Part shown: positions 1-64,000 of the stretch, piece by piece
Numbering within the stretch: position 1 is the first letter of the stretch
How the letters are laid out: each line of letters starts with the position of its first letter
Assembly (NCBI RefSeq): GCF_006345805.1
Contig: NC_042999.1
Coordinates: forward strand, 24,862,001-24,926,000
Length of the DNA stretch: 64,000 nt
Origin: Octopus sinensis
Lineage: Eukaryota
Direction: 5' to 3'
Program-made: the position numbers and the translations under genes
The notes under the pieces: generated by a model
Told to the model about the DNA's origin: nothing
Databases searched by the model: none
Seen by the model: only the letters and a program-made list of their open reading frames with translations

Positions 1-674
1 GATAATGATGAAGCTGATGAACAGAATGCCCATTCAAGACTAGATTTAACAAGCACAAGTCTTCGTTTAATATCCAGGAGAACCATGTCACATCATTGAC
101 AGACATATAAGGACATTGAAAAAAAAACCCTTCACAATATAACAAGTAGAGACTGCCAAAAAAGTTCAGCAACAGAATAAAGAATCATATTTAAAAGAAC
201 CTTTCATCTATGTGACCTATCTGAACTTCAAAAGTGAAGTTTTTACCTCGTGCCCTTATGAATGTAAGTATATTTTAATCAGCTGGTAGGGTACGCTACA
301 AGTATGATGATTAGCTCTTCCCCACTCGATATTTTTCTTTCTCCTCTCCACCCCAAGCTTGCCCCGTCGTGTGAACTTTTTTGGTTCCTGAACGTTGGCA
401 TACAGGTCAACGACTAATAAAAAAAAGACCAATCCTAGGGACAATTCTGATGGGCTTAAGACCATCTTTTCCATATATATACTTATACATGCATACAAGC
501 AACCAGACAACAAGTTTTAAGACTAACCCTGACCATCTCTCCCATCCTGCTCAATCCTCTCTCTCTCTCATGCCTCTATCCCCATTTCATTCTCCCCACC
601 TTACCCTTAGACCCACTTACTACAATCAACTATCACATAAAACTGGAATGGACTTACGTGAACTTTGTTATTGA

Positions 675-2490
675 TCACTAGATAACTGCGCTGTACCTGA
701 TGTATATCCTATTCCACTTCTACAGGACTTTTCTAGCTTGCTGCATAGAACTTGCATCTTTTCAAAGATCGACCTTGTGTGAGATTACAGTCAAATCCCT
801 GTGGAACCTGTGGAGATTCCGAAGACAGCAGTCACAACACCCTTCAGAATGTTTGAATTCCAGTGTATGCCTTTCGGTTTATGCAACTTGGCACAGACAT
901 TCCAACGTTTTATAGACTCAGTTATCAGAGGTTTGCCTTCTATCTATGCATACATAGACGATATACACGTGGCCAGTTGCTCAGACGAAGAGCATGATTA
1001 ACACCTGCACCTGCTATTCCAATACCTGTGTCAATACAGTATTATCAACCCCAGCAAGTGTTCGTTTAAAGTTGTGTCCCTTCATTTTCCTGGGCACATC
1101 GTTGATAAGGTTGGCATTTGCCCACTTCTTAATTTTCCACCAGCCACATCTCTCCACAAATTGCGGGAATTTCTTGGCTTGGTGAATATCTACTGGAGAT
1201 TTTTATTCCACTGTGAAGAGACAGCCCAACCACTCACAGATTTGCTACGACAGTGAACATGCAAAAATACAAACAATTCCCTGAGTGAAGAACAACTTGC
1301 CTCTTTCACTTCCTTGAAAATAGTGTTATCCAATGCTACTATACTGGTGTATCCCAAACCAGATGCCCCACTGTGCGTACTAGTGGATGCATCTGATTCC
1401 AGAGTTGAACTTGTGCTCCAACAACTCACTGACGGTATTTGGCAACCTGTATCCTTCTCCAAGCGCTTAAAACTTGCTGAGACTAAATACAGTACATTCA
1501 ATCAAGAATTACTGGCAGTGTATCTCGCTGTTAAGCATTTACAACACATGCTGGAAGGTTACATTTTCTCCATTTATACCCATTTCTTTATTACCCACAA
1601 GGGGCTAAACATAGAGGGGACAAACAAGGACAGACATGGGTATTAAGTCGATTACATCGACCCCAGTGCGTAACTGGTACTTAAGTTATCGACGCCGAAA
1701 GGATGAAAGGCAAAGTCGACCTCGGCGGAATTTGAACTAACAACGTAACGGCAGACGAAATACCGCTAAGCATTTCGCCCGGTGTGCTAACGTTTCTGCC
1801 AGCTCGCCGCCTATATTTCTCCATTTATACCGACCATAAACCACCAGTTCATGCCTTCAACACCAAGCCCGATTGTCACTCACACCGGGAAGTCTGACAT
1901 CTAGACTTCATATCACAGTACACAACAGACATTCACCACATTAAGGGTGCAAACAACTCTGCAGCTGATGCCCTGTTATGCATGGAACTTATCGCTATCC
2001 ACACCACTGCTACCATTGATCTCCAGCAGATTGCAGCTGATGAACAAGATGATGAAGTACTATTACCGCTCCGGAATTCGTCATCTCTGAAATTTTGGGC
2101 AATCACAGGCTATATTTTGTGCGACACCTGTAGTGGTCATGAACATCCATACGTGCTTCAGAAACACAGACGTGCCGTTTTCTCTGCTCTGCATTCCCTA
2201 GCACATCCTGGTGTCCACACCACATGAAAGCTGATATCGACCCATTTCGTGTGGCCCAATATCAATAAGAACACCTATGATTGGGCTAGGACCTGCATTG
2301 CGTGCCAAAAAGCAATGGTCCACCAACACATTAAATCTCCCATCGGCTCCTTTGCAACTCCAGATGCGCATTTTCAACACATGCATATTGACATTGTTGG
2401 ACCCTTGCCTCCTTCCAACAACTGCACTCACCTGTTCAACTGTGTTGACAGATTTTCTCGCCGGCCGGAAGCTTTTCCCCTATCAGAACA
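675..2490 (+). mobile_element. Decayed Ty3/Gypsy LTR retrotransposon pol (RT, RNase H, integrase)
   Basis: Frameshifted pieces in Gypsy order: YPIP...FSKIDL, PKTAVTTPF..FEF..MPFGL.N..QTFQRFID..YIDD (RT); VDASD...WQPVSFSKRL..ETKYSTF..ELLAVY (RNase H); HPGV..WP...C..CQ (zinc finger); HIDIVGPLP..VDRFSR.PEAFP (integrase core). Confidence 0.92.
1581..1815 (-). mobile_element. tRNA-headed SINE, family B (GGCGGCGAGCTGGCAGAA head), inserted in the Gypsy RNase H
   Basis: 16-bp TSD TTTCTCCATTTATACC at 1565-1580 and 1816-1831; homologous copies at 17587, 51683 and 57371. Confidence 0.9.
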
Positions 2491-3682
2491 CTTCTGCGGA
2501 AACTGTCACCAAAACGCTGATTTCGGGTCAATATTCAGAAACACGAGTCCGTGTGTATCATAGGTTGAAGACGGGAAGGATGGCTTCCCTTTGCAAATAC
2601 TGATAGAGCACAGAAAGTGTGTCAATAGCCAGCTGGAGGAGGTGTCCTCCTGGGCTACAAGCTACAGTAGCATCCACCCTTAGGGGCTAGCCACATTTAA
2701 GTGGCAAATATAATTCACGACTTTGTAAAGTATTTTCCAGTTAATATTTTCCCTCTTCAAATTTCAGAATGTGTGCATATGTTGTTTGTATTAACTTTGA
2801 AAGAGTTGGCTGTTAAACTTAAGTGTGATGGTGAGGAAAAATGCATGGAATAAGTTGTTTACTGCCACAATATAGGCTATGGTACTAGCCAGACACTTTT
2901 CTATTCCAAAGGAAAAAAAGGATAGTTGTAACTTTGTTTGTTGAACTTGTGAGGTTTTGGTCAGTTGCATAAGTTTCGTAAGATAGGTTAAATTAGTATT
3001 TTGAAAATTATTATAAAATACAATGTTTTGATGTTTTTGTATTTCTTAACTTATACTTTTTATGGATAGGGAAAAATATTTTTGTAGGATTTCAATGAAT
3101 AGAGTTACTATTGTGATTGAAACTTGTTAGTTAATTGAGGGATTAAACTAGACCTCATGTAATACATTTATTCGGTGACCTAGTATTAAAAATAATAAAG
3201 AAAACGAAGTCACATAATTTCGACATTTTAAGTGCGTTGCGGAGCCTGACGATATAAATTTTAGAGCTTGAGATTTTAACGCTCTTGTTTTTAAAGAATT
3301 TCGCAAAGAAAATCGTATCGTAACAATGAATGTAAAAAATGAAAGGAAGAACGGCAAACGTGTTACAAAGTGATATTTCGATCATTATTCAAAATTTCAA
3401 GTGGGCTGCGGAACCGGAAGATGTAAATTTAAGAACTTCAGATTTTAACACAGTTGTTTCTAAAGAATTTTGCAATAGAAAATATATTCTTTAAAGCATA
3501 GTTTGAAAATCTGTGTAAAAAGTACCTCTTCGTTCTACCCTAACGTGTATGTAAACTACAGTATTGAGAAGCCGTACACGGGAGGTAAGTCTATCAAGGG
3601 ACGTAACTTCAGTAAAACTTACAAAAATAAAAAGTTAACTGGTCAGAATAATTTTGCAATTGTTTTATTTTAATTATATATA

Positions 3683-3757
<75 letters not shown>

Positions 3758-3962
3758 TACAAAGTGAGATAGGGGTTATGAGTGTAACCTATTATGGGAT
3801 ATCAGTTATCCAATATAATGCTAGTGAAGTACCCAAAAGGCAAATACATAAATGCTTATAATTGCAATGCAATTAATTCATATATTGTATTAGATGGGCG
3901 ATATGTATATTTCGTTTTTGGATTTGGTTTGCAAAATTCTTTATGAGTTCGTGTGTTGATGC

Positions 3963-4252
3963 ATATTCTGTTGTGTCTGAGGAGAGTCATTCTCTTTTAG
4001 TGCCTTATTATTTAACACAATCACCGGTAAAATTTCCACTTATTCCTTATTTTTATTTTCTAAAATTTTCGTTGCGTCTTGCACCCTTTTCAATAGTCTT
4101 GCAACATTTCATTAGTCAAGATTATTGAAAAAGTTGCAAGACGCAACGAAAATTTTAGAAAATAGAAATAAGAAATAAGTGGAAATTTTACCGGTGAGTG
4201 TGTTAAATAAGGCACTAAAAGAGAATGACTCTCCCCAGACACAACAGAATAT
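3963..4252. repeat. Foldback inverted repeat, ~140-bp arms, 15-nt spacer
   Basis: ATATTCTGTTGTGTCTGAGGAGAGTCATTCTC... at 3963 pairs with ...GAGAATGACTCTCCCCAGACACAACAGAATAT ending at 4252; inner arms end at 4101/4117. Confidence 0.9.
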
Positions 4253-4559
4253 ATATATATATATATATATATTTATTATATAGAAGGAGCTTCTACAGGA
4301 CTAGAACTGTTTCATTCAAGAGAAATCTTCAGGAAGCTAGTTAACAAGAATTGTATTGGCATTTATACATTTAGGCAGGTTTAAAGGGGTGGTGGTGGGG
4401 GACTTTTTGGGGGTAGGCATAGCGCAAAAAAATCATACTTGGGGGAGTGGTCAAGGAGTCAGTGGTAAATTAGATAGAAGAATAAATAAAAGAATAAAAA
4501 AAGGGGAATAAAAAAATATATAGAAGAATAGAGTTTTAGGTAAATAAGGAAAATCTCAC

Positions 4560-4922
4560 TTATACCTATACACATATGTATACGTATATACACACACACA
4601 CACACATATACATACTCACATACATACACACACACCCATATATATATATATATATATACCCACACACATACATACACATACATATATCTACATATACACA
4701 TATATATATATATATATCTATATATACATACACATATACATGCATATACATATACACACATGTATATATACACACACACACGACCACACATACACATACA
4801 CACAAAAAAAATATATATACATACACACACATACACATACACACATACACACACATATATCCACATACACACATGCACACACAACACACAAGTCCCTATA
4901 TACTCATATATACTTATACACA

Positions 4923-4956
<34 letters not shown>

Positions 4957-5402
4957 CATACATATGTGTACCTATTCATACCTACACATACACACATATA
5001 TACATACAAATACAAACCCATTCCCTAATTTTAATTTTATTATCTTCATTTATTACTTTTGTTATCTTTGACCGCTGGTCACAAGCATCTTGGCTACAAC
5101 AGCTAGTCCCTTTTATCTTTCTACTTGAGCACAAGCACTCACTCACGCACGCACACTCGTTAGCACGCACACTCACTCATTCGTACACTCATACACATAC
5201 ACGCACGCACGCGTTATATTCATACATACATCTACATACATACACGTATATACACATACGTACGCGTACCTACAGATTCATGTCTACAATCTTAGAAGAC
5301 TAGTCTATACATATACACCAATAAATATATATACACACATACATATACACCTACATACAAATACATACATACATATATATACACACACATATACATACAC
5401 AT

Positions 5403-5459
<57 letters not shown>

Positions 5460-5603
5460 CATATCCGCATACATACATACATACATACACCCATACATAC
5501 ATACATATATACACACATACACCCACACGTATACATATACATACATATACGCGCATGCATACACATACAAATACATACACATACACATATACATACATAC
5601 ATA

Positions 5604-5666
<63 letters not shown>

Positions 5667-6057
5667 ATACACATACATACATATACATATATACACACAC
5701 ACACATACATACACATATACACATACACGCACATACTCATATACATGCGTACCATACACACACACACACACGCGCGCATCCATATATACACATAAGTACA
5801 CACATGCGTAAAAGTATACATATATCTATGCTTACACATACACCACACACACGCCACTCCTTATGTTCATACTTACATGCATACTCAAAAAATAAGTAAT
5901 AAAATATATATACGTGCAGTTATTCATACATGCATACTCAAAAAATAAATAATAAATAATAAATAATAAATATTAAGTATATATACGTGCAGTTACCTAT
6001 TATACAGACGGATACATACATATAAACTTACACACACATATATATACATATATACAT

Positions 6058-6120
<63 letters not shown>

Positions 6121-6546
6121 TTACACATATGTACATATACATACACACACATAACTCTACGTACCTACATATACCTAAAACACGAGCGTACACGTATATG
6201 TACATATACACATACACATACACACGCATATATACATACATGCACATACATACACGCACATATACATATATATATATATATATTATATACATATATATAT
6301 ATATATATACATATACACACATACACACATATACATACATATACATACACACACATACACACATATACATATATATATATATATACATATATATACACAT
6401 ATACATATATATACATATACACATACATACATACACATACATATACATATACACACATACACACACACACATACATATATACACACACACACATACATAT
6501 ACATACACACATACATACACACATATATACACATACATACATATAT

Positions 6547-6625
<79 letters not shown>

Positions 6626-6879
6626 CATGTGTGCAAACATACATACATACTCATACACACTCACACACTTATATATACATATATACACACACTTACACAC
6701 ATATATATATATATACATATATATATACATATACATACATACATATAAATATATATATATACATATATATACACACACATATCTATACACACTTACACAT
6801 ATGTACACATACACACACATATTCACATATATACATATATACATATATATACACATATATACACATACACACACACCAC

Positions 6880-6921
<42 letters not shown>

Positions 6922-7097
6922 TACATATACATATATATACACATACATATATACATACATACACACGCACACATATATATATACCCACACCTACACCACA
7001 TATATATACATATATACATACATATACACACATACACACACACACACATATATGTACATACATACACTACACATACATATACATATACACCACATAC

Positions 7098-7135
<38 letters not shown>
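4560..7135. repeat. Long compound (TA)n/(CA)n/(TACA)n microsatellite field
   Basis: Directly visible. It is the source of the spurious Y/I/H/T and C/V/M/Y ORFs. Confidence 0.95.
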
Positions 7136-7136
<1 letters not shown>

Positions 7137-7319
7137 TTTATTTATTTTCTATAATTTGAAGTTTGTATAAAATCTCAATGTGTGAGAAAAACTGAGTGGA
7201 ATCATGAGTCCAGTAATTCACCGTTAAATAGTTCTAATACGTTCTTCCTTCCTTTAAAACAGTTGGGATCTTTTTCCCTTTGATTACTTTTAACGGGTCA
7301 AGGGATCACATAAAGCGTA

Positions 7320-7344
7320 CCTCGACAGCGCGCGCGCGTGTTTT

Positions 7345-7382
<38 letters not shown>

Positions 7383-7611
7383 GGAACGAAATCAATGTTC
7401 CCCATTCCACGTTTTATATACATCAGTGAATCACGTGATTAGACATGGCTCGTCGTTTGTTTTGACGTGTCGGAATCGTTGGCCGAAGAGGAAATAATTA
7501 CATTTATTAAAATTTAAGGTGTCTTATATATTGTAATTCTATACTATTTAGTGTGTCTTGCATTGCAATGTATTAAAGTAGCTGACAAAGATATTTATTT
7601 CAACCTCCAAC
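7320..7611 (+). promoter_or_regulatory. Probable COG7 proximal promoter / 5' UTR
   Basis: CpG-retaining stretch with (CG)n at 7328, a (GA)n tract at ~7347-7378 and the palindrome AATCACGTGATT at 7429-7440, just upstream of the start codon. Confidence 0.55.
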
Positions 7612-7614
7612 ATG
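7612..7614 (+). CDS. COG7: COG7 coding exon 1 (start codon only)
   Basis: CCAACATG|GTAAAT; phase 0 join to exon 2 gives M-DYSKF, matching the COG7 N-terminus. Confidence 0.75.
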
Positions 7615-8652
7615 GTAAATAACTTTAATTTCTTTTACAATTTCTCACCTTCACGACAGAAACGAAATATCACATTCATGTTGTCCTCAAGTATTGATGT
7701 CATCGTTGTTGTTTAATCCCTAATTAAGTAGACCTATTGTCAAAGACGTTCCAGCCATGGCTATTCCATCGTGGTCGTTTTAAGACAGTGGAGTCTCATT
7801 TGCGGTTATTGTTGTAAGCTGTAGGTTAACCCTGACTAATTAAATTTTACAATCAAAGGCGTTCCTGCCATGACTATTCCATCGTGGTCGTTTTAAGACA
7901 GTGCAAAGGCGTTCCTGCCATGACTATTCCATCGTGGTCGTTTTAAGACAGTGCAAAGGCGTTCCTGCCATGACTATTCCATTGTGGTAGTTTTAAGACA
8001 GTGCAAAGGCGTTCCTGCCATGACTATTCCATCGTGGTCGTTTTAAGACAGTGGAGTCTCATTTGCGGTTATTGTTGTAAGCTGTAGGTCGGCCTTGACT
8101 AATTAAATTTTACAATCAAAGGCGTTCCTGCCATAACCACCCTGTTATTGTATATCGGGAACGGCAGTGAACAGTGTCTTTCTTCTAGCAACATTAATGC
8201 TATTTTAGAGACTATGGCTGCTATTTTTAGCATGTAGCTATTCTTTTTTCACAAAAGGTCATCCCAAAACAGAATAGCCGTGCCATATAAATACTTTTAA
8301 GGTACTACTAGCGAACAGTGTGCGCATCTGCGCTAGCTAGTCGTAAGTAGTCGATCCTACAACGACTTTTTAACCCTAAACCTAACCCTAATTTTTTTAC
8401 CCTAACCCTAGTTTGTTTATAAAAAATAATTTATTTACTTACTCTTTTACTTGTTTCAGTCATTTGACTGCGGCCATGCTGGAGCACCGCCTTTAATCGA
8501 GCAACTCGACCCCGAGACTTATTCTTTTGTAAGCCCAGTACTTATTCTATCGGACCCTTTTGCCGAACCGCTAAGTAACGGGGACATAAACACACTAGCA
8601 TCGGTTGTCAAGCAATGCTAGGGGGACAAACACAGACACACAAACACACACA

Positions 8653-8689
<37 letters not shown>

Positions 8690-11600
8690 GATGGGCTTCT
8701 TTCAGTTTCCATCTACCAAATCCACTCACAAGGCTTTGGTCGGCCCGAGGCTATAGCAGAAGACACTTGCCCAAGATGCCACGCAGTGGGACTGAACCCG
8801 GAACCATGTGGTTGGTAAGCAAGCTACTTACCACACAGCCACTCCTGCGCAGTTTAAAAAATTGTAGGATCGACTACTTATAACTAGCTAGCGAGTGCGT
8901 GCACCGGACCACTGTTCGCTTGTAGTACCTACTTTTAATAGAACACTTGATAGTGAGAAATAGTTTAACTGTTTTCCGTAAACGTCACTTCACACACATT
9001 TGTTGTCATCTTACATACAAACTTATTCCAAAATCTTTACACTGATTGTAGTTCCATAAGATTTTAGTACTCGTAGGTTTCAAAGGTCCTCAAATTTTTA
9101 TTGTCTACGAGCATGACTGTTTAAGAAGTTTATTTCAAAAACAAATGGTTTCAAGTTCAGCATCTTCTATAGACCCGAGTTGACCAAAGCTGTGTGAATG
9201 AATTTCGTCGACAGAAACTAAAAGAAGCCCGTTTATGTGTGTGTTTCCTTGACTTGACATTACGCGCTGGTTGTAAACAAACATCACCGTCAAACTAGTG
9301 GTATCGTTAGTTTGCAGTCTTTCTTGGTAGCATGCCCCGCTGCTGTACTGTTCTTGTTTGAAGAATTGGATCTGGGACCCCCTTCGGTCACAACACTGAC
9401 CATGGGATTGCACCTAGAAAGTTACCCTCCTAGTAACAAGTCTGGGCAAGGTGGTTTATGGAAGACCAGCAGTCGCCCATGCATACCGGCCTCCCCTCTC
9501 CACGCCACCAGTGGTATCCAAGGGAAAGGCAGCAGCCGATACAGCTTGGCACCAGTGACGTCGCAACTCATTTCTACAGCTGAGTGAACTGGGGCATTGT
9601 GAAATAAAGTGTCTTGCTCAAGAACACAAAACGCAGCCCGGTCCGGGATTCGAGCTCACAACCTCACGATCGTAAGATCGACGCTCTAACCACTGAGCCA
9701 TGTGCCTTCACACAATTAGGGAAAAAATATTACCATGTTTGTAAGCAGTTGAGAGTTGGCAACAGGAAGAGCATCCATCCATTTAAAAATTTATCTTAGT
9801 CATTTCGTCTGGCTAATGCAGACATGGAAATGTGGATGCTAATTCAATGATGATGATAATGAGTCGCTATTTTTATTTTGTTTGATATACACTGCAATCC
9901 TATCTTACTCTCTGCTACTGACATGTGTGGTTGCTTGCCCCTTTTCACAATATTAGTCAGCGGTCCAAAACTTTTGTTAATTTATCACCTTGGTAGACAG
10001 AAACTGAAAGAAGCCTGTCATATATATGTATATATATATATATGTATGTGTGTATGTTTGTGTGTCTGTGTTTGTCCCTCTAGCATTGCTTGACAACCAA
10101 TGCTGGTGTGTTTACGTCCCCGTCACTTAGCGGTTCGGCAAAAGAGACCGATAGAATAAGTACTGGGCTTACAAAGAATAAGTCCCGGGGTGGATTTGCT
10201 CGACTAAAGGCGGTGCTCCAGCATGGCCGCAGTCAAATGACTGAAACAAGTAAAAGAGTAAAGAGTATCAATACCATTTTTGATGAGCTCTCCGTATGGC
10301 TTCAAGAGCTGACCACCTTGCTGAAATGAGGACACTAATAAAGCTATATCTCAAGCTGAGTATTTGCTTTTAAACTCAGTTATATGATAAACAAATTATA
10401 GCTTCCATTTTTCTTTTTTTTTTTTTTTTTTTCAAAGTCTAATCTAATATGTTGACAAACTCTACTGAAACTGAGACAATATCGAAAGTTGCTAGTTTCA
10501 ATGAAGAAGGGTCAACATTAAATTCAATTTAGTTTCTCAGCTTTTTACTAACATTAATGTATTAGAAACAAAATGTGAATGCATATAAGGAAAAAGAAAA
10601 ATACTCATTTATATGCATCTGATATCTGCATTCCTCTACCTGTTATTTGTTTCGTATCATCTAATATAGTCTGGAGGAAAGGAACTGTACCTATGGCCTT
10701 CACAAGCTCTTCAAGACCAGATTATAATGATAAAAATGAGAAAGATAAGATGAGTATGGCTGGAATGTAATTTGATTGTAGGTCTGCTCAGTGATGGATA
10801 ACCTGAAGTTAAACAACATAGCTTTAAAAAAAAGATTATTTTTAATACCAACCCACCTAAGACTGTCCTTCATTCTATGATACAAAAATTGTCCACTTCA
10901 AAGTGTTTCTATATAAATCATGTTACATTTCATAAAACTGTATAATAATAAAGTTACTTATTTTGTTAAATCCTTCACAATTTTTGATAATTTTCAAAAG
11001 AAACTGAAGTATATTTTTAGAAATACAATTACAAAATAGATGAATGTGTTTTCTGTTTAATGTGATGTTAAGCTTTGAAAAAGAAAGCCTCTTGGAAAAA
11101 TATATCTGAAAATTATTATCCAAAGTATGCTTGCTGTATAGTGTTAACATCACATCAGGAATTTGAAATGATACCTGCTAAATTCTTATGTAAATATTCC
11201 TTTTTTTTTTCAGGATTATTCAAAATTTTTAGATGAGAATTTTGATGTGAAGGAATGGGTGAATGGAGCCTTCAGGTCCCATAAAGACACTACAGTCAGT
11301 AAAGATGTAAGTGGATTGATGTTAATAAAACTAACACAAACTTTAAAACAACTAAATCATAGTTTTAACTTAAAATTTATAATGATTTTAAATTATGGAG
11401 AATTTTAGGTTCTTTGTATTCAACTTTCAGTATCTCATTGTGTTCATGACAAAAACATTTAAGTCTGCAGAACTTCAGCTCCATATATGAACTACATAAA
11501 ATATCATGGATCTTTTCAGTTTGAACGGCAGTTTTTAACATAATTTCTAGGTAACTAAAAAATTTTAAACTTCGTATACTGGTAGAATGTGTTTATAAAA

Positions 11601-14299
11601 CATCTTTTTCTCTTGGCTTTATTGAGAAAATTCTATAGTTTGTAAGATATTTGTTGTTTTTTTTCTTCAATTTCTGCAATTTCAACCAATCAATGACCGT
11701 CTGTTGCGGTGAAAACATTCTGTGCCGTATGAATATGTCCCTCGTTCAAGAAATAGATTGGGTTTATTTACATTTGTGAAGAAAAAAGATACCCTTACCC
11801 CCACTCCTAACCCTAACCCCAAAACAGATTGAAATGCAATAGATCGATACTAGGGTCATAATTATGGGTGACAATTTCATATGATACTGCTAGAAAAAAC
11901 TGCCGTTCAAACCGAAAAGATCCAATATCATTTGTCCCCACTATGGTGGTTACCTGTATGTGAAAGGCTTCATGTAATATTGACTGTTGCACAAAAACCT
12001 TCATTTGGGTGTAACATTTCCTGTTTGTTTAAGAAGTTGGCTGTGAGCTCATGTGGTTCCATGTACCATCCAATGATATGACACATTAGGCAAATGTCTT
12101 CTACATTAACTTCAGGTCATTCCCAAATTTTGGGTGATAACTGAATTGACAGTAACTGTATCTATTCTTTGGTGATAGACTTCATCTGTCACCCTGTTTA
12201 TCATACTCTATTGAGTTCACTCTGTTGCAAGCAATCATTCTAGGTCCCTAGTCTGAGAACTTGCTCCCTACCAAGCTTTGTGATTCTACAAAATGATCTT
12301 TAACTGCTGCTCTTCCTATTTTGATTAATCTTTATTACCAGCATGGAATCAACTTGGATTTAATGACAGTACTAGCTTGATGGTTGGTGATGGATTCTTG
12401 TTGAAATACTAGAGCTGATTCCCATTGTACTCACCAAATTCTCAGAAGTGCTTGAACTCTGGTGCATCAGCTGATGAAGCAATCATTAATTAAGTAGTGC
12501 TCCCACTACTCTGAATGTTGAGCTGTACCTAACCACAGTACATGTTTAAAGCGGAGGCGCAATGGCCCAGTGGTTAGGGCAGCGGACTCGCGGTCATAGG
12601 TTCGCGGTTTTGATTCCCAGACCAGGCGTTGTGAGTGTTTATTGAGCGAAAACACCTAAAGCTCCACGAGGCTCCGGCAGGGGGTGGTGGTGATCCCTGC
12701 TGTACTCTTTCACCACAACTTTCTCTCACTCTTACTTCCTGTTTCTGTTGTACCTGTATTTCATAGGGCCGGCCTTGTCACTCTCTGTGTCACGCTGAAT
12801 CTCCTCGAGAACTACGTTAAGGGTACACGTGTCTGTGGAGTGCTCAGCAACTTACACGTTAATTTCACGAGCAGGCTGTTCCGTTGATCGGATCAACCGG
12901 AACCCTCGTCGTCGTAACCGACGGAGTGCTTCCATCCACATGTTTAAAACTGAATTAGCAGGACCATAGTTAAATGCCTTGGCCATGAGCACAGTTCAGT
13001 GCTGGTGACTGGAAATGACTTCTTAACCTTTTGACTCACACCTTGTTGACTGTGATTCTACAAGAAATATGTATTACTTATAAGCAGAGGCAAGTGTGTG
13101 ACACTTGTGGAGACCTGTTGAGGCAAGTGTGTGACCCTTGTGAAGACCTGTTGAGGCAAGTGAAAATCAAACCAAATCAAAATAGATGAATATCAATGGA
13201 ATTTGTATCTTTGTGGTTCCAGTACCGGTGGCACACAAGAAAACCATCCGAACGTGGCCGTCGACTGGCCTCCGTGCTGTGGGCACAACAAACACCATCT
13301 GATCGTGGCCGTTCGCCAGCCTCACCTGGCACCTGTGTCGGTGGCACATAAAAACACCACCACCATCCAAAGACCCGGCGACGTAGTCAGTCCACCTGTG
13401 CTTACCTTCCCTCTTATGACACTTGTGAAGACCTGTTGAGGCAGAGGCAAGTGTGTGACACTTTGTGAAGACCTGTTGAGGCAGAGGCAAGTGTGTGACA
13501 CTTGTGGAGACCTGTTGAGGCAAGTGTGTGACACGCGTGACACTTGTGAAGACCTGTTGAGGCAAGTGAAATCAAACCAATCAAAATAGATGAACATCAA
13601 TGGAATTTGTATCTTTGTGGTTCCAGTACCGGTGGCACACAAGAAAACCATCCGATCGTGGCCGTTCGCCAGCCACATCTGGCACCTGTGTCGGTGGCAC
13701 ATAAAGACACCATCCGAAGACCCGGCGACGTAGACAGTCCACCTATGCATACCTTCCTTCTTGTGACACTTGTGAAGACCTGTTGAGGCAAGTGAAAATC
13801 AAATCAAATCAAATCAAATCAAATCAAAACAAATCAAAATAGATGAACATAAATGGAATTTGTATCTTTGTGGTACCAGTGCCGGTGGCACACAAGAAAA
13901 TCATCCGAACGTGGCCGTAGCCAGTACCGCATAGACTGGCCTCCGTGCTTTGGGGACGTAACAAACACCATCCGATCGTGGCCGTCCGCCAGCCTCATCT
14001 GGCACCTGTGTCGGTGGCACATAAAAACACCATCCGAGCGTGGCCGTCTGCCAGCCTCGTCTGGCACCTGTGTCGGTGGCACATAAAAAACCATCCGAGC
14101 GTGGCCGTTCGCCAGCCTCGTCTGGCACCTGTGTCGGTGGCACATAAAATCACCCACTACACTCTCGGAGTGTTGGCGTTAGGAAGGGCATCCAGCTGTA
14201 GAAACACTGCCAGATCTGACTGGCCTGGTGCAGCCTTCGGGCTCCCCAGACCCCAGTTGAACCGTCCAACCCATGCTAGCATGGAAAACGGACGCTAAA

Positions 14300-14330
<31 letters not shown>

Positions 14331-16920
14331 TTTTACTTTTCTCTTTGCAGCAATATGCCACAAATTTAGTGATGAAATTACAGATGTTTATACAAGTAAG
14401 CTCTCCTTAATATTATTGTAGTTATAAATTTCCCATTGTGACATGTGGAAATGTTTATCTGTTAGAGGAATTAATAAGAGATGGGAAGTTTTCAATTAAC
14501 CATTGAACTGTGAAACAGAGGTGGACCTTTTTTGTCATGTTCATAATTACAATTATTGCTATCATCATCATAGTTGTCATTTTTGGATCTTTTCCTTTTG
14601 AACGGCAGACAATTTCTAGTTAACTAAATACTTTAAAACTTTGTATACTGGTAGAATGTGTCAAAATAAAACATTTTTTCTCTTGGCTTTCTTGAGAAAA
14701 TTGTAATTTGTTTATTTAACGTAGTTTAATTTTTTGAATTTTAACCAATCAATGGTCTCTATTGAGCTAAAATCATTTGCTGCGTCTAAAACTGAGACAA
14801 CATCCTGTCACTAACCCTAAACCTCCCCCCAATCCTAAATTTTTTTTTTCTTAATTGTTAAATTAATTTAATTGTTACTCGTGTAAAAAAAACTAAAGCA
14901 ATGGAAAATAATTTAAACAATTAACAAGCAAAATAATTCTATAATTTTATACACACACTTTCCGTACGTATACGGAAAGTGTGTGTATAAAATTATAGAA
15001 TTATTTTGCTTGTTAATTGTTTAAATTATTTTCCATTGCTTTAGTTTTTTTTACACGAGTAACAATTAAATTAATTTAACAATTAAGAAAAAAAAAATTT
15101 AGGATTGGGGGGAGGTTTAGGGTTAGTGACAGGATGTTGTCTCAGTTTTAGACGCAGCAAATGATTTTAGCTCAATGGAGGTAATCGATTGGTTAAAATT
15201 GCCGAAATGCTCGGATTTTCAGATGAAATATCTTACAAACTATAGAATTTTCTCAATAAAACCAAGAGAAAATGATGTTTTATAAACACATTCTACCAGT
15301 ATACGAAGTTTAAAACTTTTTAGATACCTAGAAATTATGTTACAAACTGCCGTTCAAAAGGAAAAGATCCTCATTTTTATGCCCAATTTTTCCATGTTGG
15401 CATGGGTTACACAATTGCTTGAGATAGTATCCTGTAGTCAGATACCTCTCATGATGCCAACCCAATTACTATACATTACCTTAAAGGGTAATTTATAGTA
15501 ATTGAAATGTAATAGTTCCAAGCACTTATCATCTGCTTGATTTCTTCTGAATCAGTGAATAAATTTCCAGTATAAATGCTAGTATTCATCATATAGACCT
15601 TTGAAAAATGAGAAGTAAAATCAGCCCCCGTGGCATTTGAATTTCAACAAAGGCAGGTTTTCGTTTCAAAACTCGGTTGTTTTTACCAGTTTTTATGTCT
15701 TTTGTAATGTCCATGACAGTCAGACAAAGGATAAGAACCAAAGATGTTACATTCTCCGTTCTCATAATACCAATTGTGATTATCAAACCCTGTGTAGTCT
15801 CCTATGAGCTAAATGTTACAAAGACTATTAATCACTATTATAGATTTGGCTCTAACTTAAAGCCCATGGCGTATGATAGTGAAATACTCTCAAATGAAAG
15901 CATCTTTTTTTTTACTTTTACTTTTACTTGTTTCAGTCATTTGACTGCTGCCATGCTGGAGCACCACCTTTAGTCGAGCAAATGGACCCCGGGACTTATT
16001 CTTTGTAAGCCCAGTACTTATTCTATCGGTCTGTTTTGCTGAACCGCTAAGTGACGGGTACGTAAACACACCAGCATCGGTTGTCAAGCAATGCTAGGGG
16101 GACAAACACAGATACACAAACACATACACACACACATATATATATATATATACATATATACGACAGGCTTCTTTCAGTTTCCGTCTCCCAAATCCACTCA
16201 CAAGGCCTTGGTCGGCCCGGGGCTACAGCAGAAGACACTTGCCCAAGATGCCACGCTCATCATCATCATCATCATCATTTAACGTCCGTTTTCCGCGCTA
16301 GCACGGGTTGGACGGTTTCGACCGGGGTCTGGGGAGCTCGGGACTGCCCCAGGCTCCAGTCTAGTCTGGCAGTGTTTCTACAGCTGGATGCCCTTCCTAA
16401 CGCCAACCACTCCGCGAGTGTAGTGGGTGTTTTTTACGTGCCACCTGCACAGGTGCCAGAGGGGTCTGGCATCGGCCACGTTCGGATGGTGCTTTTTATG
16501 TGGGGGGGGGGGAGAAATATAGGGGAGCACCAGTGGGGAGGGGTGGTTCAGAGAAATGATGACAGGTTCTAGGCAAGTAGAACGTAGGATATCAGAGAGG
16601 GGTAATGCATGGTCAAATAGCGTATTGAAGAGGGGGGTTCGAAGAGTAGACACCTATAATGGTGGTGGGAGAAGCGACATCCGGTATAGATGGAGCAAAA
16701 ATATAGAGATATCCGTATTGGTGGTGGGGGTGGGCAAGGGCGGGTGCACCGGGAATATGACGGGCTGGCTTAAAAATGCTCTTAGCAAAGAAGAGGGGGG
16801 ATGGCAGACAACGTAAAAGAGGGAGAGAGAGAAGGGAAATAGTGGAACCCCGCGAAAATGGGCCGCCATTGAAAAAACCCCTGTATGGAGAAATAATATG
16901 CAATACAAGGCGAAGCTGAA

Positions 16921-16951
<31 letters not shown>

Positions 16952-18118
16952 TAATAATAATAATAATAATAAGCAAATTTTCGACCGAGGATCAAAGGGA
17001 CAATACTAATCATGAAATTTAATTTCCCCAAGGAAATTAAACTCTGTGAATTCTCCTATAAACTTTATTGCTGACATACACTGTCACCAGCTTACTCATT
17101 ACAGATTTTATATTTTTGGGTAAAGAACACCAGTCTTTTGTAAAAGTAATTACATTTGATTGAATCAACTTTGATATATATTGCACTATGAGAACCTACA
17201 CAGTTGCTTGATTTATTAAAAATTAAAAAAAACAGCCAAATCTCTCTCGGTTTCAATGCTACCATCTTAAAAAAGGAGACATTCAAGAATGGGATGGTCA
17301 TAACTGGAATGCTTTTAATCAAAGGTCTATTGAATCTGAGCTTATCTGGGGTTAAATAAGTACATATTTTGTTTCCCCTCTTCTCATCTTCTTGGTGTCT
17401 TAGTCTCCTATTATAATTCCAGTCACCTCTTTGATATATTATAAGAATGTATGTCTTATAGGAATATAGATGAACCCCAGTACTTAACTGGTATTTTCTT
17501 TTATTGACCCCCCCAAAAAATGGAAGTTGATCTCAGTGGAATTTGAACATAAAGAACTGTAACTAAATATCACAAGGTATTTTGTCAAAGGCGGCGAGCT
17601 GGCAGAATCGTTAGCACGCCGGGCAAAATGCTTAGCGGTATTTCATCTGCCGTTATGTTCTGAGTTCAAATTCCGCCGAGGTCGACTTTGTCTTTCATCC
17701 TTTCAGGGTTGATAAATTAAGTACCAGTTACGCACTGGGGTCGATGTAATCGACTTAATCCGTCTGTCTGTCCTGGTTTCTCCTCTCTGTGTTTAACCCC
17801 TTGTGGGTAGTAAAGAACTAGGTATTTTGTCCAATACTCTACCAATTCTGTCAATCTAAGTTAGAATCAATTTCAGTCATATTTGAACTCAGTGGAGAAA
17901 GAGGGATGGAAATAAATGCAGTAAGTGATTTAGCTTGTTGCTTTATATATTCCTCCATCTAGTCATTCATTCAACATCATTCACATTATTTATCCTCTAT
18001 CCTCTTCAGAAACCTTTCCTCTTTCAATGATCCTGTTTAATGTAATTCTGTTAATCTCATTTCAGGAAGTCAATAATGTTATAGAAGACTCCAGCCAGCA
18101 AGCCTTACAGAATTTACC

Positions 18119-18156
<38 letters not shown>

Positions 18157-19702
18157 ACACACACACACACACCTGCTAGAAATTGCTGCCAGATTTTACT
18201 TAAATAACACACTACTGTTAATGTATGGTTTAAGAGAGATTTTGCTACTATTTCTAGCAAGTCAAGTCAGTCGCATAGTGCCTGCTATATAGACTTGACT
18301 TCACAGTCAAATGGTTCTCTACAGGAAGAGCATCATGCTATGAGAAACAGTTCCTCCAAAACTGGGTTAATCACTAAATCGGTGATAGTGTGAGTAAAAT
18401 GGATTAATCTCTGATGGTGAGAACTACAAGGTAGTGTCTATAATTTGCAGCAAAGGAAACATTACAAGAAGCTTAATTCAAAAAGTACTTGTTTCATCCT
18501 GTGCCACTATGCATTCACATAAGATATACACTGACATATGTACTTATATCTATGATGGGTTTTGGTACAATTTCTGTCTCCCAAATTGTTCAATTTGAGT
18601 CTATGCTATGAATCAATAGGATTGAATCTGGGTCAAGGATTACCAGAATCAGGAAAGCTTCTCTGGGCTTCTTGACAGGTTATTGATCTTTGTGAAATGG
18701 AAATCTCATTCCTAAGATGCTATTTGTTTCCAGCTCTCTGTGTAAACATGTCTGTTGTTTGGTAGACTGGGACATTATTGGCTTGTTTGGTAACAGATGG
18801 GGGTTGGTGTTAGGTAAGGCATTTGCCCCTACATATCTGATTCATGCAAGAATGGAAAAGTAAATGTTAAAATGAGGATTATGATGTTAGTCTGTCAGAG
18901 AAAACACCTTGTATTTAGTTGGTTGTAAAGGAATCTTGCTTACTCTTTTACTCTTTTACTTGTTTCAGTCATTTGACTGCGGCCATGCTGGAGCACCGCC
19001 TTTAGTTGAGCAAATCAACCCCGGGACTTATTCTTTGTAAGCCCAGTAGTTATTCTATTGGTCTCTTTTGCCAAACCACCTAAGTGACGGGGACGTAAAC
19101 ACACCAGCATCGGTTGTTAAGCAATGCTAGGGAGACACACACAAACATACATATATATATATATACGACGGGCTTCTTTCAGTTTCCGTCTACCAAATCC
19201 ACTCACGGCCCGGGGCTATAGCAGAAGACACTTGCCCAGGATGCCACGCAGTGGGACTGAACCCGGAACCATGTGGTTGGTTAGCAAGCTACTTACCACA
19301 CAGCCACTCCTACTACTATGTAGTAATTTTGTTTTACATTTTTTGACCAAGCAAGCCATGTCATAATTAAAGAGATTAATATATTAACTATTCAAAGTTA
19401 GCCTAAAAAGTGGTGATTGGATGGATACTTGCTTGGATATTTACTCAATTTTGATGCCAATTCTCACACTTAACATTATTCTAAAACATGGAGCAATAGA
19501 AAACTTTACAGCATTTAGGTCTATATTTAAGAGATGAGGAATTAGGTACATTATTTAAATTATTTACATTGTTTACATTTGACGGATATTTGTCCTCATC
19601 TTGTTCGTTGATAACACGTTTCGGCTGATATACCCTCCAGCCTTCTTCGGGTGTCTTGGGGAAATTTCAAACCTGGGTTCTCATTCCTAAGGTATTTTTC
19701 AA

Positions 19703-19736
<34 letters not shown>

Positions 19737-22293
19737 GTTAATGTGCAGGTCACTACTTGGAATCGAACTCGGAATCTTGGGGTTAGTAGCCCGTGCAATA
19801 AACCACTACCCCATATGCCCATGGGCATATGGCATAGTGGTTAAGAGCATGGGCTACTAACCCCAAAATTCTGGGTTCGATTCCAAGTAGTGACCTGAAC
19901 ACTAACAATAATAATAATAATAACATTGAAAAATACCTTAGGAATGAGAACCCAGGTTCAAAATTTCCCCCAGGACACCTGCAGAAGGCTGGAGGGTATA
20001 TCAGCCGACACGTTGCGTTAACAACAAATAAGATGAGGACAAATATACGTCAAATGTAAATAATGTTTACAGCATTTAGTTTTATCCTTTTATGTTTTGA
20101 GTTCAAATCAGCCTTTTTTTTTATCCTTGATTTTTAATTCTTAGAGGTTAGAAAATAGTTTAAGTTATCTGAACTTGTCTTCCATTGCCACTGTTAGTGA
20201 TCCTTAAACTAATACTTTTTTTTTTTTTTACATTCCAATAAGGGTAATGAGAGAAATAGAAGCTGTTCGTCAAGAAGCAGCACTTCTTCAAGATCAAATG
20301 AGACTAGTCAAACAAGATATTCAAAAGGTAAATACATACCCCCACTCTCTCTAGCCACTAACATTCTTTATTTTCTCTCCTTGTTTCTTTCTGTCCTCCT
20401 TTCTGAGGAAGAGCGTTGGCTCGAAATGTTAAAGACTTTTTCACTTGCCGAGCGTTAAACTAATGCATCTGTTTGTTGTCTACACCACCTGTCTTTATCC
20501 TTTGTTTTTTTTTGTGAATTTTCCCTATATATATATATCTTGCAAACAACTTGCACATGCAAGTGCTACCAGTCAAAAACTCCGGAAGCCAGCAAGTGTA
20601 TGGGGTCATCAGGAGAGAATGCACACCGTTTCGGGGCCTACCTCTCGACGGCATCAATGCGCACCCCCCCCCCCCCTCACTGATATGAACCCCCGATTGC
20701 TAGATCTGCTGGTTATCAAATAAAGCTCAATATCCTTCTAGCCATCACTCATCTTCTCTTTTTAACCAAATCCAGTGGCTAGCCTTCTCCACTGTAGATT
20801 GGATATCGGTAATGGTGGTATTGACTTTACGATGAGTTAAGCCTAGCGATAAATATCTATATATATATATATATTTGTGATAAAAGCTGTATTGGTATCG
20901 GATATCTCACAGATAGCTGAATCAGAACACATAGCAGCTGCTAATGTTTGTTGCATAAACTTACTTTGTGTGACCACCACCTTCCAATCTTGTATTATAT
21001 TGTGGATGTATCCCCACCTGCTGTGAATTATGCTTTGTGAATTCACCACTTGCTAATTTATTATCTCGTGCACCTTCCCACCTGCTAATCTACCATTATG
21101 TATTGTGTCAACACCTCCCACTTGCTAATTATTGTGACCAGACTAACAAACAGTAACATTTGCTAAACAAGTGGTATATTTTCTCAGATACATCACTTGG
21201 TTATAAGTGAGATATTTTATAGAATCAGTATTAGTAGGTATGAAAGAGAGAAGCTGAAATTTTGTATTGTATAGCACTTGTGAAATGTGTTCTTACTTTG
21301 CGTTTATATTTTAGGTTGAACAGGACACCTCTCAGTCCATGCAGACCCTCTTGAAACTTGATGGCATAAAATCTCGGATGAAAGCAACTTCTGATGCTCT
21401 CAAGGTAAAATGGATTTTACTAAAATCACAGAAAATCACATTCTGAGATTACTGTTTATGTTTGGAGTTAACTTTGATTTGTAAGTGTTTGAGTGTGTAT
21501 GTGTATATATATATATATATATACACACACACATGTGTGTGTGTGTATAATATATATGTATATATATAAAATACAAAATGGGACAAGAACGCAAAACATC
21601 CAGACAGTTAGGTGATACAAGAAAGGGACAACAAAACATCCAGATAGACGATACAAAGAAAACAAGGACGTTGGAGTTTTCTTTCCTCAGTTGAGTTCCA
21701 GATTATATTTGCAATTTCAGCTGGTTATACTCGAGATTGCTCCAATCTGGCCAGCCCCAAGGAAAAACTAAGCTAAAAGCATTAGATTCCTTGAAGAAAA
21801 TCAGCGAATGTATACGAAAACAAGGACGGAAAAAAATGGTGAAAGTTACAGAAATACAAATACCAGGACATAACAACAGGTGTCTTTCGACTAAGGACGA
21901 ATTAAATTAAGCTGGTGTGTGTGGAAGTAAAGCCTCATGGCAGGGATGCAAGATTTCACAGGCACAGGGAAGAATATAGATGTTGCACGGACAATGGCTG
22001 AACCATGAAAGAAAGGTCAGGCTTGGCTGAACACCAGTCATGTGGGGAGAAAAGAGAGAAGTAGAAGCAGAGGGACAGAAGAAATAAGAAGGGGCAAGAA
22101 AAAATGACAGGGACACAGTGAGGTGAAAAGAGGAGGGAAAGTGAGCATGAAGAGAAGGCAATGAAATGTGAGAGACTGGGAATGAATGAAGTAAGCATGA
22201 AAGGGCTGATAGAAGGAAAGAATAAGAGAATAGAGTCGTACAAGATTTTGATAAATATATACTTAGATATAAGAGACCAAAGTGTACGTAGGC

Positions 22294-22332
<39 letters not shown>

Positions 22333-25300
22333 ATATATATATATATGGACAGTTAGGTGATACGAGAAAGGGACAATAAAACATCCAGATAGACGATACA
22401 AAGAAAATAAGGATGGGTCATTCGGAGTTTTCTTTCCTCAGTCGAGTTCCAGATTATCTTTGCAATTTCGGCTGACACAAACACACACACCTTTTTAGTA
22501 TAATATATGGATTCATAGAATTGTGTAGTTATCACAGAAAGCTCCTCTAGCGAACTCAGCTAGTAGGCTACATAATAATCCATTATGGAGGAGTATGAGG
22601 TAAAGTTCTATGCAGTTGTTTTCCAAAGTTTGATTTTTTTCAGCTAGATATATACTAGATGAACAATGGGATATATAAAAATAAAATAATATCAGTTACA
22701 TGAAAATAATATGGTCAAATCATATTACTGTTATATAACAACAGACTGTGCAATGAATGCAGTTCTATTTAGTTTTATTTTTGCCTTAGTCATTACTGTT
22801 GAATTATATTCTACTGCAGGAAGCTGACAATTGGACAACTCTTTCTGCAGATGTTGAAGAAGTTTTTCTATCTCAAGACATCCAGGCTGTAAGTCAATCT
22901 TTGAGTCTTTTTAAGATATCTGTTAGTCCACAAATGCAACTTGAAATATATAGTTGTCTTTCAAAATAATGTTTCTAACAAGTATATATATATATATATA
23001 TAACTGTAAAATTCAATTTTTTATTCATTAGATATTTGTTAATGATTTATTTATTATTTATTAATATAATGATTTAATTAGAGAAAGAACTAAGACTTGG
23101 TGTAAATAGTGATATTTCAGTGTCATCCAAACACATAATCAATCTAAGTGACATTGAAATACACAGACTTTGAGTAGGAGTAAGGTTATATAATTAATCA
23201 CGGCATTGATGTGTTGTTAGTGTTGTGGGCCATACAAAAAAACTTTTTAACTTAAAAGCAAACCTGTTGAGTATTTTCTTCAACTTTTTCTAGAAGAAAT
23301 GTTTATTATTTGGATGAACAATAAGACCATAAGGTATGCACATCAGCAGGGTAATGGTACCTTCATCACATCCGTGGAAATAAAGGCATGTCTCAGAATG
23401 CTTATGTGAAAATACCTATTTGTATTCAAGCTACATGGGCAAGGGAAAGTGACATGACTGCTAAAAATCAACAACACACTCTACTCAGAATTAAGTCTTT
23501 ATATCAGTAAGTTAGCTATGTGTATAGCTAACATTGAAATATCCCTCTAATTCTTTTCTCCAAGAACAGGCTCTCTTTCTCTAATCAAATCATTACAGTG
23601 ATATCACTGAATTCTAACTCCCCACTTGAGTTATTAACTGCCACAATGCTTGGAATTACACACCAACAATCGTTATATCATATCTGTAAATTTCATACAA
23701 ATTCATGAATATAGTTATATTATATTGATTGTCATACTGATCTAAACTGCATTTCATCAAGATCTCGAGTTTCTAATGAGAAGTTTTGATTTTGTGAAGA
23801 TTTCACCAAAATGAAATATCGTGTCTCATGTTATTCATTTGTGGTGTGTATTTGAAAAGTAGAAAATTCCTAGATGTAAGGATTATTGTTGTAAAATCCT
23901 TGGTTAGGTTTTATTGAGTATGCTTATGGCCAAAAGTATTCTAACCATGACCATCTTGTCTTTTATATGACAGTAAGATGTGGTTTGAGGGAGATTTGGT
24001 TGTTATTTCTAGCGACCACATAGCAGCCTCCTCATTAGATGTAGTGAACACAGTAATGATAGAATTGAAAGGTCAGATGTGATAGAATAAATTAGTGATA
24101 ATGCAAAACTGAAAATATAATTAAATGGTGATTATTGCCTATTGATTTGAACACTGTAGCATTTAAACCAACCATATCGAGTCTGAATATTCTACCTGTT
24201 CTTATCTTCACATCTTCGAAATCTTGAAGCTACAAGATAATGCAGGATTAATTCAAAACAATGGAAATAAGCATGCATTACATTTGATCAAGTTATCTGA
24301 ATGTTAAAGGATTAACTGAAATGATATTGTTGACAACTGTTTCACACAGACTTGGATTTCTGGATTATGTTCTAATTATTTAATTACAGATAACAGCCAA
24401 ACTTGTTGGGATGCAGCAGAGTTTGGTAAGAGGAATTTTTGTTTTTTAATGTTATTCAGCATTTTATTTATTAAGAGTTTTTTAAAAGTAAATGTTAGAG
24501 AAAAACAGTATTTTATTAAAATACACTTATATTTTAGAGAAAACATAATTTGCTTTTTGCAAAAACACTATATATTTAATAGAAGATTTTATATTTCATA
24601 GAAAATCATATGCATTTTGTGTCAGTTTGATACTTTTAATGTGTGTGGGAACGCACGCATCATTATCATCATCATCATTTAACGTCCGTTTTCCATGCTA
24701 GCATGGGTTGGACGATTTTGACTGAGGGCTGACAACCAGATGGCTGCACCAGGCTCCAGTCTTGATCTGGCAGAATTTCTACAGCTGGATGCCCTTCCTA
24801 ATGCCAACCACTCCGAGAGTGTAGTGGGTGCTTTTTACGTGCCACCTGCACAGGGGCCAGTCAGGTGGTACTGGCAATGACCTCGCTTGAATCTTTTTAC
24901 AGGTGCCAGTGAAGCGAGGTTGGTAACAATCATGCTCAAATGGTGCCCTTTTATGTGCCACGAGTACAGAAGCCAGTTGGCTGCTCTGGCAACGATCACG
25001 CTCGGATGTTGTTCTTGGCACCCTACTAGCACAGGTATAAGTGCCAGTAAGGCGACGCTGGTAATGATCATATTCGAATAGCCGCTCTGTCAACAATTGC
25101 ACTCGTATGGTGCTCTTTGCACCCCGCTAGCACGGATGCCAGTTATCGATTTGATTTTGATTTCACTTGCCTCAACATTTATACATATATAAAATCGTTA
25201 TAGTCCAAGTTCTTATTTGGACTGCATCGCATTCATGCATTTCAGTTTTGGCTTAGTTTCTATTGTTGGATGTCCTTCCTAACATCCACTTTACAAAGTG

Positions 25301-28300
25301 TACAGGATACATTTGTTCATAGCACTAACATTAGAGTGATTACTATGTTTATATACAGGGTGTCCCAAAATTAAGGCAACTGACTTTTGTCTTTGTTTGA
25401 AATCAATGGTCAGTCAGTAATTAACACACTACCAGTAATAATTAATTATCACCTTGTAAGGTAAGAAGGCATTTGTTCAGTTGTTCCATGCAGTGTGATT
25501 GAAAGATAGCCTAAGATGGGATCCAGGTAACAAAAATCTCTCCTAAAGATTTATAGTATCATTGTACTTGAGATACTACATTTAGCTAGGTCAATGAACC
25601 AACGCACATTAGTGTAGAAGTTAGACAAACTATGATGATGATGATATGATTTACTCAAAAAACTGAATCGTTCTTACTTTATATAACTAAAGAGAACTAT
25701 TATTGTTATTTCAGCAAATGCTGGTTGATACCCCAGATTACCAACAGCGTTGTCAGCATCTGGAAAAACTTCAAAATAAGTTGGAGACCCTACTAAGTCC
25801 TCAAGTTGTAGCTGCATTTAATGCACAGTCACTAGGTAAATGTTGGATTTAGTCTCTTATTAATCTCAATGGCCGTGGAGGTGCAATGGCCCAGTGGTTA
25901 GGGCAGCGGACTCGCGGTCATAGGATCGCGGTTTCGATTCCCAGACCGGGCGTTGTGAGTGTTTATTGAACGAAAACACCTAAAGCTCCACAAGGCTCCG
26001 GCAGGGGATGGTGGTGATCCCTGCTGTACTCTTTCACTACAACTTTCTCTCACTCTTACTTCCTGTTTCTGTTGTACCTTTATTTCAAAGGGCTGGCCTT
26101 GTCCCTCTCTGTGTCACGCTGAATATCCCCGAGAACTACGTTAAGGGTACACGTGTCTGTGGAGTGCTCAGCCACTTACACGTTAATTTCACGAGCAGGC
26201 TGTTCCGTTGATTCGGATCAACCGGAACCCTCATCGTCGTAACCGACGGAGTGCTTCCAATCTCAATGGTCAGTCTTTTTCTCAATACAAGGGAACCGAG
26301 TTTTAAACAAACAAACAAAAAATGTAAACGTGTAATGATATTGAGAACAATGTGTGAAGAGAAGATTGCTAAATTGATTTAGAATTGTTGTTGTTGTTGT
26401 GGCTTAGCCCTGAGTCAACACTGACCAAAGATTATCCCTGTGATTATCCCTGTCTTTTTTTATATATGTATGTCTATATGTTTGTGTGTCTGTATAGAGA
26501 CTCCCTCTTCGGCTCATGATATATATACATGCTGAATGTAAAGGTGTAGTGGTGATAGAATTAGGAAGATAGTTCTCCTGAGTGAGTATTGGTATCGAGG
26601 TTTGACCTCAAGCCTGTAAGTTAATAAAGAACATGTTAATGTTCTTTATTGTTAGGGCATAGGAGTGGCTGTGTGGTAAGTAGCTTGCTTACGAACCACA
26701 TGGTTCCGGGTTCAGTCCCACTGTGTGGCACCTTGGGCAAATGTCTTTTACTATAGCTTCGGGCCGAACAAAGCCTTGTGAGTGGATTTGGTAGACGGAA
26801 ACTGAAAGAAGCCCGTCGTATGTATGTATGCATATATATGTCTATATGTTTGTGTGTCTGTGTTTGTCCCCCCAACATCGCTTGACAACCGATGCTGGTG
26901 TGTTTACGTCCCCGTAACTTAGCGATAGAATAAGTACCAGGCTTACAAAGAATAAGTCCTGGAATCGATTTGCTTGACCAAAGGCGGTGCTCCAGCATGG
27001 CCACATGACTGAAACAAATAAAAAGTAAAAAAAAAAAGTAAAAGTAATGCAGTATCCTGTTACTCCTTAGTTTCATTCTGTGTTCAGATGCAAGCAAAAG
27101 TTTTGTTTTTTTTGTCCATATGTAGGTTGATGAAATAGTTTCCAATCATTTACTGAAATTGATTCAATTCATGACACAGATTCCCTACAATTTGTGACCT
27201 TCTGCTGAAGGGCCAAATCAGTTGTACGGTGCTGCTTATTTCAGGGAACCTATCACATGCACCTATTTCCAATGAGGGAAACTAAGTAATTGCCTTGACC
27301 ACAGACACAATACAGTGCTAATGATATGTTATGAACTTGTGACCTTTGAACCAGTAACCCAACATACATCCAACAGACTTGAGTAAATTACTCAGTCAAT
27401 AGTCTGATATACTATTTACTCTCTGTAATTTGCCATGCTATTTACTCAGTCAGTAATTTTCAACAGAAGTTGCTATTAGTTAATTTTGAAGTTTTCTTTG
27501 AACAGTCAGCTGTCAGTTTACCTGGATAGAAACAATGCAGTTGATAAGAATGATGGAAATTAATGCATGCAAAATTTCACACCTCTCGTACCAGTCCTTC
27601 ATAGTCGGCCTATGAACTTTTCAACCTACTCTCATCTATTTGTCATTGTTTGATATATTTTTACCTATTTAACTTTCTCTCCTCCTTTAACCATATTTCT
27701 TTACATGATTGTATGAGGAATATTATCTATCTTCCTGTCTACACCTCCTTCGTTTTTCACCCTCTTGTACTACACTCCTTAGCAATCCTTTGCTCTGCTA
27801 AGTCAATTGCTTGTCTTCAGTTTTTTGTCCTCATTTCCTCAATCCCAGACTAACAACTACAATGACAAAGTACTGTATTTTACAAACCTCGTGGCAATAA
27901 ACTTTGTCACTCTTCCAATTCATTGATTTTTACTGAAACTAACCTTTGGACTTGCATCAACAAAGCGATATTTTGATACAAGGATATTTTATTTGGAATT
28001 TTTTTATAGAGAGCCTGTTAAAATGTAATGGTAACTCAGTGAACTGTTTGTTGAGAACTTGGTGGCTCACTATAGCATATCACTGTAGAATAATTTTCTT
28101 CTCCTTTTGCAGAAGCTACACAGACTTATGCAAAGATATTTGAGGACATCAATCGCTTGGGTCAGTTGTACAAATATTATCACAAGTGTCAGAAGGTAAG
28201 TCAGTTTTGGCATCAATTTAGGCATCAATTTAAACAACCCTCTCACTTATTCATGCACATGACAGTAATACATATCTTAAAATATCAACATTGATAAGAG

Positions 28301-31300
28301 CTAGGTTTTACATATAGGTATTAATGAAACTAGAAATATTGAATTTCTAAATGTCTCAATGAGACATGAGCGGTGGTGGAGCGATAGAGTGGTTGTATAA
28401 AGTCAACATAACGTTGACAGTCCTGTAGAGGGAATTTCACCACCGCTATTTAGCCCTAGGAAGCATCGACGCTTCCTGTCGGCTTTGACACATTTCCTGT
28501 GTCCTTATATTTGCAAAGGGGAGGCAAGCACCTCTCTGTAAATAGATATATTTGCAAAGGCTTGGCAAGTATCACCGCTAGCAGGGACTCGCTACCCTGG
28601 ACTGATGACGGGCAAGACCCAGAAACATGCATGTATTCAGGTTGCTAATCCTAACTGGTGGGGGTGCTTGCCTCCCCTTTGCGAATATAAGGACACAGGA
28701 AATGTGTCAAAGCCGACAAGAAGCATCGATGCTTCATAGGGCTATATAGTGGTGGTGAAATTCCCTCTAGGGGACTGTCACGTTATGTTGACTTTATACA
28801 ACCACTCTATTAATAAAAAGTTATTTTAAATGTTATATGTGGTTATAGCAAGTAATTTGTTATGTAAGAGAATAAATGTACTTTTTTACAGAAATGAGTT
28901 ACTACTTTATTCATTCAACTAACCTTGAACCTTATATGAAGCTAACTAAATAAAGGTTTCTGTTCAGTTAATGTAATCCTAGCAGAGAAACAAAAGATGT
29001 ATTAGCTGTGTGACTTGAAACAACTGTAATCAAGCTATTATGTCAAGGCTGAATGTGAAATGTATGGCTTGAAATTAACTGCCTTATCATGGCCATTAAG
29101 TTAGCTGCATAACTGAAGAAAATTGTCATATAATGGCTAATCATTGAGCTACATAACTTGTGTTTGCTGACGGTCATTAAATTTCCTTGATATAGTATAA
29201 CTGTTTAATTAGCTGGTCTATTGAGAGAAAGTCCAGTAGCCAGTAGCGATAATGACTGGTAAATTGAACTGTAATGGTTTGCATAGCAGTTGATAAAGGC
29301 CCAAATGTGTGGTAAGATCTATTGGTCAAAGTCACCAATGCAGGAGCCTTTGTGGACGGGCTCTGAAAAACAATGTACCTTTTCTTTTAAAATAGCATAT
29401 ACTTTTGGTATAGCCTATTATTTGGGTTAGTTCATTTCTTGATAATTTTCATTTACTGGGTTGCTCCAATAATAGCACTCCATGATGACAGTGCTTATCT
29501 GTTTACGCCACTTCTGCCTATTTTTACAGCTAGCAGTAGCTAAATTACAACTCGGTCCACCCTGCTGCGCAGTGGGTGCTTGTCAGGTGACACTGCTCCA
29601 CTTTTGGTTCCAGTCCCATTTATGCTGTTATTTGGCTCATTATTTGACATCCTTCTCTCTCTTTCGGAGAGGCACTGAGCACCTACACGCACACATACAC
29701 ACACGGCAGTAACTTCCGCCTGCCGAATTCAATCACAAAGCTTCGGTCGGCTCGGGGCTACAGCAGAAGACACCTGCCCAAAGTGCCACGCAGTGGGACT
29801 GAACCCGAAACCATGTAGCTAGGAAGCAAGCTCCCTAACCACACAGCCACGCCCGCGCCTGTGAGGGTTTTACTGTCCATGAGTATTATTTTCATAGCTT
29901 GATCACTAAATGCACTGTCATAGTTTAATTCCACTAGACCCCAAGCTGATATTTCTTGTTCATGAGATTATTGTTATCATTATTATTATTAAGGGAAAGA
30001 GCAATGTATGCCATCAAAGTGACACTGGGGTACAAATGTATGAAGTGCTGTATACCCATCATGACTACCTATCTAATAAGGATACACCAAGCACATGCAT
30101 CACAGCCATATGTGCATGACATGGTGATCTTGTATCAAGATAAACAGTGCATGAGCTTTGTAGGTGGGGCCCAGTTAGAATCTTCTTCAAGTCGAGTAGC
30201 TCATCCTGCTCAAAAGGTCCTTGGATGAAGGTTGTTTAAGGATGATGAACAAAACGCCCATGTTTCCCAGAGGTGAATTATTCAAACCCCCAAACATTCC
30301 TCTCAACACATGACTATGATGCTTCCCCATTACTCCTGCTCGTGATCAGAGATGCACATATAGTCAGCCGCTAAGGGTCATGCTCAACTGGTTAAGGTCA
30401 AACAACTGATAAGCAAATCTGTAGTATTGAGCAAAATATTTGCTGTAGCCCGTCTTTTTATACCAAGATAAAATATGTACATGATAACACTTCCAATCAG
30501 TTAAGATCAGAAGCCATGAGAATCACTACCTTGTACTGCACAAATATTATCATTATATTATTATTATTATTGATATTGTTATTATTATTATTTTACAACT
30601 GACTGCATCTTTATATTCCTATCAACAGGTTCAACTGATTAATCACTGGAAGAATATTCTGGACACCAATTCTGATGACACATTCTTAGAATGGCTTACA
30701 TCATTTTACGATCATCTGTTGTCTACTTGGCATGGACAGGTGACTTAGAATTTTGTGTTATATAAATTACCTCATTCCCAAACTGGCCCCCTCCTGCATA
30801 ACCAATTTTACATGGATCTCTTTTTAAAGTGGCAAGGTTCACATTAGCTGAAGTTGTCTGAGATACACAATACCTAAAATGCAAACAACAGACTGGAGAC
30901 ATCTAGAATGTCTTTGATGAAAACTCTCTCCTCAACCAGTGTTTGATGAGGGTTAGACAACAACATTGGCATTCCTGCTTGACAGAGTTTCTACTGTTGG
31001 AAGAAACCAAGTTGAAACTTGGTACGACTACTGTGCCAGAATTGGGACCTTTTCCGTTCGAACGGCAGTGTCATATGAAATTGTCACCCATAATTATGAC
31101 CCTAGAATTGATCTATTGCATTTCAATCTCTTTTAGGGTTAGAGGTGGGGGAAGGGTATATTTTTTTCTTCACAAATGTAAATAAACCCAATCTGTTTCT
31201 TAAACGAGGGACATATTCATACGGCACAGAATGTTTTTTAACTCAACAGACGTCACTGATTGGTTGAAATTGCAGAAATTGAAGAAAAAAAAGCAACAAA

Positions 31301-34300
31301 TATCTTACAAACTATAGAATTTTCTCAATAAAGGCAAGAGAAAAAGATGTTTTATAAACACATTCTACCAGTATACGAAGTTTAAAATTTTTTAGTTACC
31401 TAGAAATTATGTTAAAAACTGGCATTCAAACCGAAAAGATCCCAGAATTGTTTGTCAGTTTTAGCTAGTCCTCAATAATAAAGTAAACTAGTCCTCAATA
31501 ATAAAGTAATTATCCTGCTAATTGTAATTATATATGTGTATATATTCCGTTGGGTGTAATAATATTGGTATAAATATCCTCTTGACTCTAATAATATAGG
31601 TGTAAACAACTTGCTGACTGAAATAACACAGATTTGTGTGTGTGTATGTAAATGGTGGACATCAACTATTGATGTTTTCTAAAATTTTACATCGGTATGG
31701 CTATCAAAGGAAGGTGAATATTTTACAGCATGTTTTGATAATGAGATTGTAAATGTGTGCTGTGCAAGAAACTAACAATTATTATAGTTTTTGCATTTAT
31801 TTAAAGGGAAAATAAAACATGTTGCCTTAGGTATATTATTACTGAAAACAAAATAAAAGGCAAGACAATCATGACCACATCACTTTTCATCATAAGCCTA
31901 CTGGATCTAAATAATTTTACTTTTTGAAATGCTTTTTCGGTTTGAACGGTAGTTTTTAACATAATTTCTAGGTAACTAAAAAAATTTAAACTTCGTATAC
32001 TGGTAGAATGTGTTTATAAAACATCTTTTTCTCTTGGCTTTATTGAGAAAATTCTATAGTTTGTAAGATATTTGTTGTATTTTTTTCTTCATTTTCTGCA
32101 ATTTCAACCAATCAATGACATCTATTGAGGTAAAAAACATTCTGTGCCATATGAATATGTCCCTCGTTTAAGAAACAGATTGGGTTTATTTACATTTGTG
32201 AAGAAAAAAAAATATCCTTCCCCCACCCTAACTAACCCTAACCCTAAAACAGATTGAAATGCAATAGATCGATACTAAGGTCATAATTATGGGTGACAAT
32301 TTCGTATGGCACCGCTAGAAAAAACTGCCGTTCAAACCGAAATGATCAGCTTTTACTAATTGTTTTTGTTCTGTAGAGAAAGTAGCAGCAGCTATCCAAG
32401 TTTCAATTTTGTATATGTCTTCAAATCATTTAGTTAATTATTTCTGTACATTGTTCTTCTTTTACATATTTTTTAAAGATTATGTTTTTATTTATTTTTT
32501 TTTAAAGATAAAATGGTGCAGTCAAGTATTTCGAGATCCTGTACCTATTCTCTGTGACCTTTTCACAGAAGTCATCAAGGACCTTGACCCAAGTTTGGAT
32601 GATTGCCTTTCTGTATATATTGACGAGCAGGGTTCTAATGTCACCTTAATTAGTCTTATCAACTTGAAACAGGTTTGTTTTATTGCTTATATGACTTTGT
32701 TTCAAGAATATTTTTAGATATCTGTATTTAGAATATTGATTGTTTTACAGTGCTCCTTATTGCTGTTGTTGTTATTGGTGGTGGTGGCGGCAGTGGCATC
32801 AGTGTTAGTATAGTGTAGTATCAGCTGCAGCACTGTAAACCATCTTTGCCTCTATTTTCTTTTCCTGATGTTAATTATGTAAACATCAAATCTATATATA
32901 TAAAACTCAACTTGTGTGTCTGTGTGTTTAACTTCCCGGCACATCTCCTCCTAGCCAACAAATCGTAGAACCACCCAAAATGGGTCACTTAAAGTTTAGG
33001 CGAATGAAAAATGAACTGCGCTATTTCTGTTCCGAAATTCATCTCGCAAGTGCAAAAATCGATAATGTGTTTGTTTAGGCCTTATCCCATGCATTAAATA
33101 GTGAACTTTACTCAGTCAGCTGTTTGACGTGAACTGTGTTCACCACGCGTGCAAGCATGCGTAAATTGCATGAAAAATAAAAAAATCAAGATATAAAAAC
33201 GAATCGCCATAAACATTGTAGAAATTCGGCTAAGAAATGAATTTTCGGGATGTAGCCAGGAGGGTTTTTTCGTATTAATTGTTTGGACTTTGTGAACACA
33301 TACCAATTGTTTCCATAACATTTTTAACACTTTGAATTAAATGCGACCATTTTGCGTTGAGTCTGCTGTTTGAATCACTTTAACCAAATTTTAGCAGGCC
33401 AGATTTTTGATCATCACGATACTTCGCCAGCGACTCCCTGACACTCTCCCCTGAAATCCCCGTTGAGAAATCTATTATATATATAAAATTACTTTGAATG
33501 TGACTCCTGAGAAAGAGTAAAAGTAATTATCCGATGAACGACGGGTATTACTGCTAGTATTATATAAAAATGTCACACTGGCTTCAAGCACATGAACGTA
33601 CAACAGAATGATGATTTATGAGAGTGGTCAAATAGCTGCACTACCTGTGGTTCAATAGCTGGACAACTTGTTAAATATTTGGACCAATTGTGCCTAAATG
33701 AGCTACATTTGCTTAAATATTTGGACTACTTGTGGTTAACATTTGAGTCACTTTTTAGATATTTGGACTATCTGTGAAGAAATAGTTGGGCTACCTTGAG
33801 TTAAATCAGTGGTTAAATTGATAGGTTACCTGTTGTTGGATTACATGTGGCTAAATAATCAATTAGTCTGCATGGATTTCAGTTGCTGCAGACCTGTATT
33901 GTCAATAGGCATTTCCACAGTGAAGGTCTCAAAGTAGCTAATTGTTTGTCATATCCTTCCCTGTGGACAGACTAGCAGATAGCAATTGTTTTCTCATTGA
34001 GATGAGGCAATGTCACAAAGTCAAGATTGAGGAATCTTGTCTCTCTCTCCCCTTTGATAAAGATAAGGAATGTTGTGTTGTCATATGAGACATCAATAAT
34101 GAGCCAGTGTATAAACAATAGCAAGACATACACCCAAGACTACCTGAAATACAATGCATTTTTAAATTATATGTTCTTTCACCTTGTAAGAAGCTTTCCA
34201 TCAACCTCTCTCTCTCTCGCTCTCTCTCTCTCTCTATATATATATATATTTATATGTGGCATGCTGTGCTGGTGGCACATAAAAAGCACCAACCGATCGT

Positions 34301-34888
34301 GGCCGTTTCCACCCTCCCCTGGCACCTGTGCCAGTGGCATGTAAAAAGCATCCACTACACTCATGGAGTGGTTGGCGTTAGGAAGGGCATCCAGCTGTAG
34401 AAACACTGCCAGATCAGACTGGAGCCTGGTGCAGCCTCCTGGCTTTCCAGACCCCAGTCAAACCGTCCAACTCATGCTAGCATGGAAAAGGGACGTTAAA
34501 CGATGATGATGATATATATATAGGAGGGAATCTGTGGAAGAGGTAGACTCAGGAAGACATGAGGCAAGGTGGTGAAGTATGATCTTCAGAAGCTGGGTCT
34601 CATGAACATATTGACAAGTGATTCAGGCCTTTGCTGATTTGCTGTGCTTTAGAAGACTCATCAGACCAAGTGAAATCATAGTCGTGGACAGTATCAGTGA
34701 CACGTAAAAGGCACCTATGCTGGTGACCCATAGAAGGCACCCACTACACTCTTGGAGTGGTTGGTATTAGGAAGTACATCCAGCCATAGAAACCAAGCCA
34801 AAATCAGATAGGAGCATGCCAGTTCCAGTCAAACTGTCTAACCCATGCTAGCATAGAAAACAGACACTAAATGATGATGATCATCATG

Positions 34889-34920
<32 letters not shown>

Positions 34921-37900
34921 TGTGTGCTATATTTAAAATTTTGTCATTTGTTGAAAGAGCTCTCTTATTCACCTTTTTTTTAAATTATTTCATAAGGTTT
35001 CTGAAAGATTTTCCAAAAGTATTGAGTCTGCTGTGGAATATTGTATGTCAGGTAAGCTTGAAATCATCTTTTTACTTACATGCATTGTCATCTGTTACCA
35101 CTTTGTTTTCCTCTGAACACTCCTTTCTCCAAAACACCCTCCCATCTGTATTATATATTGAAGAGGTCAAGCAACAAAACAGACGTTCCTTCTCACTGAC
35201 CTGAATAAAAACCCTCCATCTACTTTACTGTTACATGTTGGTTAGTCAGCTTCCACATGGGTATTAGACCTGCTTAAAATAGAAGCCAAACTTCTCAAAA
35301 CTAAACCTTACAGTATTTTAAGACATGGATGGATGCATTAGTCTTGGTTTCATGCAATAGGAAAGTTTTGATAGAATTGAGTTGAGGTTACACAACTGCT
35401 ATCACTACTACAATACCAACTCTACTTCATTGTTGATATTTGATCTTCTTCCAGATAATCCAGAACATGCAGTAAGTCTCCTGGATCTACAGAAGAGTAT
35501 ATATGCTGTCTACCAGCCATATCTGAGCAAATATAAACATTTTGAAGAGGTTGCCCTTCAGTGTGAGCTTGATAACATCAGACTGGTGAGTTATTTATTA
35601 TTTTGTTTCTGCAAGTTACACTTTAACTCTTTTATGACCATCAGTCAATCACTCAGAATCCATAACCTAGTCAGCTTTTAAATTGCAGTAATGTTAAGGT
35701 CGGCTATTCATGTTTAAACAACATTGCTTCTCATATCACATGCCACAACAGAAGCAAGCACATACCCGCAAAATTCCCATCCCACACCCTACCTGCAATT
35801 GTCCACTGAGAGGATCTTACCTCTTGAAAGCTATGGTCTAGAGAGCCACTCTCTCACTACCCAATGGTATTTATGAGATACTGCACAGGTATGACAGCCA
35901 ACAACTTCAAGAGAAGATATTCTCAACATATGCACTCCTTCAGATGTAGGTACAGAGAAAGCTTTACTGCTTTATCTAGAGACTTCATGACCATGGCAAC
36001 ACATCACCTAATATCAAAGGGTGTATGCTCAACAGGGCTCCACCTTACTCGTCAGGGGGCTCAAAATTGCCAATTCTGCCTCCAGGAAAGGTTGCACATA
36101 CATCAACAATAGAAACCCTGAAATTTCATATTTGCTCCAGGAATCAGTCCGAAGAAGGTTTGCAAAGGTTTTTTTGAAATTTTCTCTTAACCAAATTCTT
36201 TTACTTTCTCTTATTAAGGATCATGAGGAAATTGTTGATTCTATTGGTTTACTTGGAGAATCTGTCAGCAAGCTGATGTCTTCTGCTAAAAAGGTTTGTA
36301 TTATTAAGCCTTTTCATTTAAAACCAAAACATTTCTGTCAACTGTCAGACTGTCTATGACTAATTAACGACATTCTTCAATCTTAATTATCCATTCTCTT
36401 ATGTAAAATACCAAACTGGTTTGTCATTCTAAACATTGTTCTTCACAGCACACAATCACATACAAACCACAAACCATCACCATTATCATCATCTATTCCC
36501 ACCCAATAAACAAGTCTTGGCTATATTTCTGCTATTAGGTCAGTTAATGTATGGTTATATATGGAGTGTATTTGCAATTTGCTAATATCTGTATTGCTAA
36601 TGATTTGTATGTGAATGGCAAATCTAGAATTTCTCTTTTATAACCTATTTTTGATGGTTTACTGAGAGGAGAAACCTCAATTCATTTTCAGTGCTTCAAA
36701 AACTTGTATGACAAGAGGTAGTTATTCTCAGTTCAGTGATCCAGCCTTGGTGCCTGCCATAGAGTGTTCTCCACTAAAGGCATCAAAGAACCAGACAGTG
36801 AAGCCAGGCAACAAAGTTAGCCCACCACTTAAGACAGGAACACTCCTTTTGAATAGCTTACACCCAGTTTCTGTTGACTAAATTTCACTCAAGTCTTTGG
36901 TTGATTTGAGGCTGTGGTAGAAGACACTTGCTCAAGGCTTCATGCAGTGGAATCAAACCCAGAACCTTGAAGTTGCTAAAAGATGCTCTTTATCAGACAG
37001 TCATACTTCTACTCATAACTGTTAATCTCTTTCATCCTGTTGGTAGATATTTGTGATGGGACCATGATACAGAGTTCCACATGACATCTGTTGTACTTAG
37101 CAACGGAGCCCTTGTACAGGAAAAGGTTAAGATGAAGAACCTCAGATCATACTGTGGACTGAGAGAAATTAGAATTTAATTTGTTGTGGGTGCTGGTTTT
37201 GGTTAATGTAACAATACCAACAGGTAGATATTTATATTTAGCTACGATCATCTTCATCATTATCAAGTCCATAAGCACCACTAGCATCACTGTCATCATC
37301 ATTACCTTTAAGTCCACCACCATTACCATTTGGAATATTCTGCAACATCTCAGACCTTGTTTATTAATGAAAGTAAATTTTACATTTTAGGCTAATGAGA
37401 GGTGTATCCAGTTTACTGATGGCTTTGGATATCTGTACTTATTGGAAGCCCTAAAGGTATGTCATTATATAGTATATACCAAGGTATACTGACAAACATT
37501 TACACACATACTCACTGACCCAAGACACACACACACACACACAAAGTGCAAGCATGGTTTTATAATTAAGAAGATTACTTTGCAACCATGAGGGTTTTGG
37601 GTTCCATCTCACTGAATGGCATGACCAATAACTTTGAGGCGAATTTATGAGATGTAAAGTGCTTGGAAACTCATTATTTGTGTGTGTGTGCATATCTTCA
37701 CACTGGCACTATCTGAGCAAAACAGAAACATTGTTTATGCCCCTTATAAGCAGTGTCCCTTAATTTAAAAAGCAAGTACACGTTGGCAACAGGCAGGGCA
37801 TCCCACCATAAAATATTGCCTCAGTAAATGCCCAGCCTATACCAGCATGGTAAAAACAAACTATAAAACAATGAAAACATCATAAGATATATTTGAATAT

Positions 37901-40900
37901 GCCTTTATATATTTTGCATTCTTTTATTCTTTAGATGTTCTATATCAGTTACTGCCGAGAGTTCAAGAGAGTTCTGTCAAATGTAAGGGCTAAGTGTTAT
38001 ATTGGTCGACAGCAGGAAGATTTTGAAGATTGGTCTTTATTTCAACAATCCTTACGGATGATTCAAATCTGTGGTCTGTATGCAGTATACTCCTTTCATT
38101 GTTTCTCATTTCTCTTATGTATTTGTGTATTCATGTGTTTGATTTACAGTAAGTGATTTTGTGTCGAGTCTCTTAACCTGTTGGAAACTTAAGTCAACAA
38201 AAAAATTCTCTGGGTAGTTGTGGTTCTAGAAAATGCAGCTATGTACTTCTCAAATCACAATGTACTGTCTAAAAAGAAAAGGACACATTGAACAATGTAA
38301 ACTTAGATATACTATGTCTCATGTAAAATGAAATGCTTACTGCTGAAATGGCTTTGATTATAGGTTCCCGGAATAGGGCTGTCCTAAGACAGTCCTAGTC
38401 TTGTGGTCCTGTAGTCAAACATTGAAACATAGGAATCCCTCTGACGTCTCTGTCTTCATGTGAATTTTGAGAATATTTAGCAGCTAGAGCTCTTCACAAC
38501 TCTAGCAAGGATTGAACTTTACATGGGGAAATAAAACTCTTATCAATTTGACAGTATTACCAATGTTTTCAGCAACAACTTGTTTTTAGTTTGTTGCTAC
38601 TTCTTTGCAGCTTTATGGACCGTATCGAGTGATACAGTCCATATAGCTGCAAATAAGTAGCAACAAACTAAAAACAATGAAGATATTTGCAGACATGATA
38701 GTGCTGATGACAAGACCTTCAACAACAGTTTCCATATCCTGTAGTCCATAATATTAGTGATATTGTGGATTTTTCATTGTTAATCTATTTCAATCTAATC
38801 CAATAGCAAGGTCAACAACTTCCTTAACCCTTTCGTTACCAACCCGGCTGAAACCGGCTCCGGCTCTGTACTATAAATGTCTTGTTTTCATAAGTTTTGA
38901 ATTAAAATCTTCCACCAAACCTTAGTCACAATTTACGTTCCTAACACTAGCTTAATGATAACTAAGTTATTTTGCTAAATATTTTGTTATATTTAAAGTA
39001 ATTGAAAGAAGCACAGAGAATCTTAAAATAAATACAGTAACGAAAGGGTTAAACCCTTATTAAACTGCAAAATCTATTTAGTAACAAACTTTCTCCAACA
39101 TAATGGTGACAGATCAGATAGTATAACGTATCAAATTCTCATTTAGTTATCCACACGGCAACCCATAGATCAAGTTGTCATCAGCATCATTGCTATTCTC
39201 CTCCTCCTTTATGTATTATATCTTGTAGAGCCAGCTCCAGCCTTATAGTCTGAGGCATTATCATCATCATCATCATTGTTCGATCGTGGTCGAGACAATG
39301 GAATTTACTATGCTACGCCAGACTTCACGGTCCATCATAGCATTACAGAGGTCCTGTTGCTGGATGCCTGTATCCCTGGAGATTACATCAGGGTAGGAGA
39401 GTGTGTGCCCTCTGGTATTGCGAGTAGATGGCTTCCAGAGGAGAAGAGTAGAAATTACTTCTTTTTCAGCTCTACAACAATGTCCAGCAAACTGGACTCT
39501 CCTACCCTTCACAAGAGATGACACAGGTGGTAGTTTCCCATATATTTGCATTTTGGTTGGATGACGCTTCCATGAGAGATTTTGAGCTCTCATAAGGAGG
39601 CAAGTGTAGGTTCCATCCAACCGCCTCTCAAGCTTTGATAACGTCCAGGTTTCTGAGCCATATAGTAGAATTGGTTCGACTGTGGCTTCACAGTCGAGGC
39701 ATTATACAGGAAGATAGTTAATTAAACAGCACATAGTATGGAGGTTGTTCCCAGTAGTGTGATCTACTTTGTTGGTATTGATGTTACTCAGGATATAGTT
39801 GATAATATTTTCCACTTTTCTGTTAATGAGTCATAGATCTTTGAGGACCACTGGTGTTATTTTGTTCTTCAAACTCCACATCTTGGGATTGATAAAATAA
39901 AGTACCGGTCAAGTACTAGGGTCAGTGGTACTAATTAACTCCTATCAAAGATGCTGGCTTTGTGCCTAAATCAAAGCCCGAAGAGGAAAATAAGGGTGGA
40001 GAGGGAAGTGTTGCTTTCTAGCCATTTTGTTGAAAGGTGGATGAGAGTGGTGAGAATGGCGTGAGTGAATGGGGCCCATCCTGAGTATATGTCTGTAAAT
40101 CAGAGATAAGGAACTAAGAAGAGGCAGCAATCCCAGAATAGCCCTCGAACATTTCCTCCCTAATTGTGAAAATGTTATTACTTTTTTTTTGTTACTCCTA
40201 TTTACACAAATAGACACATACACTCAGTGTTTTGTCTTGTGCCATCCTTAAGGTTTTTCTTTGTGTAAACCATTTCTAGCCAATAGAGAAATCATCATTA
40301 TTATTTTTTAGACTATTGTAGCCTCTAATTTTATGTCTTTTAATTGACTTGTACCACATTCCTTTCGTCTATATCTATATTTATGTGAATATAGTCTGTA
40401 AGAGCTAGGGAGTGGATTCAGCCTATACATTAGACCAAGGTCCTGAATGCCAAGGAGGACCTCCCCTACTCACTAAAAAAATCACAGTCCCCTTGGATTT
40501 TGAGCAACATTTCCCTCTACTCAGGACCCAAATGCATTCTTATTCAGCTTTACCAAATTTGTTTGGAAGGCCCTGTGTGTATATATATATATATATCTGA
40601 TCGGGCAGTCTTCTAAACTCTACAGTTCTGTCAAAAGTGAAGACTTCTTTTGTTATTCAGTTTACTCTATATCTTTATATATAAAAGTGAGGTTGTGTGC
40701 TGTCTGTCTCCTTCGATTTAGATTCCTAACTACTCCCACATTTTGTGGTGCAGTTTAACCAAAACCGGGTATCTTATAGTCGTGATTCATATCAAGCCCT
40801 TCTGGGTATTAGCGCACGTCTACGATGAGTCTACGATTTAAAAAAAAATTTACCATAAATTTTTCCCATTTTTAATGCATTTTTGGCATACATAAGGGAA

Positions 40901-41491
40901 GTAACTCTCTAAAAATTTATTAGTAAAGCTCAGAACGTAAAAAGCTACAGTAACACCCCCCCCCCACCTTTGTGGTTAGCCATATTGAGATGGCTATTAT
41001 ACTTTACATCTCTAAAAATGCTTATATAGTTATTTCCCTTACAAACCTGAGCAACGCCGGGCGATACTGCTAGTTTATTATACTTTGATTGTCTTAATAG
41101 ATGTTTGTTATTGTTGTTGCATTCAGGCGAGTTGATCATACAAACTGAAGAACTTGATAAAACCCTCATCAACAATATCATCTCAACCTTAGGCAAGTAC
41201 TTCTTACCCAGTCAGCATTCACCACTGAAAGAAACTACTGATAAAAAGTAAGTCACACCTATATTAAGTAACAATTACTCTTTTACTCTTTACTCTTTTC
41301 AGTCATTTGACTGCGGCCATGCTGGAGCACCGCCTTTAGTCGAGCAAATCGACCCCGGGACTTATTCTTTGTAAGCCCAGTACTTATTCTATCGGTCTCT
41401 TTTGCCGAACCGCTAAGTTACGGGGATGTAAACACACCAGCATCGGTTGTCAAGCGATGTTGGGGGACAAACACAAAACACACACACACAT

Positions 41492-41586
<95 letters not shown>

Positions 41587-44500
41587 TATAGCCTCAGCCC
41601 CACCAAAGCCTTATGAGTGGATTTTGTACACAGAAACTGAAAGAAGACTTTCGTATATATGTGTATATCTGTATGTCTGTGTTTGTACCCCCACCATCAC
41701 TTGATAACTGATGTTGCTGTACTTACCTTCCTGTAACTTAGCCTTTTGGCAAAATGCACTGATAGAATAATGCTTAGCTGCATTTTGGCCATTACATTCT
41801 GAGTTCAAATTCCACCAAGGTTGACTTTGCCTTTCAACCCTTCGGGGTCGTTAAAATAAGTATCACTTGAATACTGGGATCAGTGTAACTGACTTAAGCC
41901 CCCCCCCTCCCCCCAAATTGCTGGCCCTGTGCTAGAATTCAAAACCATTATCATTTAGTTTTTTCATATTTGCTACTTGACAAAAATTTTTCTATATGGC
42001 CCAAGTAAGATTACCTTACCACACACTCACACATACATCCACATATATGAACCACTATCACCACCATCATCCTCACTGTCACCACACCACCACCACCACC
42101 ACCACCATCATCCTCACTGTCACCACACCACCACCACCACCATCATCCTCACTGTCACCACACCACCACCACCATCATCCTCACTGTCACCACACCACCA
42201 CCACCACCACCATCATCCTCACTGTCACCACACACCACCACCACCATCATCCTCACTGTCACCACACCACCACCACCACCACCATCATCCTCACTGTCAC
42301 CACCACCACCACCACCATCATCCTCACTGTCACCACACACCACCACCACCACCACCACATCATCCTCACTGTCACCACCACCACCACCACCATCATCATC
42401 CTCACTGTCACCACACCACCACCACCACCACCACCACCATCATCATCCTCACTGTCACCACACCACCACCACCACCACCATCATCCTCACTGTCACCACA
42501 CCACCACCATCATCCTCACTGTCACCACACCACCACCACCACCACCATCATCCTCACTGTCACCACACCACCACCACCACCATCATCCTCACTGTCACCA
42601 CCACACCACCACCACCACCACCATCATCCTCACTGTCACCACACCACCACCATGACCAAACTCTACCAGTCTTAGAGACTCAACAACATCTATGGGTGTT
42701 GTCCTTGTCTTCTCTAAACTTTAAAATATTAAAATTTCTAAAATCTTGACTGTTACTCAAATGTTTCTTAATATTTGACTTAAATCTCATATTTTGTGTA
42801 CAGGACTGGCAAGAAAGTGTCTCTCTTCCAGCGCCATGCTTCCCTTTTGCTGGAAGATGAAGCAGATATAGAAATTCTTGAAGAGTTTGTCTTGAAACTT
42901 GAGGAAGGTAAATACTTTTGGAAATCATGTTACTAAAAAGAAATTTTATTTTTTAAGTTGGGTTGCCATCATTATGGTTCAGTTCCACTGTACAGCAGTG
43001 TCTTCTACTATTGCCCTGGGCCAACTAAAGCCTTATGAGTGGATTTGGTAGATAGAAACTGAAAGAAGCCTGAGCCTCGCCTGGCCTCCGTGCCGGTGGC
43101 ACGTATAAAGCACCATCCGAACGTGGCTGTTTGCCAGCCTCGTCTGGCACGTAAAACGCACCCACTACACTCATGGAGTGGTTGGCGTTAGGAAGGGCAT
43201 CCAGCCATAGAAACATTGCCAGATCAGACTGGGCCTGGTGCAGCCTTCTGGCTTCCCAGACCCCAGTTGAACCGTCCAACCCATGCTAGCATGGAAAGCG
43301 GACACTAAACGATGATGATGATGATATATAGATAAATAATTTAAACTGAAGAATATTATTATTATTAGTCAATAAATGCAACAGAACATCTGTTTGTATT
43401 TTCACATTGTTTAAACACAATTTTATAATATTTTGGCACACTGGTGTACTGCAGTACACCATATGTAAACCATTATCCTATACTATACACCATGTAAAAT
43501 TATGATTCCTCTTGAAAGCTATATCTTTCTACTCTCTAAATCTCATATCTATAGAATTTATTCTGAGAAAACTTTGATAGAAACATGTAATTTATCTTCT
43601 TCTGCAAATCTGTTATTTGACTTTATGCTTTCTATCAATTTTACATTCTGAAACCAAATTTGTTGAAACTATGGACAAATATAGAAATTCTAGAAGAGTT
43701 TGCCTTTCTTGATGTATGAAGGGCATAACATACACTCTTTCTCTTCAGAAATTGACAAACCCAAAATATGATCTAGAAACTTCCATGGGAAACTTCTTCA
43801 GAGTTTTTTTGAAACACAAAATCTCTGTATTTAGATGGTTTTGTTACTGTTGGAACAAAATAAATGGTTTTGTCACTTTCGATGATTTTATAACTATTGG
43901 CAGAATTGGAAAAAAAACATCTTGTGTTATGTAGTTGGATCCCTCTACATTCTGAGTTTAAACCTGGCTGAAACTAACATCTAAGATCAAATAAAAATAC
44001 CAATTAAGTACTTGGGATGTTTTATCAGGTTCTACCCATCCCCTTACATTTGTGGCCATCTACCAGAGTGAAATCTTATTTGACTATCAGTTGGTAGAAG
44101 TGACAGGATATGATGTGTCTCTTAATTCTTTATGGAGTCATAGGGGTATCGTTGTTATATAGGTGTTCTGCTTAGAACCCATTCCTCTCCAGATCTGAAC
44201 ATAGGTAACCCCATTTATAACTTATTTTAACAACTCCAAAAGGATGAAAGGTAAAAATGGCCTTAGTGGGGTTTGAATTTGCATCACAGAGAGGTAGAAC
44301 AAATGCCAAAAGGCATTATAATATAATAATAAAATTATTGTATACAGTGCTCAGGTGCACCACAACTTGTCAAAAAGTGCGTATAATGTATATGCAGTAA
44401 TGTACAAATGTCTGGGAAGTGAACAGTGTATGAGTCAGATACATACTTGCGTGTGTATGGAGGGGACAAAATCGGTTGTAGTGTTGGTGAATCTCAGAAA

Positions 44501-47500
44501 GCATGGAAGTTTTGAAGGATGCAGTGCTCCGACAACTAGCAACTGATGCCGGCAGTTTGTTCCATGCTTCAGCAACTCTCAGTGTGAAAACATGTTTCCT
44601 AAAGTCATGGGAGCTGTGCTGTTTTCTGACTTTGTAAATATGTCCACGGGTGTTAGACGGGTGGAGTTTGAAAAGGTGCTCAGAGTTATTGTTTGTACGA
44701 TGGTTGATAATTTTATGGGTGTCTGTCAAGTCAGCTGCCAGACGTCGGAGTTTCAATGTGTCCATGCCCAGGGAAGTAAGGCGTTCAGAATATGGCAAAT
44801 TCTATCTGATGTTATTAAGTATGTTTCCATGATGGACAAAATGCCAAAATTAGTTATGTCCCTTCTGAGTTCAATTCCCCTGTGGTCACTATTATAGTTC
44901 ATCCTTCTGGGGTTAATTTAATCCACTGTTCCCATCCCATAAATTTATGGCCCTTATGTCTTAATCAGAAATTATCATCATCATCATCATCATCATCTAA
45001 CTTTCTCTCTCCTTCAGGTGATACACCGTCAGTGTTGTCTGATGTTACCAAGGAAATGTTCAAACTCAGTCAGGAAGTGCACAAGTTTGGTTTTGATATT
45101 GTTTTTGCTCAGCTCAAGAAACATCTCATTGGAATGGCCAACATGGAGGTTAGTAACAGTTTATGACAGCAAACTTATGAGTAAATAACATGTGGAACTA
45201 GTATCTCAGATGTTGTCAGTTCAGATCCGTTGTAGGTGTTTTTTGTTTAGTTTCAAATCAGCTGTGATCAAGCAGTCCCATGATTTAAAAGAATGGTCCT
45301 ACCATGATGATCCTGTCTTTATTTCAGATATAGTGTACTCTGGATTACAAAGTCCAGTGTGTCTTTTAGACAATAAGATTCAGTTTGAGGGAGGTTTAGC
45401 TGCTATTTTTAGCAGGTTGATTAACTGTGTAGAGATTCCTTCTTTGATTCAACAAATATTTCCAGGTAGAATGCTTTATTCCACATTACTTTGGTTCATG
45501 TTGTTGTTGACACTACATCATCTGGGAATGTTACTCGTGATAGACTGGTTTATTTCCAGAGACAGGTTTGTTTCTCATTCACTTTACATCATGAAACCAG
45601 ATCTGATCACAAATCCTTAAAAAAATCCATCAACACTTGTGAAACATTTAGAAAAATGTAGATTCTATAAAGTATGTGACTCTAACAGTTGAAGGATCGT
45701 GATTTTGATCTTGTTGAGTTTCAATGGAAAATCAAAATCAAAATCAAATTCGATGACTGGTGCCCGTGCTAGTAGGGTGCCAAGAGCACCATCCTAGCAT
45801 CCTGTGAGCTATGAACTCACTTCATTTGTCAGGTCTTCACAGTCACAGCATATCTCAGGGGTCTCGGTTTTCGTCATTTCCTCTGTGAGGCCCTACGTGC
45901 CACCGGCACAGGTATCACAACTACAATATCCATACAATTTTAATTTTGATGTTGATGAACTTGACACACTAGGTCATCTCATTGTTTCTTGAAAAACTTC
46001 CAAAATTTCCATTAAAAGACCCAAATCCTTTTCTTTAAATTTTTGTTCCAATTCTATTTCAATTTTCTAATTTGCAGGTGTGGACATCCCTGAGTGCTGG
46101 AACAGCCATAACCTCTGACCTTCCTGCATTTAGTCTTTCACCTCAAGAATACATCACAAAGGTAAGACTATTACTTCTGTTTGTTGATTACTTCAATTCA
46201 TACAATAGATGGTGTATTTAGTGATAAAATTTAATGTAGTGTTGGTGGTTATATGGTCAATGATTTGATTAAACCATCACTATATCATTTACTATAGGTA
46301 TTTCATAGTATCATCAGTTGATATAATCAGAAATTAACTTTAACTCTTTACTAACTGATCAGTGTTTGAAAGACCTTTCTATTCCTATTAGTGGAAAGGA
46401 CATTTTCTCTCTTTTCTATCTTTTACTTGTTTCAGTCATTTGACTGCGGCCATGCTGGAGCACCGCCTTTAGTCGAGCAGATCGACCCCAAGACTTATTC
46501 TTTGTAAGCCCAGTACTTTTTCTATCGGTCTCTTTTGCCGAACCGCTAAGTGACGGGGACATAAACACACCAGCATCGGTTGTCAAGCAATGCTAGGGGG
46601 ACAAACACAGACACACAAACATATACACACACATACATATATATACATATATACGACGGGCTTCTTTCAGTTTCCGTCTACCAAATCCACTCACAAGGCA
46701 TTGGTCGGCCCGGGGCTATAGCAGAAGACACTTGCCCAAGATGCCACGCAGTGGGACTGAACCCGGAATTTTAATGAAATTTTCAGATTATTTTGTGTTT
46801 CCTAATCTGATATTTTTAATGCTGGTAATTCCAGTTGTAATTAACTTCTCACTTGTCTCTCAAAGTTTCATATGGAATTACAAATCAATGAATAATAAAA
46901 TCTATTACAAATCAATAAATCTATTATAAATCAATCAACTGAAATTGTGAAAAGTTTCATCTTACATTGAACTTCAAATTCAAATCAAATTTAAGCTTAA
47001 ACTAAATGAAACATTAATTTCTTTTCTTTTTTGTGAGTAAATTTGGGTTTAGACATTTCTATCTGATGTTTGATTGTGACATTTTATATCTTTTTTAATT
47101 TATGAAATTAAAAACAAAAATTGAGAAAAAATTGAATAGAACTTTCCATGTTGATTGCAGGTGCATGTGTGTCTATATACATATGTATATGTATTGTATA
47201 TTGTGAATATGTGTATGTTGTGTGTGTGTGTCTATGTATATAATGTATACATATGTGTATCATGTGGCTATAAAATAGATATTGTAGTTTGGTTATGTTA
47301 AGCCAGCCAAGAATTGTGCTCCTTACTTGACAAAATTATGTTTTAGCTCAAAAACTATTTGTTCATGTCAGTTAAATCAAGCTCCAGTTGGTTTAGAAGG
47401 AAGTATTATCTTTGTTGGACTTAAAATATTTGGGAGTTGGCTGGTAAAAAAACTCTGGAGGTTATGGCCACTACTCTGTCTCCTAACTTGGCTGGACATG

Positions 47501-50500
47501 AACACTAAAGATAATGGTCATTGTCCCATCTCAATTCATTGTCATCATCATCATTATCATCACTTAACGTCTGTTTTCCATGCTAGTATGGGTTGGACAG
47601 TTTGATAAAAGCTGGCAAGACTAGGAGCTGCACCAGATTCTATTGTCTGTTTTGGCATGGTTTCTACAGCTAGATGTCCTTCGTAAAGCCAACCTCTTTA
47701 CAGAGTGTACTGAATGCTGTTTATGTGGCATCAACACCAGTGCTTTTTATGAAGCACCAGCACCAACAGGGTCACCAAATACTTTGCCAGATAAAGACCC
47801 CTCAACTGGAACAGGGTGTGGTTTTGCACCACTTGAGAGATTAACAGAGACAGAGTAGATACATGGTGACCCCAGTTGGAAAAGAAAGGATAGTGGGTTA
47901 GAGGTTATTCTGGTTATAATCATCCGCTCTTTTTTAGGCATAGTGTACAAGGACTACATTATCTGATGTCTTTTTTTTTAATAGTAGCTTAAGATTTGAG
48001 ATTTAGTTGCTACTAGCACTATGACCCGGCAACGCTGGATCATAGTGCTAGTGCATGCATATACAGCTGCGTGCGTGCACACATACACGCGAGTACTGTC
48101 CAAATCTCTGACCAATCCCATACAGCTAGCTGGCATTCAATTGGCGTATCAAGTTTCGGGCATTTTGATTGGGTTTTGGATAAAAAATTCACAAAAAAGT
48201 CACTTCTATTGATTTTTTTAATGGCTTTGCAGGGTGACTGGAGAAATGTAAAGATGTGCACGACCACCCTTGGACGGTTTTGAATGACAATAGAAAGTGC
48301 GAGCCCTCTCACTGAAAAATTGTGGATTTGTATAAAGGACACACATGCAGGCATTTTGCCGTTTATATTTTGCCCCACTACACTCACGGAGTGGTTGGCG
48401 TTAGGAAGGGCATCCAGCTGTAGAAACACTGCCAGATAAGACTGGAGCCTGGTGCAGCCTTCTGGCTTCCCAGATCCCCGGTCGAACCGTCCAACCCATG
48501 CTAGCATGGAGAACGGATGTTAAACAATGATGATGATGATGATGATGATATATAGAGAGATTTATTGCAGGTTGAATAACCTTGTAGAACTGCTCTTGTT
48601 GGTTAGTACTCGTGTAGATAATTTCTGTTGATATTTTCAGTGACCATTTATTATTATGGTTGAGTTACTTTATTAATAGTGTGATCAATACATATATAGA
48701 AGCATTTTTACTGATTTCATTACTTCGTTATATTATAAAAGCCACAAATTTATCTCCAACAGGTTGGTCAGTACTTAATGACCTTACCACAGTTATTGGA
48801 ACCGTATATAATCCAAGACAATCAAGCAGTCACTGTAGCATTGCAGCATGGGCGTTTGCCATACACTGAAGATCAAGGTAATGTAGTTCTGGGTATTTCT
48901 CTTTCAGTGTTATCAGGGCCTCGAATTTACAGAGGATGGGAATAGTAAGTTACCATAAGTTGCTAATATGCCAAAGACTTTAGCTGTGTAATTCAGGTGA
49001 GATTTCTTCAAATAGATATTGAAACCTCAACTTGTTGGAAGAATACTCTTTTACTCCTTTACTTGTTTCAGTCATTTGACTGCGGCCATGCTGGAGCACC
49101 GCCTTTATTCAAGCAACTCGACCCCGGGACTTATTCTTTTGTAAGCCCAGTACTTATTCTATCGGTTATCTTTTGCCGAACCGCTAAGTAATGTGGACAT
49201 AAACACACCAGCATCGGTTGTCAAGCAATGCTAGGGGGACAAACACACGCATATAAATACATATATACGACGGACTTCTTTCAGTTTCCGTCTACCAAAT
49301 CCACTCACAAGGCTTTGGTCGGCCCGAGGCAATAGTAGAAGACACTTGCCCAAGGTGTCACGCAGTGGGACTGAACCCGGAACCGTGTGGTTGGTAAGCA
49401 AGCTACTTACCACACAGCCACTCCTGCGCCTATAGTTCATTCATTTTTAAGTTTATTCTGAAAGTAGAACTGTATTGATGGGGGGCACTAGTACTCAGCT
49501 ATTGCAAACTATTAAATCAATCACGTGTGTATAAGTATATATTCTCTGTGTGAAAAGTCTGGCTGCATACACGTTAGCATATGTCAGGTGCATACAATTG
49601 ACAACACAGTTAATTAAGATTTATTCAGTGAGTTCTATTCAACACATGTTTACACGTGGAATCCATTAGATGAAGGCATTTTCAAAGTTTTGGCCGATAA
49701 AGTTGAACTGAAAAACCCTACAATGAGGCATGAATTGCACGAAGCCGTCTTGCAGTCTTGGGAAGAGCTATCTTTGTTGTCTTTTTTCTTCAATTTCTGC
49801 AATTTCAACCAATCATTGACGTCTATTGAGGTAAAAAAAACATTCTGTGCCGTGTGAATATGTCCCTCGTTTAAGAAACAGATTGGGTTTATTTACATTC
49901 GTGAAGAAAAAAAGATACCCTCCCCCCACCCCTAACCCTAAAACAGATTGAAATGCAATAGATCGATACTAGGGTCATAATTATGGGTCACAATTTCATA
50001 TGACACCGCTAGAAAAAAAACTGCTGTTCAAACCGAAAAGATCCCATAAAACAAGTGGAATATTTTGGCCAGATATGCCTGCTTTAAATGCTAAAGGGTT
50101 TAAGCAAAGACAGGAAAAGGGAAACTGGACTGAAGAACAATGCATAACGTATTCCCTAAAAGTAATATTGATAGGCTCTATTCACCGAGGGTAGCTGGTG
50201 TAGAGGTTTGTTACATGTAGAAGACACCATAAGTATTGCAATTTTGGGTTTAAAACACATTATTATTATTTCAATACTTAATGTGTTATAATCATTCCAA
50301 ACTATAACAAGTGCTTCTGTCTTGTAGACATTCCTGAACACAGTGCTGATTTGTGGCTGCAGTCTATTGCTCGAGGAACAATGTTTTTGTATTCAGAAGA
50401 AATCCTGAAGATTTATGAACTCAGTCCGCATGGCACCAAACAACTTGTCACAGATCTTGGTAAGTAAACAGGTTCTAAATAATTGGTTTTATCTGCAGAG

Positions 50501-52597
50501 ACTAATGAAAGATATGTGTTAGTTTTGATGTATAATGTTAACCTAGATGAATGGCAGATTACAAATTAGCATCCGAATGTGGCCGTTGCCAGCGTCGCCC
50601 CGACTGGCCTCGTGCTGGTGGCATGTAGAAAGCACCATCTGATTGTGGCTGTTGCCAGCCTCGCCTGGCCCCCGTGCCAGTGGCACATAAAAAGCACCAT
50701 CCGATCACGGCCGTTTACCAGCCTCGTCTGGCATGTAAAAAGCACCCACTACACTCACGGAATGGTTGGCGTTAGGAAGGGCATCCAGCCGTAGAAACAT
50801 TGCCAGATCAGACTGGGCCTGGTGCAGCCTTCTGGCTTCCCGGACCCCGGTTGAATCATCCAACCCATGCTAGCATGGAAAGCGGACGCTAAACGATGAT
50901 GATGATGATGATGATGAGAGAGAGAGAAGCAGCTGGATATTATTATCAGCTGATATAGGAAAAATGACTGTTGGTATAGATATGAAATGAGTAAAGAGGT
51001 GTTGTTAGTGAAAGGTATCTGGAAAACTAAGATCAAGGAAGACACAAGTTTGGAAATGTGGTCCAGAAGTTTGTTTGACAACCGAATGGTGAACTTAATA
51101 TCAGAGTTCAACTCCCCTGATATTTAATTGATCAATACAGAATTTGGTAAAGAGAAACAGTATGGAATCCATTATTATTTTACACTAGCTTTTCATACTG
51201 GTCTCATATTGATTCCCACTTGAAGTTACTGCCTTTCTTGTTTTGGCTACCCTTCCTAACACCAACCATTTGACATAATGATGATGCATGCATTTTGTCT
51301 GGACACCAACTTTATCTTGCATATATACCCTCCACAAAAGAGACTTTACTGCTCTTTGTTGTCCTTTGTGGTTCAAGGCAATTGCAGAAGATGAACCAAG
51401 GTGATAGTACGAAGGAGGGAAATAGTGTGATTAGAATGGAAGAGAAAGTTGAAATGAAAGAGTGTCATAAAAAAGTAATTGAACAGAGAACAGTAATGAG
51501 GGAAACCCTAATGGCAGCCTGCATGTTTGGTAAGAAAGAGGTGATGTGTTCTCATAAAAATAGTTGAGGGAAGGCATTTTGCAGTTAAGAGCATAGAAGA
51601 GCAGTGATAACGACTGAGAGTGATTGAGTGATGAATTGTTGAGGTAACAATGGTAAGAGAGTGGTGGATGTTAAGAGAAACCGGCGGCGAGAAATAAGGT
51701 GGCGAGCTGGCAGAAACGTTAGCATGCCGGGCGAAATGCTTAGCGGTATTTCGTCTGCGTTACGTTGTGAGTTCAAATTCTGCTGAGGTCGACTTTGCCT
51801 TTCATCCTTTCGGGGGTCGATAAATTAAGTACCAGTTACGCACTGGGGTCGATGTAATCGACTTAATACCTATGTCTGTCCTTGTTTGTCCCCTCTGTGT
51901 TTAGCCCCTTGTGGGTAATAAAGAAATAGGATGTTAAGAGAAACCTGGAGAAGAAGAAGGGGAGCATGTATAGGATGTCAACTGACTCACGTTACTCAAG
52001 CACCATGATGGAAGGGAGATATTTTAATGATAAAGTGGAGCTTGAAGATGATCATTTCTAATGTGTTCCCTTATTTGATGGGTCGCAATGATATAGTGAA
52101 TAGATGAAGGGACATAGAAAGGTGGAAGAATGAATAAGATAAGAGGAGTGGGGTAGAAGGAGACATAGTCATGGAGGTAGGTTTTATTGATTTTGAATTT
52201 TTTTTTTTTCGCTATTTGATATTTAAAATTTAGAAAACTAAGATATTTTCATTAACAAATAGTAAATGGAACAAGAAAATTAATCTAAATCTGTAAAACT
52301 GAAACTGAAGTTAATTTTAAAAAACCCATAATTTAAGGTAATTTTGTCACTGTCTTTAATTTTCTTCAAGTTTGTTTAATATTCTTGTAACTCTCTTAGA
52401 CTCTCTCAGACTTGCCATACTTTCCATTTGCAGATTATTTATGCAATGTTTTGGATGACCTCGGTCTAAGTGCAGAACAAATGCATGACATCAAGCAGCT
52501 GTTGAAAGCTGAACCAGATGAATTCCGGCCTCTTGCCAGTCGAATGCCTCAAAGACTGGCCAATGTGATAAGTCAGATGAGAAACATTGAGCTGTGA
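7612..52597 (+). CDS. COG7: Conserved oligomeric Golgi complex subunit 7; spliced CDS of 24 coding exons, 2274 nt, 757 aa
   Basis: Manually joined GT-AG exons give an uninterrupted ORF: [21 protein letters not shown]...[13 protein letters not shown]...QALQNLPRV...[14 protein letters not shown]...LVDTPDY...[29 protein letters not shown]...[10 protein letters not shown]...[18 protein letters not shown]...[14 protein letters not shown]. This is colinear with the metazoan COG7 sequence as I recall it ([21 protein letters not shown]..., LPAFSLTPLEYISNIGQY...). Exon phases are consistent throughout. Confidence 0.96.
7741..8135 (+). repeat. 50-bp minisatellite array with interspersed ~63-bp units
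   Basis: Unit CAAAGGCGTTCCTGCCATGACTATTCCATCGTGGTCGTTTTAAGACAGTG at 7854, 7904, 7954 and 8004, plus a diverged unit at 7741. The ~63-bp segment occurs at 7791 and 8054. Confidence 0.93.
8301..8929. mobile_element. MITE with GGTAC terminal inverted repeats and a nested SINE
   Basis: TIR GGTACTACTAGCGAACAGTG...CACTGTTCGCTTGTAGTACC; 9-bp TSD TACTTTTAA at 8292-8300 and 8930-8938; internal CCCTAA-like repeats. Confidence 0.85.
8440..8850 (-). mobile_element. tRNA-headed SINE, family A (CORE-like TTGGGCAAG motif, internal CA/TA tract, tail ...GAAACAAGTAAAAGAG)
   Basis: A-box and B-box-like head GGCTGTGTGGTAAG / GGTTCAGTCCC; about 10 homologous copies in the window. Confidence 0.9.
9232..9710 (-). 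mobile_element. tRNA-headed SINE, family D (CORE-like)
   Basis: Minus-strand head GGCTCAGTGGTTAGAGCG...CTCGAATCCCGG followed by GTGTTCTTGAGCAAGACACTT. Single copy, so the 3' boundary is approximate. Confidence 0.7.
9991..10268 (+). mobile_element. SINE family A, 5'-truncated
   Basis: Reverse complement of the 3' two-thirds of the 8440 copy. Confidence 0.9.
11214..11306 (+). CDS. COG7: COG7 exon 2
   Basis: (T)10CAG|[31 protein letters not shown]|GTAAGT, 93 nt. Confidence 0.95.
11508..11923 (+). mobile_element. 416-bp MITE (GGATCTTTTC.GTTTGAACGGCAG TIRs), possibly Merlin-type
   Basis: ~29-bp TIRs; 8-bp TSD AATATCAT; internal CCCTAA repeats; six related copies in the window. The superfamily is inferred only from GG termini plus an 8-bp TSD. 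Confidence 0.9.
12551..12937 (+). mobile_element. tRNA-headed SINE, family E
   Basis: Head GGCCCAGTGGTTAGGGCAGCGGACTCGCGGTC; 11-bp TSD ACATGTTTAAA; near-identical copy at 25873. Confidence 0.9.
13084..14327 (+). mobile_element. Composite VNTR-bearing retroposon, family C, with RTE-like tail ending in (GAT)n
   Basis: Three blocks, each made of 29-35-bp GACACTTGTGAAGACCTGTTGAGGCAA units, an AAATC tract and ~60-bp GGCACCTGTGTCGGTGGCACATAAAA units; then GGCGTTAGGAAGGGCATCCAGC...CATGCTAGCATGG...(GAT)n. Confidence 0.85.
14351..14395 (+). CDS. COG7: COG7 exon 3
   Basis: TTTGCAG|[15 protein letters not shown]|GTAAGC, 45 nt. Confidence 0.95.
14585..15370. mobile_element. Foldback derivative of the GGATC MITE containing a perfect 206-bp-arm palindrome
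   Basis: TIRs GGATCTTTTCCTTTTGAACGGCAG; 8-bp TSD TCATTTTT; 14761-14966 is the exact reverse complement of 14971-15176. Confidence 0.92.
15912..16257 (-). mobile_element. SINE family A (head lost), abutting a family C copy
   Basis: Homology to the 8440 copy. Confidence 0.88.
16258..16500 (-). mobile_element. Family C retroposon 3' part
   Basis: (CAT)n followed by CTGGATGCCCTTCCTAACGCCAACC. Confidence 0.88.
17587..17819 (+). mobile_element. SINE family B
   Basis: 12-bp TSD AGGTATTTTGTC at 17575-17586 and 17820-17831. Confidence 0.9.
18066..18121 (+). CDS. COG7: COG7 exon 4
   Basis: TTTCAG|[18 protein letters not shown](R)|GTCTCT, 56 nt, weak donor. Confidence 0.92.
18941..19310 (-). mobile_element. 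SINE family A
   Basis: Homology to the 8440 copy. Confidence 0.9.
19519..20065. mobile_element. Palindromic retroposon: two head-to-head tRNA-like heads, each followed by (AAT)n and a hammerhead-like tail
   Basis: Centre CCATATGCCCATGGGCATATGG (19811-19832); arms 19567-19821 and 19822-20065; 14-bp TSD TTTACAGCATTTAG at 19505-19518 and 20066-20079. Confidence 0.88.
20243..20327 (+). CDS. COG7: COG7 exon 5
   Basis: AATAAG|(R)[28 protein letters not shown]|GTAAAT, 85 nt. Confidence 0.93.
20399..20434 (+). ncRNA. Minimal type I hammerhead ribozyme motif (Penelope-associated type)
   Basis: CUUU-CUGAGGA-A-GAGC(GUUG)GCUC-GAAA-UGUU^AAAG; stem I 4 bp, stem II 4 bp, loopless stem III. Confidence 0.6.
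21315..21404 (+). CDS. COG7: COG7 exon 6
   Basis: TTTTAG|[30 protein letters not shown]|GTAAAA, 90 nt. Confidence 0.95.
21560..22475. repeat. Repeat element with ~125-bp imperfect direct repeats, each preceded by (TA)n
   Basis: GACAGTTAGGTGATAC...CCAGATTAT.TTTGCAATTTC.GCTG at ~21603-21724 and ~22348-22474. Confidence 0.65.
22820..22888 (+). CDS. COG7: COG7 exon 7
   Basis: CTGCAG|[23 protein letters not shown]|GTAAGT, 69 nt. Confidence 0.95.
24390..24425 (+). CDS. COG7: COG7 exon 8
   Basis: TTACAG|[12 protein letters not shown]|GTAAGA, 36 nt. Confidence 0.93.
24661..25176 (-). mobile_element. Family C retroposon with diverged VNTR units
   Basis: (CAT)n plus the tail motif; GATTTCACTTGCCTCAACA at the far end matches the 13084 copy. 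Confidence 0.85.
25715..25835 (+). CDS. COG7: COG7 exon 9
   Basis: TTTCAG|[40 protein letters not shown](E)|GTAAAT, 121 nt. Confidence 0.95.
25873..26258 (+). mobile_element. SINE family E
   Basis: 11-bp TSD AATCTCAATGG; near-identical to the 12551 copy. Confidence 0.9.
26656..27046 (+). mobile_element. SINE family A, full-length
   Basis: Head GGAGTGGCTGTGTGGTAAGTAGC through to tail GAAACAAATAAAAAGTAAAA. Confidence 0.9.
28113..28195 (+). CDS. COG7: COG7 exon 10
   Basis: TTGCAG|(E)[27 protein letters not shown]|GTAAGT, 83 nt. Confidence 0.95.
28384..28810. mobile_element. Inverted-repeat element (~148-bp arms) enclosing a hammerhead ribozyme
   Basis: 28384-28532 pairs with 28663-28810 (ATAGAGTGGTTGTATAAAGTCAACATAACG.../...CGTTATGTTGACTTTATACAACCACTCTAT); 130-nt spacer. 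Confidence 0.88.
28596..28641 (+). ncRNA. Type I hammerhead ribozyme, near-intact
   Basis: CCUGGA-CUGAUGA-CGGG(CAAGA)CCCA-GAAA-CA(UGCA)UG-UA^UUCAGG. All conserved core residues are present; stem I is 6 bp; GUA cleavage triplet; one C.A mismatch at the base of stem II. Confidence 0.78.
29706..29860 (-). mobile_element. SINE family A, 5' half, diverged
   Basis: CAGAAGACACCTGCCCAAAGTGCCACGCAGTGGGACTGAACCCG. Confidence 0.8.
30629..30739 (+). CDS. COG7: COG7 exon 11
   Basis: CAACAG|[37 protein letters not shown]|GTGACT, 111 nt. Confidence 0.93.
31045..31442 (-). mobile_element. GGATC MITE, inverted copy
   Basis: 8-bp TSD CAGAATTG at 31037-31044 and 31443-31450. Confidence 0.9.
31929..32348 (+). 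mobile_element. GGATC MITE, decayed termini
   Basis: Body colinear with the 11508 copy. Confidence 0.88.
32508..32672 (+). CDS. COG7: COG7 exon 12
   Basis: TTAAAG|[30 protein letters not shown]...INLKQ|GTTTGT, 165 nt. Confidence 0.92.
32891..33557 (+). mobile_element. Non-autonomous Helitron-like element
   Basis: A|TCTATATATATAAAA 5' end; 3' hairpin ATCCG(ATGAACGA)CGGGT followed by CTAG|T; no TSD. Confidence 0.7.
34255..34512 (+). mobile_element. Family C retroposon 3' part
   Basis: One to two VNTR units, tail motif and (GAT)n. Confidence 0.87.
34997..35051 (+). CDS. COG7: COG7 exon 13
   Basis: CATAAG|[18 protein letters not shown](D)|GTAAGC, 55 nt. Confidence 0.88.
35455..35585 (+). CDS. 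COG7: COG7 exon 14
   Basis: TTCCAG|(D)[43 protein letters not shown]|GTGAGT, 131 nt. Confidence 0.92.
36219..36293 (+). CDS. COG7: COG7 exon 15
   Basis: ATTAAG|[25 protein letters not shown]|GTTTGT, 75 nt. Confidence 0.92.
37391..37456 (+). CDS. COG7: COG7 exon 16
   Basis: TTTTAG|[22 protein letters not shown]|GTATGT, 66 nt. Confidence 0.94.
37935..38073 (+). CDS. COG7: COG7 exon 17
   Basis: CTTTAG|[21 protein letters not shown]...[16 protein letters not shown](G)|GTCTGT, 139 nt, weak donor. Confidence 0.92.
38580..38677. repeat. 98-nt hairpin (47-bp arms, 3 mismatches, 4-nt loop)
   Basis: TTGTTTTTAGTTTGTTGCTACTTCTTTGCAGCTTTATGGACCGTATC-GAGT-GATACAGTCCATATAGCTGCAAATAAGTAGCAACAAACTAAAAACAA. 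Confidence 0.9.
38828..39048. mobile_element. piggyBac-type MITE, 221 bp
   Basis: TTAA TSD on both sides; TIR CCCTTTCGTTAC...GTAACGAAAGGG. Confidence 0.88.
39255..39700 (-). mobile_element. RTE-clade LINE 3' fragment
   Basis: [16 protein letters not shown]...[10 protein letters not shown]...LWKP...D.ISRDTG...MMDREVWR, then a (GAT)n tail. Confidence 0.88.
40672..41073 (+). mobile_element. Non-autonomous Helitron-like element
   Basis: A|TCTTTATATATAAAA 5' end; CCTG(AGCAACGC)CGGG hairpin followed by GATACTGCTAG|T. Confidence 0.72.
41127..41247 (+). CDS. COG7: COG7 exon 18
   Basis: ATTCAG|(G)[39 protein letters not shown](K)|GTAAGT, 121 nt. Confidence 0.92.
41277..41900. mobile_element. Jumbled SINE cluster: family A 3' half (-), TA tract, family A fragment (+), family B fragment (+)
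   Basis: Homology to the other copies in the window. Confidence 0.75.
42060..42652. repeat. Minisatellite: 16 copies of an invariant ATCCTCACTGTC core with variable (CAC)n linkers
   Basis: Cores counted directly. It is the source of the poly-His/Thr/Pro ORFs. Confidence 0.95.
42804..42907 (+). CDS. COG7: COG7 exon 19
   Basis: GTACAG|(K)[34 protein letters not shown](G)|GTAAAT, 104 nt. Phases 2/1 fit both neighbours; this is a less conserved part of the protein. Confidence 0.85.
43080..43325 (+). mobile_element. Family C retroposon 3' part (preceded by a family A fragment from ~42980)
   Basis: Tail motif and (GAT)n. Confidence 0.85.
44330..44880 (-). mobile_element. CR1-type LINE 3' fragment
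   Basis: YSERL..LG..TLKLRRL..DL...HKII...TRGH.YK.....S....RKH.FT.RV...WNKLP.......S...FK, typical of the CR1/L2-group ORF2 C-terminus. Confidence 0.85.
45018..45148 (+). CDS. COG7: COG7 exon 20
   Basis: CTTCAG|(G)[43 protein letters not shown]|GTTAGT, 131 nt. Confidence 0.93.
46078..46161 (+). CDS. COG7: COG7 exon 21
   Basis: TTGCAG|[28 protein letters not shown]|GTAAGA, 84 nt. Confidence 0.95.
46410..46767 (-). mobile_element. SINE family A
   Basis: Homology to the 8440 copy. Confidence 0.9.
47543..47780 (-). mobile_element. Family C retroposon, diverged
   Basis: (CAT)n...CATGCTAGTATGGGTTGGAC...GATGTCCTTC. Confidence 0.75.
48013..48560 (-). mobile_element. Helitron-like element with a 41-nt terminal hairpin, carrying a family C insertion (48372-48548, +)
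   Basis: ACTAGCACTATGACCCGG-CAACG-CTGGATCATAGTGCTAGT at 48012-48052. The minus strand ends in CTAG|T and begins TCTCT.TATATAT near 48560. Confidence 0.6.
48763..48877 (+). CDS. COG7: COG7 exon 22
   Basis: CAACAG|[38 protein letters not shown](D)|GTAATG, 115 nt. Confidence 0.95.
49025..49432 (-). mobile_element. SINE family A, full-length
   Basis: Homology to the 8440 copy. Confidence 0.9.
49774..50044 (+). mobile_element. GGATC MITE, right-hand part only
   Basis: Colinear with 11650-11923; ends CAAACCGAAAAGATCC. Confidence 0.87.
50328..50459 (+). CDS. COG7: COG7 exon 23
   Basis: TTGTAG|(D)[43 protein letters not shown](D)|GTAAGT, 132 nt. Confidence 0.95.
50575..50914 (+). mobile_element. 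Family C retroposon
   Basis: Two to three VNTR units, tail motif and (GAT)n. Confidence 0.87.
51683..51928 (+). mobile_element. SINE family B with duplicated 5' end
   Basis: 17-bp TSD GGATGTTAAGAGAAACC at 51666-51682 and 51929-51945. Confidence 0.9.
52434..52597 (+). CDS. COG7: COG7 exon 24 (terminal coding exon)
   Basis: TTGCAG|(D)[16 protein letters not shown]...[17 protein letters not shown], followed immediately by a second stop TAA. Confidence 0.95.
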
Positions 52598-52666
52598 TAA
52601 CAGACCGTATGCTCCAGGATACTTCATAACAAATTGTTGGTTTTATTTATTTTTGAGTGTATGTGC

Positions 52667-52706
<40 letters not shown>

Positions 52707-54093
52707 AAATAAGCAACAAGAATAACTTCGGTAATCGTACCAAATTACCAAAGTTATTCTTGTTGCTTATTTTGATTATAATCACCCCATGGATTTATAT
52801 GGATAACACCATACAAAATTCTGGTGCATCTAACTTAAGTACCATATTCATTTGAATCTAAATTTTGCTGAACTTATATATATATATATATATATAATAT
52901 ATATATATATATACCGGAGTAAACACATAAATGTGAAACAAGGTGGAAAAAAGAGTACTCAAATACAAGTGGTAGAGTAATATGTTTTAAATAAAGTATA
53001 TATATATATATATATATATCCCTGTTAGGAGGCACAAGCAATAACACATACATGTACACACAGTGATAACTTCCGCCTACCAAATTCAGTTACAAGGCTT
53101 TGGTCAGCCACACGCATTTACACATGTACAAACAAGAAAAGGGCATGATACACTATGTAGAGTTCATATTTGTAATGGAATAGTTGGTAACTCACTTGGC
53201 CACTCAGTTTCATGGACACTAAACCAGGTGCCTTGTTGACCAAATACCCATGATGGTTACACACAAGTTTTCGTTTCTATAACATTCTGAATAACAGCCA
53301 TATAGATTTTCAAACCAAGGTTACTTATTACCTCAGTTTAAATATATGGAAAAAAAAAAACAGCACACCAGGTATTGAATACTAATACACACACAGGTAA
53401 CATACAGAAAGATCCAGTGACTGCATTTTCTGTTTATCTGTTCCATAGCAATATTCATTATAATGTCATTAATATATTTCCTTTTGGGGATATTTGGAAG
53501 TAGTGATATCCATGCCTTTCTGAAGCAGGGTTACAAATACAGGAGAAATCAAATGGTTCTGCTTACCAAGAGTTTACTCACATGCATGTATATATGTTTA
53601 TATTCAGAGGAAGAAATTAGAAGATTAATCATGCCACTTCAGATGATTTTGAAACTCAAAAGAAGCATGCACTCTACCATGTTACTCAGCACTTTACTTT
53701 AAATTGTGGTTCTCCCAGGCTTCTAAATGTGTAACACACACATAGGTTAAATACGGTTCATTATATTCATGGAGTAGAAATTATAGACATGTAAATACAT
53801 AGAAATCATCTAATATTTTGAAGTGGCGGCAGAGGTTACATTTTAACACATTTTTTAAATTTCCATTAACAGCCAAAAGTGGCTTTTGATTCACTACTGG
53901 CAACTGTTATCACAGTATCATCAAAATCAATGATTTTTTTTTCTTGTTTTTCCTTCTGTTGGGTGATGTGAGCATATATATATATATATCAAATGTGAGG
54001 ATAACATTCTTTTCGAAAAAAAATATTTTCTCGCAAAAAATTTTATCAATGGCCAGCATATTAAAAATACCTTTAACGGTTAAATTTATAAAC

Positions 54094-54365
54094 AATTCAT
54101 AAATGAGGGCAAAGGAAAAAAATTCTAATGCCAAATATGCTGAAAAATTGGACATATTGTCCATTAACCATATAATTTTTTAACAATATGCACGCTACTT
54201 GAAAAAAGGCTGACAGAAATTTCTAAAAAATTCCATTGTTACCATATCGGACCATTTTGAGTAGCGTGCGTATTGTGAAAAAATTATATGGTTAATGGAC
54301 AATATGTCCAATTTTTTGGCATATTTGGCATTAGAATTCTTTTCCTTTACCCTCATTTATGAATT
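54094..54365. repeat. Inverted repeat, ~106-bp arms, ~60-nt spacer
   Basis: AATTCATAAATGAGGGCAAAGG...GCACGCTACT at 54094-54199 pairs with 54260-54365. It gives the twin ORFs MDNMSNF(S/L)AYLALEFFSF on opposite strands. Confidence 0.9.
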
Positions 54366-55639
54366 ATATATATATATATATATATTATTAGTTTTGTCTG
54401 TTGTTGAGGAACTTGCCAGAACAATTCAGTGTCAAGAGAGAAACATTCCAGGCAGAATGTTCCATTATTTCCATCTTATGTAGCAGCAGCAGACGGAAGA
54501 CTTTTATAAATAATTGCCTTTCCTTTCTTTCAGTAAAAGACTTATTTGCTCAGACAGAAAGAAAAAATTATATTAATAGGGAAAACTGTAAATAAATAAA
54601 AAGAGGGACAAAATGTATCCCAAATTATGTTATGATGTTCGATGTCTTATTTATTTTATATTGCATTCTGTGTTGTCGGTCAGGAGGTCCCAGTGGGACA
54701 GTCACTGGTTCATTGTATTTTCAATGGTGAGAGAGAGAGTGACAAGAGAGTGTCCATACAGGTTGAGTTGTAAAATATGACATGGTGGTATCTGGCTTTC
54801 ATTTGAAACAAATCAGTTTTCTATGATTATAGATCAGTAAGATTTATCCCGTTTTGGGGGGAGCAAACAGAGACTTATGTTATTGTTCATTATCTAGAGC
54901 AGTGGTTTTCAACCAGGGTTCCGCAAGAAGTTACAAAACTGCTAAAATCGGCAGTAATTTTTAATTCTCCTGTGCAGATATGTGTGCATAAGACTATTAA
55001 ATCCTTGCACAGGGGTTCCCTGAGCCAGTGGAATGTTTCCTTGGGGTTCCACTCCAGCAAAAAGTTTGAAAAGCACTGATGTAGGGAGTAGTCAGTAACC
55101 AAAAGCCTGTAGACTGAAGTGACAATGGAATGAGTACAACAACAAAGGCGTGTATATTTGCTGAGAGGACCAAGGAGGGGAACAGGAGAAAGAAGAACAT
55201 CAGAACCAGAAGTGGGAAGATGGAAGGAGCAAGAATATAAAAAGAAAACAGGGATATGTGAAGGTGGTCCTTTTAGCCTGAAAGTAGGGGTCCTTCGAAG
55301 TTCACTCCTCGACCCCCTCCTATTCATCAATGTCCCTCGTGTTACATCTTCAAAAAAACACTGAATATTCAAATCATGAAAACTCTTAGATACCTGCAAA
55401 AATGTGCATTGCCACTACTTATTGTCAATGCAGACTAAACAACAGCAGTGTGGCATGACAAACCCCAGAACAACTCAGTCCATCATCATTCAACATCGAG
55501 TTTCCATGCTGCTGTAGGTTGGCCAGCTGAAAAACTGCCCAGGCTCCATATCTGTTCTGGCATGGTTTCTACGGCTGGATGCCCTTCCTAACGCCAACCA
55601 CTTTACAGAGTACTGAGTGCTTTTACATGGCACCAGCAC

Positions 55640-56900
55640 CCACAGGATTAGAAATGCTCAACTAAAGAGAGATGCAGGGGACATGCCTGTATGCGAGGAC
55701 AACCACAATTTTACTTTGTTTGATGTGTATTCTCAAGCATTGTAAATTGCCAGGAGTCTTATCCCATCTGTGAGGCCTAACGTATGAAGATCCTTACCAC
55801 TTCATCTGTCTTCCTCTACTTTTTCCGTGTTCTCTTCACAATTAGTTGCATCAAGAAGCATCAATCTCTGTCTTCATTCATATGTATTACATGACCGCAC
55901 CAGCACAGACTTCTCTCTTGCACACATCTGATGCTTTGTATACCCAGTTTTTCTCTCAAATCACTTACACCGTCGTATATGCACACTGATATTACCCAAC
56001 CAGTTGAGCATACCGGCTTTATTTCTTTCAAGCCTTCACATGTCCTCAGTAGTCACAGCCCATATCCTACTGCCATGTAGCATAGCTTTTCTGTATACAG
56101 GCATCATACAATCTGCCTTTCACTCTGAGGGAGAGGCTCGTTGTTACCAAGAGGTAGCAGCTCTCTCAACTTTGCCCAGCTTATTCTTATTCTAGCAGCT
56201 ATGCTTTCAGAACAACCTCCACCACTACTAATCAAGTGCTTCTACAAATTTCCCCCTTTCTGCTTCTTCCCTGGCCCAGTATACCTGTTTTCTAGCTATC
56301 TGATATAGTTCTCTGCTACCATTATTCTTCCAGACCCGTTTCTTTGCTCCAATGGCCTTATCTACAATATCATTCCACCACTACATCATCCTTGGTCTGG
56401 TTTGGGCTTTGCATCAGCCACAGATTTGGTCTGTAGTACTCAGCAAGCTCTCCTACAGGAACTCCCAGTTGTCCTCTATTTTAGAAGTCTAGTCCCTCTT
56501 CCGCTTTGTTAAATTTCTCAGTTAGGGTGTCCCTAAATCTCTGACCATTTAAAGGATCCTTAAACTTCTAAATCTTTTTTCCAGATTGGTCTGCTAGCCT
56601 AAAGTCGCTAATGACTAATCTATGCATAGGGGTACACTCTTCCCTAGGGAACATCTTTGCATTTATGAGCAGCCATGTTGTCTATTGAGAATGTAATCAA
56701 TCTGGTTAGCAAGGTCACCTGATTGATAGGATATCAGGTAACTGGCTGGCTTTCTGAAATTAGGTTATTTGTATCCAGCAGCTTTGCTCCCTCCTCATTT
56801 TGGGAACCAATTCCAAGGCCCCCACGTGCATCATGGAAGATACCTGGGTGCTGCTCAACATGTCCATTGAAATCACCAGCCACAGAAGCTATGAGAGAAA
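55640..56900 (-). mobile_element. Decayed RTE LINE (APE endonuclease to 3' region, internally deleted)
   Basis: VAGDFNGHVEQHPG.F....GG.G.GSQNEEG.KLL (APE) near 56880; WWNDIVDKAI.AKK...WK near 56380. Confidence 0.8.
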
Positions 56901-57370
56901 TATACTCCAACAGTATACACTGAGAAAACTAATTGCTGAACATTGTATTGATTAACAGTGTTAATTTAATTATCCTATGGGTTAACTCGGTACAATTTAG
57001 GATCTGAGAATACTAACAGCGGATCTGTGTTGACAACAATGTTAATAAAATCCAAGAGTTTGCAGAGGGATTGAAAGGATATTCCCATTCCTTCCACTAA
57101 CTAAACTTGACACCTTCAAACTGCTAGGTAAGTCACAGAAATATTGGGAGCTTCAGCAGGCTAAATTGCCCTAGTAAACACTACAAAAGTTTCTTTGATC
57201 TAGCATTACTAATAATTTATCAAATAGCATTCTGGAATCACTTAATGAGGATCTATTTTTTTTTATGCATTTATTATGAGCCAGTACTACATAAAAAACA
57301 CTCGGTGCCATGTGGAAGCGCTCAAGCCAGTGCCACATTAAAAGCACACACTGCAAAGTGGTTGATGTTA

Positions 57371-57602
57371 AGGCGGCGAGCTGGCAGAAGCGTTAGCACG
57401 CCGGGCAAAATGCTTTGCGGTATTTCATCTGCCGTTACGTTGTGAGTTCAAATTCCGCCAAGGTCGACTTTGCCTTTCATCCTTTCAGGGTTGATAAATT
57501 AAGCACCAGTTACGCACTGGGGTCGATGTAATCGACTTAATACCTATGTCTGTCTTTGTTTGTCTCCTCTATGTTTAGCCCCTTGTGGGTAATAAAGAAA
57601 TA
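57371..57602 (+). mobile_element. SINE family B inserted into a family C tail
   Basis: 11-bp TSD GGTTGATGTTA; host sequence resumes as GGAAGGGCATCCAGC. Confidence 0.88.
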
Positions 57603-57884
57603 GGTTGATGTTAGGAAGGGCATCCAGCCTTAGAAAGCAAGCCAAATCAGACTGGAACCTGGTGTGGCTTCTCAGCTCTGGTCAAATCAATGCCAGCAGG
57701 GAAAATGGGCATTGAAGATAATGAAACCACAAATTTCGTGGAATTACTGCGTAAGGTATTAATATTTGTACCTTTTAGAGTAGTGGATTTGGCAGAATTA
57801 TTTGATAGTTGAACCAAATGTCTTTCTGGTCTTTTACATATTAAGTTCAAGTCCCAAGGGTGACAAAATAAGTACTAGGGCCTA

Positions 57885-58135
57885 TAAAATTCCTTTTATA
57901 GCTTGGAGGACTATGATAAACAAAAGGGGGCTAAGAATTGATCGCTGGCGGACTCCTACTTGTATACTAAATTCCTTGCTATACTCATTGACGACTTTCA
58001 CCTTAATGACTACATCCCAATACATGACTTATAGCTCTTACCATCCACTCGTCTATCCCTAGTTTCTGCATTGACTACCAGATAAGGGAGTGGGGGACCA
58101 TCAAAGGCTTTCTCCATGTCAACAAAAACCTACAC
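57885..58135 (-). mobile_element. RTE LINE reverse transcriptase fragment
   Basis: FVDMEKAFD...EYSKEF.IQVGVRQ.SILSP.LFIIVLQA. A related +strand fragment (KVGVLRSSLLDPLLFI) lies at ~55260-55340. Confidence 0.82.
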
Positions 58136-58337
58136 TAAGGTTGTAGCAATATGCCTATGTAATATATTGATATCTGACTTTAAGGAGTAAAGGGCAAATT
58201 GCTTCCTCGATAAAAAAATAATTCAAAGTTGTTTTCTCAATCAAGGTAAAATGTGCCTGGTATGCAAACCTCTACTTGGTCATTTGATCTGTAAGAAATA
58301 ACAGCCAAACCTTCAAAAAAAAAAATCACCCAAATCA

Positions 58338-58662
58338 TCATCGTCATCATCATCATCGCTTAATGTCCGCTTTCCATGCTAGCATGGGTTGGACGGTTCA
58401 ACTGGGGTCTGGGAAGCCCGAAGGTTGCACCAGGCCCAGTCAGATCTGGCAGTGTTTCTACAGCTGGATGCCCTTCCTAATGCCAACCACTCCATGAGTG
58501 TAGTGGGTGCTTTTTACGTGCCACTGGCACAGGTGCCAGACAAGGCTGGTGAACGTCCACGCTCGGATGGTGCTTTTTACGTGCCACCGGCACGAAGGCC
58601 AGTTGATGCGGCACTGGCTACGGCCACGTTCGGGTGGTTTTCTTATGTGTCACCGGCACTGG
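58338..58662 (-). mobile_element. Family C retroposon
   Basis: (CAT)n, tail motif and VNTR units. Confidence 0.87.
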
Positions 58663-58823
58663 TCAATGTCTTTAAAAAAAGGACACGAGATAATGTAGTA
58701 TTAGATATACTACTTGAATAAAAACGGGATAGTCACTACTAGAATACTTTGCTTGCCAGCTGAGCTGATAATATAATGGCTAGGGGAGAAACAAACCCGG
58801 GGCTAAACAATAAGGAAATTTAC

Positions 58824-59229
58824 GGATCTTTTCGGTTTGAACGGCAGTTTTTCCTAGCGGTGTCATATGAAATTGTCACCCATAATTATGACCCTAGTAT
58901 CGATCTATTGCATTTCAATCTGTGTTAGGGGTGGGGGGAAGGGTATCTTTTTTTCTTCACAAATGTAAATAAACCCAATCTGTTTCTTAAACGAGGGACA
59001 TATTCATACGGCACAGAATGCTTTTTACCTCAATAGACGTCATTGATTGGTTGAAATTGCAGAAATTGAAGAAAAAAAAACAACAAATATCTTACAAACT
59101 ATAGAATTTTCTCAATAAAGCCAAGAGAAAAAGATGTTTTATAAACACGTTCTACCAGTATACGAAGTTTAAAATTTTTTAGTTGCCTAGAAATTATGTT
59201 AAAAACTGCCATTCAAACCGAAAAGATCC
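58824..59229 (-). mobile_element. GGATC MITE, inverted copy
   Basis: Intact TIRs; flanked by a 10-bp direct repeat GGAAATTTAC. Confidence 0.9.
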
Positions 59230-59859
59230 GGAAATTTACATTGGCTAATAAGATTGAGGACAGTGATTGAAAAATAGATTGGGTAGTGATGGATGGAGCA
59301 TTTACTTAATCAGGACTGAACAAGGGCTAAATAATAATTGTACAGAGAGAAATTAAACATGAAAACCTGTAAGGAATTTTCAGACTGTTTTTATTTTGAC
59401 AAAACACAAACAACTTTTTGTAAATTAACTAATTTAATACACATAAATGTTCTAATTAACAGCATACATCATCTAATTAGAGACACACACTCACACACAA
59501 TCTGTTTTTTTTTTTATTCCTGTTGACTGCTCTTGTATGTATTCACACTTTCCTGAAGAGAAAAGAAAAGTAACAATTAGGAACATAATTCAGATCAGAC
59601 ATCAAAATTAAATTATTTGATTTTCCTCCTTTAACAACTAAACTCATGTGATTTTCCACAATAATGTTTTTGTAGAATTGCTGTAAGAAAAGTCAAGTAG
59701 GTATCAATGTCATAGGGTTGGAAAACATCACAAACACTAGCATTTCTCTCTGACTGAAAATAAAAGACAAACCCTACTGACTAGAATATCAATGTCTCAC
59801 ACTGTTGTCATCAATGTTACTTTGGATCCTTGACAAAGACAGTCAACTGTTTAATATAA

Positions 59860-60570
59860 TCAGTGGTTGTGTGATTCCTTTAATGTGTGTTAGTGGAGGC
59901 ACATTGTCTTGTTACTGCATCATCCCTCTATACATCTTATACTATAGACTACATTTCTGGCTTTACAGTTTGTTTGTGGGCTAAATCTACACACGGTAAA
60001 GTTCCTATCAGTACAGGGGGTTCTACTAAAAGGGTAGGTTCTACCGATTATGGATTTGATAGGGTTGCCTGGCCTGTCAACAACCTTAATCCTTAGCTTA
60101 AGTTTGTCTAGGGTTCTTCTAAAGCGGTACGCCAGTTCACCTCTAGGGGTGGTGTCGACGAACATGACACTCTGGTATTTGTGGCTATCATACCAAGAGT
60201 TGGCCTTCCTTATTTTCTTCTTTGTCCTTTCAATGACTTGCTCCTATAGAGTGGGCAAATTCCATTCCTATCATTACATAAGATAGCATCAAATTTCTTC
60301 ATGGCTCCTTTGTATACGCTGATCCTTTCTTTATGGCTGTAACCTGAGAACTGCATGCGGTGAACGAAATGTTCTATGTGTCTCTTTAACTCTGTAGGCT
60401 CGCACATGCGGGATACATTTCGCATTATTCTGACGAAGTCTGCCATCAAAATATTGAAATTGGCATTGTCCGCGATAGCCGAGTTCCTGTGGATCAAGTA
60501 TTTGGAGGCCATAGGTTTGGCATAGTACGAACGAAGGATTTGCGCTTTATAAAAAAATAAATAACACTGA
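59860..60570 (-). mobile_element. Penelope-like element fragment (RT thumb, Cys-rich linker, start of GIY-YIG region)
   Basis: H.NSA.......L.....R.MRN...MQFSGYS; FV..TP.GELA.......L.IKVV.R.G...KS......PF....C....C.....NCK.RNVVYSIRC. I recognise this pattern from Neptune-type PLEs. Confidence 0.72.
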
Positions 60571-60712
60571 AGCAAAGTAACACCAAATATATAGTGCGTG
60601 TGTTTTTATTGGCTAAACTGGCAAAATGACCATTCCGAAATACAACAATATCTGTTTCAACACATGATTTCACATCAAAAATCTTGCAAAACAAATATAT
60701 ATATATATCTTT

Positions 60713-60970
60713 ACACTGGCTTCCGTGCCGGTGGCACGTAAAATGCACCAATCCGACTGTGGCCGTTGCCAGCCTCGCCTGGCACCTGTGCAGGTGGCAC
60801 GTAAAAAGCACCCACTACACTCACGGAGTGGTTGGCGTTAGGAAGGGCATCCAGCTGTAGAAACATTGCCAGATAAGACTGGAGCAGCCTTCTGGCTTCC
60901 TAGATCCCTGGTTGAACCGTCCAACCCATGCTAGCATGGAGAACGGACATTAAACGATGATGATGATGAT
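60713..60970 (+). mobile_element. Family C retroposon
   Basis: Tail motif and (GAT)n. Confidence 0.87.
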
Positions 60971-61082
60971 CTTTAGTACGTGTTTGTGTCATCATCATTT
61001 AAGCATAGACTATCATTTAACATCCATGTTTAAATGATAATGACACACATAAACACTCTAAATATTACTGTATGTGTGTGTG

Positions 61083-61129
<47 letters not shown>

Positions 61130-61143
61130 TATATATAAATAAT

Positions 61144-61174
<31 letters not shown>

Positions 61175-61177
61175 AAT

Positions 61178-61650
61178 CATCATCATCATCATCATCATCG
61201 TTTAGCATCCGTTTTCCATGCTAGCATGGGTTGGACGGTTCTACTGGGGTCTGTGAAGCCAGAAGGCTTCATCAGGCCCAGTCAAATCTGGCAGTGTTTC
61301 TACCGCTGGATGCCCTTCCTAACGCCAACCACTCCGTGAGTGTAGTGGGTGCTTTTTACGTTCCACCCGCACTGGTGCCAGACAGAGCTGGCAAACGGCC
61401 ACGAACGGATGGTGCTTTTTATGTGCCACCGGCACGAGGGCCAGGCGAGGCTGGCAACGGACACGAAACGGGGCGGTGCTGGCAACGGTCGCGAAACGGA
61501 AAGTTCTCTTACATGCCACCGGCACTGGTAACACATCTGCAATTTCCATTGATCGATTTCGATTCTGATCGTCACTTGCCTCAACGGGTCTTCACAAGCA
61601 GATTTTTGACATGCCACCGGCACTGGTAGCACATCCGCAATTTCCATTGA
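61178..61650 (-). mobile_element. Family C retroposon
   Basis: (CAT)n, tail motif, VNTR units and the TTCCATTGAT head module (twice). Confidence 0.87.
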
Positions 61651-61654
61651 ATAT

Positions 61655-64000
<2,346 letters not shown>

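Follow-up and report, generated by a model that had tools for sequence, protein, structure and literature searches.

Based on a computational analysis of 64,000 nucleotides of the Octopus sinensis genome (hereafter the window), we propose that a locus of about 480 bp in an intron of COG7 arose from a retroposon, Penelope-like or retrozyme-like, that carries a hammerhead and is present here as two copies placed head to head and 5'-truncated to different extents, a reading to which we give a little better than an even chance. In all likelihood the hammerhead belongs to a mobile element of a familiar type, as its cargo, and is not a new host system. The insertion lies in the intron after the sixth recognisable coding exon of COG7 and carries the hammerhead in sense to the gene, with the predicted cleavage site 436 nt downstream of the exon end (Table 1). 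The initial annotation had given the same orientation, which is right, and a distance of about 440 nt, which holds; its placement in intron 10, after a tenth exon, does not, the upstream exon being the sixth recognisable one. The best match to the last COG7 exon, on an ENA contig, is 70% identical and that in Solemya velum 62%, in keeping with a mollusc-like source.

Table 1. Coordinates of the features discussed, as positions in the window
Feature	Position	Strand or side	Sequence	Remarks
COG7 coding exon, sixth recognisable	28094..28199	+		PF10191 profile positions 200-241 of 772; ends ...YKYYHKCQK, then gt
Candidate target-site duplication, left copy	28319..28329		TATTAATGAAA	
One-sided 54-nt extension	28330..28383	left only		two perfect 7-bp hairpins, 28331-28349 and 28351-28367
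Left arm	28384..28532	-		inverted copy of terminal ~149 nt of repeat unit; small hairpins inside
Central region	28533..28662	+		only in longer copy
Hammerhead domain	28570-28662			helix I lengthened by further pairing
Type I hammerhead motif	28596..28641	+		direct reading, descriptor search, custom covariance model
Hammerhead helix I	28596-28601 / 28636-28641		CCUGGA/UUCAGG	6 bp, one of them G.U
Hammerhead core box	28602-28608		CUGAUGA	
Hammerhead helix II	28609-28621		CGGG-CAAGA-CCCA	3-bp GGG/CCC stem, 5-nt loop, basal C.A
Hammerhead GAAA	28622-28625		GAAA	
Hammerhead helix III	28625-28634		ACAUGCAUGU	perfect 10-nt palindrome
Right arm	28663..28810	+		terminal ~148 nt of longer copy; outer end is family terminus
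Candidate target-site duplication, right copy	28808..28818		TATTAATAAAA	overlaps last 3 nt of arm
Diverged single-arm relative	2578..2722	+		~65-70% identity; directly after broken LTR-retrotransposon integrase
Short relative	40932..41015	+		keeps only terminal ~80 nt, including terminal hairpin
Second hammerhead-like motif	4288..4338	-		model R1, 15.1 bits, E 0.054

Our direct reading of the motif at 28596-28641 agrees with the annotated sequence, core and coordinates, with the 6-bp stem I and with the GGG/CCC stem II with its basal C.A. The conserved core is complete, comprising CUGAUGA, GAAA, the A28625-U28634 pair (A15.1-U16.1) and an H17 residue that is not G; because H17 is A28635, cleavage is predicted between 28635 and 28636. 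The helices are in type I order, with helix I open and helices II and III closed. At the place of the G10.1-C11.1 pair, next to the core, C28609 faces A28621. Helix III had been described as both a hairpin and a 10-nt self-complementary palindrome: the palindrome stands, while the hairpin, which within one molecule would have 3 bp and a UGCA loop, has no predicted stability, and the helix would be stable only as a 10-bp intermolecular duplex. When two copies of the hammerhead are cofolded, this 10-bp helix III forms at -29.9 kcal/mol, versus -8.9 kcal/mol per monomer. A 6-bp helix I, a 4-position helix II and a short helix III with a palindromic loop make up the animal type described in PMC4209133, which names a dimer-type helix III with a palindrome among the hallmarks of type I hammerheads in animals. 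These features support the view that the motif is a credible type I hammerhead, with cleavage as a prediction.

The hammerhead lies off-centre in the insertion, in the part that is present in one of two unequal inverted copies. As the initial annotation had claimed, the two arms pair over about 148 bp, and the small hairpins inside them are real; the arms are about 94% complementary. Our repeat search resolves the arms into an outer part of 31 nt that is 100% identical (28384-28414/28780-28810) and an inner part of 118 nt that is 93% identical (28415-28532/28663-28780), and global alignment places 8 substitutions and 1 indel in 149 nt. The arm differences, scored as G.U versus C.A, have no strand bias, which is consistent with a duplication at the DNA level followed by neutral drift. 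For the complete element the predicted folding energy is -304 kcal/mol (z = -32). On the left side, the 54-nt extension is probably part of the insertion, perhaps as a "tail": it holds two hairpins, versus a background of 0.66 such hairpins per kb. Since the extension probably adds to the left side only, the insertion is asymmetric. The candidate target-site duplication that would enclose all of this is identical at 10/11 positions, TATTAAT(G/A)AAA, and lies in AT-rich DNA; it is only modestly significant, with a background of 0.25-0.6% for similarly placed pairs and a position that was picked after the repeat had been seen.

We suggest a plausible scheme for the origin of this locus. One insertion of about 480 bp (about 28330-28810) would derive from a dispersed, hairpin-rich repeat family and would comprise two head-to-head copies that share the same terminus and are truncated at different internal points. 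The short inverted copy would be the left arm (149 nt), and the longer copy would be the central region plus the right arm (~278 nt), the latter copy retaining, at a distance of about 175 nt from the terminus, the type I hammerhead of the family. By analogy with Penelope-like elements and their non-autonomous derivatives (retrozymes, SINE-like), the ribozyme would be cargo that processes element transcripts, usually as a dimer through the palindromic helix III. In the COG7 intron the motif would be passively transcribed in sense, and since it is a single copy whose helix III has only 3 bp and whose helix II starts with a C.A, weak or no self-cleavage is expected. The ~148-bp duplex would be a by-product of the insertion, and its main likely effect would be the generic one of a long intronic double-stranded RNA.

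This scheme recalls Penelope-like elements, which are often strongly truncated at the 5' end, can lie next to a second, inverted copy that is likewise 5'-truncated, have a tail on one side and carry a hammerhead close to the 3' end (Craig et al. 2021, PMC8557442), and whose insertion cuts and extends both DNA strands, with AT-rich targets preferred (Frangieh et al. 2024, PMC11167929). Our locus shares with them the ribozyme near the 3' end, the strong 5' truncation, the inverted truncated copy that forms an inverted repeat, the probable one-sided extra stretch, the candidate AT-rich target and the many dispersed solo fragments, and its hammerhead shares the type I order and the palindromic dimer-type helix III of Penelope-like hammerheads (Cervera and de la Pena 2014, PMC4209133). 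The truncation series is seen in the copies themselves: 149 nt and ~278 nt at the locus, ~145 nt and ~80 nt in the others, which makes four termini from three copies, all counted within the window. Unlike Penelope-like elements, the insertion has no reverse transcriptase or GIY-YIG frame, and none was recognised in its surroundings; for the LINE-like and GIY-YIG-like frames at other places in the window, Pfam returned no match. A partial tandem, or pseudo-LTR, of the Penelope-like kind is also lacking, the only internal duplication being one of 23 nt, in which 28547-28569 repeats the inner arm end 28506-28528. Furthermore, helix II is short here, with 3 bp and the C.A, while that of minimal Penelope-like hammerheads is long, with a 5' bulge and a conserved G10.1-C11.1, and the extension measures 54 nt against the 30-40 nt of Penelope-like tails.

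Animal non-LTR retrozymes, in which type I hammerheads reside in 170-400-bp repeats that give circular RNAs (PMC7229834; bioRxiv 10.64898/2026.07.22.740005), provide the other half of the comparison. The locus has their 6-bp helix I, 4-position helix II and short helix III with a palindromic tetraloop, together with a low GC content and a unit of a few hundred nucleotides, and retrozymes are present in molluscs. One axolotl retrozyme family has a U.U at the base of helix II, where the locus has C.A, and still cleaves. However, retrozymes are head-to-tail tandem arrays with at least two ribozymes from which a monomer can be excised, whereas the COG7 locus has a single hammerhead and no tandem copy, pseudo-LTR arrangement or second hammerhead. 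The near-perfect duplex of 148 bp reflects an inverted duplication of the DNA, unlike the viroid-like rod of retrozymes, and vertebrate retrozymes are reported to be depleted from introns, whereas this element is intronic.

Another explanation, which we consider unlikely, would make the locus a DNA transposon of the cut-and-paste type, non-autonomous and either a foldback or a MITE, whose terminal inverted repeats measure ~148 bp and which perhaps has a TA duplication, the hammerhead or hammerhead relic in its middle being incidental. Like such elements, it is short and non-coding and consists mostly of two long, near-identical inverted arms; its terminus is conserved among subfamilies, many similar foldback structures occur in the window, and a TA is possible on each side right at the arm ends. 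However, no direct duplication of at least 3 bp was read immediately outside 28384 and 28810, where there is nothing longer than the possible TA; the better candidate duplication encloses the hairpin-rich extension as well, which has no counterpart beyond the right arm. Each of the two further family copies has a single arm, with the terminus retained. In addition, the terminal hairpins have been kept by compensatory changes, which argue for a single-stranded intermediate: direct reading finds GAAGCA/TGCTTC versus GGAGGA/TCCTCC, and GTCAAC/GTTGAC versus GCCAC/GTGGC versus TAGCCAT/ATGGCTA. Of other element types considered, a hAT-type element lacks its 8-bp duplication at 28385/28809; by eye, a Helitron-type CTRR end does not fit the family terminus, and tRNA-like A and B boxes in the arms are not convincing.

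Each of the two relatives consists of one arm that retains the common terminus; on the internal side they end at different points. Among the four termini, similarity past the arm ends is not significant and the flanks are unrelated, so the family terminus lies at or near 28810. Homology of the relative at 2578-2722 upstream of ~2589 is uncertain. Neither a comparison of all six-frame ORFs of the element, joined, with the called reading frames nor a search of metagenome and genome contigs with a family-level DNA pattern yielded further copies or matches, and a literature search with the literal element sequence returned unrelated primers only. Because one relative abuts an LTR-retrotransposon integrase, an origin other than the retroposon one is possible: the arm family may be part of an LTR retrotransposon (downstream of pol, or the LTR), with the foldback a rearranged fragment and the hammerhead-like stretch beside or inside a decayed integrase. 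That relative follows broken reverse transcriptase, RNase H and integrase frames (783-2560) on the same strand, and the stretch that aligns with the hammerhead (2514-2567) overlaps codons that align with integrases. Yet the integrase similarity is weak past "...TLISG", nothing of the sort borders the third copy (40932-41015), Pfam does not match the translated central region, and the literature cited here describes no hammerheads in LTR elements of animals; we hold this origin to be very unlikely. Since the 2514-2567 stretch is probably integrase, it is no measure of hammerhead conservation, even where its CUGAUGA box reads CUGAUUU. For helix covariation, this is the only relative that overlaps the hammerhead region, and its homology there is doubtful: the alignment score of 28 was reached by 2/500 shuffles, and the aligned part lies partly over the integrase codons.

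With a descriptor wide enough to admit the motif at 28596-28641, the window has no other match. No match occurred in simulated windows (0/400), the conditional estimate of the chance expectation is 2.6e-4 to 9e-4 matches per window, and a palindromic helix III arose in 0/600,000 random draws. Under a custom covariance model (R1) built from 47 phage type I hammerheads, which inherits a GG/CC bias from the search pattern that collected them, the motif aligns at full length with 34.6 bits (E about 4e-8), and the runner-up in the window, at 15.1 bits, is a second motif of the same animal type (4288-4338(-)). The Infernal check that the initial annotation had called for gave this match with our model and none with the curated ones: Rfam, at the gathering score and at E<=10 with queries of 601 nt and 71 nt, returned no hammerhead, and its HH9 and HH10 models did not match. 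Rfam also missed clear phage positive controls, both canonical and C.A, the canonical one reaching only 23.6 bits under RAGATH-1-hammerhead; it has little power here, and we do not count its null result against the hammerhead. Judged by these sequence statistics, the match is not due to chance. That it is a chance constellation inside an ordinary repeat we consider highly improbable, although the motif is a simple one for which chance matches are expected in large data sets (PMC3088659), the pair next to the core is non-standard, and the fold of the motif gains no stability over shuffles (z = +0.44).

The same C...A flank of helix II is found in five independent phage or metagenome hammerheads with full helices I and III (L002, L008, L012, L018, L023). 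Complete hammerheads make up 5/18 distinct matches to the C...A pattern, versus at least 72 of at least 98 for G-C. The C...A flank is a natural minority variant; a U.U at the same position is active in known hammerheads (PMC3088659, PMC7229834). If the motif cleaves, molluscs would gain an example of a type I hammerhead that is carried by a repeat and has an unusual C.A next to its core, and since curated models missed clear phage hammerheads, automated annotation probably under-counts such variants. A bolder reading, to which we give little credence, would be that the locus represents a previously unclassified family of short mollusc retroposons whose type I hammerhead closes helix II with a C.A (possibly A+.C wobble), as do a set of phage hammerheads that Rfam misses. 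In foldback copies of such a family, cutting within the apical domain would open the 148-bp hairpin transcript, until then closed, into a two-stranded RNA duplex that ends in 5'-OH and cyclic phosphate; the ribozyme would thereby supply small-RNA or editing pathways with a substrate inside host introns.

The least probable explanation is the one that the initial annotation favoured, a dedicated and undescribed ribozyme-cored foldback system. Self-cleavage at the apex would then sever the COG7 pre-mRNA, open the loop of the hairpin or release a hairpin RNA, with the long duplex clamping the two halves, and the product would be a two-stranded double-stranded RNA or a regulated transcript. In its favour, the motif is in sense to COG7, it is located at the tip of the long inverted-repeat stem in the predicted fold, and the hammerhead fold of the central domain lies only 1.7 kcal/mol above the best fold. 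Against it, the arms look like copies that drifted neutrally, this part of the genome has many long inverted repeats (at least 8 in 61 kb) that are not tied to ribozymes, the two further family copies of the window are reduced to one arm with the terminus and have no foldback, the hammerhead is confined to one of the two unequal copies, the partner copy needed by helix III is absent, and the layout matches the described Penelope-like signature (PMC8557442). The consequence for COG7 would be a ~148-bp intronic double-stranded RNA and possibly low-rate cutting of the pre-mRNA, both ordinary for a repeat-rich genome; the finding opens no new kind of system. We know of no foldback family that is defined by a ribozyme core. 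With the amniote intronic hammerheads HH9 and HH10 the COG7 motif shares the type I order and a location, in sense, within a protein-coding gene's intron; the amniote motifs are single, show deep conservation and canonical cores, and lie outside young repeats, whereas the COG7 motif sits in a repeat insertion.

The second hammerhead-like motif of the window, at 4288-4338 on the - strand, lies in an unrelated repeat, and the two hammerhead-bearing loci show no similarity to each other. It reads AGCUUC CUGAAGA U-UUC-UCUU-GAA-U GAAA CAG..CUGU A GAAGCU, where a U.U forms the base of helix II and loop 3 has CUAG as its core, and it is located about 36 nt from another palindrome of about 290 bp (3963-4252).

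Direct reading of the type I hammerhead motif at 28596-28641 agrees exactly with the initial annotation, and its identity as a hammerhead is well supported in silico, both by descriptor statistics and by our own covariance model. The descriptor called for exact CUGAUGA and GAAA, 3 bp or more in both helix II (a basal mismatch being allowed) and helix III (which had to start with A-U), H17 other than G, and 5 bp or more in helix I; it was deliberately loose enough to admit this site, which was the sole match in the whole window on both strands. No match arose in 400 simulated windows, and conditional sampling gave a chance expectation per window of 9e-4 (helix I of at least 5 bp) or 2.6e-4 (at least 6 bp). 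A fully palindromic helix III appeared in 0 of 600,000 conditional draws. The palindrome is not a post-hoc choice: Cervera and de la Pena give it, along with a helix I of 6 bp and a helix II of 4 positions, among the hallmarks of type I hammerheads in animals (PMC4209133). On sequence grounds, three lines agree that the motif is more than chance.

Coordinates of features in the window and of comparison hammerheads (parts of the hammerhead site by direct reading; L-numbers, phage/metagenome loci)
Feature	Position	Strand	Remark
Helix I	28596-28601 / 28636-28641	+	CCUGGA / UUCAGG
Core box	28602-28608	+	CUGAUGA
Helix II	28609-28621	+	C-GGG-CAAGA-CCC-A
GAAA	28622-28625	+	
Helix III	28625-28634	+	ACAUGCAUGU
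Nucleotide 5' of predicted scissile bond	28635	+	A
C...A hammerhead, L002	3685-3742		
C...A hammerhead, L008	802-854		= L025
C...A hammerhead, L012	583-640		
C...A hammerhead, L018	7366-7433	-	
C...A hammerhead, L023	2636-2687	-	
Second hammerhead-like motif	4288-4338	-	15.1 bits, own model
Inverted repeat	14737-15200		230-nt arms, 4-nt loop
Inverted repeat	31065-32315		arms ~370 nt
Further inverted repeats	19593-20036; 54081-54378; 60766-61394		
Copies of ~450-bp repeat	8430-8880, 15945-16280, 18890-19360, 26640-27145, 41311-41700, 46370-46930, 49000-49430		

Of the covariance-model searches, a step proposed in the initial annotation, the one with Rfam gave no match and the one with our own model did. 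Rfam gave no hammerhead match at the locus at gathering score, nor at E<=10 on 601 nt or 71 nt. This says little, because Rfam also missed control hammerheads drawn from 75 phage/metagenome sequences with complete type I folds, themselves found in public-contig scans for unusual helix II. At gathering score, Rfam 15 reported 0 of 10 control loci, canonical (including L028, L029, L033 and L034) and variant alike; in E-value mode, a canonical control reached just 23.6 bits, on RAGATH-1-hammerhead, and nothing matched a C...A variant whose helices run to 9 and 6 bp. Our model, built from 47 of the 75 sequences with the three helices supplied, aligned the site end to end at 34.6 bits (E about 4e-8; runner-up in the window, 15.1 bits), although it carries the GG/CC helix II bias of the search pattern, which somewhat favours this site.

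Beside the core, the standard register places C at 10.1 and A at 11.1. In conservation, the G10.1-C11.1 pair ranks just after A15.1-U16.1. U.U is a known tolerated mismatch here (PMC3088659), and in an axolotl retrozyme family with U.U the monomer cleaves 22% in an hour and the dimer better (PMC7229834). The C...A flank occurs in five independent phage/metagenome sequences as C-(GGC or GGG)...(GCC or CCC)-A, with helix I (6-7 bp) and helix III (4-9 bp) both complete; the hammerhead junction is the best fold in three of the four folded, and Rfam 15 reported none of the five. All five are intergenic, their 3-bp helix II being flanked by C and A in place of G10.1-C11.1. Across four viral scans plus the sole C.A metagenome locus (L002), distinct pattern matches and complete type I folds numbered at least 98 and at least 72 for G-C, 18 and 5 for C.A, 20 and 2 for U.U, and 13 and 3 for A.C. 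We regard the C.A pair as a rare natural variant that does not disqualify the motif.

Helix III had been read as both a hairpin and a dimerisation palindrome. The latter stands: two copies are predicted to form a 10-bp helix III duplex, the dimer reaching -29.9 kcal/mol with both cores intact versus -8.9 per monomer, whereas the hairpin has no predicted stability. The hammerhead fold is predicted to lie 1.7 kcal/mol above the best fold of the central domain. Since the locus holds no second hammerhead copy, efficient self-cleavage by the 28596-28641 copy is doubtful.

The pairing of the flanking arms, 28384-28532 with 28663-28810, was confirmed, and the small hairpins inside them are real. Over 149 nt, the globally aligned arms differ by 8 substitutions and a single indel. 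The fold of the 427-nt stretch has an energy of -304 kcal/mol, lower than that of shuffles by 32 standard deviations. Read on the + strand, the mismatches are three G.U, two C.A and three transversions, a pattern that gives no indication that one strand was selected to form an RNA duplex. The element is asymmetric: two perfect 7-bp hairpins fall within the 54 nt that border the left arm on its left side (window average, 0.66 per kb). Just outside, TATTAATGAAA (28319-28329) and TATTAATAAAA (28808-28818) form a candidate target-site duplication, matched as well by 0.25-0.6% of similarly placed window pairs, its position having been picked after sight; directly at the arm ends, no duplication is longer than a possible TA. 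The arm's inner end is directly duplicated over 23 nt (28506-28528 and 28547-28569), which gives the right arm a choice of two pairing partners and provides the hammerhead domain with its own local closing stem.

Two diverged arm copies, both single, lie at 2578-2722 and 40932-41015. All four termini are alike (...CTCTAT, ...CTTTGT, ...CTCTAA), the sequence beyond them is unrelated, and the inner-side cut points differ. By direct reading of the alignment, hairpin 1 is kept by changes on both sides (GAAGCA/TGCTTC vs GGAGGA/TCCTCC), as is hairpin 2 (GTCAAC/GTTGAC vs GCCAC/GTGGC vs TAGCCAT/ATGGCTA); such two-sided compensation points to a single-stranded intermediate. The copy at 2578-2722 aligns weakly across the hammerhead region (score 28, attained in 2 of 500 shuffles) and has CUGAUUU at the box position, but this stretch overlaps codons aligning with retrotransposon integrases (...AETVTKTLISG). 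A broken LTR-retrotransposon pol at 783-2560 (+), with RVT_1, RNase H, integrase zinc-binding and rve matches and a frameshift near 2470-2490, ends abruptly where this copy starts.

The simplest account is that a hammerhead-bearing retroposon inserted once, as a head-to-head pair of copies with different truncation points, the ribozyme surviving in the longer copy alone. Penelope-like elements are described as undergoing heavy 5' truncation; a truncated copy in opposite orientation often sits beside them, giving rise to inverted repeats, and they have a one-sided tail and, close to the 3' end, a hammerhead (PMC8557442). A purified protein of this group cuts and extends both DNA strands, preferring AT-rich sites (PMC11167929). 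Dispersed solo hammerheads, and opposite-strand pairs 100-700 bp apart, have been reported (PMC4209133). No RT frame, GIY-YIG frame or tandem is present at the insertion. Other possible origins are a long-armed DNA transposon and a piece of an LTR element of the kind found nearby. The locus seems to belong with the known repeat-borne animal type I hammerheads and has an uncommon C.A pair. The proposal of an undescribed ribozyme-cored foldback is not supported: foldbacks are ordinary here, because at least 8 long non-microsatellite inverted repeats occur in 61 kb (1-61600), and the duplex clamp or hairpin release has no support beyond geometry.

COG7 lies on the + strand and spans roughly 11.2-52.6 kb; the hammerhead is indeed in sense orientation, but not in intron 10, because the exon upstream of it (28094-28199), which covers Pfam profile positions 200-241 of 772, comes sixth among the coding exons. 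The best COG7 relatives, from an ENA contig at 70% identity and from Solemya velum at 62%, are those of a mollusc-like organism. Several long inverted repeats are inverted pairs of SINE-like repeats, and a ~450-bp repeat with an internal CA/TA microsatellite, on both strands, is probably a SINE-like family. Frames at 39276-39701 (-), 44373-44801 (-), 35698-36109 (+) and 59923-60243 (-) resemble C-terminal parts of LINE reverse transcriptases and pieces of GIY-YIG nucleases, although none of the four has a significant Pfam match. Low-complexity tracts comprise about 2.6 kb of CA/TA-type repeat with strongly negative GC skew (4540-7170), a C-rich coding-like tract with His, Pro and Thr codon runs (41959-42750, +; GC skew about -0.41), and, at 61650-64000, an imperfect (TA)n microsatellite exceeding 2.3 kb (GC 1.5%) that contains a unique island of ~47 bp near 63329-63375.

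The second hammerhead-like motif has a CUGAAGA core, 6 bp in helix I, a helix II of 3 bp with U.U at its base, H17 = A and a CUAG-centred helix III of 4 bp; its dimer is predicted to fold at -27.0 kcal/mol. Its locus and that of 28596-28641 share no sequence and differ in layout. It lies beside microsatellites in a repeat unrelated to the main locus, about 36 nt plus a (TA)n run from a ~290-bp near-perfect palindrome (3963-4252).
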